In this document: positions 1-64,000 of the stretch, piece after piece | Layout of the letters: each line of letters begins with the position of its first letter | How positions within the stretch are numbered: the stretch's first letter is position 1 | Program-made: the position numbers and the translations under genes | The notes under the pieces: model-generated | Database searches by the model: none | What the model was told of the DNA's origin: nothing | The model's input: only the letters and a program-made list of their open reading frames with translations | Virus record (IMG/VR): IMGVR_UViG_3300028591_000179 | Location: 10,773 to 74,772 of that record | Reading direction: 5' to 3' (one strand) | DNA: 64,000 nt | Source: a virus | Lineage: Duplodnaviria; Caudoviricetes

Positions 1-200
1 TGCTATGTTATGATGAATGGGATGCTGAAGATCCAATTTATGATGAAGACGGTAATATAAGTGTTCCTGGCCAAGAAGCAGGTAATAGATATAGTATTCG
101 TTATGAAGAATGTTTGTGTGTAGAAGCTGCTTATCAAAGATATAGAGCAGATAAATTAGAAGAAAGATTAAATATTTTAGAAAATAAACTAGGATTATAA
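1..200 (+). CDS. 3' end of tail fibre/spike with intramolecular chaperone (peptidase S74-like) C-terminus; partial
   Basis: Frame 3 reads LCYDEW...AGNRYSIRYEECLCVEAAYQRYRADKLEERLNILENKLGL*, typical of chaperone C-termini; TAA 198-200 overlaps the next ATG. Confidence 0.7.
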   Translation, partial: LCYDEWDAEDPIYDEDGNISVPGQEAGNRYSIRYEECLCVEAAYQRYRADKLEERLNILENKLGL

Positions 201-1669
201 TGACAATAATTTCTGAATTAAATACTTTGCAAAATAATCTCTCTAATGCTTATGATGCAATAGAAGAAAAAGGTGGCATTTTACCTACTAATAAAAATAT
301 GAATAATTTAGCAGATAGTATTGCAAATATTCCAGAAGCCAATTATACTTTGATGGGTAATGAATTAAGAAGAGCTTATTGCTGGTCAAAAACTGAAAAT
401 TTAAATGGTATGTGTCAATTATATGATGTTGAATATAAAAAATTTTCAAATTCTTTTCAAGCTACAAATATTAATATTTATGAGTTTGGATCATATACAC
501 ACAGAAGAGATAATGCTAGTTATTATTATTACGCTATAATAGATGGAAAATTATACACTATTACTACAAGTTCTTCTGAAATTACTATGACACAGCAAGG
601 TTCTGGAACTGGATGGGAAGATGTATTAAGTAACACAAAATTTGTTAGAAACGGTTATATTTATAATTCTTATGCCAACGCTAATAATGAAACTTCACCT
701 CTTATGGCTGCTATTAATCCAAAAAGAAATTTAGCAAATCGTGATAATCTTGGTTATTTTATAAATGATGGAAAATTATATAATACATCTGGAAGTAGAA
801 TTTTATCCAATGTTTCAGACATATCTTTAGTATACGTAGATTATTTAACAAGTTCACAATTATTATATATAAATTCGAGCGGTAATATATATAAAGCATC
901 TCCATCAGATTCTTCTGGAAAATTAATATCAAATCATATTATAACAGATCTTAGACCATTTGGTTTTAGTACATATGCAATTGCTTTTATTTATAATAAA
1001 ACAAATGTTTTAATTTGGAATAGCTATCTTGGTTCACTTGCAGCTACTTTTACATTTGATACAGATGTTAAAGCAATAAAAATGTCTAATAATAATGCAA
1101 ATCCATTAATTCTATTAAAAAATGGTGATTTGTATAGTATTTATAATCAGGTTAAAACATTAGTTTTACAAAATATTAAATGTTTTTTAACAAATGATTT
1201 TGCTCATGACTCTGCCGTTCATGCACGTGTATTTTTAGCGTTGTCAAATGATAATAAAATATATAAAATAACACGAGATACGTATTCATCATCGTGTACT
1301 TATGAAATAATAAATACTTTTGAATCTAATGTAAGAGTAATTTCTGATGAAAATGCTGATGGTAATGTATACATTGCTTGTTTAAAATATACCGGTGATG
1401 AATATATAAAGGAAAAGATGTTTACTACAAAATATATAAATGAAGTAACAACTGCTTATACAACTAATTCATATCAAGATTTAATTAGTTATCTGGTAAC
1501 TACAAAAAATATATCTGAAATTACTGTCAATAACAAAACATATAGTAGAGATGGCTCTAATGATTTAGTATTTGATTTTATACCTGAAGATCTAGAAAAT
1601 CATATATTTACAGATACTGATTTGTTACAGTCATATTTAAATGCAGGTATTATACAAGGAAATGGATAA
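200..1669 (+). CDS. Putative tail/virion protein (beta-rich, propeller-like body)
   Basis: N-terminal ISELNTLQNNLSNAYDAIEEKGG...NLADSIANIP anchor seen in phage tail proteins; Asn/Ser/Thr/Tyr-rich; coupled to upstream fibre gene. Confidence 0.5.
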   Translation: MTIISELNTLQNNLSNAYDAIEEKGGILPTNKNMNNLADSIANIPEANYTLMGNELRRAYCWSKTENLNGMCQLYDVEYKKFSNSFQATNINIYEFGSYTHRRDNASYYYYAIIDGKLYTITTSSSEITMTQQGSGTGWEDVLSNTKFVRNGYIYNSYANANNETSPLMAAINPKRNLANRDNLGYFINDGKLYNTSGSRILSNVSDISLVYVDYLTSSQLLYINSSGNIYKASPSDSSGKLISNHIITDLRPFGFSTYAIAFIYNKTNVLIWNSYLGSLAATFTFDTDVKAIKMSNNNANPLILLKNGDLYSIYNQVKTLVLQNIKCFLTNDFAHDSAVHARVFLALSNDNKIYKITRDTYSSSCTYEIINTFESNVRVISDENADGNVYIACLKYTGDEYIKEKMFTTKYINEVTTAYTTNSYQDLISYLVTTKNISEITVNNKTYSRDGSNDLVFDFIPEDLENHIFTDTDLLQSYLNAGIIQGNG

Positions 1670-1989
1670 TGAGATTACAACAAGTATTAGATGAAGCTAT
1701 AGAATTATTACAGCATCCAGAATTTAAAAGTTATGGAGCATTACAAAAAGCTCGTTATCAACATAGCAAATCTGAGGAAGAATTATTTTTACGTAGTAAT
1801 ATGTATAAAGGATCAATAGGTAATTCAGAGGCTACTAAAAAAGGACATATTACCAGAAAAAAGAATCCAAATTATAAAGAAGATATAAAAAAAGCCGCTC
1901 AAACTCGCTCAAACTGGTATAAAGATCCTGAAAATCTTAAAAAGTTTAAAGAAAGATTAAAACGGCGTAAAAAATCTAGCGATCAATAA
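1669..1989 (+). CDS. Small basic protein, possible NUMOD3-like DNA-binding repeats
   Basis: Lys/Arg-rich (HSKSEEE...KKGHITRKKNPNYKEDIKKAAQ); start overlaps upstream stop. Confidence 0.35.
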   Translation: MRLQQVLDEAIELLQHPEFKSYGALQKARYQHSKSEEELFLRSNMYKGSIGNSEATKKGHITRKKNPNYKEDIKKAAQTRSNWYKDPENLKKFKERLKRRKKSSDQ

Positions 1990-2383
1990 CTTTTAATTTA
2001 TTCATATAATCAATAAGATTAAAAATATTATCTTTATCTTCTAATGATAATGATTGATTTTTTGCTTTAATTTTTTTAAGGTAAGGTTCCATTTTTTGAT
2101 CATAGAATTTTTTTCTCATGCTTAAATGTGCCTTTTTTGCCTCAATTATATCATCAAAGTAATAAGAATGTTTAAAACAAGAAGATTCTTCATTTTTTCT
2201 AATTGTAACATTAAAATAATATCGAACAGGTCTTGCTAACACGATATTAACATTTGATGTTTTTGGTAATTCTGGATTGTAATGTGATTTTCCTATAGTA
2301 CTCAATTCTAAGATATTATTTTTTATTTCAGGATGAGTATTAAAGTGTTCTTGATATTGTTTATAACCGATTGAAGTTGACAT
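1976..2383 (-). CDS. Hypothetical protein, possible AP2-like domain
   Basis: AGGAG RBS; RYYFNVTIRK...YYFDDIIEAKKA segment. Confidence 0.45.
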   Translation of the reverse strand: MSTSIGYKQYQEHFNTHPEIKNNILELSTIGKSHYNPELPKTSNVNIVLARPVRYYFNVTIRKNEESSCFKHSYYFDDIIEAKKAHLSMRKKFYDQKMEPYLKKIKAKNQSLSLEDKDNIFNLIDYMNKLKVIDR

Positions 2384-2411
2384 AATTATTTACTCCTCTA
2401 TTATGGTTTTA

Positions 2412-2810
2412 TCAATCTTCTTTTATATCCTTTCCATATATTTTTATGTCATTTGGTTCAAAACGTTTTATAACATTCATAATTGACCAATGATCAAACA
2501 ATGGATTTTGTGCTGCTAATTTATTAAGTTCTTCTTGATGTTTATTAATAAATTGCTGTGCATCTTTTTTAGATTCAAAACATAAACCAGAGTATAATTG
2601 TTTTCTTCCCTCTATATAACTTTTATCATTTTTACGGCTAATTGCAGTATCCCAAGGTTTCCATTTAGACTCACCATTTTTAATTGTTACTTTTTTAGTA
2701 TTTGCACAATATTCAATAAAACCTTCACGGGGTGCTAAATTTCGTTTAAACTTGGTTTCTCTATTGCCACAACGATTCCAAGTGTTCATACGTATTTTAA
2801 CTAAACTCAT
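2412..2810 (-). CDS. Hypothetical protein
   Basis: 132-aa ORF with GGAG RBS. Confidence 0.55.
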   Translation of the reverse strand: MSLVKIRMNTWNRCGNRETKFKRNLAPREGFIEYCANTKKVTIKNGESKWKPWDTAISRKNDKSYIEGRKQLYSGLCFESKKDAQQFINKHQEELNKLAAQNPLFDHWSIMNVIKRFEPNDIKIYGKDIKED

Positions 2811-2945
2811 TTGATTAAAATCTCCATATAAAACATAATTAACAAACTAAACAATTGTTATAATATCAATGTAATTATGAAAATAAAACCAAATTCATAC
2901 TTTCATTAACGTAAATTTACCAAATAGTAAATACTAGTGACTAAA

Positions 2946-3584
2946 TTATTGTTTTTTAATAATAATTTTTACATTACCAGCGTTTACAGTTACACCATCT
3001 GCTTCAGGTATAAGTCCAAATTGAATTGGCTTATTATCTTCTTGTACTTTATTTATATTGGTTTTAAAAGTATGTGATAAAAGTGCTTTTAATTCATATT
3101 TATTCAAATCCCAACCCCAAGTACCAGAAATTATAGAATAAATTAATTCATTAGTTTCTTTATTTATTCTATATTTTATTAAAAGATTTTGAGGCTTTTC
3201 TTCACTATTAATTTCTGGATTTTTTGTAAACTGAATTTGATTGGTAAAATCTGTATATAAATACCAATCAATATTTAAATCATTTAATAATCCTTCAAAC
3301 AAATCTTTATTTATACGTTTGTGAATATCTTTTTGATAAAATAACAACTGTAAATACTTAGCTAAAGAAAAAATAGTTTTCATATTATCTCTATAAGTTT
3401 TTTGTACTTGTAATTCATTTTTTTCTAAAAACGAATCTATTAATGATTGAGATATTTCTTCAAATACTGGTAAATTTTTTATTTTTTCATCATTTGAAAT
3501 TTCAAATAAATCTTGTTTTACCTCATCTATAATTTTCTTTAATTCATTATCAATAAATTGTTCATATGATTCTAAACTATCCAT
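2946..3584 (-). CDS. Hypothetical protein
   Basis: 212-aa ORF packed in the - strand operon. Confidence 0.55.
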   Translation of the reverse strand: MDSLESYEQFIDNELKKIIDEVKQDLFEISNDEKIKNLPVFEEISQSLIDSFLEKNELQVQKTYRDNMKTIFSLAKYLQLLFYQKDIHKRINKDLFEGLLNDLNIDWYLYTDFTNQIQFTKNPEINSEEKPQNLLIKYRINKETNELIYSIISGTWGWDLNKYELKALLSHTFKTNINKVQEDNKPIQFGLIPEADGVTVNAGNVKIIIKKQ

Positions 3585-3589
3585 TTTAA

Positions 3590-3784
3590 TTATTCCTTAT
3601 TATTTGTAAAATTAACATTTGTAGTAATAGAATCAGAATTTGATAAAGTTATAGCTGTTTTTATAATATCATCTTCAGATACTGAATAATCAAATACAGA
3701 TTTTAATAAAACATTATTATCAGCTGTTTTATCTTTAATTTCAAGTATCCATGAGCCATCAATTTTATAAAAATTAAAATCCAT
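3590..3784 (-). CDS. Hypothetical protein
   Basis: GGAGG RBS; tight spacing. Confidence 0.55.
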   Translation of the reverse strand: MDFNFYKIDGSWILEIKDKTADNNVLLKSVFDYSVSEDDIIKTAITLSNSDSITTNVNFTNNKE

Positions 3785-3817
3785 TTTATCCTCCTATAAA
3801 TTATAATTTATAGAAGT

Positions 3818-4810
3818 CTAAAGATTATCCGTTTCTATAAATAAATTTGGATTAAATTTCCATTCTTTAGTAAATGGTTCATTATAAGGTATATATCCGC
3901 ATGGATTTAAAATATACTTTACTTTTCGTTTACCAAATTCAAAAGAATTTCTATTATGTACATGACCTGAAATTATTAATTTAATTCCAGGTAATTTACT
4001 ATCAATCCAATTTTCAAGATTTGAGGTATAACTAGCATTTAATAATCCTTTTTTATATTTTGGATCTATACATTTTGGAGACAAACAGTGATGTGTCATA
4101 AGTATAATTTTAGCATTTGGATTTATTTGTAAAATTTCATCATGACATCTTTTTACTTCTTTTTTAGCCAATTTATGAAGCTCTAAATAATATTCAGGTG
4201 TTAATGATTTATAAGTATTTTCATTTCCCCATTTAAAATCATTTAACCTTGATCTAGCTTCTGACATTGTTTCTATTTGTATTGCTTTAGTATTTAGTTT
4301 TTCATATGGTTTAAAATCACTGGCTAAACCATATAATTCGCTCCAAATATGCCACGCATAAGCTTTTTTGTTTAATTCTTCTAAAGTAAGATCACAATAT
4401 TTATAATCAGTATAAAAAGTACTACCTATAATTGCTACATTTGGATAATCAATCCACATCCAATCATTTTCTAAATAATGCCAAAACATATGTTCTTTAG
4501 GAAATTCTTCTTTGAGTTTATGTTTTAAATCTAAAAGTATAGGCTTAGTATAATTTTCATCTGTAAAATATACTATATGATTACCATCAATAAATATTAC
4601 CTTTTGATCTTTAAAAAATGATTCTAAAAATTCTTTGTGCTTTTCAACTCCTTCACAAATATCTCCAGCAATAAGAGTAACATCAGCTTTTTCTTGAAAT
4701 TTTTTACCAAAATAATGCCATAATCCAGATTGTTTATATGTTTTATTCCAATCTGGACCATTTATTCCTTTAGTATAATGTAAATCTGATATTATTCTAC
4801 ACTTGACCAT
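3818..4810 (-). CDS. Calcineurin-like metallophosphoesterase
   Basis: Motifs IISDLH, IAGDI, GNH, THH, SGHVH in canonical order. Confidence 0.9.
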   Translation of the reverse strand: MVKCRIISDLHYTKGINGPDWNKTYKQSGLWHYFGKKFQEKADVTLIAGDICEGVEKHKEFLESFFKDQKVIFIDGNHIVYFTDENYTKPILLDLKHKLKEEFPKEHMFWHYLENDWMWIDYPNVAIIGSTFYTDYKYCDLTLEELNKKAYAWHIWSELYGLASDFKPYEKLNTKAIQIETMSEARSRLNDFKWGNENTYKSLTPEYYLELHKLAKKEVKRCHDEILQINPNAKIILMTHHCLSPKCIDPKYKKGLLNASYTSNLENWIDSKLPGIKLIISGHVHNRNSFEFGKRKVKYILNPCGYIPYNEPFTKEWKFNPNLFIETDNL

Positions 4811-5249
4811 CTTTATACTCGTAATATAATAAATCTCTTATAGTTTTTAATTCATCTTTAGTTAATTCTTCTTGTTTTCCATAATTGAAACATAAATGCT
4901 CTAATTTTTGTAAAAGCAATCCATGTTTATATTGTACTTCTTTTTTATAATTTAATATATGATTTATTCCATCATTATAACCATCATTATAAGTACCGTA
5001 CTTATGAATTTCTCCATAAGCAGTATCTATTTCATCTTCATTTATATCAACATCGGTTATGTATGCATCTAAATTAAAATTAATATCTTTTAATTTTTCT
5101 AAACTTTCTTTAATCTGATCTGCTTCATTTTGTGTAATTATTTTATTTTCAACTTTCTTTTCTAAAGTTTTTAATATTCTATTACAATTTGTGACATCAA
5201 ATTGTATTTCAACATCTTGATTAGAATTAACATTTATACTATGATACAT
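4797..5249 (-). CDS. Hypothetical protein
   Basis: 150-aa ORF overlapping the next start. Confidence 0.55.
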   Translation of the reverse strand: MYHSINVNSNQDVEIQFDVTNCNRILKTLEKKVENKIITQNEADQIKESLEKLKDINFNLDAYITDVDINEDEIDTAYGEIHKYGTYNDGYNDGINHILNYKKEVQYKHGLLLQKLEHLCFNYGKQEELTKDELKTIRDLLYYEYKDGQV

Positions 5250-5438
5250 CTATTTCACTTTCTTATTTATTTTTCTTTGCATTGCCCGTTGAGTACGTCT
5301 TTCTTTTCTATTTAATTTTCTATATATTGGAGTATTACCTAAATCTTTGGCAGTCCAAGATCCATCTTCTTTAAAATCCATACCCAATAAATCATTTAAA
5401 GATTTTTCTTCTTTTTCATTTTTAGTTTCTTCAGTCAT
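5250..5438 (-). CDS. Small basic-tailed hypothetical protein
   Basis: C-terminal NRKERRTQRAMQRK; coupled to neighbours. Confidence 0.55.
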   Translation of the reverse strand: MTEETKNEKEEKSLNDLLGMDFKEDGSWTAKDLGNTPIYRKLNRKERRTQRAMQRKINKKVK

Positions 5439-5851
5439 TACAGCATATCCTTTGTAACATTAATAAAATTTTTATTATTTGGTAAAATAATCAATACTTG
5501 ATCATTTTCTAAATCATTATTTATTTTTGGTGCCCATTGTAAAGCATCCATTGCGGCCATTGATTCTAATATATTTGTTTTATACATTCTAGACCATTTA
5601 TTTTTAGTTTTTTTTAGATTATCTTTTATTAAAGAATCTAGTTTTAAAATAGTATTATAATTAGCTTGTATATTAGCATAATGATATTTTTTAAATTCAT
5701 TTTTTTCTATCATTTTTTCAATATCATTCATTATTCCTACATTTTTATATAAATCATAATAACATAAAATTTTCTTATTTTTATATATTTTATCATTTAT
5801 ATTATATATATTAGTTGTTTTTTTAAAAAAATTTTTAATAAAATTAAACAT
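5438..5851 (-). CDS. Hypothetical protein
   Basis: AAGGA RBS; coupled stop/start. Confidence 0.55.
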   Translation of the reverse strand: MFNFIKNFFKKTTNIYNINDKIYKNKKILCYYDLYKNVGIMNDIEKMIEKNEFKKYHYANIQANYNTILKLDSLIKDNLKKTKNKWSRMYKTNILESMAAMDALQWAPKINNDLENDQVLIILPNNKNFINVTKDML

Positions 5852-5861
5852 TCACTTATCC

Positions 5862-6221
5862 TTATACTTTACATAGTTTATCTAATTTATCATCTTTTGT
5901 ATAACATTTAAAACTATATACAACATCATTAGTTAACTTAATTGTGCTTTGTAATAATTCTGGAAACGAATCTATACAAATAGCATATCTATGATCTAAA
6001 TAATCAGAAATATCTGCTAATTTTAAAGATTTACAAAAAATATCAACATTTGTTATACTTTTAATATAATCTAGAAAATCACGGTCACATAAATAAATAT
6101 ATGATTGTTTTGGAAAAGAATAATTAGTATTAACTATTGAAAAAAATTTAACATTAATTAAATCTTTTCTTCTTCCATATTTATTATAAATATCTAATTT
6201 TGTTTTATCACACAAAAACAT
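5862..6221 (-). CDS. Hypothetical protein
   Basis: Abuts RNA ligase stop. Confidence 0.55.
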   Translation of the reverse strand: MFLCDKTKLDIYNKYGRRKDLINVKFFSIVNTNYSFPKQSYIYLCDRDFLDYIKSITNVDIFCKSLKLADISDYLDHRYAICIDSFPELLQSTIKLTNDVVYSFKCYTKDDKLDKLCKV

Positions 6222-7448
6222 TTATTTATTCCGCTCTTTTTCTAAAAATTCAATTAAATTTTCATATTTAATATTATCAATATACCTATCATAATTCGGT
6301 TTTTCTTTAATACCTTCAAATACAGCAAAATAAGTATTAGGATATTCTTGATTTACTTCTTTTGCAAATATTTGTTTAGCAATTTTTTCAGATTTTACAG
6401 ACTCTAAAATAGTTTTATATTTTTCTTTACCTATTTTACCATACTTTTCTAATATATTTTTATATTCAATTAAATTTGCTTGTATCTTTATTATTCGCTT
6501 ATTTAATTCTGGAAAAATTTGTAAAGCATCATCTATAGTTCCATCTCTCATACCATTTAAAATTTTTGCATCAGTAGTATCAAACATATTACGATAACCT
6601 TTTAATCGTATATAATCAACACATTTAATTTTGACACGATTAAAATATTTATCTACAACAACTACACCTTCATCCTTATCACCTTGATAACTATTACACA
6701 ATTTTAGTACTTCATCAATATTATGTAAATCAAAATATTTTACAGTATTAAAATTATTTATAACTGGAATTAAAGATTTTGCAGTATTTAAATCATACTC
6801 ATTTTGACTAGATAAATTACGACAGCCTAAATATATCAGATCTGTTTTTGGATTATCAACTAATATTCTTAATTTAGGAGATATTAATTCAAACATATAA
6901 GTACAATTATAAATAAAGTCATCCATATTAACTTTATTTTTATTTAAGCAATAATCAATTAAATCTTGAATAGTTACACAGTCTTTTGTTTCAATCTCAT
7001 CATATTTAGAAGGTATTTTAATTATTTCAGATGCCTCTAAATTTGTATTCCATCCATTATTAGTTACCCAAAACCATTTATTATCATAATAAAATAGTTT
7101 AATCAAAATACCATCTACTTTCTGCTCAACTAAAGCAGATTTCCAATCTATTTCTGGACAAAATTCTTGACCCATGTTACCAAATTTTGTAAATGGAGCA
7201 CAAACCATATATGGATTATTAGGATCCTTTATAGAAACAATACAACCTCTACAAAGTCTTACATATTCATCATTAAAATCACTAAATAAACCGTCATATG
7301 ATAGCATATATAATTCTGGATATAATAAATTATTATCCTTATCTTTAAAAGGACATTGCTTAATCTTAATTAATCTTGGAGCTTCTTCTAAAAAAGCTTT
7401 CCAATTTGAATTTGTTTTAATAAGATCTAAAAGTATATCATATATCAT
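6222..7448 (-). CDS. rnl1: RNA ligase, T4 Rnl1-like
   Basis: CRG...PFTKFGN, motif I EQKVDG, FELISP, DEGVV and VKIK nucleotidyltransferase motifs. Confidence 0.85.
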   Translation of the reverse strand: MIYDILLDLIKTNSNWKAFLEEAPRLIKIKQCPFKDKDNNLLYPELYMLSYDGLFSDFNDEYVRLCRGCIVSIKDPNNPYMVCAPFTKFGNMGQEFCPEIDWKSALVEQKVDGILIKLFYYDNKWFWVTNNGWNTNLEASEIIKIPSKYDEIETKDCVTIQDLIDYCLNKNKVNMDDFIYNCTYMFELISPKLRILVDNPKTDLIYLGCRNLSSQNEYDLNTAKSLIPVINNFNTVKYFDLHNIDEVLKLCNSYQGDKDEGVVVVDKYFNRVKIKCVDYIRLKGYRNMFDTTDAKILNGMRDGTIDDALQIFPELNKRIIKIQANLIEYKNILEKYGKIGKEKYKTILESVKSEKIAKQIFAKEVNQEYPNTYFAVFEGIKEKPNYDRYIDNIKYENLIEFLEKERNK

Positions 7449-7482
7449 TACTTTATTCTTTCATTTTTAACAAATATATAAG

Positions 7483-7989
7483 TTATTTATAATTTTGTAA
7501 AGCAAAATCTTTATAATTTACTATGTAATTTTTTGTTTCACCTTGTATTCCATACCCTAATTGTCTATTCATTCTATCTATTACATTTTCTGGTACTAAA
7601 CTAATTCCCATTCTAGCAGCATTTCTGGTTTTACAAACATCTATATTTACATCTTCAAAAGAAACAATAACTAAATTAACACCATATTGTTTACATAATT
7701 TATTATATCGATTTAAATATCTTTCTAAAGTATTAGTAGCATCAAAGACAGTATATTTATTTTTCTGTAATGATTCTTCTAATAACTTAAAAGCAATTTT
7801 CCAAATTTTATGTTCATTTAAAGGTTCAACACTTCCTCTATACTTGGTTAAAGCTTTATGCATTTCTTGTCGACGTAATTCATCTGGAGAAATAACAATT
7901 AAGTTATCAACTCCAGTAAAAGTATTAAGAATAAAAGTAGATTTTCCAGCACCGGGTAATCCTCTCATTACAAATAAATATTTATTCAT
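7483..7989 (-). CDS. Polynucleotide kinase (P-loop kinase domain only)
   Basis: GLPGAGKST Walker A, DELR, VFDATN, RNAAR lid; adjacent to RNA ligase. Confidence 0.8.
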   Translation of the reverse strand: MNKYLFVMRGLPGAGKSTFILNTFTGVDNLIVISPDELRRQEMHKALTKYRGSVEPLNEHKIWKIAFKLLEESLQKNKYTVFDATNTLERYLNRYNKLCKQYGVNLVIVSFEDVNIDVCKTRNAARMGISLVPENVIDRMNRQLGYGIQGETKNYIVNYKDFALQNYK

Positions 7990-8911
7990 TTACTACATCC
8001 TTTTTATATCCAAGATCTTCTGCATATTTTTTCATTTTAATTAAAATTTCTTCTTCTTCTCTTTTTTTAAATTTTTCTACTCTTTCATCTATTATATTTT
8101 TTAAAGGCTCTGGTAAATTATCAAAATCAAATTGCTCATTATTAATTCTTTTGCTAATTGCCCAATTTAATGATATATTTTTTAAATTTTTATATTTTTT
8201 ACCTTTTAAAGTTTCCAAATCAATATTATTATCATTTGCAGCCAAATATAATTTTATTAATGGAAAATAAACTCCATTACCAGATCTATTTTCTAATATT
8301 GCCAAAAATTCTTCTAAAGTTTTAGCTTTATATAAAGATGAAGAATCAATTAAAGTTTGATTTTTATCCCATCTTAAGGCAATTGCCTTTAAATCTTGAT
8401 AACTTATAGTCTCAAGAATTTGTGGTTTAATTACATCTTTATTACATTCTAAATATTTTTTAATCAAAGTAATATAAGGGCCAGCCGTTCCAATATTATT
8501 TTTAATAAACTTATACCAATTCATTCCATCATATTCACTAACACTTACTATTACTTTTTGAAGCTCTTCTTCTTGTTTTTCGGCTACTTGCTTATCATGT
8601 TCTTTTTTCCAAGCAAGCATTTTTTTATTAATGTGTTTTAATTCTGATGGATCTAATTTTTTTTGAATAATATTAGAAATTATTTCATTTAACAAATATT
8701 TATTATTATTTGGCTTACCATTTTCATTATGAAAATATTCATAACAACCGTCATAATAAGTATAATGATGTCTAATGTAATTAACTTTTGCAACAAAAGA
8801 TAAAGAATTTTCATCATTAATTATATCATTTATACTTCTAATTCCAATTGTTTTTATATAAGATTTAGATCTTTTTGCTAATTTTCTTTTTAATCCAAAA
8901 TCTATTGACAT
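7982..8911 (-). CDS. Hypothetical protein with internal duplication
   Basis: Two similar units YITLIKKYL...YQDLKAIALRW and YFPLIKLYL...YKNLKNISLNW. Confidence 0.55.
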   Translation of the reverse strand: MSIDFGLKRKLAKRSKSYIKTIGIRSINDIINDENSLSFVAKVNYIRHHYTYYDGCYEYFHNENGKPNNNKYLLNEIISNIIQKKLDPSELKHINKKMLAWKKEHDKQVAEKQEEELQKVIVSVSEYDGMNWYKFIKNNIGTAGPYITLIKKYLECNKDVIKPQILETISYQDLKAIALRWDKNQTLIDSSSLYKAKTLEEFLAILENRSGNGVYFPLIKLYLAANDNNIDLETLKGKKYKNLKNISLNWAISKRINNEQFDFDNLPEPLKNIIDERVEKFKKREEEEILIKMKKYAEDLGYKKDVVNE

Positions 8912-8978
8912 TTTTTAATTCCTTTCAATTATTCCTTTCTTAAAAAAACAAATAAGAATCATTTCTTATTATATTTAT

Positions 8979-9007
8979 ATTATATATTAATAAACTATTT
9001 GTGTAAA
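8979..9007 (-). promoter_or_regulatory. Early sigma70-type promoter
   Basis: TTTACA-N17-TATAAT on - strand upstream of 8911. Confidence 0.7.
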
Positions 9008-9012
9008 ACAGT

Positions 9013-9318
9013 TTACTTATTTAATAAAGCTATTCTTAATATTGTCAAATAATCATCTTTATATAATTTTTTTAATGTTTTAAGTTCATCAATAAAATTT
9101 TTATTATTTGCAATTTCTAATAGTTTTTTATAAATAATAGATAATATAAGATTTGCATCTATATTTTCTAATTGCTGATATAAAGTTGGTATATATCTAT
9201 ATATATTATAAATTGTTATTATCTCATTTGGACTAAACATTTGCCCATCATTAGTATGAAAAGTTGTATCTGATGGTAAATCAGGATGAGTATACGATAT
9301 TATTGAGGCATCACACAT
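9013..9318 (-). CDS. Hypothetical protein
   Basis: 101 aa; ends YLTILRIALLNK. Confidence 0.5.
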   Translation of the reverse strand: MCDASIISYTHPDLPSDTTFHTNDGQMFSPNEIITIYNIYRYIPTLYQQLENIDANLILSIIYKKLLEIANNKNFIDELKTLKKLYKDDYLTILRIALLNK

Positions 9319-9632
9319 TATTTTATCTCTTTTACTAATTCATTTAATTTATTACTTTGTTCTTTTAATAATCCCATTTCTATGGCAATAACAGTATATC
9401 TATAATTTAATTGATATAGTTTTAAAGTTGATTCATATATATCTCTATTTTCTGGATAACTGTTATAATATAATTCAAATATTTTTTTATACCATGTATC
9501 TAAATTTTCATCTTTTAACTTATCATTAACATAACCAACAGTAGCTATTTCATCAAAAGAATTAGGACTTTTTATAGAAGTATAATAACATTTATTACTA
9601 TTTGGAGTATTGACAACAATAGAATTATTCAT
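9318..9632 (-). CDS. Hypothetical protein
   Basis: Coupled stop/start. Confidence 0.5.
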   Translation of the reverse strand: MNNSIVVNTPNSNKCYYTSIKSPNSFDEIATVGYVNDKLKDENLDTWYKKIFELYYNSYPENRDIYESTLKLYQLNYRYTVIAIEMGLLKEQSNKLNELVKEIK

Positions 9633-9883
9633 TATAATTTATCTCCCATTGCTAAAATTACTAATTTATAATTTTGATATACTTTATATAAAGATTCAAA
9701 TTCAGATTTTAATTCTTCATGTGAATTTAATAGAGCTTCATATAAATTTTTCCAATTTTCTTCCTCTATACTTTGTGCTGTTGGTATAGTATGAGGATAT
9801 AAACTACTAAAATCTATATTTGTTAACTTTTGACAATGTGCAAATGCAAATGATAAATCTAAATCAAATTTATCTGGACCCAT
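9632..9883 (-). CDS. Hypothetical protein
   Basis: GGAGG RBS; coupled. Confidence 0.5.
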   Translation of the reverse strand: MGPDKFDLDLSFAFAHCQKLTNIDFSSLYPHTIPTAQSIEEENWKNLYEALLNSHEELKSEFESLYKVYQNYKLVILAMGDKL

Positions 9884-11828
9884 AATTTAATTCCTCCTTT
9901 AAATCTTCAAGAGTACATATTCTAACATTGGCTTTTCTTGCTTTTTCTATTTTGCTAGAAGTACCCATAATATCTTTTACTACTAAACAATTTACATTTT
10001 TATTCCATTTATCTGAAGCATTTCCTCCATTTTTATTAATATAATTTTCTAATGCTTTGTCACGAATACCAGAAAAACATATATTATATTTAGCACAAAC
10101 TGTTGATTCTATTTGATTTTTTGGATTTATAAATTCTATACCATAACTATGTAATTGCATATGAATTTTAGTCATATACCATAAATGTTCATATTCTAAA
10201 TATTGACTAATTCTAGACTCTCCAAATCCTTCAATATTTTCTAGTTTTTCTTTAGTCATTCCTTCTAAAGTATTATATTTATTCCAAACCAAATTTAATA
10301 CTCTTTCACCAATATCTGGGCCAAAACTACCACAAGCGGCGGCGAATTGTGTCTCTATAAAGGTACTTTTTTTGGCTTTTAAACTAGCTTCTATCTTTTT
10401 TCCATTCTCACCTATTAATTTTGTAATTTCACCTTCTGGAAGCTCATAAATACGGTATGGATGATCGTATAAATTTAAAAATTGACTAAAAGCATCATAT
10501 ATCTTTACACAGTTTCCATATCCTAATTGTTCAATATCAAGTTTTTCACCAAAATACTCTAAACGTCTTATACCCATTTCTCTAGCATATTCCGGAGTAT
10601 CATTTGACCAAATATATACTAGATCTACACCTTCTATTTTAGTTTGACATTTTGGTAAATTATAATTTTTAGATGGTATTAATACTTCTTCTAATTTTGG
10701 AATTACTAAACCGGCTCTTTTAAATTTAATTTTAGCACCGATACCACATTTTGTTTTAATTACATTTTCATAATTATGTGCTGTAATATTAGTAATTTTA
10801 GCACCAGCAACTTCTACTGGTTCAATTTCTAATACTGGAGTAAAAATACCCCAACGACTTATTTGCCAATTTATATTAGTAACAATAGATTCAGCTATAT
10901 TATCATGAATACCTAATTTAAATTTTCTACTACATTTTGGATTTATAGTTCCTCCAACAAATCCATCTTCAATATTATCTAATTGTGTAAGAATAATACC
11001 ATCTAACTCATAATCAGAAAATTTAAGTCTTGTTTTAACTAAATCAATCATATTTTCATCAGTTAATGTTTCGGCTGACATAACTTGATAAAAAGGTACT
11101 TTAAACCCTTCATTTTTTAAGAATTCAAATGCCTTTAATGTACCTTGATCTTTAGAAGTCCAATAAGCTACAAATTCTGTTTGTTCAAAAATATAAGGTT
11201 TAGTTTCTTTACTATTTAATGCTCCTGCTATAGTATTTCTACCATTTTTTTGTTTTTTGCCACTAACTTGCTCTAATAAATTTAATATTGTTGGTATTGC
11301 AATTTTTGGAAATAATAATTCACCTCTAATTATTATTTTATCTTTATAATTTATCTTTTTAGGAAATCCTACATTTTGAACATGTCTCATAATATCTTTA
11401 CCTTTGGTTCCATGTCCGCGTGTAGCAGCAATAGTTAACTCACCATTTTCATAAGTAAGAATTAATGAACATCCATCTAACTTATCTGAAATTAAAAATT
11501 GTTCATGACCCTTAATCCATTTTTCTAAATCACCTTCTTTTAATTCTTCCATACTACCCATTGGTATTTCATGAATAATATCTTGACCATAACCAGTATT
11601 ATCAGAGGTTAACTTAGTAAAAAATTCATCATTTGGCCATATTATTTTAGCTTTATTATAAATATTATCATAAAACCAATCGTCCACAACATTTGAATCA
11701 AAATTTTCTGGATAAAAATTTAAAGTGTTGGCTAAAATTTGCCAATCATTATCAGTTAAAATGTAAAGATCACCTTCTGAATACGCTTTATTACATTTTT
11801 TTAATAACTGTTTAAGTTTTTCATTCAT
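9870..11828 (-). CDS. ligA: NAD-dependent DNA ligase
   Basis: KLDG adenylation motif, ATRG.G..G.DI, IRGE, RN..AG, ELDGII, OB-fold WQISRWGIFTPV, C-terminal BRCT. Confidence 0.93.
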   Translation of the reverse strand: MNEKLKQLLKKCNKAYSEGDLYILTDNDWQILANTLNFYPENFDSNVVDDWFYDNIYNKAKIIWPNDEFFTKLTSDNTGYGQDIIHEIPMGSMEELKEGDLEKWIKGHEQFLISDKLDGCSLILTYENGELTIAATRGHGTKGKDIMRHVQNVGFPKKINYKDKIIIRGELLFPKIAIPTILNLLEQVSGKKQKNGRNTIAGALNSKETKPYIFEQTEFVAYWTSKDQGTLKAFEFLKNEGFKVPFYQVMSAETLTDENMIDLVKTRLKFSDYELDGIILTQLDNIEDGFVGGTINPKCSRKFKLGIHDNIAESIVTNINWQISRWGIFTPVLEIEPVEVAGAKITNITAHNYENVIKTKCGIGAKIKFKRAGLVIPKLEEVLIPSKNYNLPKCQTKIEGVDLVYIWSNDTPEYAREMGIRRLEYFGEKLDIEQLGYGNCVKIYDAFSQFLNLYDHPYRIYELPEGEITKLIGENGKKIEASLKAKKSTFIETQFAAACGSFGPDIGERVLNLVWNKYNTLEGMTKEKLENIEGFGESRISQYLEYEHLWYMTKIHMQLHSYGIEFINPKNQIESTVCAKYNICFSGIRDKALENYINKNGGNASDKWNKNVNCLVVKDIMGTSSKIEKARKANVRICTLEDLKEELNYGSR

Positions 11829-12136
11829 TAATAGCTCCTTTCTAAAAGATGTATAGTTTTACCAAATCTTTTGAGATGATCATCTCTCAAAGTAGTAATA
11901 TCCATTTGTTTAGATAATGCAACAATTGCATCAACCATATTTAAATAATAAACTATTTGATCCGAATCCGTTACAATATAACTTTGTTTAATAATAAAAA
12001 ACATTTTTGTTGAAAATTCATAATATAAACCAGAAGGTTTAGAATCTTTACGATTACTATCCTTTGTTAAAAACAATCCATCTAAAACCTTACCGTTTTC
12101 CATTCTATGAATTTTACGAATATACCATTTATCCAT
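11828..12136 (-). CDS. Hypothetical protein
   Basis: 102-aa ORF, first in the ligase operon. Confidence 0.55.
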   Translation of the reverse strand: MDKWYIRKIHRMENGKVLDGLFLTKDSNRKDSKPSGLYYEFSTKMFFIIKQSYIVTDSDQIVYYLNMVDAIVALSKQMDITTLRDDHLKRFGKTIHLLERSY

Positions 12137-12166
12137 GTTTAATCCTTTTTGCTTTACTTTATTTTA

Positions 12167-12195
12167 AATATAAGCTATCCTATAAAAAATGTAAA
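12167..12195 (-). promoter_or_regulatory. Early sigma70-type promoter (divergent pair with dCMP deaminase promoter)
   Basis: TTTACA-N17-TATATT on -; overlapping TTTACT-N17-TATCCT on + at about 12153-12181. Confidence 0.6.
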
Positions 12196-12215
12196 ACAAA
12201 TTAAAGGAAATATAA

Positions 12216-12650
12216 ATGAGATGGATTAATCATTTTATAGAAATGGCTCAATTAGTATCTACTATGTCAAAAGACCCAAATCATAAAATAGGAGCAGTTA
12301 TAGTTGACCAAAATAATCGAGTTATAAGTACTGGATTTAATGGATTTGCACACGGCATAAAAGATTCTAATGAACGTTTAGAAAACAAAGATATAAAAAG
12401 ACTATTAATGCTACATGCCGAAGAAAATGCTATATTACATGCTAAACAAGATTTAAAAGGATGCTATATTTATATTTATGGATATCCACCTTGTGTACAT
12501 TGTATGTCATTAATTATTCAATCCGGTTTAAGTTGTATATATTATAAAAATTCTAGAAAAGATAATACAATTTCTGATTATTGGAAAGAAAACCTAGAAT
12601 TATCTAAAAAATTAGCAGATGAAGTACATATACCAATTGTTGAATTATAA
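12216..12650 (+). CDS. dCMP deaminase (ComEB/T4 cd family)
   Basis: SKDP..KIGAVIV, GFNG, HAEENA and PCVHC zinc motifs. Confidence 0.92.
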   Translation: MRWINHFIEMAQLVSTMSKDPNHKIGAVIVDQNNRVISTGFNGFAHGIKDSNERLENKDIKRLLMLHAEENAILHAKQDLKGCYIYIYGYPPCVHCMSLIIQSGLSCIYYKNSRKDNTISDYWKENLELSKKLADEVHIPIVEL

Positions 12651-12657
12651 TATTAAA

Positions 12658-12685
12658 AAATCCCTCAATTAATTTTGAGGGATTT
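12658..12685. terminator. Bidirectional intrinsic terminator
   Basis: aaatccctcaa/ttgagggattt stem between convergent genes. Confidence 0.8.
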
Positions 12686-12689
12686 AATT

Positions 12690-12932
12690 TTATTTACCAT
12701 CTATTACACTCGTTACTGTTTTTGCTTCCATTGTTCTATTCCAAACTTTTATACATTGTTTTGTATTTAATGCTAAGAATTCATATAAATCATAATGTTT
12801 ACAATGTGGACATCTAGCATAATACATTTCATCTATTTCATCAATTCGCGGATAACTAATTATTCCATGTCTTTTACAATGTTTACAAGGAGCAGCTCCT
12901 CTTTTATCATATTGTATATCTTTTTTTCCCAT
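12690..12932 (-). CDS. Zinc-finger protein, Lar (restriction alleviation)-like
   Basis: PCKHC...RCPHC...CIKVWNR matches the Lar pattern ending in I..WNR. Confidence 0.45.
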   Translation of the reverse strand: MGKKDIQYDKRGAAPCKHCKRHGIISYPRIDEIDEMYYARCPHCKHYDLYEFLALNTKQCIKVWNRTMEAKTVTSVIDGK

Positions 12933-12940
12933 AAGTCCTC

Positions 12941-13219
12941 TTAAATCTTTCCCAATTTTTCTAGCTCCAATGTAATAACATTAGCTATTTCTTTTCTTTG
13001 TTGATTAACATCTAATCTTTCAATACTACTAGCCATAGCTCTAACCAATCTTAATGTTTTAATAACATTATCTATTTGACGTCTTAAAAATATAATTTCA
13101 TCACGCTGTTTATCATAAACTCTATGTAATTTATTATACATTTTTTTATGATATTCATTTTCTAATTGAGCCAGAGTAGTTTCAAATTTATCTGTGGTTT
13201 CTATATTTTCCATAAGCAA
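12941..13219 (-). CDS. Coiled-coil hypothetical protein
   Basis: AAGGAG RBS; heptad-rich. Confidence 0.55.
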   Translation of the reverse strand: MLMENIETTDKFETTLAQLENEYHKKMYNKLHRVYDKQRDEIIFLRRQIDNVIKTLRLVRAMASSIERLDVNQQRKEIANVITLELEKLGKI

Positions 13220-13276
13220 TCTCCTTTAAATTTATAAATATCTTATAACTTCAAACAAGTAAAGCCTTTAATGAAA

Positions 13277-13304
13277 ATAAAGACCTAACTTAATAGGCCT
13301 TTAT
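13277..13304 (-). terminator. Intrinsic terminator
   Basis: Stem ataaaggcct/aggtctttat (G.U on - strand) after 13335 stop. Confidence 0.55.
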
Positions 13305-13334
13305 CTTATGGAAATTAATTAATAATTTTAGACT

Positions 13335-13946
13335 TTAATCTTTGATTTTATTAATAGCATTTAATATAGCCATAGCTGCCGAATATTGACTTTTATTAAT
13401 CAAATCAATTGTTACATTTTTTAAAATTGATTCATCAGACTGAGTTTTAGAAACAATTGTTTGAATAGGAGCAATCGTCTTTTCTGAAGATTTTTCTTCT
13501 GCATCCTTATAATTAAACAAAGTTAAAGTTTCTCTTTTTGTTTCTGGTTTAGTGAGCGTATATTCATTACCATCTCTACCAATATATTTACCATGTGTTT
13601 TAAAATTGAAACCAAGTGTCCATGGAGTAATTCTTAAATATTCTGCGGCTTCTTTAATTGAATTAAATTTTCTACCGGTTTCAGAACAAAAAACTACTTG
13701 AGATCTACCTTTTCTATTTGAGTAAATAGACTTAACACTAGTCTTAATCGGTTTAGTCTTAATAGACATTCTAGTTGGATAAGATCTATTATCTACTCTT
13801 TCAATATGATATCCATTAACTTCATCTTTACCAAATCTAAGAGTATCTGTAATCTTCCAAGGATTAACACCTAAAAAATCTGCTGCATCTTTGATAGAAT
13901 CAAATACTTCATTATCTACTCTAATTTTTACACAACGCTTGTTCAT
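13335..13946 (-). CDS. NUMOD1-like DNA-binding repeat protein (paralog of 45510-46127)
   Basis: Two F.SIK.AA..L units and CSETGRKFNS; C-terminal helix shared with paralog. Confidence 0.6.
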   Translation of the reverse strand: MNKRCVKIRVDNEVFDSIKDAADFLGVNPWKITDTLRFGKDEVNGYHIERVDNRSYPTRMSIKTKPIKTSVKSIYSNRKGRSQVVFCSETGRKFNSIKEAAEYLRITPWTLGFNFKTHGKYIGRDGNEYTLTKPETKRETLTLFNYKDAEEKSSEKTIAPIQTIVSKTQSDESILKNVTIDLINKSQYSAAMAILNAINKIKD

Positions 13947-14014
13947 AAAATTTCTCCTTTAAAAATTATTTATACTTTATTATATAAACAGTTTAATTAT
14001 AAAAGTAAAACCAT

Positions 14015-14362
14015 TTATATATATTTTTTTAATATTTCTTTTGTTATAGATTTATTTGTATATTCTGCTACTAATTTTGAATAATCTTTCTTATCTATTT
14101 CATCTTTTATAAAGGCATATCCAGAATTAACTAAAACAACTTTATTAAAATTATTTTTCTTTAAATATTCTAATAAATCTAATACTGTTTCATCTTCCAT
14201 TTCATAATCACTAATTATTAAATCCGCATTAGTAATCATATTTTGAGCAATTGCTTCAGATGGTTTAAAAAACGTTACTGCACAATGCCCAAGTTTTTTT
14301 ACCATTATATATAAACATTTAGCATAATTTTCATCATCCTCCAAAATTAATACATTAGCCAT
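14015..14362 (-). CDS. Stand-alone response-regulator receiver (CheY-like) domain
   Basis: VLILEDD acidic pocket, DLIISDYEM phosphoacceptor Asp, conserved Ser (NSG) and Lys (NKS). Confidence 0.8.
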   Translation of the reverse strand: MANVLILEDDENYAKCLYIMVKKLGHCAVTFFKPSEAIAQNMITNADLIISDYEMEDETVLDLLEYLKKNNFNKVVLVNSGYAFIKDEIDKKDYSKLVAEYTNKSITKEILKKYI

Positions 14363-14411
14363 AAATCTATTCCTTTATTATCTTAACTTATAATTTATAT
14401 ATACTATAAGT

Positions 14412-14900
14412 CTATAAAGATGTAAAGCCATTAGATTTTTTAGATTCAATAAAATCAAAGCCTATGATGTTTTTATTATAATATTGACTGTCTTGAATAA
14501 ATATATTATTTTCATTATCTTTTGTAAATTTTCTATATGGTAAAGCTGGACAAATATAATATTTACGTGTTTTATTATTATAAGTATCTTTTATATATTC
14601 AACTACTGCATAATTTAAAGGTTTGTTACCATATTTTATTTTTAAATATCCAATGAATTCTAATTTAAACTTTATCCATAAATATCTTTTACAAATTGAT
14701 TCTGTATTAGCTAAATATTTTTGTTTATTATGAACTAAATTGTTACCCATTGCTGGAGAGGAATAGTACGGTAAATTATGTAATCTATACATTTCATTAG
14801 CTTGATATAAATAAAAATCTTCCGAGAAATAAATTAATTTTCTAATTATTTTATCTCTACCGTTTCCTTGTATATATAAACCAATAAAATCATTTTCCAT
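14412..14900 (-). CDS. Hypothetical protein
   Basis: 162-aa ORF. Confidence 0.5.
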   Translation of the reverse strand: MENDFIGLYIQGNGRDKIIRKLIYFSEDFYLYQANEMYRLHNLPYYSSPAMGNNLVHNKQKYLANTESICKRYLWIKFKLEFIGYLKIKYGNKPLNYAVVEYIKDTYNNKTRKYYICPALPYRKFTKDNENNIFIQDSQYYNKNIIGFDFIESKKSNGFTSL

Positions 14901-14903
14901 AAA

Positions 14904-15146
14904 TTAATCCAATTGTAAAATTTCACTTAGCATTTTATGCATTTCTTTTAAAGTATTATTTAAATCCATTATAATTTTAAAATATTCATGCTTATCTTTT
15001 TCACTAATATCTTTTTTATTATAAAGATGAACATAACTATCTCTTATTTCCCATGAGGTCATCATATTATCAAAAACAGATTTAATTAATTTTTTCATAT
15101 CTGCCTTTGATACCTCATTATTATTTAATGGTTTATTCTTAATCAT
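14904..15146 (-). CDS. Hypothetical protein
   Basis: AAGGAG RBS. Confidence 0.5.
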   Translation of the reverse strand: MIKNKPLNNNEVSKADMKKLIKSVFDNMMTSWEIRDSYVHLYNKKDISEKDKHEYFKIIMDLNNTLKEMHKMLSEILQLD

Positions 15147-15298
15147 GTTAAATGACTCCTTTTATTATCTTTAATTTATTTATAAACTATATGTTTCTTA
15201 AAGTAAAACAATTTTTATTAACTTTTTATTAATAAAGACTAAAACTTTAGGAGATATATTTTATTATATATTAATAAGTAAAACCGTTTTTTCAATAT

Positions 15299-15304
15299 AG
15301 TTCT
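15299..15304 (+). promoter_or_regulatory. Putative late promoter core AGTTCT (representative copy)
   Basis: Also at 16223, 18848, 21090, 23130, 26877, 31122, 55265, 62139 (+), TGTTCTA at 28540 (+), and 22995, 31968, 56989, 58657 (-), always upstream of virion-type genes. Confidence 0.7.
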
Positions 15305-15340
15305 ATCTTATATATTATAATAAAATAAAGGAAAATTTAA

Positions 15341-15586
15341 ATGGCTATCTATCATAAATTCTTATATAACTGTATGCTAAATAACTATGATTTAGGTGAT
15401 ATTACAGATGAAGAGGCATTTGCGCAAGGATATAAGAAATTAAATCCAGAAATGCCAAATGATGGTAAAATATATACAGCCAAATCGGTAAAAGAAAATG
15501 GTAACTTTTTGAATGTCGAATGGGAAGAAATAACTATGCCTGAAGACAATCAAGAAACATTATCAGAAGATTTACCAAACGAATAA
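15341..15586 (+). CDS. Small acidic tail-associated protein
   Basis: AGTTCT upstream; QGYKKL...ENGN..VEWE type of short fibre-associated proteins. Confidence 0.45.
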   Translation: MAIYHKFLYNCMLNNYDLGDITDEEAFAQGYKKLNPEMPNDGKIYTAKSVKENGNFLNVEWEEITMPEDNQETLSEDLPNE

Positions 15587-15587
15587 A

Positions 15588-16139
15588 CTAATAGTTATGA
15601 CAAGTACAAAGATCATGAGTCTTAAGATCATGATACATACCTTGTTTTATCTTACCACAATGAGTACAAATTGCTTGATATAATCTATTTCTACTGTTAT
15701 AAGCATTTTTACCAGTATCTATTAATAAAAAATCACCAACTATTTCATTATTATGTTTGGCTATTAATTTACCATTAGTATGATGATTACAAGTACATCT
15801 AGGTACGCTATTTAATTTGGTACAAGAAATCCATTTTATATTATTACAATTTTCGCAATGCAATTTATATCTTAATTTTTCTTTTTTATAAGTATAGCCA
15901 ATTACTTTATATCCTCTAAAAACTTTGTTTTCTACTAACTTAAATTTTTCATTAGCTGTTTTTGCTTTCTTACACTTTGAACATTCACAAGAATGTTTAA
16001 TAGTCCAAATAGGGCCAGAACGTGTATATCCACAATTTAAACAAGTTGCTTTATACACAGCAATATTATTTCTACGTTTTAATAATTCATTTATTTTAAA
16101 ATCGCCTATTATCTTATTAATATAATTAACTTTTAACAT
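15588..16139 (-). CDS. Cys-rich zinc-ribbon repeat protein (homing-endonuclease-like repeats, no nuclease domain seen)
   Basis: Three units of the form G..KI/V...Y...C..C...C.C. Confidence 0.5.
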   Translation of the reverse strand: MLKVNYINKIIGDFKINELLKRRNNIAVYKATCLNCGYTRSGPIWTIKHSCECSKCKKAKTANEKFKLVENKVFRGYKVIGYTYKKEKLRYKLHCENCNNIKWISCTKLNSVPRCTCNHHTNGKLIAKHNNEIVGDFLLIDTGKNAYNSRNRLYQAICTHCGKIKQGMYHDLKTHDLCTCHNY

Positions 16140-16258
16140 TTTACTTTCCTATATTATACTTTTTATTATATTATGATATTACAATTTATATATAAGTAAA
16201 ACAAAATATTATGAAATTATCAAGTTCTAAATGATATTGATATTATAAGGAAAATAAA

Positions 16259-16525
16259 ATGTCTAGATTCAGTAAAATTGTTAAAGCAAAATTAAAAGAA
16301 GAACTAACCATAAATCCATTAGTACAGGAATTAAATACAATGCATGAAAAAATTGATCAGATGCAAGAAACAATAATTGAAAAATATTCCAGTGCTAATT
16401 TTGATAGAGAAAATCATAGAGCTGAGTATTATAATGAAGTAACTTCTGCATTATCAGATGCCAGATTAGCTATTTCTAGAGCAAGCGATTATTTAAATGC
16501 TTTAACTGAGGATGAAGTATTTTAA
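16259..16525 (+). CDS. Putative internal head protein with capsid-targeting-like leader
   Basis: MSRFSKIVKAKLKEE leader; AGTTCT at 16223. Confidence 0.5.
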   Translation: MSRFSKIVKAKLKEELTINPLVQELNTMHEKIDQMQETIIEKYSSANFDRENHRAEYYNEVTSALSDARLAISRASDYLNALTEDEVF

Positions 16526-16527
16526 AA

Positions 16528-16549
16528 AGGGACCAATTAACTGGTCCCT
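16528..16549. terminator. Bidirectional terminator
   Basis: agggacca/tggtccct stem between convergent genes. Confidence 0.75.
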
Positions 16550-16553
16550 CTAT

Positions 16554-17690
16554 TTAAACTGTTAAATTTTTTATCTTTATATTTTCTAACAAATCTGCAT
16601 ATTTAAATCTATATGTGTCATCTATTTTTATTAGTGTAGAATAAACTTGAGTTGCATTTTTTAATTTTTCATATATTACATTTGCACTTGTTATACCTTT
16701 ATCTCTATCTTTATATAATCTATTATATCTTAAGGCTATTTCTTTTTTATTAAGTGTAACAGTTGATATCTCTAAATTTTGTTCTTCTGCAAAAGATTTA
16801 AACACACCATATAAATCAATCATAAAATTAGAAACTTTATCTTTAGCTAAACTTAATTCTGTATTATATTGTATTTTTACTTTTTTATACAAAATATTTT
16901 TAATAGCCTGTAGATTTTTGCTTACATAAGAATAAAGTAATTTTTTACCAGTTGATAACATATTATATCTTTCCATTTCATTTAATCTTTCAAAAAGCAC
17001 TAATACAAACCATCTAGCTATATTAGTATTTATATTAAATTTTAATCTTTTAGATACTTCAGTTAACTTTGAAGTATTTTCAAGGTCTAGTTTAGTTAAT
17101 TTTTCTTTTTCTTTGTCATACTCTGTTTTAGTTAAAATATTTTTATTTAATTGCTCATCTAAAACTTTATATTTTATTGTATAAAGAGTACGCAAAAATT
17201 TAATATTTAAAGCATTTTTATAATCTTCTGTTAAGCTACTATTCATACACTCATCTATACTATTAAACTTAGTATAATTTTTAGATGTTGGTTTAATATT
17301 ATTTATTTTTAAATACTTATCTAAGCGTTCTTTTGCAATATTATAAAACTCATTAAATTGTTCTTGGTTTAAAACGTTAGAACAATAATAAAAAATTAAA
17401 TTTTTTATATCTCTTGAATACCTAAAATATAAATGATATATACACAATAAGTAATCAATTTTTTTAGTTTTTTCAATAGTAAATTCAATTAGTTGTTCAT
17501 TTTTTGGTTCTTCTGAATTTAAAACTGGTAATACCTCAAAACAAGTCTTTCTTACTTTTGTAAGCCTATTTACTTCATTTTGATTATAACTTTTTATAGT
17601 TTTAATATATGCATATAAATCAGAATATGAATAATTTTCTGGTTTAAACGCTTTAGTAATACAATTTATTTTCATTTTAAATCCTTTCAT
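16554..17690 (-). CDS. Hypothetical basic helical protein, possibly DNA-binding
   Basis: 378 aa, Lys-rich; no diagnostic motif. Confidence 0.55.
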   Translation of the reverse strand: MKGFKMKINCITKAFKPENYSYSDLYAYIKTIKSYNQNEVNRLTKVRKTCFEVLPVLNSEEPKNEQLIEFTIEKTKKIDYLLCIYHLYFRYSRDIKNLIFYYCSNVLNQEQFNEFYNIAKERLDKYLKINNIKPTSKNYTKFNSIDECMNSSLTEDYKNALNIKFLRTLYTIKYKVLDEQLNKNILTKTEYDKEKEKLTKLDLENTSKLTEVSKRLKFNINTNIARWFVLVLFERLNEMERYNMLSTGKKLLYSYVSKNLQAIKNILYKKVKIQYNTELSLAKDKVSNFMIDLYGVFKSFAEEQNLEISTVTLNKKEIALRYNRLYKDRDKGITSANVIYEKLKNATQVYSTLIKIDDTYRFKYADLLENIKIKNLTV

Positions 17691-17746
17691 TATAGATTAT
17701 GTATTACATATAACATATACTATTTATTATGTAAAGCCAAAAAAAA

Positions 17747-18343
17747 TTAATAACCTTTAAGCTTAGCTAATCCATATAATTCATTTATATCATTTATTTT
17801 AAACCAATACTTATTTCTATCCTTTTTTACAAAATCTAATTTATATGCTGTTTTTACAAAATTAATTACACTATTTATTACAAAAGAATCCATATTATAC
17901 ATAAGTAAACATATATAATTTTCTTTTATTTTATCATAATTTTTAGTATAATATAAATCATCAATATGCAAACGTCCAAACATTAACGGCGAAAATTTAT
18001 ATCTCTTAAATAAACTATCTTCAACAAAATCTTCTATAATATCTCGTAAACCCTCTTTAGTTATTTTACCTTTATTTATAAAATAATCATATAAATCACT
18101 TGGAATTAACCAATGAGCAGAATATTCTTTGAAATCTAAATATTCTAATTTTTTTACTAAAGGATTTTTTGTATTTTCTAATATACTTTTAGCATATCTA
18201 CTATCATTTCCTTTTTTATTCCAAATATATAATAAAAATTCTTTATCTCCTATCTCCTCTATATCTAATTGATATTTATTAGATATTTTAAATTCTTCTC
18301 TTACTCCATTTAAATACTTAATAAAATCTAAACGACTTATCAT
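17747..18343 (-). CDS. Hypothetical protein, C-terminal-motif family
   Basis: Ends YWFKINDINELYGLAKLKGY. Confidence 0.55.
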   Translation of the reverse strand: MISRLDFIKYLNGVREEFKISNKYQLDIEEIGDKEFLLYIWNKKGNDSRYAKSILENTKNPLVKKLEYLDFKEYSAHWLIPSDLYDYFINKGKITKEGLRDIIEDFVEDSLFKRYKFSPLMFGRLHIDDLYYTKNYDKIKENYICLLMYNMDSFVINSVINFVKTAYKLDFVKKDRNKYWFKINDINELYGLAKLKGY

Positions 18344-18361
18344 ATGAATTCTTTCAATAAA

Positions 18362-18742
18362 TTATTTTAAAGAATATGTTTTGTTTTCTAGATATTCTTT
18401 ATTAATATCAATTGCTTTCATTAAATACTCTATAATTTTATCAAGATATGTCGAATTAAATCTTTTACTTTTTAAAAACCTTCTTAACTCATTAAAATTA
18501 TTATTTAATTTATCAATACCAAATGTAGATTCTCCAATATACATAACTATACTATCATTTGCACAATAAGTTATATTTGAATGACGAATTTTTTTATTAG
18601 TTGGTTTATCACCAATATTAATATCCCATCTACCTGGATATACTTCTACTAATTCAATACCTTCTCTTTTATATACATTTTCATCATTAGTAATCACTAT
18701 AGATTCTAATACTTTTGGTATAATTATTTTTTTATTAGACAT
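18362..18742 (-). CDS. Hypothetical protein
   Basis: AAAGGA RBS. Confidence 0.55.
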   Translation of the reverse strand: MSNKKIIIPKVLESIVITNDENVYKREGIELVEVYPGRWDINIGDKPTNKKIRHSNITYCANDSIVMYIGESTFGIDKLNNNFNELRRFLKSKRFNSTYLDKIIEYLMKAIDINKEYLENKTYSLK

Positions 18743-18936
18743 TTTTAATTCCTTTCAAATTTATTTATATATTTAATATATACTATCTCAAGTAAAAAGT
18801 AAAACAATTATTTAGGGCTTTCAGTTTATTAAACAAAATTTCTTAAAAGTTCTAGTATGTATATTAATCTTTTATAAAAAAGAATATAAGAAAATAGTTA
18901 ATAATTTATTGAATAATTTATTTAAAAGATAAAAAA

Positions 18937-19596
18937 ATGACTTTACATATTGGTAATAATCTAGTAAAAATAAATCATAATAATACATATGCATCTTTAG
19001 TTAAAATACCATTTGTTCCTAGTATTCCAACTATGTTAGGTTCTCGTCTTGATAACAAAGCAACAGTTGTAGGTGTATTACAAGATCATGAAGGTAATGA
19101 TTATGTATTAGCTGTAGTAGATGCTGCTTATAGAAGTGGCTCACCAATACTTAGATCCCCAAAAGGTGCTTCAAGTTTACCTTGGCATAGACTTGAAAAA
19201 GACGCTTTAGCGGATCGTCATACAGGAAAATATTATACTGATGTTATAATAGCTGAAACATCCATAAATCAAAATGATGCAATCTATTTTGCCACAAATG
19301 CATGTAGTATCTTTTTAAAAAATATGGAATATAAATCTGTATTACCATCGTTATATGAATTAACATGTATATACGATAATAGAATTGAATTAGATAAACA
19401 TGATCCGACATTAAATGATTATCCAGAAAGATCCTTAACAAATTTTACATTTGGTAGTACGGGGTCTAGATCATCTACGGCAAGACAAAGTACTGGTCAA
19501 TATATGTGGATTAAGAATTCTGATGGAACAAATAATATACTTGAGTATAGACAAAGTAGTGGTGTGTGTCCTGTGTTTTGTATTCCATTATCATAA
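18937..19596 (+). CDS. Putative receptor-binding/tail protein with C-type-lectin-like (DUF1566-like) C-terminal domain
   Basis: Paralog of 62725-63576 (RLDNKATVVG...AVVDAAYR...LPSLYEL...GVCPVFCIP); late motif upstream. Confidence 0.55.
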   Translation: MTLHIGNNLVKINHNNTYASLVKIPFVPSIPTMLGSRLDNKATVVGVLQDHEGNDYVLAVVDAAYRSGSPILRSPKGASSLPWHRLEKDALADRHTGKYYTDVIIAETSINQNDAIYFATNACSIFLKNMEYKSVLPSLYELTCIYDNRIELDKHDPTLNDYPERSLTNFTFGSTGSRSSTARQSTGQYMWIKNSDGTNNILEYRQSSGVCPVFCIPLS

Positions 19597-19644
19597 AATT
19601 TAATTAGATAATTTTTATATATTTATTAAAACCTTGAAAGCCTT

Positions 19645-20364
19645 TTAATATTTATTTATACGTAACATTGCATTAGTTAAATTAATATCTTTTATTTTAT
19701 AAATACTTAAGTTTGAAAGTAAATTTGTATCTGTATATACTGTGTTATAAAAATCAATATTTAAATATTTTAATTTATTCTTTAATTCTCTTTTAAAACC
19801 TTTTAATTCATCTGAATTAAATGCAATATGAGTTGAATTTAAAGCGCCAAATATTCTTATTACACCCTTCATTCTTCCTTTAAAATAGTATATTAAATAA
19901 CTAACGATTTTAAAACTTAATTCAAATTGTTCAAATGCTTCATCTATATCTTGATCGGTAGATTTTTTAAGTATTTTATTTATATAACTTGGTTTTAAAC
20001 ATAAAAATCTATTATCATCTATTGTTTCTATTTTAAATCCTGATATATCACATTTATATTCTTTTAACCAAAATAAAATTTCTTTTGGTTTAGTAATCAT
20101 TTTTAAATTTACTTTATTATTTTCATTTATAGATTTATTACATAATGCACAAACTAGTCTATTATTAGATTCATTATTTTTATCATAGAATAATTGTAAG
20201 CAAGTAAGGTCATCAAAACCAAAATATTTATTTATTATATATATTAAAATAATTAGAGCCTTAAAACTCCAAGTTATCTTATTTTCATTTTTATTTTTAT
20301 TTGATTTTAAACAAGTGTGTAAATTACACCATGTATATTCATAACTATTATTCCAGTCTGACAT
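19645..20364 (-). CDS. Hypothetical protein, paralog of 26052-26747
   Basis: Shared ITKPKEILFWLKEYKCDISGF / ITNPQTILFWLTEYEIDTSGF and NAMLRI end. Confidence 0.65.
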   Translation of the reverse strand: MSDWNNSYEYTWCNLHTCLKSNKNKNENKITWSFKALIILIYIINKYFGFDDLTCLQLFYDKNNESNNRLVCALCNKSINENNKVNLKMITKPKEILFWLKEYKCDISGFKIETIDDNRFLCLKPSYINKILKKSTDQDIDEAFEQFELSFKIVSYLIYYFKGRMKGVIRIFGALNSTHIAFNSDELKGFKRELKNKLKYLNIDFYNTVYTDTNLLSNLSIYKIKDINLTNAMLRINKY

Positions 20365-20378
20365 TATATCATTCCCTA

Positions 20379-21020
20379 CTATTCATATACATATAATGGA
20401 CAAATACTATCAAAAGCATGTTTTTCAATTAATTTATTATTTCCCATTAATCTAAAAAATCCAGAATATACATCTGTCAAGTTATTTAAATTTAATGTTA
20501 AGCGTATACATACCCACTTTTTAGAAAAATATTTATATGGTAAATCTACTTTATCATATTCTTGATTTATATCTGGTTTTTTATCATATCTATGCGAATA
20601 ATCTATTATACATTTTACATTTATTAAATTATTCAAACCATAATCATTAATCATTTGTTTTAAATCTTTATATGCTTTCTTTACTTCTTTTATTTGATCT
20701 GATACCAAACCATCTAAGCTTGGAAAAATTAAATTATCACTAACACATAAATTATTTTTCTTATCATAAATTACACAATATGGTTCAAGACTAGGTCCTT
20801 TTTCCATTCCTGACCAAGTATTATATTCTTTATGAAAAGGAAAATTTGCATTAAGTAATCCATATAAATAAATCAAAATATTAAAAATTATATTTTCATT
20901 TTTAGATACTAAAGAATTTTCCTCAAAAGTATAATTATAAGAATCTTCAGATAAAAAAACTTCTCTAATATGTTTATTATTATGTATTTTATATCCACAA
21001 TTTTCAGTTTTGTTAAACAT
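20379..21020 (-). CDS. Hypothetical protein
   Basis: 213 aa; SGFFRLMGN resembles the family motif. Confidence 0.55.
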   Translation of the reverse strand: MFNKTENCGYKIHNNKHIREVFLSEDSYNYTFEENSLVSKNENIIFNILIYLYGLLNANFPFHKEYNTWSGMEKGPSLEPYCVIYDKKNNLCVSDNLIFPSLDGLVSDQIKEVKKAYKDLKQMINDYGLNNLINVKCIIDYSHRYDKKPDINQEYDKVDLPYKYFSKKWVCIRLTLNLNNLTDVYSGFFRLMGNNKLIEKHAFDSICPLYVYE

Positions 21021-21130
21021 TTATATATTCCTTTCATTAACTATAAATTTAATATAGCATTGAAATAAAACAAAGTAAAACCATTTAAAAGTTCTAATAG
21101 TTATATAAATTTTATTTAAGGATAGATACT

Positions 21131-21415
21131 ATGTCAAATAAATATAAAGAAGATTTTATAAAGAAGGTAAATAAATTATTAAGTGAAGGTGAAGATTATT
21201 CTTGGATGGATGATGACGATGAATTACCTCAAACAGAATATACTCCAAAACAAGAAGAAGCTATTGATATGTTTGATGAATATTTACAAAAATTAAATGA
21301 AGGTCTTATTTCAAGAAAAAATTTTGCTCAAATTGCTAGTGAATTATACAATAATTTACCAGAATATGATTATCTTAGAAGTAAAGATGCAAAATTACCA
21401 CAAAAGTATAATTAA
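21131..21415 (+). CDS. Small acidic putative internal head protein
   Basis: MSNKYKEDFIKKVNKLLSEGED leader; AGTTCT at 21090. Confidence 0.5.
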   Translation: MSNKYKEDFIKKVNKLLSEGEDYSWMDDDDELPQTEYTPKQEEAIDMFDEYLQKLNEGLISRKNFAQIASELYNNLPEYDYLRSKDAKLPQKYN

Positions 21416-21439
21416 AAAATAATATTTGGAATATTAAAA

Positions 21440-22549
21440 ATGGGTTTATTTGTTGGTCAAACTGAAGTAAGAATTAATCGTAATGATTCATATGGATCTT
21501 TAATAAAACCACAAAAAGTAATTGAAATTGAAAATTGGGTAAATTCTAAATTAGAAAGTAATGGCATTTTAGGTAATGATACAGAAGCATTATGGATTTC
21601 TGAGCATGACTATTTTGAAAATTATAACTTTTATGAATTAATGGATGAAAATCTTCAATATAATGTTTTTTATTTAGATACCTTAGAAACAAATAAAGAT
21701 ATACCAATTATTTTTTATACACCAAAACAAGTCCAACTAAATGAATTTGTTATTGCTGGAAATTCATTAGATGATAATAATTTAATTTTTGAAATATATG
21801 GAAGTAATGAACCTTTTGTAGCAGATTACGAACAAGATTTATCTATTGATTATTTTGCTTCTAATGATTCTTTATGGACAGAAATTAGTTTTAATAAGAT
21901 TGTTACAAATGAAAATGTTAAATTTACTTTTAATAATGAAAATTTTTATCATTATTATAAAATAGTAATTCGATTAAATGCATCAGTAGAAACTACATTT
22001 TCAGAATTTAGAATGACTGGTAATAATATAAAAATGCCTCCTACCCCTATGGAAATTTATTTAAGTAATCATGAAGTAAAAGAAATTAAAAATACTTCTG
22101 ATACAGCTACTTCATCAACAGAAGTAGTAGTATTTAATGCTTCTACCGGTGGAAAGGGTAATTTTAGTGGAGTATGTAGTAATTTAGTAAATTTAGAAAC
22201 ACTTATAATTAAAAAAGTTAGTGGTTCTGGTTGGAATCATTATCAAAATGCTTTTAATAATGATACAAAATTAAAAAATGTTATATTTAATGGCAGTATG
22301 ACTATGAGTGGGTCTGGACATTTAACTGGAATATTTAATGGATCAAATAATATAGAAAAAATTTATATAAATAAAAACTATAATCCTCCAGCAAATGTTA
22401 TGAATCAAATCTCTTCTAAAAATTGTATAGTATATACCGATTATACAAGTGAATCTGATAATTATATAAATACCTATTTTTCTGTAAATAAAATAGTTTA
22501 TAATTATTCTATAGATGATTTCTTTACATTATTAAATAATGAATTTTGA
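21440..22549 (+). CDS. Putative tail/receptor-binding protein with LRR (BspA-like) C-terminal repeats
   Basis: N-terminus similar to 18937 gene; NLVNLETLII...AFNNDTKLKNVIF...IFNGSNNIEKIYI repeats. Confidence 0.45.
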   Translation: MGLFVGQTEVRINRNDSYGSLIKPQKVIEIENWVNSKLESNGILGNDTEALWISEHDYFENYNFYELMDENLQYNVFYLDTLETNKDIPIIFYTPKQVQLNEFVIAGNSLDDNNLIFEIYGSNEPFVADYEQDLSIDYFASNDSLWTEISFNKIVTNENVKFTFNNENFYHYYKIVIRLNASVETTFSEFRMTGNNIKMPPTPMEIYLSNHEVKEIKNTSDTATSSTEVVVFNASTGGKGNFSGVCSNLVNLETLIIKKVSGSGWNHYQNAFNNDTKLKNVIFNGSMTMSGSGHLTGIFNGSNNIEKIYINKNYNPPANVMNQISSKNCIVYTDYTSESDNYINTYFSVNKIVYNYSIDDFFTLLNNEF

Positions 22550-22956
22550 TTTCTTTCTTTAACTTTATCATAATTTTTATCAAAATATTTATAATCATCA
22601 TTTTGCAAATCTCTATATTTGTAATTTTGATTTTTATCAAAATGATCACGATAAAAACCTTTAATCCTATTATGATCTGGATTAGTTCTTAAATCTTCTA
22701 TATAAGCTTGACTATCTTTTATTTTATTTAATAAATTTATAATTTTTTTATTTTCAGGATATTCATTTTTTATTGTTACAATTAAATAATAAGCCTTTCC
22801 TAAAAAACCTAAAGCTTTACTTAAATTTTCTTGTTCATTTTGGAGTTCTTCATTATCAATATCGTAATTTAAAGCTTGCATTCTACTAGGATTACCATCA
22901 TCTTCTTCTAATTTTTCACAAGCCTCTCTAAAAGCCTTTATATATTTATTAACCAT
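22504..22956 (-). CDS. Putative internal head protein (late, - strand)
   Basis: MVNKYIKAFREACEKLEED leader; AGTTCT on - at 22995-23000. Confidence 0.45.
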   Translation of the reverse strand: MVNKYIKAFREACEKLEEDDGNPSRMQALNYDIDNEELQNEQENLSKALGFLGKAYYLIVTIKNEYPENKKIINLLNKIKDSQAYIEDLRTNPDHNRIKGFYRDHFDKNQNYKYRDLQNDDYKYFDKNYDKVKERNQNSLFNNVKKSSIE

Positions 22957-23171
22957 TTAATGATTCCTTTTAAATTATTATTAATATGTTTATTAGAACT
23001 ATAAAAACTTTTAATTACCTGTTATATTTAGTATTCATATTTATATTCCCATTAACAATTCTAACTCTTTTACAAAAGAATACATTTATATACTTAATTC
23101 TACAAATAAAAATTACTAAAAATATTTAAAGTTCTTATGTATAATAATAAATATATCAATGAAAATAAAAA

Positions 23172-24014
23172 ATGTCAAAGTTTAAAAACATAATAGAAAA
23201 TATATTAAAAGAGCATAGCATCAATTTAAATGAGGATGCTAAAAAAGATTATGCTTTAATAAAAGAAGCAAAGGTTGTTTACAATATGTTTTTAAAAGAT
23301 TTACAAAAAAAGATGAAATATGTCTTAGAAGAATTAAAATCACAAGAAGATAGTGATTCTTGTGAAGTAAATGATTTAATTATTAAACTAAATATTTATG
23401 ATTATAACTCTACATGTGGTAGTTATGATCCTTTTATGAATAGTATTCAATTATCATTAAATTCACTTAAGAAAAAAACTAAATTAAAAAATGTAGAAAT
23501 AAATCCTGATACTGTTAATGAATCTATAATATATACTATTTTAAATTCTAATTTCACTAAAGAAGTTTTTTTACACGAATATCAACATTATAAACATAAC
23601 CAATACAGATATTCAAATCGAGATTATGAATCGATTAAATTTCCAAATAGTGATACTTATTATACTTATAGGCATGATGCTAATGAAAACAATTCTTATA
23701 CAATGGAAGATTTAAATAATATAATTAAACAATTTAAAAAAGAAATAAACAACAATTTATCTAAAAACAATATAAAGGATAAACTTAATTATTTTATATC
23801 CAATTTATATAATCAATATATTCATACTGATATAAATCCAAAAAAAGTACCATATGATTCAAAGTCATCAAATTTAAGTCAATTCTTCTTTACATATAAT
23901 AAAAAAAGATATATTAATCGAATTTATAATTTACTTTATTATTTATTTATAGAAGATAATATAACCAGAGCAAGAAAAATATATAATGAAATAAAAAAAG
24001 ATATATTAGAGTAA
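23172..24014 (+). CDS. Leader-bearing HEXXH (zincin-like) protein; paralog of 26940-27791
   Basis: MSKFKNIIENILKE leader; FLHEYQH motif; ENNSYTMEDLN. Confidence 0.6.
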   Translation: MSKFKNIIENILKEHSINLNEDAKKDYALIKEAKVVYNMFLKDLQKKMKYVLEELKSQEDSDSCEVNDLIIKLNIYDYNSTCGSYDPFMNSIQLSLNSLKKKTKLKNVEINPDTVNESIIYTILNSNFTKEVFLHEYQHYKHNQYRYSNRDYESIKFPNSDTYYTYRHDANENNSYTMEDLNNIIKQFKKEINNNLSKNNIKDKLNYFISNLYNQYIHTDINPKKVPYDSKSSNLSQFFFTYNKKRYINRIYNLLYYLFIEDNITRARKIYNEIKKDILE

Positions 24015-24021
24015 TAGATAA

Positions 24022-25407
24022 ATGTCAAGGTTTAGAAACATAGTAGAATCAATTATATATAATAGTAATATTTTATTTGAATCTGAGCAAAAAATAAATT
24101 GGATTTTGTCTCAACCTAAACTTGTCCAAGCTTTAGAAAATAGAATTCAAAATGATTCTAAAACTCCAAATAATATAACAGCTAAACAATTATTAAAAAA
24201 TTTTGATAATAGTTCAATTGTAATTGGAAAATTTTTGCCTTGGGTTGTAAAAATGTATTCTAATAATGAATTTGAATATACTGATTTAGGGTTAATAAAT
24301 AACTATCTCGGAAGCTTTGTAAAAAATTCAAACAAATTAGAAAAAAAAGATATAAATCAATATAAATCTTTAGAAGAATTAAATAATGCTTTAGAAAATA
24401 TAAAAGATGTTAAAGGATCTCGCGAAGTACAAAGAGATGCTAAATCTGGTGCAGAAAAAATTTATGAAGACAATAAATGGATTATACTTATCCCGCACAC
24501 TAAAGAAGCCGCAATACAATATGGTAAAAATACTAAATGGTGTACTGCAGGAATAAATAATAATATGTTTGACTATTATAATGAAGATGGACCTTTATAT
24601 ATTCTTATAAATAAGCAAAATCCTAATGAAAAATATCAGTTTCATTTTGAAACAAATCAATATAAAGATGTAGAAGATCGAGAAATAGATTTAAAATCTT
24701 TTTTAGAAGAAAATCCAGAAATAAAAATTTTTTTTGCATCTATTAAAAATCTTGATAAGACTGATATTAAAAATTGGATATGGCTTAATGGGACTAAATT
24801 AAATTATAATGATTACTTTGAAGAAGTTAAAAAACATGGTTTTGTATTAAAATATGTACCAGAAGAAGTAAAAGATTATAAAATGTGTTTAGAAGCTATT
24901 AAACAAGCTGGATATCGTTTAGAATTTGTACCAGAAAAATTAAAAGATTATAATATGTGTTTAATTGCAGTTAAAAGTAAGGCTACTGCATTAAAATATG
25001 TACCAGAAGAATTTAAAGATTATAAGTTATGTTTAGAAGCTGTTAAATCTGGAGGTTATATGTTAATAGATGTTCCAGAAGAATTTAAAGATTATAAGTT
25101 ATGTTTGACAGCTGTTAAATCTGATGGTTGTGCCATAGTAGATGTACCGGAGGAATTAAAAGATTATAATATGTATTTAGAAGCTGTTAAATCTGATGGC
25201 TATACATTAGAATGTATACCTGAAGAATTTAAAGATTATCAAATGTGTTTAGAAGCTGTTAAAAGTAAAGGTGAAGCATTAAAATATGTTCCAGAAGAAT
25301 TAAAAGATTATAGAATGTGTTTAACAGCAATTAAAAAAAATAATAGTGCATTAAATTATACATCAAAACAATTTAAAGAAAAACTTAAACAAAAAATCGG
25401 AATATAA
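24022..25407 (+). CDS. Leader-bearing protein with PcfJ-like core and DUF4116-type repeats
   Basis: MSRFRNIVESII leader; YGKNTKWCTA...GPLYILINK...KYQFHFE; seven 24-aa [VI]PE..KDY repeats. Confidence 0.65.
   Translation: MSRFRNIVESIIYNSNILFESEQKINWILSQPKLVQALENRIQNDSKTPNNITAKQLLKNFDNSSIVIGKFLPWVVKMYSNNEFEYTDLGLINNYLGSFVKNSNKLEKKDINQYKSLEELNNALENIKDVKGSREVQRDAKSGAEKIYEDNKWIILIPHTKEAAIQYGKNTKWCTAGINNNMFDYYNEDGPLYILINKQNPNEKYQFHFETNQYKDVEDREIDLKSFLEENPEIKIFFASIKNLDKTDIKNWIWLNGTKLNYNDYFEEVKKHGFVLKYVPEEVKDYKMCLEAIKQAGYRLEFVPEKLKDYNMCLIAVKSKATALKYVPEEFKDYKLCLEAVKSGGYMLIDVPEEFKDYKLCLTAVKSDGCAIVDVPEELKDYNMYLEAVKSDGYTLECIPEEFKDYQMCLEAVKSKGEALKYVPEELKDYRMCLTAIKKNNSALNYTSKQFKEKLKQKIGI
24830..25370 (+). 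repeat. Intragenic ~72-bp tandem repeats encoding DUF4116-like units
   Basis: Recurrent ccagaagaatttaaagattat-like units; boundaries approximate. Confidence 0.75.
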
Positions 25408-25409
25408 TA

Positions 25410-26045
25410 ATGTCTCAATTTAAAACTATTATAGAAAATATTTTAAAACAACATAATATTACTTTAACCGAAGCTAAAGTAATTAAAATATCTTTTGATG
25501 AATTGGGTAATGATTCTGGTTATAGTTATGAAGATATAATAACTTATAATATGCCACCATATTTACCGATATATAAAAATCCAACGCAATCTGAATTTTT
25601 TGATATTTATAATCATTCTATAGAAAAAGATATACGTGGATTAATTGTTAATGATGATATTTATATATGGGATAGTTATTGGGCATTACATAATAATATA
25701 TGGCAATTATTAAATATTGATCCAAATATAAATACTTGTGCTTTTTTGTATCATGATAATAAGTTAGAATTTGGTGATATATTAAATAAAGATGGTATGT
25801 ATATAAAAGATATAAACTTAGCTAAATCCATAATGCTTAATAATAAATGGTTTGTAGATACTTTTGGTAAAAATTTAATTAATAATGCCTTACCACATCA
25901 TACTTGGGAATTTGAAGAAGATACTATTAAACAAGGTAATTCTTGGGTAAATAAAGGAAAAGAAGGTACTCATGGTACCTTCAAAACTAAAAAACAAGCT
26001 GATACTCAAAGAAAGGCTATGTTTGCAAATGGATATAAAGGCTAA
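25410..26045 (+). CDS. Leader-bearing putative internal head protein with basic C-terminal module
   Basis: MSQFKTIIENILKQHNITLTEAK; ends WVNKGKEGTHGTFKTKKQADTQRKAMFANGYKG. Confidence 0.55.
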   Translation: MSQFKTIIENILKQHNITLTEAKVIKISFDELGNDSGYSYEDIITYNMPPYLPIYKNPTQSEFFDIYNHSIEKDIRGLIVNDDIYIWDSYWALHNNIWQLLNIDPNINTCAFLYHDNKLEFGDILNKDGMYIKDINLAKSIMLNNKWFVDTFGKNLINNALPHHTWEFEEDTIKQGNSWVNKGKEGTHGTFKTKKQADTQRKAMFANGYKG

Positions 26046-26051
26046 ATCATA

Positions 26052-26747
26052 TTAATTACCTGTTATACGTAACATTGCATTTGTTGTATTTATATCAGTT
26101 ATTTTAAAAATATAAATATCTTGACTATTAAGTCTTTCATCATAACCTTTAGAATAAAAATCAATATTAATATATTTAAATTTATTTTTTATCATTCTAA
26201 TATCATCTGCTGAATTATATACAATATAAATATTATTTGAATTACTATAAATTTGAAACGTAGAAAGAACTTTTTTATAAGTCATAAGTATATAATTCAT
26301 AAGTTTAGAAACTAATTCAAAATATTTAAAAGCATTTTCTATATCTGTATTAGTAACTTTATGTAATATTTCATTAATATATTTTGGTTTTAAATATAAA
26401 AAATCTTCACCATCTAATTGTTTAATTTCAAAACCAGATGTATCAATTTCATATTCGGTTAACCAAAATAAAATAGTTTGTGGATTAGTAATAACATTTA
26501 TTTTAAGATTACCATACTCATCTTCATATTCATCATAAAATTTACAAATAAAATCACAACAATTATTATCATATAGTAAAACTAAATTAGAATCTTTTAA
26601 ATATATATTTATTAGAGATGTTAAAAAATAAATAATTCTAATACTATCTCTTATATCATTATAATTATTATTAGATTTTATATAACTAGATTTAGAACGA
26701 CAGCTATATGTAAATTTATATTTATAATCATTATTCCATTTAGTCAT
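26052..26747 (-). CDS. Hypothetical protein, paralog of 19645-20364
   Basis: See paralog; ends NAMLRITGN. Confidence 0.65.
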   Translation of the reverse strand: MTKWNNDYKYKFTYSCRSKSSYIKSNNNYNDIRDSIRIIYFLTSLINIYLKDSNLVLLYDNNCCDFICKFYDEYEDEYGNLKINVITNPQTILFWLTEYEIDTSGFEIKQLDGEDFLYLKPKYINEILHKVTNTDIENAFKYFELVSKLMNYILMTYKKVLSTFQIYSNSNNIYIVYNSADDIRMIKNKFKYINIDFYSKGYDERLNSQDIYIFKITDINTTNAMLRITGN

Positions 26748-26939
26748 TTTAAATTCCTTTCTATTAATATATATAATAGCATATAAAAAGAAATAAAGTA
26801 AAGCTGTTTATTCATCTTTTCATTCTTGTAATAGAAATACTAAATAATAAAAGTCTACTAAATAAAATTCCTTAAAAGTTCTAATGTATATGTATATTTT
26901 ATCTTAAAAAACATAGTTAACATAATTCAAAAATAAAAA

Positions 26940-27791
26940 ATGTCAAAGTTTAGAAATATAGTAAAAAACATATTACAAGAAAATAATATTGTTATTAATG
27001 AAGATGCTAAAAACGATTATGCCTTAATAAAAGAAGCAGAAGTAGTTTATAATATGTTTTTAAATAAGATAAAACAAGATAGTGAATATGTAATTAATTG
27101 GTTAAATAAATATGGAGATGTAGTAATATTACCTCCTAATAATAATAATGAGTGTCCTTCTCTCAAAATATGTAGTTATAAAGGTCCTTCTGGCGAATTA
27201 GCTTTTTGTGATGAACTTGGTATAACTTTATATTTAGAAGGCTTATTATATAATAGTTGGTATAAAAAATATTTCTTAAATCATAATGTAACAATAGATA
27301 TTTTATTAAAAGCTCTTAAATTACCTCAAATTAAATCTTCTTTTTTACACGAATATCAACATTTTAAATATCATACAACAGATAAAACTAAAGATTTACC
27401 ATATAAAGTAAATTGGAAAAAAGATTACAATAAATATAGACTAAATCATAATGAAAATAATTCTTTTACTATGGAAGATTTAAATCATTTAATAACAGAT
27501 TTTAAATTTGAATTAAAACATAAAAATATTGATCTAAATAATAAAAAAGAAGTATTAAACTATTTATCTCAATATATACAAAATTTATATGCTCTTATTG
27601 GAATGAAATCAGCATACGATGGACATAGAATAACAAATTTATCAGAACAACCTATGTATACAAAAGATACACATATGGAAAAACAATACTATAAACGTAT
27701 ATACAATATATTATATTATTTATTTGTAGAAGATAACATAAATAAAGCAAGACAAATATATAATCAAATAAAAAAAGATATGCAAGGGTAA
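26940..27791 (+). CDS. Leader-bearing HEXXH protein; paralog of 23172-24014
   Basis: MSKFRNIVKNILQE leader; FLHEYQH; near-identical 5' DNA to paralog. Confidence 0.6.
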   Translation: MSKFRNIVKNILQENNIVINEDAKNDYALIKEAEVVYNMFLNKIKQDSEYVINWLNKYGDVVILPPNNNNECPSLKICSYKGPSGELAFCDELGITLYLEGLLYNSWYKKYFLNHNVTIDILLKALKLPQIKSSFLHEYQHFKYHTTDKTKDLPYKVNWKKDYNKYRLNHNENNSFTMEDLNHLITDFKFELKHKNIDLNNKKEVLNYLSQYIQNLYALIGMKSAYDGHRITNLSEQPMYTKDTHMEKQYYKRIYNILYYLFVEDNINKARQIYNQIKKDMQG

Positions 27792-27800
27792 TAATAACTA

Positions 27801-28472
27801 ATGAGTATATTTAGAAGTATAGTAGAAAATATATTACAAGAAATGACTTACCCAAGTAATTTTGATTTACAATATTTTTCAACTATTCCTACATTTAAAG
27901 ATCGTATTAAATATTGTAAAGACAGATTAAAACTTATTGGAAACGGTACATCACGTATAGCATTCCAAGTTGATGACAAAAAAGTACTTAAAATTGCAAA
28001 AAACTCAAAAGGGATTGCACAAAATATAAAAGAAGAAGATTGGGGTAGAAATCAATATGGTTGCTTTGCTAAAATATATGAAGCTGATACAAATAATCAT
28101 ACATGGATAGAAATGGAATTAGCAAGTAAAGTAACTTTTAAAAACTTTATTGAACATTTTGGATTATCTGCAAAATCTTTATTACCTGTATTTGAATATG
28201 TATATAATACCTACACTGATATAAATAAAAATAATAAACTTCCAGAAAAAGAACAAATAGAAGAATTTTTAAAAAACAATATATATAATAAGAAAAATAA
28301 AGAATTATATAATCTTTACCAATATATATTAGATTACCAACCAGATAAATTAACTATAAAAGATTGGTGTCGATCAGATAATTGGGGTAAAGTAAATAGA
28401 AATGGTAAAGAATACTATGTTATTATAGATGATGGATTTGATGAAGATATATGGAATAAATATTATGCTTAA
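27801..28472 (+). CDS. Leader-bearing protein-kinase-like protein
   Basis: IGNGTSRIAF Gly-loop, VLKIAK Lys, QNIKEE helix-C Glu, DWCRSDNWG catalytic-loop-like, VIIDDGF DFG-like. Confidence 0.7.
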   Translation: MSIFRSIVENILQEMTYPSNFDLQYFSTIPTFKDRIKYCKDRLKLIGNGTSRIAFQVDDKKVLKIAKNSKGIAQNIKEEDWGRNQYGCFAKIYEADTNNHTWIEMELASKVTFKNFIEHFGLSAKSLLPVFEYVYNTYTDINKNNKLPEKEQIEEFLKNNIYNKKNKELYNLYQYILDYQPDKLTIKDWCRSDNWGKVNRNGKEYYVIIDDGFDEDIWNKYYA

Positions 28473-28766
28473 AAATTTCAATAAATAAAATCATAATATA
28501 TAAAAAATAAAAAAATATCATACATTACAATCACTAATATGTTCTATATATACATAATATTAAAGTTAAATCTCAATTATATATATTAAAAAACATATAA
28601 TTAAAATGCTACGAGATTTAAACTACTACTCTGGATTATAAGTCAACATAAGTTATATAAGATTAATTAAATTTATTCATCACTGCTTATACCTTCTTAT
28701 ACAAAATAACAAAATCATATATTAAACTTAAATTTTCAAAAAACAAACAAAAGGATATAATATAAA

Positions 28767-30380
28767 ATGTCTATTATGAGAAGAATTGAAAATAACGGTC
28801 TAGTAGAAAAAACTCGTAGCGAAAAAATTGCAAACGGTATTTCTCATGCTGCTAACGTATTACACGAGTCTACTTTAGGTCGTCGTTGCCCTAACTTATT
28901 AAAGGGTATTGAATCAGAAAGCAAAGAAGCACGTTATCAAGCTGCTACTATGGTTCAACTTATCGAAAACATGGCTGAAAAATATGCTAAAGAACAAGGC
29001 GTACAAATCTTACACGAAGATACAGCTGGTACTGCAGGTCCTGCTACTACTGCTGCTACGGCTATGTTGACTCCTGGCGTATCAACTTTAACTCCGCAAG
29101 TAGTTGATATTGTTAATGTTTTCTATCCGCAAATGGTTTCTAATTACATTGCAGATATTCAAGCATTAGATCGTCAGTCTGGTATGATTTTCACCATTAA
29201 GACACGTTACAGTCAAGATGCTGCTGATGTTGAAGCTGGTGACATTGTATTTGAAAAGCCTACTGATGGTACATATACTTCTGAAATGTTGGCATATAAT
29301 CCTGATAAAACAACGATTGAAGAAGATGCTGATAAGAAAGTATACAAAGTACATGCTGAATTGAATAGTGCTTTACCTGAAGATGCAACAGTAAAAGTAC
29401 GTGCTGGTTCGTTTATTGTTCGTGTTGATGGTAAAGAAATTGCACGTGACTATGGTAATGGTTCTGCTAATTTGGATGGTACACAGAAGAAAGCAGAAGA
29501 TGTATATGGTAAGTACAATGTAATTGGTCGTGGTGTATCTGGTACAGTTGATGCTGGTTCTGGTGTTGCTGAATTAGAATTAGATGCTAGTATGTATGCT
29601 GAAGCTGTTGAATTTGGTACATTTACGTTTGAAGCTGCTGTTGATACTGAGACTGATGTTGATTTGATTCGTAAGATTCAGTTCGATATTCCTGCTCAAC
29701 CAGTATTAGCAAAAGAACACCCGTTAATGAGTTCTTACAGTGTTGCATCTTCTTTGATTATGAATGCACACTTAGCAATTGATACTGATGAATTAATTGC
29801 TAACCAAATTGCTGGTACGATTCGTTGGGAACGTGACTTGTTATTGATTCAATCTGTTTATGCTGCTGCTGCTTCTAAGCTTGATTTAACATTTGATTGT
29901 TCTGCAAATGGTGCTAACTTAACATTACAACAAAGATATAGTGCATATACAACAACGATTAGTACAGCTCGTGGTATTATTCAAGAGGTTGCTGGTCGTG
30001 GTACTGTTGAATTTATGATTGTAAGTGCTAAGCAAGGTTTAACAATCGTTGAAAATATTGAAGGCTTTAAGGCTGCTCCTGAAGCTAAGAAACCGATTGG
30101 TCCGTATTTAGCTGGTACATTACGTGAAGGTACAATTGCTGTTATTGCTGTTCCGTATACTAAGACATTACCGAGTGATCAAGTTGTATTTGGTTTCAAA
30201 GGATTCCAACTTGGTGATTCTGCTATTGTTTTGGCTGAATGGATTCCGTTGTACTTCACACCTACTTTCCAAGCTCCGAACTTAAAGAATCATAAAGGTG
30301 CTATGTCTTTCTATGATTTGTTCATGAATAAGCCGGAATACTTGGTTAAAGGTGCTATTGCTAACTTTAACAATGCCTAA
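28767..30380 (+). CDS. gp23: Major capsid protein, T4 gp23-like
   Basis: Q(A)L...SG.IF.I..RY segment; AKEHPLMSSYS...D.D..IA..I..EI-like block aligns with gp23; high-expression codon bias; strong terminator; LHE sites as likely maturation cuts. Confidence 0.88.
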   Translation: MSIMRRIENNGLVEKTRSEKIANGISHAANVLHESTLGRRCPNLLKGIESESKEARYQAATMVQLIENMAEKYAKEQGVQILHEDTAGTAGPATTAATAMLTPGVSTLTPQVVDIVNVFYPQMVSNYIADIQALDRQSGMIFTIKTRYSQDAADVEAGDIVFEKPTDGTYTSEMLAYNPDKTTIEEDADKKVYKVHAELNSALPEDATVKVRAGSFIVRVDGKEIARDYGNGSANLDGTQKKAEDVYGKYNVIGRGVSGTVDAGSGVAELELDASMYAEAVEFGTFTFEAAVDTETDVDLIRKIQFDIPAQPVLAKEHPLMSSYSVASSLIMNAHLAIDTDELIANQIAGTIRWERDLLLIQSVYAAAASKLDLTFDCSANGANLTLQQRYSAYTTTISTARGIIQEVAGRGTVEFMIVSAKQGLTIVENIEGFKAAPEAKKPIGPYLAGTLREGTIAVIAVPYTKTLPSDQVVFGFKGFQLGDSAIVLAEWIPLYFTPTFQAPNLKNHKGAMSFYDLFMNKPEYLVKGAIANFNNA

Positions 30381-30414
30381 TTAAAATTTAGTGTATTAAG
30401 TATAAGCATTAAAA

Positions 30415-30449
30415 AATCCCCTCGGAGGAAATTCGGGGGGATTCTTTTT
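30415..30449 (+). terminator. Intrinsic terminator after major capsid gene (probably bidirectional)
   Basis: aatcccctcgga/ttcgggggatt stem flanked by A and T runs. Confidence 0.9.
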
Positions 30450-30723
30450 ACGTCAAAGAGGTAAATAAACTTTCAAACAACCTCAAATGAAAGGCAAGCA
30501 AATAAACTACCTTAATACCTAATTGCAACAAAAAATATTACTTTAGCTTATCTGTTATCGGTTACAAGATAGTTTGATCAGGAGATAACCAAACGTCTTG
30601 ATAATTATATTTATATCATAATTTTTTTATTTGTAAAGCATTTTTTTTGACCATAGAATCATTTTTTTAATAATATAGTAGGGAAAGCTAAAAAATTAGA
30701 AAGTATGTATTATATGGTCATTT

Positions 30724-30927
30724 ATGGAGATATTTGAAATAAAAAAAGACCCAAATATAAAACCAATTTGGATCTTTGTCGAAGACTTTGACTTGACTAA
30801 TAAAGTTGCCAGAAGAATTATGCAATTTATAGTCGAAGCTGTTGATAAAGAAAAGAAATTGGCTAATGATAATTGTTTGCTTTATCTCTGCTATCTTTTT
30901 CTTTATACATTATTATATATAACATAA
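30724..30927 (+). CDS. Possible small hypothetical protein
   Basis: First 50 aa look protein-like; no clear RBS; 3' part low complexity. Confidence 0.3.
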   Translation: MEIFEIKKDPNIKPIWIFVEDFDLTNKVARRIMQFIVEAVDKEKKLANDNCLLYLCYLFLYTLLYIT

Positions 30928-31154
30928 AAAATTTGATTTGTAAAGCATTATTTTTTTAGACAAAAGATTAATTTATGGACTGACCGTTTATTGATTTTGC
31001 TCCGGGAAAAAATAAAACTTTTTTGAATGAGTTTTCTTTTAAATCAATGACTTAACATTTTGTCAATTTTCCATACAAAAACAAGCATTCTAATAAATAT
31101 TTTTGATTAATTGCTTATTTAAGTTCTAGTATAATGCAATATTTGGAGATAGTT

Positions 31155-31376
31155 ATGGAAGAATTTATAGAGTATTATGAAGATATAGATGCTGTTAATA
31201 ATATCTTAAACTCAAATGAATATATTAAATTTACAGTTAATGAATGTACAGTAAATGCATTAAATAAAAAGGCAGATTTTATAAATAAATGTTACAATAG
31301 TATGTGGTTACCTTTGTGCATAAAATACCATCCTACAGTACGTGTATATGATAAAGTGTTTTATGTAAAAAAATAA
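31155..31376 (+). CDS. Small late hypothetical protein (start revised from 31134)
   Basis: AGTTCT at 31122; GGAG at 31145 favours ATG 31155. Confidence 0.5.
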   Translation: MEEFIEYYEDIDAVNNILNSNEYIKFTVNECTVNALNKKADFINKCYNSMWLPLCIKYHPTVRVYDKVFYVKK

Positions 31377-31421
31377 GTCATACTTTTATATATGACTTAT
31401 TCTTGTAAATATTTCTACTTA

Positions 31422-31889
31422 TTAATATGTATAACGCATAGCACAATATACATTAATGTGTTCCATACCTTTTGCATCTCTGCTTACAAATGATTTAGTT
31501 TTAGCATAGCGAATAGCTTTTGGTTCAACTAATTCAAAACCTTCTTCAGGATTAAACGGATTAGGAACAACTAAACCTGCACCCGCTGAAGCTGAGTCAG
31601 AAGCAGAACCAGATTCTTCGGCTCTAATAGCAACTTCATTCATAACGTCAGCCCAAGACAAAGAATCCATAGGTTCCTCATCGGCATCTAAGTTCTTGTA
31701 GCTCATAACAACATAGTGTGATACTTCTTCACCAGAGGCATTACTAGCATTAGAAGCAGAACCAGAAGCTGAACCAGATCCAGATTCTTCAGATGCATAA
31801 ACTGTTTCATAGATAGAAGCAGCTAAAGACATTGTATCGTCTTCATAGACAGAGCCAGAAGCGATCATTTTATTAGACAGTACTTTCAT
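31422..31889 (-). CDS. Ser/Ala/Gly-rich acidic late protein, candidate abundant virion protein
   Basis: Two EESGS.SAS low-complexity linkers; codon bias like the capsid gene; AGTTCT on - at 31968-31973. Confidence 0.5.
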   Translation of the reverse strand: MKVLSNKMIASGSVYEDDTMSLAASIYETVYASEESGSGSASGSASNASNASGEEVSHYVVMSYKNLDADEEPMDSLSWADVMNEVAIRAEESGSASDSASAGAGLVVPNPFNPEEGFELVEPKAIRYAKTKSFVSRDAKGMEHINVYCAMRYTY

Positions 31890-31965
31890 CGTATTATATT
31901 CCTATTATTTAAAACGCCTTTTGGAAATATGTATTTGCTAAGACGGCGCGTTATCTTAGTATTTA

Positions 31966-32229
31966 TTAGAACTTAGGGTTTATACGAAGATAAGCTGCTA
32001 ATAATTCTATATTGTCTTTATCTAATAATATAACATTATGATCTTCAAATGCTGTAAAATTTATATAATATTTTAGTCCAAGACTTCTTATAAGGCTTAT
32101 GGGTTTAGCGAAATTAAGTACTTTTAATTTTAGAGCATATTTTTTTAGTTTACTTACATACATTATTGATACAGATACTTTATTCGCATAGAAAGCATCA
32201 TATATAATTCGTGTTATTGCCTTACTCAT
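31966..32229 (-). CDS. Hypothetical protein, C-terminal-motif family
   Basis: Ends ILLDKDNIELLAAYLRINPKF. Confidence 0.55.
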   Translation of the reverse strand: MSKAITRIIYDAFYANKVSVSIMYVSKLKKYALKLKVLNFAKPISLIRSLGLKYYINFTAFEDHNVILLDKDNIELLAAYLRINPKF

Positions 32230-32542
32230 TTTGTCGTGCCTTTATAATATTTTGTATACGAAGAGCACTCCAGAATAATTCTATTTGCTCCTTGTTTATA
32301 TATATTTGTTTATTTCTTATTTTATATTTTACTGGATATACCTCTATGATTCCTTTAGTTACATAAGCTATAGCTAAATCTTTAAAGTTATCTAATGTAT
32401 ATGGAAAACTTATAATTATACCATTTTTTTTAGAGTCTTGAGAAACATTGGCAAGACCTAAATATGGAATAGGACTTAATACTAATCTAATAAGTTCTTG
32501 TATATCCTTAATAATTTGTTCATTTACCATTTGTTTCTCCAT
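32222..32542 (-). CDS. Hypothetical protein, C-terminal-motif family
   Basis: IYINKEQIELFWSALRIQN. Confidence 0.55.
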   Translation of the reverse strand: MEKQMVNEQIIKDIQELIRLVLSPIPYLGLANVSQDSKKNGIIISFPYTLDNFKDLAIAYVTKGIIEVYPVKYKIRNKQIYINKEQIELFWSALRIQNIIKARQNE

Positions 32543-32618
32543 CGATTAACTTAAATACATTGAGGTGATAACTATATAGGAGACATAGTATATAATTACC
32601 ACCTCCATTTATTATGTA

Positions 32619-32750
32619 CTAGTCTAATTTTACCGGTCTAGTACATACAGCACACATTTCTTCTTTTAATCTAATACATTCAGCCAAACAATCACTAAAA
32701 TATTGATAAGGTTGAGGGATTATTTTACCATTTAATTCTACATACCACAT
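32619..32750 (-). CDS. 43-aa Cys-containing small protein (not in ORF track)
   Basis: MWYVELNGKIIPQPYQYFSDCLAECIRLKEEMCAVCTRPVKLD; AAGGAG RBS. Confidence 0.55.
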   Translation of the reverse strand: MWYVELNGKIIPQPYQYFSDCLAECIRLKEEMCAVCTRPVKLD

Positions 32751-32763
32751 TTTTTTACTCCTT

Positions 32764-33030
32764 TCAATTTGCTAATAACATATAACCTGCTAAACAATCT
32801 GCAGTTTCTTTATAAAATTTTAGCCAATATATATTTCGTTTATCATCTAACCAAATACTATCAGCTATTCTTGCTAATTTATTAAATTCATGCATATGCT
32901 TATGATAACTTGCCTTGCTAATACCTATAGTAAATGTTGCTGATTTAACTCGGTATTTGCGAAGGAGAATGTGTGTATCATAACGCTTTTGCATAAATCG
33001 CCGAAAATCATATAATGGATTGCTAGACAT
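32764..33030 (-). CDS. Hypothetical protein, C-terminal-motif family (weak)
   Basis: Ends LKFYKETADCLAGYMLLAN. Confidence 0.5.
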   Translation of the reverse strand: MSSNPLYDFRRFMQKRYDTHILLRKYRVKSATFTIGISKASYHKHMHEFNKLARIADSIWLDDKRNIYWLKFYKETADCLAGYMLLAN

Positions 33031-33031
33031 T

Positions 33032-33958
33032 TTATGCGTTCCTTGCCATTTTTAGTTTCATATAATATACTAATACATGTGCAGCCGCTGATTTACTTTC
33101 CCAACAATCATTCTTATAATCATATATTCTTGAATTACCTTGTTCATATAATCTTAATAATTTACAGGTAGCTCTGCATTCATTATCTTCTTCTTCATTT
33201 TCAAATAGCGGTACATATTTCATTCTTTCTTCATGAGGACATCTACTACCATTTCTACGTTTATGGTACTCATCTTCAGCTGCTTCATACCGTAAATAAA
33301 AATCCTTGACTAATTTACCTACCTCTAATACCTCATCTGGCATACCTATATTTTCGAATATAGCTATCCACTTTGGGTTTCTAAAAGTTTTTTCCGGACC
33401 AACACTATAGTAATGCTGTGAATATGTATCATATACATATGGTAAATCTACTAAGTCTAACCATTCCTCAAAAGATTTATCTGGAAATACTTCTTTGATT
33501 AATTTATCTTTTCTTTTCCATAACTGTAAAAATTCATAATTAAACGTTTGCTTTGAATCTAATATGCCATATGTATAATATGTTACAGGCCTAATTGCCA
33601 TCTTAGCTAACCATGAATTAGTTATAATGTCACGGATTTTCTTACAGCTTTTAATCATAGGAATAGTTAATGGGGCTTGAGCTTTTAATGCTGTCTCTAT
33701 TTTTTCTAATGTAATTTTCTCTGTAGGATAATCTTTTAATGTTCTACCGTCAATAGCTAAATTATCATCAATTGTAAAATTTAAATATTCTTTACAATGG
33801 CGAGGATCATTTTTACCACAATAACTTTTCCATTCTCCGTTATCTTGTAAACCAAGTATTTCTGAAAACTTTTTATATACTGCTGTACGATTAGTATTGT
33901 TTATTCCATATTCACAGAGATGTATTAAGTTAGTTAATTCTTTAATATCTATGCCCAT
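33032..33958 (-). CDS. Hypothetical protein
   Basis: 308 aa; GGAGG RBS. Confidence 0.6.
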   Translation of the reverse strand: MGIDIKELTNLIHLCEYGINNTNRTAVYKKFSEILGLQDNGEWKSYCGKNDPRHCKEYLNFTIDDNLAIDGRTLKDYPTEKITLEKIETALKAQAPLTIPMIKSCKKIRDIITNSWLAKMAIRPVTYYTYGILDSKQTFNYEFLQLWKRKDKLIKEVFPDKSFEEWLDLVDLPYVYDTYSQHYYSVGPEKTFRNPKWIAIFENIGMPDEVLEVGKLVKDFYLRYEAAEDEYHKRRNGSRCPHEERMKYVPLFENEEEDNECRATCKLLRLYEQGNSRIYDYKNDCWESKSAAAHVLVYYMKLKMARNA

Positions 33959-34017
33959 TTATATTCCTCCTATTAATAAGGTCTTAAGATTATTACCTAA
34001 GACCTTGTTTTTACTAA

Positions 34018-34083
34018 TTATTTCTTACGACCACCGCGTTTTTTACTATTTAAAACTGATCTAATAAATTGTGTTTTTGTCAT
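34018..34083 (-). CDS. 21-aa basic peptide (not in ORF track)
   Basis: MTKTQFIRSVLNSKKRGGRKK; AAAGGT RBS; first ORF after promoter 34138-34166. Confidence 0.4.
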   Translation of the reverse strand: MTKTQFIRSVLNSKKRGGRKK

Positions 34084-34137
34084 TTATATTACCTTTCATA
34101 TATAATCGTAAAAGACTTAATTATCTTTTATAACTAT

Positions 34138-34166
34138 ATTTTACTTTAATTAACTATATATGTAAA
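34138..34166 (-). promoter_or_regulatory. Early sigma70-type promoter
   Basis: TTTACA-N17-TAAAAT. Confidence 0.6.
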
Positions 34167-34196
34167 ACAGTTTATGCATTTAATATGTATTATGTA

Positions 34197-37100
34197 TTAG
34201 TCACCATTAGGCCAACGAGCACAAACTTGTTTATCTGTATCATCTATATCATCATCGGTATCTAATCCAAGAAAAGATTCAGCTTCATGCTTTGCACTTT
34301 CTAAGCTATTAGCAAACCAAGAATCTTCATCTATTTCAAATTCACATTCATTTGATAACTCGTCTAAATAATCTATGAAATCATCTTTATCATAAGAGTT
34401 TAAGAATGTCCAAGTTTCACTTTTACCATCTGGTTTTGTAACTGTAACCGCATACATCATAGTCATTGATACTTCACTCATATTCATTCTCCTTTAATTA
34501 GTTGTAAGGGCTGGACCAATATAGTCTTCTGAATTATTCATTAATTCCCAATAATCATTCCAGTCAATTGTAAATACTTTATGTGTATCATCATTTAAAA
34601 TACATCTCATTTTACTACCATCGTGTGATTGACGAAAACCACAGATTGTTCCAGGCATAAATAGCTTTCTACCTTTTGTGGTTTCAATAGCTAATTTATT
34701 AGGAGCTCTTAATATTCTACGTCTATCATAACATTCTAAACTTTTAAGTACCATTTATTCCTCCATTTATTTAACAATATATTTTTCCCATTGGATATAT
34801 AATATCATACAACTTATCTAAATATTTAATATCAAGAAAGCATGTTGCATAAGTATAACCTTTTGGAATTTCATATTCAAGTTTTATATTAGTTAATTTT
34901 TCTATATTTGTTATTACATTTTTTAGATCATCAATAGTAATTTCTGGAATATGCCAAAAACTAATTCCGCGTAATCTAAAACCAAGCTTCTGTGACTTAT
35001 CAATAAAGTTATATACATCAACCTCTAAATAACTATCCTTATCTAAGAGATTAAACTTATATAACAATTTGATTAAACTATCACGTAGCTCTATTGCTTT
35101 TTTAGCTTCTGGACTCACTATAAACATCTCCTATTCCTTTTTATTCTTCTGGCATTTGATGGGTTTCCATAACAGATGCTAACGTTTCAAATTTAATACT
35201 TGGATCAATTACAGTATTCTTTAAATCAATTTCAACTATACGAGCAGCCGAATTGATTAAATCATCAACTCCAGTTGTAACTTCATTATAATCATTAATA
35301 TAATCAAGAATCTTTTCTGCTTCTTTTTTATTATCAGTTATAATGTTTTCGATATAATCTGGATCTAAAGCATATAAATCATTTTCAGTTGTATTATACG
35401 ATTGAATTATATAAAGCTTTGCCATATTAGTTCTCCTTTATTTCTTCTACATTTTCTACTTTAAAATCTTCATATGAATCACCTGGATCACAATATTCAT
35501 CATAATCATCTGCGAAATCGCCATTGTCATCAGCAGCTAATTTCTTAGCCTTAGTTTTTGCGGCCTTAAGTGATTCAGCTTCGAGTTCAAAAACATATGT
35601 TGAGTATTCTGTTCTTTTACCGGTAATTGTTACTGTATATTTTTTCATTAATTATCTCCTTTTAAATTTGTGGTTACTGGTGTATCAGCATAACAATGAC
35701 TTAACTTAAGTATTTCAGTATCATGTTTAATTTGATTTACATCATTATTAATATTAGTTATCATGGTTATTAGCCAAATAACTATAATTATTTGAATAAA
35801 TCCAACTATAGGATTACAATCATCATCTTTCATTATGTATTTCTCCTTTCATTTAGTTCATAGGTTCCAGTAAAATCATTAGTATATACTACATTGAATT
35901 TAAATAACTTATCGTCTATTGTTTTCTTTAATGCTAAATCATTTGTTGACCAACCAGAAGATTCACCCCTATAGGTAATGTCTGTTAAAATTTTTACAAC
36001 TGCTGCGTTTACAGATATTTCATCTTCAAGTCTTTTATGTGCTTGTCTAATCATATTAACCTCCTATATACTATATGTTTTAAGTAGTTTAGATGAAATA
36101 ATTTCGCCTTCATCATCCACAGTATCTCTACTGATTTCGATAACAGAATGCATATCTTCTTCACCATTCGTTCTTATAAGTTCACGATAATAATCAACCT
36201 TATTTACAGCTTCTTCATAAGTATTACATTCTGTACCATAAGTTATATCATGGTAATTATTAAAACAATTAATGGAATATTCAGTTTGGCTCATTATTAT
36301 CCTCCGTTGTTTGAGATGTTTTTAAATTAAAAGCATTCACTGCTTCTTGTTTAGTATCAAAAGGTCCTAAGATCCATTTAAGATTTGGGTTTGTTAAATG
36401 ATTAAAGATTAAACCTTCCCTATTATTAGCCCTAACTCTAAATACTTTTTCGTTAGTGGCATAATATTTAAAGTATTGGGTCATATTTATTTCTCCTATT
36501 AAACTAGTCTAAGATAATAACTGCGACTGTGCTAAATGGTTCAAAGAAATGGATAAAATCAAAATAATCAATACCTTCATCAACATCCATTCCATAATAA
36601 GTAACACAAGGATCTTCATCTTCTGATTCATGCTTTGTAAATACTGTTGCATGATTACGATCTGAAATATCATATTCGAAATCATCACATTCCTTTTCAC
36701 TTACATGTATATAACCAGTTTCAATACCATTTTTAAAACTTTTTAATACAAATTTAGTATCCTTTGATTTACTAAGTTCTTCTTCAATCTTTGCAATCTT
36801 TTCTTTAATTACATTTAATTCATCTAAAATTCTATCATTATTCATTGCCATTCTCCTATATAAAGTATTTTCTATTTATTTGAATTGGATAACCAAGTAA
36901 CCTAATTAAACCAAATAAGTTATTTATTTCATCTTCGGAATAATATCTAAAGAGTATATTTTTAGTAAAACCTAAATCCAAATTTTCTTCTTCAAGTTTA
37001 TCTAGGATACCTAATCTTTCATATGTATCGTTATAAATTTCAAAGTAGTTTTGAGATGTTACTCTTTGTGATATATAAAACGCTCGTTTATTAATATCCC

Positions 37101-38965
37101 AATTAATATAGATATCTTGTTGAGTAGCTAATTTTATACATGCATAATAACAAACCTTATCATATTTGTTATCGGGATATATATGTAATCTTAATATCAT
37201 TATATTACTCCTAACAAAAAGGGATGAGATATAATTACAACCTCATCCCAATAATTAAATTATCTATACTATATTAAATAGATGCCTCTTTAAAATATAG
37301 TCTATCTCCATTGTTTAAGTCAAAATCATATGATTGATTGTATCTTGCACAATTGACATAATTACTAAAGACCTTACCCATATTTTTAGTTTTACCAATG
37401 TGTTTAATATCACCAGTTGTATTATCTACTACTTTAATATAGCCTGACTTATTATAATAGTATTTTACATTATCACGATTAATGTTTACGGCTCCAGTAA
37501 AATCAACAGTTTCTTTCCAATTTACTGTAGGTTTTTTAACAGTTTTATTGGTTACATCTTGAAGTTTCTCTACCTTGAAAAAGTTTTTAGCTCGACCTTT
37601 TTCATTCCAAAATTTAACTGCTTCATCTTCTGTATTAAACTTAACTACATTTTTATCATTATTCTTTTGAATTACTGCAAACATATATTTTCTCCTTTAA
37701 ATTAATTGTTGATATCTTCAGTTGTTTCATGTAATAATCTTACCTTAGAAAAGTCAAGATGATTATATGAATACGGACTTATATTATTTTTAACCTTAAA
37801 ACCGGTTAAATTCATTTCTTTTTCTAATTTTGGAAAAAGAACATCCTCATAATAATTTTTAATTAATTGCATTATTACATCTCGATTCAAACTAACATCA
37901 CGACCATGGACATCTAAACCATATTCCTCAAGCTTTGTTTTTAAACCCGAACCAAGTTTATTTAACCAGAAGTCACTAGTTTTTCTTTGAATCTTAGCTT
38001 TAATAGTGCAATAAGCATCAGAATATAAATTCTTGTATACACTTTTATCGTGTTCATTCCAAGATTTACGTTGTGATACATCTAATTTAAATAATCTACA
38101 CTTATCAGCTAATAGATTATCAAATTCTTCTTTAAAAGCACCTTCAAATGCCATATTTATTCTCCCTTAATTACTTAATCTCTTCATAACTATTGGCATT
38201 ATATCTTTTTGCCATTCGTTGTGATGTTGTTGAATTACTAAAAGCTCTTCTTCAGTAATATTATATTCTTCAACTAACCTTTGTTGAGCTTTATCTTTAA
38301 TATTTTCAAAACCTTCTTCATCAGGATTATTATTCATTAAGCTTGTTCCAACATTATTTAATTCATCAAAATAATGTTTAACCATATACTCAGCTTCTTT
38401 AATATATATTTCTTTTAATTTCTCTACAGAACGCATTATTGTCTCCTTTCAATTTTTTCTAATATACTACTTTCTACAAATAGTAAAGCCATTTTTCTAC
38501 AATTTATTTTATATTAATTTCACTATTTTCATAAAACTGTTCGAAATTAAATTTATAAACCACATATGCTTTTTCATCTTGTGTACTCATAGGTAATGCC
38601 ATAAGTCTAGCATATGCTTTCTGAGTTGATAATAATTCGTTGCGTGAACCATCCCTAAATTCTTTTAAAGCAAAGAAACAATCAAGCATAAATGGAGGTA
38701 AGAATTGTTGAATTAATTTCTGTGTTGTATAATCAAACTCATTAAAATACCATTGATTTAGTTTAATACATGATAAACATTTATCAGAAGGGAATGGTTC
38801 TGTTGTATCCCATTTTTTTATAACTTCAAGAAAAGTATTATGATTATTTGAAGTAGAAGGATATAAACTATTGTTTGTCTTTATATCAGATTCACCTTCA
38901 GCATTCATTAATACATCTAATATTTCCGTATTATTCATCATCATCTCCTTGTATACTTTTTTCAA
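34197..38965 (-). other. Run of ~15 small early hypothetical ORFs (34197-34487, 34494-34754, 34771-35127, 35141-35425, 35427-35648, 35648-35833, 35833-36054, 36064-36294, 36281-36484, 36504-36851, 36856-37200, 37274-37684, 37702-38154, 38167-38436, 38504-38965)
   Basis: Head-to-tail with AGGAG-type RBSs; mostly acidic; 35648-35833 has one TM helix; 37274-37684 has a degenerate GIY-YIG-like HIGKT.N segment. Confidence 0.65.
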
Positions 38966-39518
38966 ATAGTTTAACTTTACTTTTATATTTTCTACTTACT
39001 TGCCAATAATGTTTAACCAAACTTCTTTTATATAATCCTCCAGAAATTTTATCTAAACATTTAAAATATAAACTACAACAGATTGTATATTGATTTTCAT
39101 CAGCATTCTTTTTCAGTTCTTTTAGTTTTATGTCATAAGCAGCTATAGCATCATTTCTATTCTCGTACGTACCTACTAATTCACCAGCTGCCACTAATTC
39201 ATATTTTATTTTAACAAGAGGATTACAATTATAACGGTCAGGACCAAATCTATTAATCAAATATTTAAGTGCTTTTAAATATGATATAAATTTTTCATTT
39301 GTTAAATAACCTACACTATAAATATCTTGATTACTAGTTGGATTAAATTCACGATATTTACGTTTTCTTATACTAAAGTCTTGAGCTATTTCAATCATAT
39401 CACCATTGATTACAATAGCTGCTGTACCATTATTTATCTGTCTATCCGAAGATACAAACAACCAATTATATTCTGCACAGGTATCTTGGATAACACTTAA
39501 ACTTAAACTATCAATCAT
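38931..39518 (-). CDS. Hypothetical protein
   Basis: AAGGAG RBS; 195 aa. Confidence 0.55.
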   Translation of the reverse strand: MIDSLSLSVIQDTCAEYNWLFVSSDRQINNGTAAIVINGDMIEIAQDFSIRKRKYREFNPTSNQDIYSVGYLTNEKFISYLKALKYLINRFGPDRYNCNPLVKIKYELVAAGELVGTYENRNDAIAAYDIKLKELKKNADENQYTICCSLYFKCLDKISGGLYKRSLVKHYWQVSRKYKSKVKLFEKSIQGDDDE

Positions 39519-39535
39519 CTGTATCTCCTTTCATT

Positions 39536-39970
39536 TTAACAAATAGATATTTTAACTTCCTTTTCAATTTTAACTTTAATTAATTCTTTAGGTAATTTAT
39601 ATACGTCGTGTAATTCTTCATAGCATTCTTGAATTAATAACACAAGATCTCTTGTAATATGTTTATATTTAGGATCGCTTATATTAGCATTTGTTTTTAC
39701 ACAGTATCTAATATATACATCATCCATTGCTTTAATCATTTCTTCAGGATTATCTCCTGATTGATAACGACCTAACATTGGATGTACACATAACATATTC
39801 CATATTCCTGAACGTCTGATTGATTCATAAGCCCAATACATTTCTTGAGGAATACAAGTAGCTATAACACCATATTTACGTAACTTATCCATTGTATACT
39901 CCTTATTACTTACTACCTGGGAGAATGCACCTAATATGAAATGAGGACTGCTCAGGGGAACAATCCTCAT
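39536..39970 (-). CDS. Hypothetical protein, DUF5049-like motif
   Basis: YESIRRSGIWNM segment; start may be the internal ATG MDKLRK. Confidence 0.4.
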   Translation of the reverse strand: MRIVPLSSPHFILGAFSQVVSNKEYTMDKLRKYGVIATCIPQEMYWAYESIRRSGIWNMLCVHPMLGRYQSGDNPEEMIKAMDDVYIRYCVKTNANISDPKYKHITRDLVLLIQECYEELHDVYKLPKELIKVKIEKEVKISIC

Positions 39971-39992
39971 TTTTATTTAACCTTATTAAGTA

Positions 39993-41333
39993 CTAAGCAT
40001 TTACATTAAACGGATAAACCTCAGACTTAATATATTTCGGTGGCACAAAATCATCATGACCCATACACATAAAGATACATGGACATGGACTTGTCTGTTC
40101 GGTATCACCATCTAATTCATCATAAAAATCAGACATGATTATTAACAAATCAAGTTTATCACCTTTATACTTTTCATTAATAAATCTAAAGTTATCTTTC
40201 ATATATGTTCCACCATCAGATTGATATGTAAACTTATATAAATCAGATTTATTCTGAGCAGTAAAAGTTCTGAATGTTTCAGGATGTACCTTTGTGCTGC
40301 AACACCATGCATCAACTTGAAACTGTTTAAACTGAGATAAAATTGTAAACAAATGATTCATCATCGTATGCAATTCATTATCACCAATCGAACCAGAAGT
40401 ATCAACAGCTACACCAATGTGCATCTTAGGAACTCGTCCAGAAGAAGGTAAAATCAATTTATTTGCAATACCTGCACGACTCGGTCTATTCCAAGTATAA
40501 TTATCTTTCATCCAACCACGAATATACTTTGTAAGAGCTCGTCTCCAATTAAATGGTTCTGGCTTAAATGTTCTTTCCAGTAATCTATCAATTGCTGATT
40601 GACCGACACCAGCTTCACGACCTCCAAACACATCTGCCATCTTGGAAATAACTTCATTTCTTACTGTATCATTCATCATTGGAATATGATTATCAATACC
40701 AAAGCTTAAACCGTCAACATGATTTCCATCACCTTTCTTATCATCAAAGGTAAATCCACCAGAAGACATGTTTTGTTGTTTTTGCTTGAATTCTTCATAA
40801 AGATCTTTGTATATATCTTCTGCAGACATATCACAATACTTTGAATCATATAAAACCCATTCAGGCAACTTACCAACTTCAGCATGTTCTTGTCGACCCT
40901 GACTATTGGTTTTTTCATTATTATGTAACAAACTATTAATCTCATAGTCTGTTGCCATATTCCAGAGTTGCCACTTATATTTTAATTCTTCAGAAGCTCC
41001 TCCTTTATATAAACCAATTTTTTCACCTCTGTCATATGTTAAACCCATAAGATGCATTAACTCATGACACAGAATAAACATCATTTCTTTTTTATGTATT
41101 GATCTATCGTAGGTTTTACCAGACTCACCAACTTCAATTGGATCAGCATTATGTTTTTCTACAATAGCTTCATTAACATAAATACCTGTTCCATCAGTCC
41201 AAGCACATGCATCATGATTTTCATTATTTACAATTTGGACTCCAATACGTGTTATTAGACTAGCAAATACCGGAAAGTCTAATACTAAATCTATCAAAGC
41301 CTGTTCAACAATTTTTTCAGTCTCACTAGTCAT
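39993..41333 (-). CDS. HEXXH metallopeptidase-like plus vWA protein (DUF2201-type)
   Basis: AWTDG, CHELMH, WNMATDYEIN, WRRAL...YTWNRPSR, MIDAS VDTSGS, GGT, MSD. Confidence 0.85.
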   Translation of the reverse strand: MTSETEKIVEQALIDLVLDFPVFASLITRIGVQIVNNENHDACAWTDGTGIYVNEAIVEKHNADPIEVGESGKTYDRSIHKKEMMFILCHELMHLMGLTYDRGEKIGLYKGGASEELKYKWQLWNMATDYEINSLLHNNEKTNSQGRQEHAEVGKLPEWVLYDSKYCDMSAEDIYKDLYEEFKQKQQNMSSGGFTFDDKKGDGNHVDGLSFGIDNHIPMMNDTVRNEVISKMADVFGGREAGVGQSAIDRLLERTFKPEPFNWRRALTKYIRGWMKDNYTWNRPSRAGIANKLILPSSGRVPKMHIGVAVDTSGSIGDNELHTMMNHLFTILSQFKQFQVDAWCCSTKVHPETFRTFTAQNKSDLYKFTYQSDGGTYMKDNFRFINEKYKGDKLDLLIIMSDFYDELDGDTEQTSPCPCIFMCMGHDDFVPPKYIKSEVYPFNVNA

Positions 41334-41347
41334 TCTTTATTCTCCTT

Positions 41348-41737
41348 CTAATCGTCGTTGCTACCGTTAATTATATGTTCAAAGAATTTCTTCAATGCTT
41401 CAGAACCACCGCTATCTAAAGCATCTTGAATCATTTCTCTACGCTTTTCTTCAGAAGTATTATCCCAACCATTTGCTATAATTGCATCTGACTGGTGTTG
41501 AGCTTTTTCTTTTTCAGCTTTCAAATACTCTTCTTTATCAAGGACTTCCATCTTGGATACATCCTCACCGTTTTCATTCTTAGCTTTATTGATATGTTCT
41601 TCAGCTAATTCTTTAGAAGAATATTCTGTTGCTAAATCAATATGACCTACACGTTCAACAGATACATATATATCAAATCTTTTTACATAATCTTCCATAC
41701 GTAAAAAATGATCTTCTTCTTTTATTATATATGGCAT
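41348..41737 (-). CDS. Hypothetical protein
   Basis: Between ATPase and vWA gene; AAAGGA RBS. Confidence 0.55.
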   Translation of the reverse strand: MPYIIKEEDHFLRMEDYVKRFDIYVSVERVGHIDLATEYSSKELAEEHINKAKNENGEDVSKMEVLDKEEYLKAEKEKAQHQSDAIIANGWDNTSEEKRREMIQDALDSGGSEALKKFFEHIINGSNDD

Positions 41738-41812
41738 AACATTTCCTTTCGCTTATTAATACAAGGGGATAACATTATTTCTAACATTATCCCCATTGAC
41801 CTTAGTTAATCT

Positions 41813-43051
41813 TTAATTCTTTAAAGACATTGTAATTAACTTTACAAGTTCTGGTGCATCCATTACTGGATTGAATGTCTTAAGCTCTCCTTCCAATCTC
41901 TTTAAGCGAGACAGCTGAGTTATATTGATAACCTTATTTGATACCTTTTGTAAATTCTTTGTTGCATTTACAAAGTTCAAACAATATTTTCTGCACAACT
42001 TACTGTCTGTTGTATTCGAGATAGTTGCCATACAAGCCATCTGAACTGCCCAGAATTGTTCAAGACTATTTTCATCACGGAAGTCTTTACCTTGTTCAAG
42101 AATTTCGTGCCAGTCTTGATATTTAGATTTATCTTTAAGCCAAGTAAAGAACTTAGATGCCAAGGACAAACCTAAACGACCTGTGCAGTACATTTGTTTT
42201 TCCAACATCGAAAAACCACCAGATTGTTTCGTACCTTCAGGTAAAGCTAATACCTTACCAACAACTTCCCAAGATCTTGGAGTAACCGATACATCTGTAA
42301 ACATTGCATCAGACAGATTACCAACTTTCTTTTTCATACCCTCACGATCAAATAACATATCCTGACCTTGAGTCTTTAAGAAAGTCATAACATCCAAATT
42401 GCCACCAGAATTCAATGAATAATCAATCCACGAATTAAAATCTGGCACAATATTAAAGTGCGTAAATCTGTTAGCCAATGGAATACTAAACTCTGTTACT
42501 GTATTATTATAAGCAGATGTATTCGCAGAACCGATGATCAAATATCCATCAGGTACTTTATAATCACCTAATGCACGATCTTGAATGAGTTGGAAAGCTG
42601 CATTCAAAATTGCAGCCTGACCTTGGTTCATTTCATCCAAGTGAATTACACCACCAGAAAATTCACCATTATTTTTTGGCCACATATTCGGAACAGCCCA
42701 CATTGTCTGAGTTTCACCTTTTTCATTAGTGAAAGGCATCGGAATACCAATCATATCAACAGGTTCTTTCATCGACAATCTAACATCACATACATTCGGA
42801 TTCCACGGCTTTACGTTTTCACCCTTTGCAATTCGTTTTTCATATTCACGAACCTTATCTGCATTCCATTGCTTTACCGATTGAGATTTACCAATTCCTG
42901 GACCACCCCATTGCATAACAGAATCGTTAATAGCTAATGCAATGTCATACATTCTTTTTACACCTGGAGTTTCTTTATTATCACTATCATACGTGCTGTC
43001 CAAAGTAAATTCCGGCATTAAAAACTTATCTTGAATATCTGTTTTAACCAT
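41813..43051 (-). CDS. MoxR-like AAA+ ATPase
   Basis: GGPGIGKS Walker A, DVRLS...DMIGIP, IHLDEMN Walker B, SAN, LANRF, TPRSWE. Confidence 0.88.
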   Translation of the reverse strand: MVKTDIQDKFLMPEFTLDSTYDSDNKETPGVKRMYDIALAINDSVMQWGGPGIGKSQSVKQWNADKVREYEKRIAKGENVKPWNPNVCDVRLSMKEPVDMIGIPMPFTNEKGETQTMWAVPNMWPKNNGEFSGGVIHLDEMNQGQAAILNAAFQLIQDRALGDYKVPDGYLIIGSANTSAYNNTVTEFSIPLANRFTHFNIVPDFNSWIDYSLNSGGNLDVMTFLKTQGQDMLFDREGMKKKVGNLSDAMFTDVSVTPRSWEVVGKVLALPEGTKQSGGFSMLEKQMYCTGRLGLSLASKFFTWLKDKSKYQDWHEILEQGKDFRDENSLEQFWAVQMACMATISNTTDSKLCRKYCLNFVNATKNLQKVSNKVINITQLSRLKRLEGELKTFNPVMDAPELVKLITMSLKN

Positions 43052-43147
43052 ATCATGTCTCCTTTTAAAAAATGGTTGTTATTATTACAGTTATTGGAAT
43101 GAGGAAGGTAAGATCAACTGTATATCTTACCTTCCGTTAATTAAGAC

Positions 43148-44203
43148 CTAAGCAGTCAGTTCTTCAGCATTCTCCTCTGAGTCACTAAAACACTCAGGAT
43201 ACATTGCGCGGAAAATTAACTGATAATTGTATCCATAGAATTTAATCATGGTACTCATATCTGCTAATAAACCAGTCATTGCTTTACCTATATTTTCTCT
43301 TGAACATACAGCAGCTAATTGAAATAGCTTACGTATGGATCGAGGATATCTGAAAGTCATTTCGACTGATTCATTACCTGTTAATTCTTCATCAGGTTTT
43401 TTCATTTTATACAATCGTGCCGCAACAGCAGGATCTCGTTGTATAATTAAATCAAGATATTGCATATAACTAAAATCTACAGAAACAATTCTGCTCATAA
43501 AGTCTTCAACATCTGATTCAACAGGTTTATACTGACTGATCCACTTTTTGCGATTTTCTTCAGACCAACCGTTTTCACAGAAAAACAATTCATCAAATAA
43601 ATCGCAATCGACATTCCTCTTGATATAATTATGAGACAGCTGCGAACTATCTGACCTAAACTTTGCAAGAATAATTTCTTTTGGAACAATATGCATAAGC
43701 TTATCTACATTTTCTATACTAGTACCAGATAAATCCAAATATTCATAATTAATATCGTCGTAATCATCTGTGTTTAATAAGATTTCACTAAAACTAAGAT
43801 TTGGTTTATTACCATATCTTGTTCTATTTTCAATCTTATTTTTAACTTCAGCCTGTAAAGCAGCTAAAGTATCTATTGGTGGTAGATAAAACAGAAAAGC
43901 TGAATCTCTTTCTGTTCCATAATGTTTAATTGCCGCTTTTACATCTTTATTTGAATACGTTTCTGAAGATAACTGATTAACTACCATAAGAATCTTCATG
44001 ATATGAGCCAGATATAACGAATAGCTACAATCTGACATTATTTTATCATGTAATTCTTTTACAATATCTGCTGTAAAATTATCTGGTATTTCAACATGTT
44101 TAATACGACACGGAGCTTCTAAATCGATCCAGTCAACATTTTCTCTAATGTATTCCAGACCAACTTGATCCAGACCATCTAAAAACTCTGTTAATGATTT
44201 CAT
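43148..44203 (-). CDS. Hypothetical protein
   Basis: 351 aa; GGAG RBS. Confidence 0.6.
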   Translation of the reverse strand: MKSLTEFLDGLDQVGLEYIRENVDWIDLEAPCRIKHVEIPDNFTADIVKELHDKIMSDCSYSLYLAHIMKILMVVNQLSSETYSNKDVKAAIKHYGTERDSAFLFYLPPIDTLAALQAEVKNKIENRTRYGNKPNLSFSEILLNTDDYDDINYEYLDLSGTSIENVDKLMHIVPKEIILAKFRSDSSQLSHNYIKRNVDCDLFDELFFCENGWSEENRKKWISQYKPVESDVEDFMSRIVSVDFSYMQYLDLIIQRDPAVAARLYKMKKPDEELTGNESVEMTFRYPRSIRKLFQLAAVCSRENIGKAMTGLLADMSTMIKFYGYNYQLIFRAMYPECFSDSEENAEELTA

Positions 44204-44226
44204 GTCATTCTCCTCTAATTACAAGA

Positions 44227-45532
44227 TTAAAACAAACCTAAGATCTTCTTTTTAGTTTCATCTTCTCCTTTGGTTACAGCATAGTTTTCACAACTTACAG
44301 TACGATAAACTGATTTCTTTTTATATTGTTTCATCAGTTCCTCAACCTCAGGATGTTCTTTACACAATTTTTTAGTATCGGTAATATCTTTTTCTACAGT
44401 TGCTACAGCTACACAACCTACACCTTCAGCAATATATTTACCGTCGTCGATGTCATCTGTTACATACTCATCTTTCAAAGTATCGTATTTAGTACTTGCA
44501 ACCTTTTTTACAGTAGCAGCTGATACCAATTTTTTAATTTGATCTACAGTTAAACCTTTGTTTATATTTTTAAGCATGATTGATCTCCTTTCGATTTCAT
44601 GTGATTAAAAACAAGAGGCTACAAGCGGTTTAAACTCATAGCCTCAGACCTTGATCATTTATACTCTGATCACGAGTTAAGTCTGTGGAGGTATGACTTA
44701 TTCTTTAATATATATCACCTCTTTCCCAACGCTCTTTTTCATCAGCATCTGCTTGAGCCTTGGTTACAGGTGGTACAGGAATTTCACCAGTTCTTTCTTG
44801 TAAAATTGCAATTTGTTTTAACGTTAATCCGGTCATCATTTTTACATATTTTAAATAAACAGGTGCTCCGATATAACCAGAATGAAAGCACTTTACATAT
44901 CGTCTTTCATCAACAGGTTTTATACCATATTCATCTGCTTCGTCCGTATCTAACTTAAGTGCTTGATTATACGCAGTTTCTTGCGCCTTCTCAATATTTC
45001 TTCTTGATAACCTAGATTTACGACTACTTAAATTATTCCATAATCTACGCTTTTCTTTTTCTGGATCATCAAACTTTTTACCTTCACGACCGTGTTGACG
45101 ACCTAATATAACATCTAAGTCATCCAATTCTTTTTGAATCTCTTCAATCGTGTAGTCTTTATATTTCTTTGTACTCATTTTTGTCTCCTGATTTATTTAA
45201 ACAAAGTCAATATACATCTAAAAGTTTAATAATGTACTAACAAACAAAATATTTTTTTAAGTTACGCACATCTTCTTCATTCTCCTTTAGATATTAAGTT
45301 GATCACAGCATTCTTCGTATAATGTACGATTATATTTAGCTGCTTGTTTTAAAGTATCATAGAATGTTTTACTGTTAACTTGATTACTATTTCCAATAAA
45401 CTGTAAATGATTATAATTACATTCATTACTGTAACTTGGATCTAGATATAAAGTTAACAGTTTATTTTGTAATTCTAAACCAGATTTATTCTTATCTACA
45501 GGATATTCTTTAATTGCGTAATTTATCGGCAT
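44227..45532 (-). other. Three early hypothetical ORFs (44227-44577, 44705-45178, 45287-45532)
   Basis: RBS-preceded ORFs; no diagnostic motif. Confidence 0.55.
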
Positions 45533-46127
45533 GATTCACCAACACTTTCAATAAAGTATTTGCAGTATTATAATCATTCTTATTTATATATTGTATAACA
45601 AGATTTCTGATGATAATTTCTGCTGTTTGTTTCGGTGTTACATCTACCAATTCATCAATTTGTTCTGCCAATGTTTTATCTCCTTCTTTTAAATTATCGA
45701 CTTTAAGAAACTTTTCATCATCATCTGCTTCTTCAATGTCTTTTACTATAACCTCTGGACATTTACCTCTGATTAATCCTTTTGGCATATGTTTACGGAT
45801 TTCAGATTTTTCACTTAATCTGTAATACCTGTTGCCGTTTTTATCGATATAACAATCGTTTTCAGCAATCGCATTACTAATATCAGAAGCATTAACTTTT
45901 AAATGCTTACTTAAATCGGTTAATGTATTAAATACTTCTTGTGTTTCAATACACATTAACTTTGTAAAGATTCTATCTCTAGAAAGTTTTTTAACATTGA
46001 AACCATTAATATTAACTTCTTTCTTATCTAATAAGATTTCAGTTAATTTCCAACTAGGCAATTCAAGAAACTCAGCTGCTTCTTTAATTGTATTAAATTC
46101 TTCATTATCAATCATTACCTTTGACAT
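45510..46127 (-). CDS. NUMOD1-like repeat protein, paralog of 13335-13946
   Basis: FNTIKEAAEFL, CIETQEVFNTL..LSKHL; C-terminal IRNLVIQYINKNDYNTA..LL. Confidence 0.6.
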   Translation of the reverse strand: MSKVMIDNEEFNTIKEAAEFLELPSWKLTEILLDKKEVNINGFNVKKLSRDRIFTKLMCIETQEVFNTLTDLSKHLKVNASDISNAIAENDCYIDKNGNRYYRLSEKSEIRKHMPKGLIRGKCPEVIVKDIEEADDDEKFLKVDNLKEGDKTLAEQIDELVDVTPKQTAEIIIRNLVIQYINKNDYNTANTLLKVLVNHADKLRN

Positions 46128-46150
46128 ATATACTCTCCTTAGTTAGTCGG

Positions 46151-49100
46151 TTAATCCAAATGATCTTCTTGACAAGGTTTACCATCCCACACAGAACCTA
46201 AATAAGATCCTATTTTCTTTCGAATGATTTTACCTTTAGGTCTGTCAAAATCAGGCACAACCAAAGGTCTAAAGCAATCACGAGTGCTTGGATGAAACTT
46301 ACTATCATATTCTTGTAAGAATATTGATTTATCAGTTACTCGCACAACTTTATAAAAGCTATATAAAACCATGCTATAACCATAACACTTAGCGATTACA
46401 TCATCTACATTATATACTTCACTCATTTTTAAATCTCCTATACTAAAGCAGGCGATAAACAAAAATATTTATCGCCCTGTTAATAACTTATCGATGTCCT
46501 TAAATTAACATCAATAACCACGTAATCTTAAAGCAGCTACAAGCTTACCAAAAGCATCTTCTGAATAATATACATGAGCATCTGTAACTTGTTCAGCTTT
46601 AATACCAAAACATTTATCAATGTCTTCTGATATTTCATAACCACCTTCAACTAATCTACCATTAAGCGATAATTCAAGGCAATACGATACATTTGGAGAA
46701 GTTAATCTATGAACATCAACTTCTTCAAAATCTAGATTAATAGTTTCACCATCTTCTAAATCATAGAAGAAACGCGTAAATATGTCTTGCAACTCATACA
46801 TATCATAAGCCATTCCTTGTTCTTTAGAAGCTTGAACACTTGTTAACATTTTTTCAATGTTATGAGCGCTAGATACCTTACCAGACTTCGTATATAACAA
46901 ACCAATTTTTTCACCAAGAGTATTGGAAGCTATTACACTATAATTATATCTATTTATTTTAGTTACATGTTGTACCTTAAGATATAATCCACCTTTAAGT
47001 TTTATTACCATGCCTTCTGACAATTTATCCAAATTCATAGTCATCTCCTTAATTTTGTTGATACATTACAGTATATTTCTGTTTATAATCCAAATCTTTA
47101 CATTTTTCGATATGTTCAGCTAATACACCAATATTCCAAGATGGATCAATTGCTTCAGACCTACCAAAGTGCGTATATACCCAATCATATATAATTGCTT
47201 CAGTCTTTGATACTTCTTTTGGTACAAACAATTCATTTTCATCTTCTTGAATATTATTAGTACCTTTATTCTCCATCGTTATATCTCCTTTACTTCATAT
47301 TCATTTAAAACTTCTGGATTTAATTCATCATATTCTTCCCTACTCAAATCCTTAATCATAGGACATTCTAAGGGATCATGAATTACATCATCGATATCTT
47401 CTTCATCCTCATCAATAGTTATTGTTCTTTCATATTCATATACTTCTTTAAATTTTACAACATACTTCTTTAAATTCATTTTACATACTCACTGGACCTG
47501 TTTCGCAATGACCAAAGCTCTTGCGAATTATTTTTGGTTTACAAGGATTACTTTCATCGATAAACTCGTAAGTTTCATTCGATTGACCCTCATAGTAATG
47601 ATGTTCATAATATCCTGTACCGCTTTTAAGACATTTTGCAATGATCTTATTAGCCTTTTCTTCAGGGATATCTTTTAAATACTTAGGTATCGCCATTTCT
47701 TACCTCCTTTAATTAATCGTGTGCCCAAGATTTCCAAGATGATAATACATAATTATAATCAGCAACAATCTGTTCGGCAATATTTTCAAAATCACTGTCT
47801 TGATATAATGCAATTTCTGTATCATATACATCACCAGTTTCTTTATCATATACCTGATTGAAATCGATGTCATAATCAGTTTGCATAATATTATCTACTG
47901 ACTGATAACCAACTTTAACAGATAATCTATAACCATCATCATAGTACTTATCAGCTTTATGTTCATCATATCCTGGTGACCAACCAAGAACAATATAAAC
48001 GTTTTTATCTATTTTATTATCTTCTATTGTATACTGACAAAATGTATAACAACCACCTTCATCTTTATGATCTGCAAGATTATCTGCAGCTTCTTTAAAC
48101 TGCTTAGCAAGTTCTTTTACATCAATCTTCATCATATTCTCCTTCTTTATATCTTGCATTAAAGTCTGCTTTTAAAGCTTCTACATTATCAAGATTATCT
48201 AAATCTATTTCTGCAATTTCAAATTCACACCATATTTTACATTTCTGCGAATAATATTCATTTATGAAATCACAAAAACTTTCAGCTTCTTTTTTAGTTT
48301 TGAATTCAGCATGGACTGTACCAATATCATCAAAATTAGGCTCACCACATGTTGGATCAATGATACCTCTTACTTGATAAATCTTAGTCATCATCTTCCT
48401 CCTCGTCATATTCATCATAATATTCTTTTTGCTCATCAAGATATTCTTTTATTGTTACTGCAGTTTCTAGATTATCTAAATCTATTTCTGTAGTATAAAA
48501 CGTAGCATCATCAAAGCGATCAGGATCATTCCATAATTCGTGTTCTTTTGTTTCAGCTGCATCTTTATTATCAAATATCCAAGTTTTTATTTCACGTGGT
48601 GTTATTGCTCCAACAACACAGTATAACATATTATCTTTGATATTTAAATTTGTAATATCAATTTCTTTAAGCTCATATTCGTAATCAAATGACATATTAT
48701 CATAAAAATCACAAATTTCTTTTTTACTTTTTTCAGCCTCTGCTTTGGTACCAAATACAAATAAATCTGGTGTTGCATAAGAAGTAGGTATTCCTTGTAC
48801 GAAATATATTTTAGTCATCATCTTCCTCTTCATCATCTTCATAATCATCTTCATCTTCTTCATAGTAATCTTCCAACCAAACAGCTAACTTTTCACAGTT
48901 ACCTTCAAGATCAGTTGGCATGATACCATTATGATATACATTAGCTACTTCTTTTTGATTTTCAGCAAATTCTACAAACTCAACTGCTGTGTTTCTATCT
49001 TTAAATACGTGAAGTGAACTGTGTCTGTCTTGAGTCTCAACAACCACAGCATATACATGTTCTTGTTTTAACGGCATTTATTTATTTCCTTTCTTAGTAA

Positions 49101-52100
49101 GCTGGATTAACATTTTCAAAGCTAATGTTATATTTGGCTTCCATCTTTTCACACCAGTTACGAGCTTCATCATAATCAGCAGTAATTAAACTTTCAGGCT
49201 CACCATTTTCATCGATAGCTATTTGATCTTTATAGTTATCATATACCATATATTCATTAAATTCACCATTATATGCTGCTGTTAACATATTTGCTACGTT
49301 ATCTGGATGTTTAGCTGAATAATAATCTTCAACATTTTTCTTCAAGCCAATAAAACCTAATTGACTTGAATCAAATCTGCATACATGATTTCCTGTTTTA
49401 TTAACAGAAAATGAAGTGCCAGAGTGTATATAAGCGCCAAGCACAAATGATTCATATTCTCCTTCTCCAAATTCTTCATCAAGTTTTTTCTGAAAAATTT
49501 CACGATCTTCTTCTAAAGTTTTACCTGTAAGATCATCATAATCAATTTCAAATGTCGTAAGATCTTTATAATCACCTCTTGGTACATAAATTTTACAACA
49601 TGCTTTTATATTATCAACTGTATCATTACACATAAAATCACAATCACCACAAATATATGGCGAATATCTTGGTTCTTCATACGTCTCAGTTACTTTAACT
49701 TTACCAGTTGTTTCATCTAAAACTTTTTCAATATTTATATTTTCTTTCATATTAACCTCATCCAATTAAACTGTATAAACAATCTAAATATATTTTAAAT
49801 TCATCTACAGTCATGTCGTTTTCATTTGCTTCTCTTTCAAGATCTTCATCACTTAGAGGTCCATCACACAAAAAATCAGGATAGTGACCAGACTCTCTAA
49901 ACATCAAATAATCTTCTTTAGCTCGCTTGATTATTTTACTTCTGGAATCATTATTATTTGCCATAAACAACCTCCTTCCTCGTCACCAACTAATGTATGG
50001 CGACTATCAGCTTCTGTCAACTTATAACAATCGTTTACATTTAAATAATATGCAATATCTGACTGCATAGCTTTCTCAGCATCTTCTCTATTTGTATACG
50101 CACCTTCAAGACGAGCTAAATGATCTGTTGTATCCCCAAGGTCTGTATATATAACTGCATATATCGTACTCATTCTTTATTCTCCTCTATGCTCTTTAAT
50201 AAATAATGTTTTTTACCACTTACCATAGTTACATATAAAAGATGCAATGTCTTATTATCTTTTTTAATGGTTATATCAACTGCTGATTCAATACAATTTT
50301 CATTGATATACATCTTACCTTTTTCTTCAATATGAATATCATAATCATACATATCACCAGTTATTACTTTTTCATATACTGTATATTCTTTCATTAATTT
50401 GCTACCTCATGAGATTCATTTACTATCATATCCATAACTTCAGGTTCACAAATTAAAAAACCATGTTTATTCATAAAGTCTTTAAATTCTTTTTCTTTAA
50501 CAGCCTTTCTTTTAATGAATACATATCTTTTACCAAATATTGGACCATGTTCACCACGTTCAGCCTCAATCATCGGAACAATACCTTTTTTCTTAAACTT
50601 TTCTTTACACTTATCACAAGGTTCTGGACTTGTAATCTGTGTTTTACGAATTCCTTTTTTCGGAATCATTTCATCACCACTTCTAAAGAAATGAGGTTGT
50701 AAAAGTAATTGTTTAACTTCATTACAGTATAAACATAAATCCATACCTACGAATTCATGCTCGCCATCATCTTTACAATTTTTACACATATTGTATCTCC
50801 TTTACCAATTAGCTTCTTCATATGCTTCAAACAATTTATTTACCAAACTATCTTTAGGCTTATAATTTGGAAAATAACTTTTAGCAATCATCGTGGCTTC
50901 ACTATAATCACCAGTGTAACCACATTCAAAATTACTAAACTCATCTGTAAAAATCTCATCACCAGAACATTCTCGCTTAATCTCTTCATTTATTTCATTC
51001 AATTTATTATAATACGTTTCGAATGCTTGAGGCGTACCAATTGCTCCATAATCTGTAATGAGTAATTCTTTTAGTTTTAATTTCTGTTCAAACTCTTCTT
51101 TGTTGAGATTATGTCTTTTTAAATAATCTCCGAATTGTTCATTACCAAAAGCATACTCAATACCGTCAGAAGAAATTGTACTTTTCTTATTTTTTAATTC
51201 ACGATATTTCTTAGTACTAGGTAATTTCATTTTATTATCTCCTTATTTTTTTAATGGTTTCAATTTATCTGCTGAATATACATTTACAAATTCAACATTT
51301 TTTAAATTACGATATTGTCTTTCAACTTCTCTAGCTTCTGCTCTAGTATCAACAATATCAACACATACCATATTATTTTCACATAATTCACAACCACATG
51401 AATCATATGCCACTAATATAATATATTTTTGCTTTGTCATTTTTTATTCTCCTCTATAATATTCATCATCTTCGTAATCATCTTCATCTTCGTCGTCATC
51501 AAAGTCATAACTTTCATCGGATACAATTCCTGAAGAAGTACTAAATGTATCACTACCATCCTTAATCGTAATCATTGTCCATGTACGATCTGATTTATCA
51601 ATCTCAATTACTGGATCATTATCAACCTGTATTAAAGCTGCACCTCCATTTTCAATTAAATGTTCATTATTATTATTTATTAAACCAATAGCTACTTTAT
51701 CATTATATTCTACTATACAAACGTTTCCACTGTCTGCAAAAAATCTTGAATTTATAACCTTATTACTATTATTATCACAAAATACTGCATTACTCCAATC
51801 TCCATAACCTGTATCAGATACAACAGCATCTTTTGTATGTGTATATGCTCTTAATGCATCAGTAACACATTTTTCAAATATTTCTATTTCATTTGCTCTA
51901 TTCTCATTCGTAAACGCTTCCTTACAACATTTAGTCCAAATGTCACTCGGTAATATATAACATGGATCTGTAATCAAATATTTTTTCATTAATGTCTCCT
52001 ATGAAATTAAAACTAAAAACATAATAATTTATTAATTTTTACTTACGATTAGTATTCTTTCTCATATTTATAATACCAATCACTATTTGCGGCCTCAACA

Positions 52101-53599
52101 AATGCTTTTTTAACAACTTCTTTTAAAGTCTTTTGATCATTGAAATAACCTCGTTTAATTCTTAATAACAAACCTTCATTACTTTTATATCGACTACCTT
52201 TATATAATGCTCCTTTATAACCAAAATCAGGAACATTATATCCTCCATATATATCAATAACTCTATTCATTACTGGTCTATATGCTTTTATTTGATTTAA
52301 TATTTCTTCATCTGTAAACCTCGTATCATCCATTTTATTTTCCTCTAATTGCATTTGTTACACCATTCATAATAATAAACTTTTCATACATAACTTGCCT
52401 CCTTCCATTAGTTAACTAACAATTCAAGGAAACACCATAATTACTTATGATGTTTCTATCAACTGTTAACTACAAATAAGTTTATTCATTAGATCAATAC
52501 CACTCAATTCACGAGATAAATGTATTTTAATCTTTTCAATCGGTATACCGTATACTTGTGTTAACAATGATAACCGATCAATTACATCATTAACATTATC
52601 GAATCTTTCTTGCGATCTTACATCAAAACGCATAGGTTTCTTAAGTCTACACGTGTCTACATTAAAAACATACTCAATAATGTACGTTTCTTTAATATCT
52701 TTATCATATAACTTACTCATTTTGTTCTCTCTGATGCAAAGTTAGATTCGAAATATTTATCTGATGTCCAATATTTGATGACGTTCGTATAACTTCCAGA
52801 ATTCGTTTTTTCAGGAGTTATTATTAACAGTACTAACATCGTTATTAAACCAAACAATACTAGACCAATTAATACGTTATATATATATTTCATACTTTCC
52901 TCATACAAAAAAGGCTGATGAATAACAACATCATAAGCCTCATTACCGACAGCTTTTAATCGAACTGCATCAAGAATATGTTTATACTCTTGAATGCCGT
53001 TTTCATAGCATCCTCAAGTTGATACTTATTAAGACCGCTTGCAATGTGTCCATATGCGAAGTACCCTTCGAGTTCTTTCATCTGAAAAGTATACTCAGCC
53101 TCGCTGTCTTTCATAAATAATGTCGGGTATTCAAGACATTTAATACCAACAACAAGATTACCTTCACGCGTTTTACGTACAGCCTTCATTTCACCATACA
53201 TAATTACGGCATTAGCACATTTTCTAAGAGCATAATACTCTTCACCAAAACGTTCTTTCATTGCACGGAAATTGGCGATATGCTCTTCACGTTTATTATT
53301 ATAATTCATGATAGTCTCCTTTCATTACTAGAGTTAACGAAAAGCAGTGCTAGACTCATGATAATCTAACACCACCAACTACTTTAATATTCGGAACAAT
53401 ATTTCTGAAAGTCCCGACAATACTCAGCAAAACTCGAATCTCTGCCAAATACTTTCTTCCCAGCTCTTTTATTCTCCTCTGAGCTGTCTGTGATTAAACA
53501 ACGACGCTCAATCACCTTTCTGTCATTAGCTACTGCACCACTGATGACACTCGTGATGTGCTTTGCCAGTTTCTCAATGTCGTTAGTTTCTTTATACAT
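46151..53599 (-). other. Dense run of ~23 small, mostly acidic early ORFs (candidate host-takeover module)
   Basis: Head-to-tail AGGAG-preceded ORFs; includes 46511-47044 (ends AALRLRGY), tandem paralogs 48122-48391 and 48384-48818 (starts revised to MTKIY), 48811-49077, 49094-49765 (YIHSG...FDS..G), 50394-50789 (Zn finger), 51444-51989 (DPCY...GYGD...ADSG), 52717-52908 (TM). Confidence 0.65.
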
Positions 53600-53686
53600 G
53601 GTTAGTCTCCTTAAATACCTTTATTAAATACAAAAAGAGCGATGCCAGCTTTACTCACCAACATCGCTCACTCAGCTATCTGACGA

Positions 53687-54088
53687 CTAGAGTGCTACTA
53701 CATCGTCAGTATCAACGGCGTCACTAGCGTCACTAGCGGCGTCACTATAACCCAATGGCGCATATACACCACCACCGAGTTTCTGAATTGTGCCCTGCTT
53801 CACTGCACAGTGCCACAGTCTGTCACAGAACCACTTGATTTCATGGTCTTCACCTGTGGCAGCTTTCCAGGCAGCCTGAATCTGATTACAGGATACCGGG
53901 TGGCCTATTGCCTCGACCAGTTCTTTCAACTGGGCAAACACCCCAGTACTAGAAGCACCGCTTTTCGTACGGGCCGGGGTGGCCTCGGCCGCTTGAATCG
54001 CAGCTACCATATTGAACACAAAGTTTTTACCAGATGTACGAGCCTCACGTACTTGCTCTAAAGTCTTCTTAGTCATATTTACCTCCAC
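53687..54088 (-). CDS. GC-rich first gene of the early run; possible winged-helix protein
   Basis: Markedly higher G+C than neighbours; GGAGG RBS favours ATG of MTKK; helix-helix-...G.IQKLGGGVY wing-like end. Confidence 0.55.
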   Translation of the reverse strand: MEVNMTKKTLEQVREARTSGKNFVFNMVAAIQAAEATPARTKSGASSTGVFAQLKELVEAIGHPVSCNQIQAAWKAATGEDHEIKWFCDRLWHCAVKQGTIQKLGGGVYAPLGYSDAASDASDAVDTDDVVAL

Positions 54089-54139
54089 TAACTAAGATTT
54101 GTTACTCATCTAACTTTTTGCTAGATGCTATTGACCCAA

Positions 54140-54188
54140 TGTCAATATATAAACACTAAATACTTTATTTAATATTTATATATTGACA
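54140..54188. repeat. Perfect 14-bp inverted repeat (tgtcaatatataaa / tttatatattgaca, 21-nt spacer)
   Basis: Direct reading. Confidence 0.9.
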
Positions 54189-54211
54189 CTTATTTCTTTA
54201 TTTATTATATT
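54183..54211 (+). promoter_or_regulatory. Consensus sigma70 promoter pointing into the non-coding repeat tract
   Basis: TTGACA-N17-TATATT; no + strand ORF until about 55.3 kb. Confidence 0.55.
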
Positions 54212-54228
54212 TAAATTATATTATATTA

Positions 54229-54500
54229 TTTTTGCTAATACTTTTTGCTAATTTTAAATTTTATATATTTGTTTAATTTTTAATAATTATAAAATATTAT
54301 TTTTGCTAATATTTTTTGCTTATAATAATTTTTATTTTTTGTTAATTTTTTATTTTTGCTAATTTAAATTTTATATATATTTGTTTCATTTTTTTAAATT
54401 ATATTTTATAACTTCTGCTAATATTTTTTGCTTATTTTAAATTTTATATTCCGCCAGCCAGCCGGCCCCCGCCGAGCCTTTACGCGTATATTTGCTAATA
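54229..54500. repeat. AT-rich tract with ~8 dispersed TTTTGCT(A/T)AT-like copies (iteron-like) ending in an abrupt GC patch at 54451-54486
   Basis: Copies near 54230, 54243, 54301, 54315, 54354, 54413, 54426, 54491. Confidence 0.75.
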
Positions 54501-54540
54501 ATAAGTTACCGTTCAGTAGGAGGGCGTCATGGAAGCAGCA

Positions 54541-54579
54541 TAAGTCCTAATAAGTCCTAATGAGTCATAATGAGTCCTG
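54541..54579. repeat. Four tandem 10-bp units
   Basis: taagtcctaa taagtcctaa tgagtcataa tgagtcctg. Confidence 0.85.
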
Positions 54580-54693
54580 TAATTAATGTAGTTATAAAAA
54601 GTCCATATAAAGCCCATAGAAAGCCTTATTTATTTTTGTTATATGTTATGAGGTATTTATAAAAAATGTGTGTATATGAGCTTTAAAAGTGAA

Positions 54694-55182
54694 TTATTTA
54701 AGTAGACTATTGAAGACTATTGTATTTTTTAATTCATCATATACTTTTTGGTAAGTAGTTATTTCTGATTTAAGATTTATTTTTGATTTTTTTGTATTGT
54801 TATATATTATTGGTTTATATATATAGTTTGATAGCATATTAGGGTTCATTCTTGATATACCTAATAATGATTCTATATTATTTTTATTTATATATAGTTT
54901 TATTGTTTTTATTGATTTATAGTCTTTAGTAGATGTTATTAGTATTGATGTATATATATTATTATAGTAATTTAGGAATACATCATACTTATGGTTTTTT
55001 GCTTTTATTTGTATATATTTAAATTTTATATTTTTTATTATTAGAATATTATAGAATGTTATTAGAGTACTTATGAATAACGAATTTATATATACATTTA
55101 ATTCTTTTGGTTCAGATAGAGTATATATATTATTTATTTTATCATAATTTCTATAATCCATTTCTAATTTTATTTTTTTCAT
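54694..55182 (-). CDS. Hypothetical protein, C-terminal-motif family (motif internal)
   Basis: IKLYINKNNIESLLGISRMNP. Confidence 0.5.
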   Translation of the reverse strand: MKKIKLEMDYRNYDKINNIYTLSEPKELNVYINSLFISTLITFYNILIIKNIKFKYIQIKAKNHKYDVFLNYYNNIYTSILITSTKDYKSIKTIKLYINKNNIESLLGISRMNPNMLSNYIYKPIIYNNTKKSKINLKSEITTYQKVYDELKNTIVFNSLLK

Positions 55183-55313
55183 TGTTTTTATATATACCTT
55201 TTTTCTTCTTTTGTTATTTATATTATATGGTTTAAATTATATAAAGTAAAGCAATATATTAAAGAGTTCTATATATAAGTTTTAATTATATATAGTTTTT
55301 GGGAGATTTATTT

Positions 55314-55505
55314 ATGCAGACTAATAAAGAAGTTAGAATTACATTAAGAGCTGATGAAGGTAAAATGATTACTGATGGAACTTATGTATTTAATATGGTA
55401 GAAGTTTTATCAGAAGAAGAAGCTGCTCGTTATTATGAAATTAGTAAAGAAGAAGCAGAAGCTAAAGAAGCTGAAAGATTGGCTAAAAAAGAATCTGAAG
55501 AATAA
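55314..55505 (+). CDS. Small tail-associated late protein (start revised from 55299)
   Basis: AGTTCT at 55265; GGGAG RBS; LRADEGKMITDG motif. Confidence 0.55.
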   Translation: MQTNKEVRITLRADEGKMITDGTYVFNMVEVLSEEEAARYYEISKEEAEAKEAERLAKKESEE

Positions 55506-55530
55506 ATATATTTTAGCATTATAAACAATT

Positions 55531-55567
55531 AAGTATCCTAGAAATTAATTTCTAGGATACTTTTTTT
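55531..55567. terminator. Bidirectional terminator (perfect 32-bp palindrome)
   Basis: aagtatcctagaaattaatttctaggatactt plus T run. Confidence 0.85.
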
Positions 55568-55570
55568 ATT

Positions 55571-55951
55571 TTAACTTATTAGGTATTCTAAAGTAATAGG
55601 ATCAGCATCGTATTGTATTCTATGTTGTATTATTATAGATTTTATTTTTTCTATTTGATCATCTTCTATAGCAAACCATTCACCTTTCATATGTTTAGCT
55701 ATATCATGTATTTTTCTATGAATTAATTTTTCTATTTTTAATAAATGTCTTCTTTTACATTCAAATTCTTCAGTAAACAAAAGAGTAAGATTATTTGGAT
55801 GACCTGTTTGTAATTGCTTTAATCTTTTTTCTGGATGTTTAGATATACCTACTTTTATATATCCGTTATTATCTGATATTATATAGATATACGAATAAGT
55901 TGGTATTGTATCTTTAATATATAATTCTGCAATTTTTTTATAATTAATCAT
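55571..55951 (-). CDS. GIY-YIG nuclease, T5orf172/MUG113-like
   Basis: YIYII...YIKVGISKHPEKRLKQLQTGHP...IEK.IH...GEWF. Confidence 0.85.
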   Translation of the reverse strand: MINYKKIAELYIKDTIPTYSYIYIISDNNGYIKVGISKHPEKRLKQLQTGHPNNLTLLFTEEFECKRRHLLKIEKLIHRKIHDIAKHMKGEWFAIEDDQIEKIKSIIIQHRIQYDADPITLEYLIS

Positions 55952-55985
55952 ATATTATAGAATTGTTAAAAAATATATAGTTTTA

Positions 55986-56315
55986 TTATAATTTAACAGT
56001 TGTATCTAATTTACCATATAATCTTAATAAAGCAATAATATTTTCTTCACTTGTTTTTATTTTAATATATAATATAATAAATTTTTTTGTTTTAACATTA
56101 TTGCCTTCATCGTTATGTAATATTTCTATATCCATTATTTCTTCTGGAAAAATTGCTCTTAATAAATCAACTGCTCTAGAAGTAGTTTGATTTAAAGGTA
56201 AATTTATTTTTATAATGTTTTTTGATTCATCTATAGTATAAAAGGCGTGTCTATAATTAATACCTAATATTTTTGATATAATACTTCTTAATATTATTCT
56301 ATATGCATTTAACAT
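55986..56315 (-). CDS. Hypothetical protein, C-terminal-motif family
   Basis: IKIKTSEENIIALLRLYGK. Confidence 0.55.
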   Translation of the reverse strand: MLNAYRIILRSIISKILGINYRHAFYTIDESKNIIKINLPLNQTTSRAVDLLRAIFPEEIMDIEILHNDEGNNVKTKKFIILYIKIKTSEENIIALLRLYGKLDTTVKL

Positions 56316-56391
56316 TTTTAATCCTTTTTGTTTTACATATAATTTATTTTATATATATTATATTTAAGAAAAATTAAAAGGAAAACAAAAA

Positions 56392-56721
56392 ATGAATCTT
56401 AGTTGGAAGTATATTAAGGAAAAATCTAATTCATCGCAATCAGTATATACTATTAAAATAAACACTCTTATTTATTTATTAATAGTTAAAGATGATGAAA
56501 AAATATTAAGTATAGCAAATAAAGACTATAGTAAAAGAGCATTAGTTATAAAATATGATTCTTTTTATAATTTATTATTTGATTTACCTGAGAAAAATTC
56601 ATATAATAATTGGATATTACCAGATGATGTTAGATTATATAGTAAGATACAAGAATTAAATATTCCAGTAGATCCAGATGTTTGGGAAGATTTTTATAAA
56701 ATTAAAAAAGGAGATATTTAA
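56392..56721 (+). CDS. Hypothetical early-type protein
   Basis: TTTACA-type promoter upstream, no AGTTCT; AAAGGA RBS. Confidence 0.55.
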   Translation: MNLSWKYIKEKSNSSQSVYTIKINTLIYLLIVKDDEKILSIANKDYSKRALVIKYDSFYNLLFDLPEKNSYNNWILPDDVRLYSKIQELNIPVDPDVWEDFYKIKKGDI

Positions 56722-56732
56722 ATCTCCTTTTT
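56705..56732. terminator. Bidirectional terminator
   Basis: aaaaaggagat/atctccttttt stem. Confidence 0.7.
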
Positions 56733-56751
56733 AGTTTAGCATTTGAAATAA

Positions 56752-56952
56752 TTATTTAGTCACAGAGACTTCTTCATTGTTTTCTTGGTCTTCAATTACT
56801 CTGCTTGATTCTGTATAAACATGTTTTGTATTAATTACATCAATAGCATCAGCAAATTCTATACCATCTTCACGAATAATATAATGCTTATCATTACTAT
56901 AATTATGCTTAAACATTCTACCATCAATTTCAATTTCTTCAGTAACTAACAT
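56752..56952 (-). CDS. Small tail-associated late protein
   Basis: HNYSNDKHYIIREDGIEFADAID...YTES motif; AGTTCT on - at 56989. Confidence 0.6.
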   Translation of the reverse strand: MLVTEEIEIDGRMFKHNYSNDKHYIIREDGIEFADAIDVINTKHVYTESSRVIEDQENNEEVSVTK

Positions 56953-57032
56953 TTATTTTTTTCTCCACTTTAATTATAACTAGTTAATAGAACTCTTCAT
57001 TTTTATTACTGCTAATTGAGTTACTATACTCA

Positions 57033-57254
57033 TTATGATACATTACCACTATTTATATTTTGTAAAATACTTTCTATATTACCTATTAAATCATAAACAC
57101 ATTTTGCACTTGGATACTGTGTATCAGTACTACTTGAAGAAATAGATGTAACTAAATTTGATGTATCTTGCTTATTATTTAACCCAGATCTAGCTGTGCT
57201 ATCTTTTATATTATAAGTTGTTGTACCATCTGAAATTTTAGATATATCGGCCAT
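57033..57254 (-). CDS. Small tail-fibre-associated protein
   Basis: DISKISDGTTTYNIKDSTAR...YPSAKCVYD fibre-shoulder motifs. Confidence 0.6.
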   Translation of the reverse strand: MADISKISDGTTTYNIKDSTARSGLNNKQDTSNLVTSISSSSTDTQYPSAKCVYDLIGNIESILQNINSGNVS

Positions 57255-57272
57255 TAATTATTTCCTTTATAA

Positions 57273-58619
57273 TTAACTTATTGTCAAAGTTTCAGTTGAA
57301 GAATCATATATAAATGTAGGAGAAGTACTAATGTTACCACTTCCTAATAAAGATGTATTATTAATAGTTTTAATACTTGTACCTGAAACTAAAGCATCTT
57401 GTTTTCCAGACCATGTAGATTTTTCTGTAGCTGTAACTGTTTTATTTGTGGTACCATCAGAAATATTATCTGCACTTATTTTGTTACTTGATGTAATTTT
57501 TGTTTGATAAGTTGCTGAAATATCAGGAATATCTGATGCACTTAAATTATCTCCAGCTGTAACAAGACCTTTGCTATCATAAGTAATTTTACATTTTGTA
57601 GCTCCTGTAATAGCTGTATTTGAAGCTACTGCATTAACGTCAGATGCTGTAAGAGATATATTACTTGAAAGCGCTTTACTATTAATTGTACGAGACGTTG
57701 GTACATAACCACTTAAATCAACCATTCCAGCAAGAACATCAAAGAAATAACCAGACGATTGTAATACAATATTACCAGAAGAATCATAAATATAATCTTC
57801 TGGTAAAGGTGTTTCATGATAATCACCATCTATATATGTATAAAGATAATCAATATTATTATTTGATACAGTGCCAGCATAAGCATATTCTGTTGCAACA
57901 CCATTAGTGATTTTATACATCATATCACCTTGCTGAACATTTTGATTAAGCGAATAAATTGGATTTCTTCCACGACAAGTAAAACAGTAATATGTAACAT
58001 TTCCAGTTGCTTCAATAATTACAACATTACTTCCAGCAGGATATGTCTTACCACTTCCTTCTACAAATCGTGAATCTGTAGTGAATGCATCTGTTATATT
58101 ATATACATTACCTTCATTTGTAGAAGCTGGAGTTGGCAATGAAGCAAATGCAATACTTCCTGCCGGTTTATATACAGAAGCAATAGCTGCATCTATAGCA
58201 GATTTAACAGCAATACCACTTTGTGCATTAGTAGATATTCCTGAGTATGATTGATCTACAGTTGGAACGGATAAAGTAACATTACCATTTACTGGACTTA
58301 TATTATTAACCGATGTAACAGTACCTATATTACTTGTATATCCTGATGGATTACTTGAATTATAAGGTGTAAATCCTAAAGCAGTAGTTACATCACTAGA
58401 TGTAATACCACTAATAAATTCATTATCATTTGTTAAATCAGATGTTTTTGTAGGAATTGTAGGTTTATCGGTTAAATCATTGTATGATAATGATCCATCT
58501 GTAACAAAATACAATTCATTATCATTTAATTGATTATTATTATCTAAAGTATCATATTGAGCTTGTGTTAATTTATTAATAACTAATTGTGAAGTAATGG
58601 TATCTGTTGACATTTGCAA
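57273..58619 (-). CDS. Tail fibre-like protein
   Basis: INKLTQAQYD...NELYF, IPTKTSDLTND, VTSVN...GNV, VYKPAGS, KITYDSKGLVTAG, KQDALVSGTSIKTIN modules; late motif upstream. Confidence 0.75.
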   Translation of the reverse strand: MQMSTDTITSQLVINKLTQAQYDTLDNNNQLNDNELYFVTDGSLSYNDLTDKPTIPTKTSDLTNDNEFISGITSSDVTTALGFTPYNSSNPSGYTSNIGTVTSVNNISPVNGNVTLSVPTVDQSYSGISTNAQSGIAVKSAIDAAIASVYKPAGSIAFASLPTPASTNEGNVYNITDAFTTDSRFVEGSGKTYPAGSNVVIIEATGNVTYYCFTCRGRNPIYSLNQNVQQGDMMYKITNGVATEYAYAGTVSNNNIDYLYTYIDGDYHETPLPEDYIYDSSGNIVLQSSGYFFDVLAGMVDLSGYVPTSRTINSKALSSNISLTASDVNAVASNTAITGATKCKITYDSKGLVTAGDNLSASDIPDISATYQTKITSSNKISADNISDGTTNKTVTATEKSTWSGKQDALVSGTSIKTINNTSLLGSGNISTSPTFIYDSSTETLTIS

Positions 58620-58694
58620 ATCTCTTAATGTTAATACAATTTAAATTATATGTTTTAGAACTTAAAATTATATTATTATAAGAGATCATTACCA

Positions 58695-58868
58695 TTAAAA
58701 ATTATTAGATAAAGTAGTTATATTTTTTATATTTTTATTAGAGGTTAAAAAATTATACATTTCTCTTTTTGATTTTCTTCTCATTCTTCGCTTTGTAATA
58801 AATTTTATATATCTTTTTTTAGCAGTAGATATTGTATACTTTTTTAAAAAATCATTAAATGTAAGCAT
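58695..58868 (-). CDS. 57-aa Arg/Lys-rich protein (not in ORF track)
   Basis: MLTFNDFLKKYTISTAKKRYIKFITKRRMRRKSKREMYNF...; GGGAGG RBS. Confidence 0.6.
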   Translation of the reverse strand: MLTFNDFLKKYTISTAKKRYIKFITKRRMRRKSKREMYNFLTSNKNIKNITTLSNNF

Positions 58869-58897
58869 AATAAATCCTCCCTACTATTTTAAATATA

Positions 58898-59180
58898 ATT
58901 AATATCTGTTATCTGTGGCCAAAATAAAACTCCTAATCTTCAATTTACCCCACAGAACGTATAGTCTTTGTTTTGAGTCATATCGGTTCCCATAATTAAA
59001 TTGGCCAAATAGGACTAATTGACAGTTCGCATTCACCTATGACTTCCGTTTAATTATATATTCAAGTAAAACCTAAATATATAATGTTTCATTAATTTAC
59101 GATATAGCCAAGTATCCGGTCATACTATATCTCTCTATACTCCATCTAGCGTCTATACTTCCGCCATAACAGATATTAAT
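58898..59180 (-). ncRNA. Candidate structured ncRNA with tRNA-like D-arm
   Basis: Perfect 15-bp terminal pairing (58898-58912 / 59166-59180); internal stems; G.U pairs favour - strand; no ORF; promoter-like sequence just upstream. Confidence 0.55.
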
Positions 59181-59237
59181 AATACTTAAATTATAATTAA
59201 TATATAATATTAAATTTATGAAATGTAAAACAAAAAA

Positions 59238-59417
59238 TTAATAACAGTAATATATATCATTATGCTCTATACAATTAGAATAACTACTATACAATAACTG
59301 TTCATATGTTAAATCTGTTTTATGATAACCTTGACTTTTTATCCATTCTTCTCTTTCATCAATGTTATTAGTACATGCAATTAATATTACTGGTAATATA
59401 AAAATTATTTTTTTCAT
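59238..59417 (-). CDS. 59-aa lipoprotein (not in ORF track)
   Basis: MKKIIFILPVILIA-C signal peptide/lipobox; ATGA overlap with upstream gene. Confidence 0.7.
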   Translation of the reverse strand: MKKIIFILPVILIACTNNIDEREEWIKSQGYHKTDLTYEQLLYSSYSNCIEHNDIYYCY

Positions 59418-59716
59418 TTATTAATCTCTGGAAAGTAATATTTATTTAATACATTTAAATCTTCTAACGTAACTTCGTAATTTTTTTTATTACAAATTAC
59501 ACTATCTACTCCACAATGAGGACATATTGCCGTTTGTCCTTCATCGGTCCATTCTGTAATATCACCAGAATAAAATATTTTTTTACAATAAAAACAACCA
59601 CAAGTATCTGATTTATCTATATCTTTTTTATTATTTATAGCACAACTATGTAATTTAATTAATTCTTCTAAACTCATTTTTACCACCACATTTTGTCTAA
59701 ATTTTTGATAAACCAA
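59414..59716 (-). CDS. Conserved zinc-binding hypothetical protein
   Basis: CGCFYC...EW.D.G.TAICPHCGVDSVI; likely start at MSLEEL. Confidence 0.65.
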   Translation of the reverse strand: MVYQKFRQNVVVKMSLEELIKLHSCAINNKKDIDKSDTCGCFYCKKIFYSGDITEWTDEGQTAICPHCGVDSVICNKKNYEVTLEDLNVLNKYYFPEINK

Positions 59717-60369
59717 ATTAAATTTTTTCTACGCCACTTATAACATTTATGATATTGTTTTAAATTATAAGGCATATTTTTATGATTTATTTTATCATTT
59801 TCTAAATATTTTTCTTCAACTTCCATTCTATAGAGAGTTGCATTTCCTTTATCTGGACCGTCTTGAATAGTTTTATATTTAACTTTTAATAAAGGTTTAA
59901 TCTTCCACTTATTTTCCCAAGCAGAAGTTTCAAACATTAATATATCTTCTAAAGTATCTATTACTAAAAGTAATTTTCTTTTAAAATTATAATCACCGTG
60001 TTTTTTAATTAATCTAAATAACCAATTATCTTTTTTATTAATTATACAGTAATTATAATATCTTTTTTCATACTTATTTAACCCTAACCAAGTTAAATCT
60101 ATTATTTTTTCTGCTTTTTTTAAATATGTTTTAAGAATAGGAAGTAAAACTTTAGCAAAAGAATTATCCAAATCCCAACTAAGATAATACGAGGCATCTT
60201 TTAATGACCTATCTAGGTTTTTTAAACAATTTTTTCTTTTTTCTTCCTTTTTTAAATAGTTTTCCATCCTTTTTCTTTCTCTAAAAAAAGAAGACTGGAA
60301 TAAATTCAAAACTTTACAAGAAGCTTTATAAAATGAATGTTGAAATCCAGTCTTCTTTTTAATAAACAA
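59680..60369 (-). CDS. Hypothetical basic protein
   Basis: Likely start at internal MENYLK. Confidence 0.5.
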   Translation of the reverse strand: MFIKKKTGFQHSFYKASCKVLNLFQSSFFRERKRMENYLKKEEKRKNCLKNLDRSLKDASYYLSWDLDNSFAKVLLPILKTYLKKAEKIIDLTWLGLNKYEKRYYNYCIINKKDNWLFRLIKKHGDYNFKRKLLLVIDTLEDILMFETSAWENKWKIKPLLKVKYKTIQDGPDKGNATLYRMEVEEKYLENDKINHKNMPYNLKQYHKCYKWRRKNLIWFIKNLDKMWW

Positions 60370-60448
60370 CTACATTAATAGTAGTCAATTACCATATATT
60401 CAAAAAATATCTGCTGTACGCTTCTTTTTGAACTTACAATAAATAGAA

Positions 60449-62065
60449 CTAATTATAGATAATGCAACTATAACGTTCTTGATCAATTATTTTATTAATG
60501 GCTTCAATAATTGAATTTTCACCACTCAATGCTGTTTGTAAACATACTGGAGATGAGCCAGAAAGTAAAATACAACCTTTATCATTTATTGTAACTGGTG
60601 TTTGATTTGATCTACTATCAACATTCCACCAAATCAATGTAGGTAAAGTATATCCAGCCTCAAGATATTTATTTCTAATGGCTTCAAAATTTGTACTATT
60701 TTGACCACAATAATCAAATTCCATATCAGAAATAATTATAATTTGTTTTGGCATATCTTTATCTTCTACATTTGCAGATTTGGCTCTTTCTAAAATTAAA
60801 TCAAATACTTTTTGAAGATTTGTATTACTACAATCACCAGTATAAATTGATACTAATTTTTCAGCTAAATTTTTACCTTTAACTTCTTTCCATTTAGCAT
60901 TACTAGAAAAAGGAATAACATAATTACGCCAAATTTCAGATTTATTTCTTTCAGCAATATAAACAGCCAATGACATAGAAACGCACATTGGTAAACCAGT
61001 CATTGATCCAGAAGTATCATTCACAACAATGCCGTTAATTTCTGGCACATAATCAGGTAATGCTTTCCATTGTAATTCTGCTGTTTTATCTTCTTTTGGA
61101 ATACTTGTACCAGACCAAGAGTTATAACAAATATAATTAATATAATCCTTTGCTATATCATATGGATACAATGTATTAGCATTAATTTTTGTTTCACCTT
61201 TTTCAACAGAATTTAAATATTCTGTAAAGCGTTGATTATCATTACGTAAAAAAGCACCTTGCATAGTAGAATAACTTTTAGTATGAATACAATTTTTTGA
61301 ATATTTTAACATTGCATAAGAAGGCAATTTACTATAATCAATACTACTATAATCTTTTCTACGTAGTTTATCTTCAACAATTTCAAGGTCTTTACGCAAT
61401 AAAGTTAATGCTTTACGATATGATCTTGCTGAACCAAATTTACCAGTACTTAATAATGTTTTAGCATATTTTCTAGTAATTTTAGATGAACTATTTTCTG
61501 AAGGCATCCATTTACCTAATAATGAAATAGAAGAAATTTCATTATTTAAGTGATGTTGTAAATCTTTTTCTAATTGATTACCTAAATAATCAACTACTTC
61601 GTCTTTCAAATTAGTGTATAATAACTCCAAAAAGTCATCATATCTGCCATATTCAGCGATTAGATTTAAATTACTCTTTAACCAATCAGTTTCTGCATTA
61701 GCCAAATATTTTAATACAATTCTAAAGACTCTTCTTTCACCTTGACCTCCACGAACATCACGAATATAAAATAAAATACGTAATGCCTTAGTTGGATTAG
61801 CATTAAAAGCATTTACAAATAAATTTAAAATTCTGTTTTCATTCATTTCTCTACGTAAAGCAGCTCCATGATAAAACCAATCAACTATAGCATCTAAAGT
61901 TGAAATATTTGTTAATGCTCCATTTTCTGTGCTAGTTTTATTTGACATTGCATTAATAAAACCATTAGTAGAATTTTTTTCAAACAATGGCTCAGCTTTA
62001 AATACTTTTTTACTAGGCTTATATTCATTATTTGAAAAACCTAAAATATCTGTAAATGTTTTCAT
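60449..62065 (-). CDS. DUF2828-family protein (TROVE/Ro60-like helical domain plus vWA)
   Basis: TENGA, RDVRGGQGERR, EYGRYDD, KWMPSE, INANTLYPYD, MIDAS NDTSGSM, TNLQKVFDLIL, ISDMEFD, WWNV. Confidence 0.85.
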   Translation of the reverse strand: MKTFTDILGFSNNEYKPSKKVFKAEPLFEKNSTNGFINAMSNKTSTENGALTNISTLDAIVDWFYHGAALRREMNENRILNLFVNAFNANPTKALRILFYIRDVRGGQGERRVFRIVLKYLANAETDWLKSNLNLIAEYGRYDDFLELLYTNLKDEVVDYLGNQLEKDLQHHLNNEISSISLLGKWMPSENSSSKITRKYAKTLLSTGKFGSARSYRKALTLLRKDLEIVEDKLRRKDYSSIDYSKLPSYAMLKYSKNCIHTKSYSTMQGAFLRNDNQRFTEYLNSVEKGETKINANTLYPYDIAKDYINYICYNSWSGTSIPKEDKTAELQWKALPDYVPEINGIVVNDTSGSMTGLPMCVSMSLAVYIAERNKSEIWRNYVIPFSSNAKWKEVKGKNLAEKLVSIYTGDCSNTNLQKVFDLILERAKSANVEDKDMPKQIIIISDMEFDYCGQNSTNFEAIRNKYLEAGYTLPTLIWWNVDSRSNQTPVTINDKGCILLSGSSPVCLQTALSGENSIIEAINKIIDQERYSCIIYN

Positions 62066-62179
62066 ATTTATACTCCTTTTAATACAATTTACAATAAATT
62101 ATATAGTTTATGATTATTTATATGTAAAGCCTTTTTTAAGTTCTTACTATATATATTTAATGTCATAGGAGTAATATAA

Positions 62180-62734
62180 ATGACTATCAGCGTAGGAGCA
62201 GATAAAGTATCGCCACTCGTTGTTGAGCCGATTAATGTAAAAATGAAATTAGCATTTGATCCAGAATTTGATTTAGTTAATAATGCAAAATATCTAGTAG
62301 TAAATAATACTTTTTTTAGATATTCAAGAGATACTGATTTATTTGCACCATTTGACAATACTAATACTTTTTTAAATTATTTTAATGATCATGGTATTTA
62401 TAATATGGATACTGAAAATAATAAATTAGTATTAGCTGGTCGTGATGGTGTTGGAGTATATTGTTTTGGTGAAACTGATCTATTAGTATTAATGGAAGTA
62501 ACTTATGATGCAAGTGTTGGTTGGAGTGTTGCATACGTAGGAACAGATTGGAGTTTAGACTGGCAAAATGCATATTGGAGTAAACCATATATGCCAAATG
62601 GAGGTACTATACTAATTCCAATTTTATTAACACATGAATTAAATAGTTTTGGATTTAATGTAATGGCTCCGGAAGATACTACTGGATTAGTTAGTATAAA
62701 TAAAATACATACTTTTAAAATAATTTGGGATTAA
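62180..62734 (+). CDS. Late hypothetical (probable tail) protein
   Basis: AGTTCT at 62139; first of late tail operon. Confidence 0.55.
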   Translation: MTISVGADKVSPLVVEPINVKMKLAFDPEFDLVNNAKYLVVNNTFFRYSRDTDLFAPFDNTNTFLNYFNDHGIYNMDTENNKLVLAGRDGVGVYCFGETDLLVLMEVTYDASVGWSVAYVGTDWSLDWQNAYWSKPYMPNGGTILIPILLTHELNSFGFNVMAPEDTTGLVSINKIHTFKIIWD

Positions 62735-63576
62735 TAATAATGAGCTTAAATGTAGGATCACAATATATTAGTAAAGCCATAGTAAATGAAACAAAATCTA
62801 TGGAAAATGCTATAATATGCTTAAATAAAACAGGAACTAATATATTAGAAGGTGAAAAAGTTTATATAGCATCATCAAATAACTATTCATTGATTAATTA
62901 TAATGCTTTTTCATCAATTGGATATACTGGAATTGCTGCAGAAAATATAAACGCTAATTCATCTGGTAATGTACTAACGATAATAAATGCTCCAACTAAT
63001 ACTCTAGAAATTTGGGAAAGAGTAGATAATAAAGCAACAGTTGTTGGATTTTTTGTAGATGGTACTGGAACAAAATATGCTATTTGTGTATTAGATGCTC
63101 AATATAGAGCAGGAAATTTACGTTGGGGACCCGCATATGCTGAAAATATATTACCAAAATATAACTCTAATGAAGCTGCTTTGAATGCTAAAGATTCTGC
63201 AACGTGGAATATGGATCAAATAATTAATAATTATATTCTTTCTAATTATCCTTCGTTTCAATATTGTCATCAACAAACTTTAGTATATAATAATATTACT
63301 TATTATGGATTATTGCCGAATTTTTATGAATTATCTTTAATATATAATAATAAGGCTAAATTAGATAATATAGATATAACAATAAGTGAATATTCGTCAA
63401 AATCTTTATCTAATTGGAATCTTGGAGGCTCAACTACTCCTAGTACAATTTGGAGTTCAACGGCATATTCAAATGAAATATGGACAATTAATAAAAATGG
63501 CGGTGATTTTACATTAAATACTGCTAATAGTACTGGTGTTGTTCCAATATTTGAAATTCCAGTAATTAACAAATAG
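62725..63576 (+). CDS. Putative receptor-binding protein with C-type-lectin-like (DUF1566-like) domain
   Basis: LPNFYEL..IY...IWSST.....W.I...GG...GVVPIFEIP; paralog of 18937. Confidence 0.6.
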   Translation: MGLIIMSLNVGSQYISKAIVNETKSMENAIICLNKTGTNILEGEKVYIASSNNYSLINYNAFSSIGYTGIAAENINANSSGNVLTIINAPTNTLEIWERVDNKATVVGFFVDGTGTKYAICVLDAQYRAGNLRWGPAYAENILPKYNSNEAALNAKDSATWNMDQIINNYILSNYPSFQYCHQQTLVYNNITYYGLLPNFYELSLIYNNKAKLDNIDITISEYSSKSLSNWNLGGSTTPSTIWSSTAYSNEIWTINKNGGDFTLNTANSTGVVPIFEIPVINK

Positions 63577-63586
63577 GAGATTTATA

Positions 63587-64000
63587 ATGGCTTTATTAAG
63601 AATTGGATCAAAACCGGGATGTCCTGCAATGTATAAAATACAAGAAAGTGGTGGTTCTAGCACGACAGATGTACCATTGACGCGTATATCCAATGATAAC
63701 GGTAACGAAATTGGTACTTGGTATATGAACTTTAAAGACAGTAACGGTAATGTATTTAAAGTAATAGTTCTTGATGCACAATATCGTAATAATTATACTC
63801 AATGGTGTTCTGATAAAAATACAGTAACGAATATGCCAATATATAATTCTTCTAATTATAGTTTATGGTGGTATGACAATGCTAAAGAAACAGCAACACA
63901 AAATACACAGTTGATTTTAAATTATTGTTCGGCAGGTAGTTTTACTTCTACTTCATGCTCACATTGTCGCTCACAATCATTTACAATAGATGGAACAACT
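63587..64000 (+). CDS. Third member of the receptor-binding family; partial (runs off window)
   Basis: AGGAG RBS; MALLRIG...FKDSNGNVFKVIVLDAQYR...AKETATQNT. Confidence 0.6.
   Translation, partial: MALLRIGSKPGCPAMYKIQESGGSSTTDVPLTRISNDNGNEIGTWYMNFKDSNGNVFKVIVLDAQYRNNYTQWCSDKNTVTNMPIYNSSNYSLWWYDNAKETATQNTQLILNYCSAGSFTSTSCSHCRSQSFTIDGTT

Follow-up and report, generated by a model that had tools for sequence, protein, structure and literature searches.

Unrelated proteins of a giant phage share a capsid-targeting-like N-terminal leader: candidates for injected effectors

In bacteriophage T4, the proteins IPI, IPII, IPIII and Alt carry an N-terminal capsid targeting sequence (CTS) that is removed by the protease gp21 (PMC3012670, PMC9026906); residues 4 and 7 of the CTS are used for targeting, and residues 8 and 10 for processing (PMC9026906). 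As read from the T4 genome (NC_000866), the CTS starts with methionine, is aromatic at position 4 and hydrophobic at positions 7 and 8, and ends in I-x-E, and the leader of IPI consists of this core and a spacer ending in I-T-E. In the phages phiKZ, 201phi2-1 and SPN3US, several inner-head proteins are substrates of a gp21-like protease that cleaves after glutamate, and the identical N-termini of SPN3US gp53 and gp54, two diverged paralogs, were read as CTS-like (PMC5694885). The window analysed here, a stretch of 64,000 nucleotides, belongs to a 74.8 kb record (31% complete) of an uncultured, very AT-rich giant phage, the capsid protein of which was 37% identical to its best match in a cultured phage. 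The relatives used for comparison had capsid identities of 68-76%, and two of them were about 230 kb long; leader proteins were tabulated from four genomes (n = 17). Judged from sequence, the leaders at the N-termini of eight genes in the window, of a first type and a variant second type, are probably, though far from certainly, capsid (prohead) targeting and processing propeptides of the T4 CTS kind.

The eight open reading frames (named here by the position at which they start) were all found with the coordinates and N-termini given in an earlier sequence-only reading of this DNA, and each of the eight contained the claimed [LI]-x-E motif within its first 21 residues. An amphipathic type-1 leader of 14 residues, M-S-[KR]-F-[RK]-x-I-V-E-N-[IA]-L-x-E, stood at the start of 16259, 23172, 24022, 25410, 26940 and 27801. 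The other two, 21131 and 22956 on the minus strand, had a type-2 leader, M-x-N-K-Y-I-x-x-F-R-E-x-x-x-K-L-x-E. Grouping of the two types is defensible, because they have a K-F-R...L-x-E core in common and because, in other phages, the same cargo carries a type-2 leader in place of a type-1 leader. The phage's “own targeting code” as it had been proposed was too narrow, since two leader types were present in the clade and a third was found elsewhere on the same cargo families. A hidden Markov model (HMM) of the 14-residue leader was run on the 74.8 kb record and the two relatives of about 230 kb, each translated in all six frames, a check that the earlier reading had called for, and 15 matches were obtained at E ≤ 3e-4, all of them at the initiator methionine of open reading frames of at least 88 aa; the best match beyond these had an E-value of 0.18. 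In the relative G002, one leader-like stretch was internal, lying at residue 187 in a protein of 366 aa, which counts against the capsid-targeting reading. The mean hydrophobic moment of the leaders was 0.51 versus 0.29 in other N-termini, and in predicted structures the leader formed a separate helix of low confidence.

A divergent type-1 leader (codons 1-14, ending in L-K-E; leader HMM E 1e-4) was found in the 88-aa product of 16259 (16259..16525, plus strand), where it preceded an acidic helical cargo with a pI of 4.4 that was without match in the family search. The type-2 leaders ended in L-S-E in the 94-aa protein of 21131 (21131..21415, plus strand) and in L-E-E in the 150-aa protein of 22956 (22504..22956, minus strand). 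Two HExxH proteins, of 280 aa (23172..24014, plus strand) and 283 aa (26940..27791, plus strand), carried a type-1 leader with a spacer, ending at residue 21 in L-N-E and I-N-E, respectively; they shared 40% identity over 273 aa and are the paralog pair that had been noticed before. Alignment of this family revealed invariant H137, E138, H141 and E172 together with the junction residues E21-D22-A23. The HExxH label, which would point to a zinc metallopeptidase, was supported by the invariant motif but not by a fold: the AlphaFold model of 26940 (pLDDT 72.5) gave no Foldseek match at E ≤ 0.001 and only generic helical matches in VIA-align (Z ≤ 6.4). The 461-aa protein of 24022 (24022..25407, plus strand), with a type-1 leader ending in L-F-E at residue 20, contained DUF4116 repeats (Pfam match 7.3e-43), and its N-terminal domain was widespread in phages, with 513 homologs bearing variable leaders; in its previous label of PcfJ/DUF4116 the second part was solid, whereas PcfJ was a lead only. 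The 211-aa protein of 25410 (25410..26045, plus strand; type-1 leader ending in L-T-E at residue 21) had a cargo of family B and a C-terminal module of 43 aa that was also present in other proteins. The 223-aa protein of 27801 (27801..28472, plus strand), the type-1 leader of which ended in L-Q-E at residue 14, was modelled by AlphaFold with a pLDDT of 90.6, the leader forming a helix of its own (residues 3-16) at lower confidence. Foldseek matched this model to APH(2'') kinases and ULK1 with a probability of 1.0 and an E-value of 5e-5 at a TM-score of only about 0.4, and G49, R52, K64, E78, D188 and D210 were invariant or nearly so in the family. The model thus supports the kinase-like label of the earlier reading, as a two-lobed protein-kinase-like fold with a Gly-rich loop, a conserved Lys, Asp residues predicted to be catalytic and metal-binding, and a predicted activity.

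Together, the 17 leader proteins of the four genomes represented about 12 unrelated cargo families. The cargos were folded proteins of 74-447 aa with pI values of 4.1-8.9; they were not basic, unlike the T4 internal proteins, which counts against the capsid-targeting reading. In the relative G001, two cargos matched the S-AdoMet lyase family (29.3 bits, with a cut-off of 28), a family whose predicted activity is of the anti-restriction type, and a match to DUF3293 was also obtained among the cargos. The lyase-like cargos of this relative help the description of the set as an effector “arsenal”.

Analysis of the upstream regions showed that the motif AGTTCTA, which was promoter-like, was located 36-63 nt upstream of four leader genes: 16259 (16223..16229, plus strand, 36 nt upstream), 21131 (at 21090), 22956 (minus strand, 22994-23000) and 26940 (26877..26883, plus strand, 63 nt upstream). 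The variant AGTTCTT was found at 23130 before 23172, the first gene of its operon, and the remaining three leader genes (24022, 25410 and 27801) occupied downstream positions in the same operons. The claim that AGTTCT stands before each leader gene or cluster therefore held for the leader genes, but no AGTTCT was present directly before the capsid gene. AGTTCTA was mostly intergenic (12 of 15 occurrences in G000, 25 of 32 in G001 and 40 of 59 in G002), and in relatives it also preceded the genes of the tail sheath, the head protease and the baseplate wedge. On the plus strand after the motif at 26877, no terminator-like site was found before the end of the capsid gene, and a hairpin resembling an intrinsic terminator (30415..30443, plus strand) closed the unit of 26940, 27801 and the capsid gene; the two leader genes may therefore be co-transcribed with the capsid gene. 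Leader genes were located no more than about 8 kb from the capsid gene in all four genomes. In G001, AGTTCTA was not recognisable at the operon with the two S-AdoMet-lyase-like leader genes, so these genes may not be late, which weakens the “arsenal” reading.

The major capsid protein (28767..30380, plus strand) belonged to the T4 gp23 family (Pfam Gp23, 1.4e-21 from residue 105) and was 23% identical to T4 gp23. Its N-terminal propeptide contained L-x-E twice, at residues 32-34 and at residues 82-84. A variable linker separated the second copy from the gp23 domain, and the mature domain started at about residue 100. Both LHE sites pointed out previously were present, as V-L-H-E followed by S at residue 34 and I-L-H-E followed by D at residue 84, and the L and E of these sites were invariant in six orthologs. 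The gp21-like protease that the earlier reading had suggested looking for was identified in the genomes of three relatives, where it matched phrog_207 with 1.7e-17 and Pfam S77 weakly, the 17-19 bits of the latter falling short of the cut-off, but no prohead protease gene was found in the 31%-complete record of the window itself. The protease of the relatives could be aligned to T4 gp21, both having L-L-I-E at the N-terminus, and was fused to a C-terminal extension of about 750 aa. The motif [LI]-x-E was frequent in the phage proteome (0.0136 per residue), which counts against the capsid-targeting reading, and the extension showed no enrichment over this background.

The leader/cargo junction was compared in wider homolog sets of four cargo families. 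Leader length and type varied, while [LI]-x-Glu was always directly N-terminal of the first conserved cargo residue. In the kinase-like family, differing leaders each had [LI]-x-E immediately preceding M-A-Y-P; in the HExxH family, type-1 leaders, shortened forms of these and type-2 leaders had a common end at an invariant E followed by D-A; and in family C, each leader ended in L-x-E followed by G-D, whether its length was 14, 18 or 21 aa. In the PcfJ-like family, hydrophobic-x-E was located 0-6 aa from the cargo anchor in 61 of the 61 homologs with an extension, and 11 leaderless homologs started at the junction point. One leader protein of G001 had no [LI]-x-E within residues 1-40, which counts against the capsid-targeting reading. 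In distant homologs, the junction residues and the first cargo residues formed one conserved block, and part of the junction motif could lie in the cargo domain's first helix and not represent a cleavage site. This block, the amphipathic character of the leader and the position of one G001 leader gene within a tail/baseplate cluster would fit an uncleaved docking helix for another late partner (for example an assembly chaperone, the tail, the baseplate or a membrane site), in which hydrophobic-x-Glu was kept for the packing of helix and domain. We regard such a helix as unlikely, although it deserves some weight, because leaderless homologs began exactly past the junction, the junction stayed fixed despite the varying leaders, and the same motif recurred at the capsid propeptide boundary and at the N-terminus of the gp21-like protease.

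The shared N-terminus might also be what a modifying enzyme recognises, similar to the leader of a RiPP, given the many radical-SAM genes of the relatives: in G001, 15 radical-SAM matches accompanied 8 leader genes, and in G002, 5 such matches accompanied a smaller number of leader genes. However, the 74.8 kb record with its eight leader genes had no radical-SAM match, the radical-SAM block of G001 (74-98 kb) was at least 18 kb from all leader genes, and the cargos are folded proteins, not short core peptides, which makes this explanation very improbable. Only slightly less remote from belief than the weakest proposal is a recombination or translation-initiation cassette, in which the DNA or RNA of the 5' end would be conserved and the peptide would have no role. 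It would account for the shuffling of leaders and cargos between phages, where leader types were swapped, a C-terminal module moved and two cargos were fused in one homolog. The codons are against it: the invariant Ser2 was encoded by TCA and TCT as well as by AGT, which has no connection with the TCN family, and I7, V8 and L12 each used three codons. No conservation was seen in the 40 nt of DNA that precede the leader genes. The varied codons at conserved residues indicate that selection acts on the peptide and not on the RNA. An ordinary paralogous family with the N-terminal helix as its slowest-evolving part is hardly credible, for although there are true paralogs among the cargos (two pairs or triplets), the kinase-like, DUF4116, HExxH and S-AdoMet lyase cargos lack common ancestry and cargo homologs elsewhere have different leaders or none.

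The capsid-targeting propeptide is thus the favoured explanation, and the proposal of a T4-like leader cut after [LI]-x-E was supported by the sequence tests (N-terminal modularity, selection on the peptide, the junction, the capsid motif, the protease of relatives and the promoter motif). According to it, the tagged proteins would be made late, alongside the head proteins, and the leader helix would dock them onto the scaffolding core, a role probably taken in this clade by the protease's long C-terminal extension. The gp21-type prohead protease would then cleave where leader and cargo meet, on the C-terminal side of the Glu in [LI]-x-E, following the same rule by which it would mature the capsid protein. 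The freed cargos (kinase-like, two HExxH and PcfJ-like/DUF4116 proteins, and S-AdoMet-lyase-like proteins in relatives) would remain in the head and would probably accompany the DNA into the host. We infer docking, cleavage, packaging, ejection and effector roles from the features described above, and the injected “arsenal” goes one step further than the other roles.

In comparison with T4, both systems place a short N-terminal propeptide, a putative one in this phage, on unrelated proteins (10-19 aa in T4, 14-21 aa here), with an aromatic residue at position 4, hydrophobic residues at positions 7/8 and a terminal [LI]-x-Glu, and both vary its length as a core and a spacer, as in IPI. A gp23-type capsid protein with the same motif in its propeptide is also common to both, a gp21-type protease with L-L-I-E near its N-terminus was seen in relatives of this phage, and in both systems the cargo set differs among relatives. 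Beyond this pattern, the leader could not be aligned with the T4 CTS, its few residues not being enough to test for homology. Unlike in T4, two leader types occur in one clade, the leader genes cluster next to an isolated capsid gene, and most cargos are folded proteins that resemble enzymes, have 200-460 aa and are not basic; the protease of the relatives carries the extension of about 750 aa, whereas T4 pairs its protease with a separate gp22 scaffold. The phiKZ-like phages are likewise giant phages with a gp21-like protease and a small x-X-E motif, but their motif is A/S/G-x-E and most of their propeptides exceed 100 residues, whereas the putative propeptides here are short and T4-like with L/I at P3, and Pfam assigns the capsid protein of this phage to the gp23 type. 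The DarA and DarB proteins of phage P1 are packaged and injected anti-restriction proteins; to our knowledge, they have no common cleavable tag of this kind. The S-AdoMet lyase of phage T3, the family of which was matched by leader cargo of a relative, is expressed early and is not packaged, and a packaged S-AdoMet lyase, if true, would be new. The purpose proposed for the leader proteins would be the same as in these two phages, namely to have enzymes on hand when the DNA enters the cell.

Eight ORFs of the window had been described in the sequence-only reading as sharing related N-termini, and all eight were present with the N-termini reported. The form M-S-x-F-[KRS]-x-I-[IV] was found in six of the eight. 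A leader model of 14 residues, built from 17 such N-termini of four genomes, was searched against every stop-to-stop frame of G000 (the window's own record) and of its IMG/VR relatives G001 and G002. The scan gave 15 matches with E ≤ 3e-4, all at the initiator Met of ORFs of at least 88 aa, and the next match had an E value of 0.18. The consensus of this type-1 leader was M-S-[KR]-F-[RK]-x-I-V-E-N-[IA]-L-x-E, with residue 14 as the last conserved one. The hydrophobic positions 4, 7, 8, 11, and 12 formed one face of a helix, and the mean hydrophobic moment was 0.51 for the leaders versus 0.29 for other N-termini. A second leader (type 2) was carried by ORF 21131 and the minus-strand ORF 22956, with three more copies in G002. 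Ser2 was invariant and yet encoded by TCA, TCT, or AGT, three codons were used at each of I7, V8, and L12, and the 40 nt upstream of the leader genes showed no conservation; therefore, the conserved element is the peptide. An RNA- or DNA-level element as the conserved unit was ruled out by this codon analysis. The leader is a real feature, far beyond chance. A degenerate DNA pattern for it matched four stretches each in the viral and the metagenome collections, which gave two more phage contigs with leader genes (L059 and L064). The other matches were rejected: an internal chance match that turned up in each collection (L060, L062), and two short ones that were not ORFs. A leader-like stretch also lay internally, at residue 187 of a 366-aa protein of G002 (G002:C1 143454-144554, minus strand; L023:997-2097). 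The N-terminal half of this protein was homologous to a leaderless gene of G001 (23005-23583) whose operon also contains two leader genes; the protein is possibly a polyprotein of cargos or the product of a fusion.

The strongest evidence is the junction between leader and cargo: in four cargo families the leader varied but the boundary was constant. In the kinase-like family, close homologs carried type-1 leaders and distant ones quite different leaders, but every leader ended in [LI]-x-E immediately before a conserved M-A-Y-P. Type-1, shortened type-1, and type-2 leaders of the HExxH family shared one end, an invariant Glu followed by D-A. The leaders of family C were 14, 18, or 21 residues long, all ending in L-x-E ahead of G-D-[KQ]-K. 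Among 513 homologs of the PcfJ-like family, the cargo anchor was recognisable in 72. An N-terminal extension of at least 8 aa was present in 61 of these, and hydrophobic-x-Glu was found 0-6 residues from the anchor in all 61; the remaining 11 homologs were leaderless and started at the junction point itself. The homolog P0053 was a fusion of two orthologs, one of the 23172 protein and one of the 25410 cargo, with L-T-E|A kept at the joint.

Past residue 22, the 17 leader proteins fell into about 12 unrelated families. Within the window, the cargos were an 88-aa acidic protein (16259), two paralogous HExxH proteins (23172 and 26940), a widespread phage N-domain with DUF4116 repeats (24022), a 211-aa protein with a C-terminal 43-aa module common to other proteins (25410), and a protein with a kinase-like fold (27801). 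A kinase-like cargo had been suggested in the sequence-only reading, and the kinase-like fold was supported by the structure prediction (pLDDT 90.6) and by Foldseek matches to APH(2'') and ULK1. The predicted fold of the HExxH cargo gave no Foldseek match at E ≤ 0.001, and VIA-align returned generic helical matches only. Cargos of G001 matched the S-AdoMet lyase family (29.3 bits, cut-off 28) and DUF3293; a sequence search of the PDB with the S-AdoMet-lyase-like cargo gave no match. A basic charge like that of the T4 internal proteins was not found among the cargos. The 43-aa module (25914-26045) was 93% identical between the 25410 protein, with its type-1 leader, and the protein of G002:C1 49051-49725, whose leader was of type 2 and whose remaining sequence was unrelated. 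It was also C-terminal in an HExxH homolog (P0050), and it is a second shuffled module.

The motif AGTTCTA was strongly intergenic, 30-70 nt upstream of start codons. In G001 it preceded the genes for the tail sheath (phrog_23, 5.5e-68), the protease (phrog_207), and a baseplate wedge subunit (phrog_261). It had been placed ahead of every leader gene or cluster; this held for 16259, 21131, 22956 (minus strand), and 26940, while 23172 had a variant. No terminator-like site was found from 26877 to the hairpin after the capsid gene. As a caveat on timing, AGTTCTA was not recognisable in the G001 operon of the two S-AdoMet-lyase-like leader genes. Two plus-strand proteins with unrelated bodies (18937-19596 and 21440-22549) had in common an N-terminus of another kind, about 25 aa long (M-x-L-x-[IV]-G...[IV]-N-[HR]-N-x-[ST]-Y-[AG]-S-L-[IV]-K). 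AGTTCTA preceded one of the two genes, and the common segment may anchor fibre-like proteins to the virion. A paralogous pair of minus-strand genes (19645-20364 and 26052-26747; 239 and 231 aa), similar by eye only, was interleaved with the leader genes.

The major capsid protein of the window (28767-30380) belonged to the T4 gp23 family (Pfam Gp23, 1.4e-21, match beginning at residue 105). It was only 37% identical to its best cultured relatives and 68-76% identical to its IMG/VR relatives, which included G001 (237 kb) and G002 (227 kb), both nearly complete, and G003, a 62.6 kb record. Therefore, the source of the window (bases 10773-74772 of a 74.8 kb record, 31% complete by CheckV; window GC content 20-35%) belongs to a clade of uncultured giant phages. 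In this window the capsid gene (28767-30443 region) was isolated from other structural genes: it lay between leader genes and minus-strand non-structural genes, and a strong terminator-like hairpin closed it. Minus-strand genes of the window encoded a DNA ligase, a phosphoesterase, and DUF2201 and DUF2828 proteins. The L-x-E sites noticed earlier in the capsid protein were confirmed, with L and E invariant at residues 32-34 and 82-84. Between the second of these sites and the conserved gp23 domain lay a linker of variable sequence. T4 gp23 has L-T-E at residue 65 (NC_000866). The gp21-like protease looked for elsewhere in the genome was encoded by the relatives but absent from the window's own record, a fragment in which neither Peptidase_S77 nor a tblastn match to the relatives' protease was found. 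G001, G002, and G003 each encoded a protein of 820-1000 aa, the first ~260 residues of which resembled a head-maturation protease (phrog_207, 1.7e-17; Pfam S77 match weak). This region was 21-27% identical to T4 gp21, and an N-terminal L-L-I-E was common to both (PMC9026906); a PDB sequence search with the protease domain gave no match. The protease (L041:8863-11868, minus strand, with the protease domain at 11059-11868; L009:1342-3408; L011) was fused to a ~750-aa extension. Some stretches of the extension were rich in Gly/Ala and others acidic, and it had a Cys-x-x-Cys pair whose position differed between genomes. The extension is probably a scaffold; [LI]-x-E was not enriched in it (0.013-0.020 versus a background of 0.0136).

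The best explanation is that the leader is a capsid-targeting propeptide of the T4 type, here in a new clade that has two leader types, interchangeable with each other, and cargos resembling enzymes; we infer that the leader proteins are cleaved, packaged, and injected. Alternatively, the leader may be a docking helix that stays in place uncleaved. A recognition tag for radical-SAM or RiPP enzymes was rejected because radical-SAM genes showed no linkage to the leader genes. About 14 radical-SAM-like genes formed one block of G001 (G001:C1 74000-98000, L037-L038; 15 Pfam matches in all of G001), and G002 had five matches (G002:C1 185900-188800), none adjoining leader genes.

The capsid-targeting reading may extend further. 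It is possible, though somewhat less likely than not, that large T4-type and giant phages follow a general rule: each lineage would have its own N-terminal head-loading leader that co-evolves with scaffold and protease, with hydrophobic-x-Glu as its constant end, and a common cargo pool (PcfJ-like, kinase-like, HExxH/SprT-like, and S-AdoMet-lyase-like) would cross lineages through leader swaps at that junction. The rule is supported by the cargo fusion of P0053 and by leaders of a third type (M-[KR]-x-I-x-L-T-E-x-Q-F..L-x-E), found on PcfJ-like and kinase-like cargos of other phages. It is also supported by three neighbouring type-3 leader genes (405, 795, and 511 aa; N-termini M-[KR]-x-I-x-[LF]-[NT]-E-[ND]..) beside a T4-type large terminase in an unrelated phage with a GC content of 36% (L067:2252-11871, IMGVR_UViG_3300028805_002075). 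A neighbouring gene there was SprT-like (HExxH), with an N-terminal helix of its own. No related loci were found for the type-3 leader protein P0129. If the rule is true, sequence alone could reveal which proteins uncultured phages package and inject. The conserved junction offers a sequence-only way to list their candidate packaged proteins and lets the exchange of cargo modules be studied. If the tag loads the head, the clade would deliver ready-made kinase-like and HExxH proteins (S-AdoMet-lyase-like ones in the relatives) at infection, and the repertoire of injected phage proteins would extend well past the small basic inhibitors of T4.

In T4, IPII and IPIII start with M-K-T-Y-Q-E-F-I-A-E|A, and IPI has the same start plus a spacer ending in I-T-E|A (NC_000866). 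Residues 4 and 7 of this capsid targeting sequence (CTS) direct targeting and residues 8 and 10 processing, and the CTS is the sole common feature of the diverse T4 internal proteins (PMC9026906, PMC3012670). In the phiKZ-like giant phages cleavage also follows Glu, but the motif there is A/S/G-x-E and the propeptides are long (PMC5694885). Like the T4 CTS, the leader described here could find practical use as a tag for packaging; the principle would be that of T4 in a new variant, not a new one.

Follow-up and report, generated by a model that had tools for sequence, protein, structure and literature searches.

Bacteriophage T4 loads proteins into its head by means of a short N-terminal capsid-targeting sequence (CTS). 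Ten leader residues suffice to load foreign proteins into the head, and gp21 cuts the leader, with residues 4 and 7 serving targeting and residues 8 and 10 the gp21 cut (PMC9026906, PMC3012670). Peptides of this kind, ending in (I/L)-x-E, stand on the otherwise unrelated proteins IPI, IPII, IPIII and Alt of this one phage; IPII and IPIII start MKTYQEFIAE, as read from the T4 genome.

Kinases are known from phages and from bacterial effectors. T7 kinase (T7K, gp0.7) is made early and is not carried in the virion; it is credited with modifying host proteins as infection begins, and its broad phosphorylation was recently shown to disarm defences (PMC13645617). A truncated kinase was described among phage polyvalent proteins by Iyer et al. 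in 2017 and was predicted to travel with the DNA (PMC5512222). SteC and OspG/NleH, effectors delivered into a target cell, are kinases reduced to a minimal form in which the C-lobe is depleted. The T4 capsid-targeting sequence, the gp21 cut, the injected Alt, T7 kinase and the 2017-predicted truncated kinases of polyvalent proteins are thus already known. Here we describe a phage gene whose product is predicted to be a minimal kinase preceded by a candidate capsid-targeting leader.

Results

The gene and its carrier

The carrier of the kinase gene is a giant phage from ruminant guts. The source is a 74.8-kb IMG/VR virus fragment rated 31% complete by CheckV, which puts the full genome at ~240 kb; its GC content is about 20-35%, and near-identical DNA is found in sheep, cattle and goat gut metagenomes from many studies. 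We analysed a 64,000-nucleotide stretch of this fragment (hereafter, the window), in which all positions are counted (Table 1). A preliminary description of the window had placed a protein-kinase-like gene at 27801-28472, and this ORF is indeed an ATG-started, + strand reading frame of 223 aa. The motifs that had been claimed for the protein lie in the order claimed, namely the leader MSIFRSIVENILQE at residues 1-14, IGNGTSR at 46-52, VLKIAK at 62-67 and a helix-C Glu at E78, followed at the expected places by D188-x5-N194-W-G196 and by IIDDGF at 208-213. The gene also lies, as described, just upstream of the capsid gene, with a gap of 295 nt to the gp23-family gene at 28767.

Table 1. Features of the locus, with positions counted from the first nucleotide of the window and residues numbered as in the kinase-like protein.
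Feature	Position	Strand	Remarks
Weaker leader-like N-terminus MSRFSKIVKAKLKE, 88-aa ORF	16259..16525	+	leader score 29.6, between the core five and background
Leader-tagged putative cargo gene 1, 280 aa	23172..24014	+	HEYQH motif; paralog of 26940
Leader-tagged putative cargo gene 2, 461 aa	24022..25407	+	conserved N-domain with T-x-W-C-T motif plus DUF4116 repeats; Pfam DUF4116 7.3e-43
Leader-tagged putative cargo gene 3, 211 aa	25410..26045	+	phrog_3684 (function unknown)
Leader-tagged putative cargo gene 4, 283 aa	26940..27791	+	HEYQH motif
Minimal protein-kinase-like enzyme gene, phrog_4301 family	27801..28472	+	ATG start, 223 aa; phrog_4301 1.8e-9; model pLDDT 90.2; kinase fold matches
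14-residue amphipathic leader MSIFRSIVENILQE	27801..27842	+	I-V-E at residues 7-9, L-Q-E at 12-14; candidate capsid-targeting propeptide and prohead-protease site
Gly-rich loop G47-N-G49-T-S-R52	27939..27956	+	G49, R52 invariant; S50/S51 nearly so
K64, beta3 (VAIK-type) Lys in VLKIAKN	27990..27992	+	invariant, 31/31
E78, helix-C Glu	28032..28034	+	invariant; within model helix 69-78
Catalytic-loop equivalent D188-x5-N194-W-G196	28362..28388	+	D188 30/31; G196 31/31
DFG-equivalent I-I-D210-D-G212-F	28422..28439	+	D210, G212 in 30/30 ungapped sequences
gp23-type major capsid protein, 537 aa	28767..30380	+	Pfam Gp23 1.4e-21, phrog_138
Terminator-like hairpin	30415..30443	+	just past the capsid gene; only + strand one in 22500-30800

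A minimal kinase fold

An AlphaFold2 model of the 223-aa protein, built from an input alignment with 30 metagenomic homologs, reached a pLDDT of 90.2 and a pTM of 0.82. All matches of this model to the PDB in Foldseek were kinase-like, among them APH(2''), methylthioribose (MTR) kinase, TBK1 and ULK1 (E 7e-5 to 8e-4). VIA-align, a structure search independent of Foldseek that covered 48,161 chains, placed ULK4 at the top (Z 9.8) and also returned FAK, Mps1, Rio1, Rio2, APH(2''), Ark1, BRAF, PINK1, Bud32, NleH1, ULK1 and IRE1; the sole non-kinase among its best 50 rows was SAICAR synthetase, at rank 9. The matches to ULK4, ULK1, FAK, Mps1, IRE1, Rio1, Rio2, APH(2'') and Ark1 had Z scores of 8-9.8 (8-9.4 in a second look) and an rmsd of 3.3-4.4 Å over 126-141 residues, and by the program's own calibration a Z of 8-10 is moderate and lies modestly over background. 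We base the assignment of a kinase fold on the uniformity of the matches and on the register of the conserved residues rather than on the size of Z.

Residues 19-217 of the model align with kinases from the first N-lobe strand to the DFG motif (ULK1 8-171, Mps1 515-669), and the structural alignments stop at the DFG region. In architecture, the protein is modelled as an N-lobe, a catalytic loop and a DFG hairpin, with ~75 residues of a helical region separating strand 5 from the loop, so that the elements that define the bilobal fold of the PKL superfamily (N-lobe sheet, helix C, helices D/E, catalytic loop and DFG strand pair) are all seen in the model. Because the protein stops 13 residues past D210, the enzyme would be a minimal kinase that lacks the activation segment and helices aF-aI. 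Structure prediction followed by Foldseek had been proposed in the preliminary description as a check on the fold, and this check returned a well-supported kinase fold. The model thus gives good support to the view that the protein is a minimal protein-kinase-like phosphotransferase, consisting of an N-lobe and a reduced C-lobe that ends right past the DFG-like Asp, and we consider it very probable that it is a kinase-like, nucleotide-using enzyme.

Conservation of the catalytic residues

Residue conservation was assessed in a family alignment of 31 sequences, some of which are just 27% identical to the window protein. Nine residues are invariant (G49, R52, K64, N68, G71, Q74, N75, E78 and G196), and the K-I-x-x-N-x-x-G-I stretch around K64 also aligns with the N-lobe of the SteC kinase. 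The catalytic loop departs from the canonical form in several ways. No His or Arg precedes D188; the D-x5-N arrangement is one residue longer than that of HRDxxxxN, as had been correctly noted before; and the Asn is not universal across the family, N194 being kept in 20 of the 31 sequences and replaced by His in six, Ser in four and Glu in one. In the model, D188 falls inside a short helix. The spacing from D188 to D210 is 22 residues in the window protein and 19 in shorter homologs; the canonical spacing between the two Asp residues, as in PKA, is ~18.

One explanation for this unusual loop is that the protein is a pseudokinase, a catalytically dead fold that serves as a nucleotide-binding or structural internal head protein. 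The missing HRD His, the D-x5-N spacing, the variable Asn and the position of D188 in a modelled helix would all fit such a role, and several of the closest fold matches (ULK4, MLKL, JAK2 JH2, IRAK3) are themselves pseudokinases. However, the Lys, the Glu, both Asp residues and the Gly-rich loop are kept across the 31 sequences, down to those at 27% identity, in a family of thousands of clusters, and this pattern of conservation is expected under selection for catalysis. We therefore regard a dead enzyme as very improbable, and the residue pattern suggests that the protein is probably an active phosphotransferase with an unusual catalytic loop.

The phrog_4301 family and its relation to known kinases

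PHROGs annotates phrog_4301, the family to which the protein belongs, as 'unknown function'. A profile search of 1.84 billion representatives found the family in 3852 clusters (50% identity) at E <=1e-3, 965 of them at E <=1e-30. Few cultured carriers are known; these are the Xanthomonas jumbo phages XacN1 and Xoo-sp13 and the Alishewanella phages Slicko01 and Slickus01. A more distant homolog of 196 aa, annotated as 'putative protein kinase', occurs in Salmonella phage Munch and phages akin to it (hhalign probability 98%), and the proteins of XacN1, Slicko01 and Munch that were scanned are all phrog_4301.

Several comparisons link the family to kinases, and others set it apart from the T7K and Kinase-PolyVal models. 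In the Atlas, the named clusters closest to it all hold kinases, namely T7 kinase, Pkinase and Kinase-PolyVal. A single-sequence search found no match among PDB sequences, and the family profile found one, the N-lobe of SteC (chain 8jbi_D, a construct solved without the C-lobe), at profile positions 17-74 with an E of 4.6e-4. Pfam returned nothing significant for the protein and 31 family members, and in the same set Pkinase (PF00069) gave no match at E <=1.

The preliminary description had compared the protein with T7 gp0.7. The comparison holds for function alone, as between two phage kinase-fold enzymes, and no relationship in sequence was detected (hhalign probability 0.2-0.3%). For T7 kinase (PF27024, phrog_2828), the hhalign probability was 0.3% against the T7K alignment and 0.2% against gp0.7 alone; in addition, the T7K profile had no match to the Munch homolog, and PF27024 is absent from the precomputed Pfam annotation of all 45 homologs. 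The two also differ in build. T7K matches phrog_2828 and has a DPV motif and a C-terminal shut-off domain, whereas the family described here matches phrog_4301, has DDG or DYG at this place and ends without a C-terminal domain. The 'T7K homologues' that PMC13645617 reports in jumbophages may be other proteins.

Kinase-PolyVal (PF18762) is alike in build. Both have lost the C-terminal kinase subdomain and kept the residues for ATP binding and phosphotransfer; ART-PolyVal, GNAT, NTase and InPase domains occur as fusion partners or neighbours of both; and for both, delivery with phage DNA is predicted. The PF18762 model itself gave no match at E <=10 in the phage's own genome or at the kinase loci of five relatives' genomes, and the model was absent from every Pfam scan of members and fusions; an Atlas feature score of 0.93 to the Kinase-PolyVal cluster is only a lead. 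The marks of Kinase-PolyVal (Glu ahead of strand 2, Gln in the final strand of the N-lobe, and an insert with His...Asp) are missing from the conserved columns of the alignment, and, unlike Kinase-PolyVal, the domain described here is mostly a stand-alone, leader-tagged small protein. [quoted passage not shown] The SteC likeness is confined to ~58 N-lobe residues (the Gly-loop and K-I-x-x-N-x-x-G-I), and, unlike the phage protein, SteC keeps the HD catalytic motif, an activation segment with S379 and the aF helix (PMC13395416). The SteC-type effectors also use a different delivery machine (type III).

Fused or tandem members of the family are common, including one protein with three copies (P0046) and one with four (P0047). 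The fusion partners are ART-PolyVal (L041), GNAT (L049, L053 and L081), a poly(A)/CCA-type NTase (PolyA_pol; L067), InPase (P0076), an AAA_33 or polynucleotide-kinase-like P-loop domain (P0055 and P0052) and the DUF4116 protein type of gene 24022 (L012 and P0054), and in another relative (L004) the gene next to the kinase homolog encodes ART-PolyVal. This set of partners is that of phage polyvalent proteins (PMC5512222), which supports delivery together with DNA.

These partners also bear on the class of substrate. A non-protein substrate, such as an antibiotic-like small molecule, a nucleotide signal or RNA in an Ark1-like or APH-like chemistry, would suit the protein, be it packaged or not. 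Aminoglycoside and methylthioribose kinases lead the Foldseek matches; Ark1 and ArkI, which are RNA kinases, and SAICAR synthetase lie no more than 1 Z unit from the protein kinases; the activation segment and the aF-aI substrate-binding subdomain are missing; and relatives are fused to the polynucleotide-kinase-like P-loop, InPase and the poly(A)/CCA-type nucleotidyltransferase. On the other hand, the top VIA-align matches and the lone PDB sequence match (SteC) are protein kinases, and the lack of a full C-lobe does not keep the minimal effector kinases SteC and OspG/NleH from phosphorylating proteins (PMC13395416); of these, NleH1 was matched at Z 6.8. Protein-modifying partners (ART-PolyVal, GNAT) are also frequent. 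On balance, a non-protein substrate seems unlikely to us, and, given activity, protein is the probable substrate.

A leader shared with unrelated neighbours

The 14-residue leader of the kinase is modelled as a separate helix (residues 3-14) at a lower pLDDT of ~68-70. Its consensus, MSxF[KR]xI[IV]ExI[LI]xE, is found at the start of five genes near each other whose products have four unrelated bodies, the kinase included. When N-termini were scored with a leader profile, these five + strand genes scored 45-54 and a sixth 29.6, and every other ORF of the contig scored 20 or less, so that the sharing of the leader is far beyond chance. Past residue 22, only the products of 23172 and 26940 are related to each other (40% identity, E 3e-37). 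The codons for the leader Ser vary (TCA, TCT, AGT), which indicates conservation at the level of the peptide. The leader measures 14 residues on the kinase and extends to ~21 on three neighbours. Two looser 'leaders' that had been named at 21131 and, on the - strand, at 22956 dropped out, as both fall outside the 25 best-scoring N-termini, the lowest of which scores 5.2. Among the tagged neighbours, the product of 24022 has homologs that adjoin or are fused with the kinase in 5 loci; a fold search with its N-domain gave no convincing match, the best having a Z of 5.3, with weak GNAT-like rows.

Other lineages replace this leader with one of their own. In Slicko01, eight consecutive genes start MKIxxLYESLLxE, the last of them being the gene of the kinase homolog WGH49657.1 and one of them encoding ART-PolyVal. 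In a third lineage, a large IMG/VR group, MRAxEF[IL]xE precedes the kinase, alone or fused, as well as neighbours unrelated to it, in 15 loci; counts of the pattern in two near-complete jumbo genomes were 7 and 6, compared with 0 for a reversed-pattern control. At a further locus (L085) the homolog of the 24022 product bears that lineage's own leader, so the leader on related cargo differs from phage to phage. Where proteins are fused, the modules are separated by linkers that are leader-like or end in Glu. (I/L)-x-E is common to all three leader types; those of the window and of the MRA lineage also carry hydrophobic residues at about positions 4-7.

The parallels with T4 are several. As with IPI, IPII, IPIII and Alt, a short N-terminal peptide ending in (I/L)-x-E is found on unrelated proteins of one phage, and as in the T4 CTS the leader has hydrophobic residues at about positions 4 and 7-8. 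The capsid protein is of the gp23 type, and relatives encode gp21-type (S77) proteases. A host-modifying enzyme as cargo also has its counterpart in the T4 ADP-ribosyltransferase Alt, and the Slicko01 cassette holds an ART. Unlike in T4, the leader has a different sequence, and its putative cargo has a kinase fold, which is absent among T4's packaged proteins.

Capsid gene, prohead protease and expression

Five (L/I/M)xE sites lie in the N-terminal extension of the capsid protein, which measures about 84-105 aa, and the first residues of this protein, MSIMRRIENNGLVE, resemble the leader. The last of the propeptide sites (ILHE, residue 84) precedes a stretch that we take to resemble the start of mature T4 gp23. 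Neither an S77 (gp21-type) prohead protease nor a recognisable scaffold was found in the 74.8-kb fragment, which is 31% complete; a gp21-type prohead protease (Peptidase_S77) was present in 7 of 7 related genomes tested, all of which carry the kinase family. The capsid gene was also considered as a conserved neighbour of the kinase gene and rejected as such, since it lies within the flank in only one close relative (L003, with a kinase 67-68% identical) among the homolog loci that were fetched; nearness of the two genes is thus weak evidence for packaging.

The cassette and the capsid gene are on the + strand, and the ORFs of the window are mostly on the - strand, where the genes sampled encode ligases, an HNH endonuclease and an ATPase. 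With the cassette and the capsid gene on one strand and a terminator only after them, late co-expression of the kinase with the capsid gene is plausible from the gene arrangement. The late-promoter motif GTTCTWWRTAT was not enriched (2 matches compared with 1.07 expected), and a scan for sigma-70-type promoters gave background levels, such promoter scans being uninformative in this AT-rich DNA. Exact metatranscriptome contigs (X15, X16) cover parts of the capsid gene; over the kinase gene, the metatranscriptome matches are short, mismatched, low-complexity pieces only.

It is conceivable that the kinase-like enzyme is active and yet stays out of the virion, its N-terminal helix serving in docking, in co-assembly or regulation of late proteins, or in localisation within the infected cell. 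The enzyme would then do its work late, during morphogenesis in the producing cell, for instance on structural proteins of the phage or on host factors. The fragment in which protease and scaffold were not found and the uninformative promoter scans leave room for such a role, as do members of the family without a leader in non-structural regions. The Munch-type homolog is leaderless and lies among small genes close to the genome end, the XacN1 homolog lies among replication and metabolism genes, and the kinase homolog of L004 has the prefix MNIINE alone. From the leaderless Munch type and the minimal prefix of L004 we conclude that packaging is not a property of the whole family, and the leaderless homologs in non-structural regions suggest that one enzyme family is delivered in either of two ways, by early expression or by pre-loading.

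Four observations stand against an unpackaged enzyme in the window phage. Three lineage-specific leaders are found on one family, each common to unrelated neighbours and each ending in (I/L)xE; these leaders resemble the experimentally defined capsid-targeting sequence of T4 (PMC9026906); the carriers encode S77 proteases; and the fusion partners are typical of polyvalent proteins, which are predicted to be delivered with DNA (PMC5512222). We therefore consider an enzyme that stays behind in the producing cell quite unlikely. The leaders common to unrelated neighbours in three lineages, their likeness to the T4 CTS, the gp21-type proteases of relatives and the position on the late strand together point to packaging of the kinase in the virion, which we regard as probable by analogy with T4.

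Discussion

The comparisons above directly support the kinase fold, the conservation of the catalytic residues, and a tag that neighbouring genes share and that each lineage replaces with its own. From these we infer late expression, packaging, cleavage, ejection, catalytic activity and a class of substrate, which would fit together as follows. The kinase would be made late, together with the capsid protein, and the 14-residue tag, which is separate from the enzyme part, would bring it into the core of the prohead. Removal of the tag after Glu14 (or Glu9) would then fall to a gp21-type (S77) prohead protease, and the trimmed enzyme of ~25 kDa would leave the head along with the DNA. Once in the new host, the enzyme would draw on the ATP there and phosphorylate targets that are most likely proteins, ahead of phage gene expression, and this early phosphorylation would serve take-over or counter-defence. 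By analogy with T4, we give this whole course, that of a minimal kinase made late, loaded by its leader, cleaved, ejected and phosphorylating host targets, a probability of roughly 0.55.

The main text of the paper on the XacN1 virion proteome makes no mention of the homolog ORF170, and we found no proteomics of Slicko01 in the literature.

Beyond the elements already described for T4, T7 and the polyvalent proteins, three points are new. The very large phrog_4301 family is assigned to a kinase fold without a C-lobe and is distinct from the T7K and Kinase-PolyVal models; its members are repeatedly paired with lineage-specific leaders that resemble capsid-targeting sequences; and two cultured phages, Slicko01 and XacN1, carry homologs, which makes direct tests possible. 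A wider proposal, which we put forward tentatively and with more doubt than confidence, is that phrog_4301 is made up of unrecognised kinases without a C-lobe, and that loading them into the head is routine among T4-type and jumbo phages. Some would enter as single proteins with a leader, others as Glu-linked tandem or polyvalent proteins that the prohead protease cuts apart. Such kinases would be injected and would act on host defence or gene-expression proteins before phage transcription, as the first virion-delivered bacteriophage kinases.

Phage kinases were recently shown to disarm many defence systems (T7K, PMC13645617), yet they need to be expressed first. An enzyme pre-loaded in the capsid would act while the phage genome is most exposed, and, if this reading is true, the protein described here would be a pre-loaded counterpart of T7 kinase. 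If the leader rule holds, packaged cargo would become readable from sequence in thousands of uncultured T4-type and jumbo phages, and a family of several thousand clusters annotated as 'unknown function' would gain a testable role.

Leader-tagged cargo and the capsid protein N-terminus

The N-terminus of the gp23-type major capsid protein (window 28767-28810), MSIMRRIENNGLVE, is similar to the cargo leader MSIFRSIVENILQE, the candidate capsid-targeting peptide of the kinase and its neighbours, if one gap is allowed. The leader may be a mimic of the core-binding part of the capsid protein propeptide.

Leader-tagged proteins A and B are paralogs with 40% identity outside the leader. Both contain FLHEYQH[YF]K, an HExxH-type motif, and could be metallopeptidase-like cargo; neither was assigned to a Pfam or PHROG family. 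The N-domain of the DUF4116 protein has invariant positions W53, G147, T150-x-W152-C-T154 and Q185 (region numbering), and its AF2 model is confident (pLDDT 90.7); comparison of this model with PDB structures gave nothing convincing (top Z 5.3). In homologs, this type of N-domain is attached to HEAT, ankyrin, WG, NUDIX or GNAT modules and, at one kinase-homolog locus (L012), is fused with the kinase in a single 1434-aa protein. The ORF that interrupts the cassette encodes a product whose N-terminus is like that of the 19645-20364 (-) product.

Features of the window and of phage Slicko01
Feature	Position	Strand
T4 Rnl1-type RNA ligase	6222-7448	-
NAD-dependent DNA ligase	9870-11828	-
Leader-tagged paralog A, HExxH-type motif	23172-24014	+
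Leader-tagged protein, conserved N-domain then DUF4116 repeats	24022-25407	+
231-aa ORF breaking up the + strand leader cassette	26052-26747	-
Leader-tagged paralog B, HExxH-type motif	26940-27791	+
Ro60-like RNA-binding protein	60449-62065	-
Eight consecutive genes starting MKIxxLYESLLxE, cultured Alishewanella phage Slicko01 (L002)	945-6615	

The two ligases and the Ro60-like protein constitute a jumbo-phage RNA-repair set.

Kinase homologs, transcription and distribution

Two kinase-family proteins (P0046, P0047) carry three or four kinase domains in tandem, separated by Glu-rich linkers, and a fused ORF at L074/L075 (1720-3267) has another full leader, MRANEFVKE, in the middle of its sequence. 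Such an architecture suggests either polyproteins that the prohead protease would cleave or read-through in gene calling.

Metatranscriptome contigs from sheep and bovine gut (two studies) match exactly or near-exactly (0-2 mismatches) within window 28755-30281 and partly cover the capsid gene. The lineage of this phage is found widely across gut metagenomes of ruminants. The Slicko01 genes include an ART-PolyVal protein, a kinase homolog and several unknowns with an HxT...STxR pattern; with this phage in culture, its leader-gene run is an experimental system at hand.
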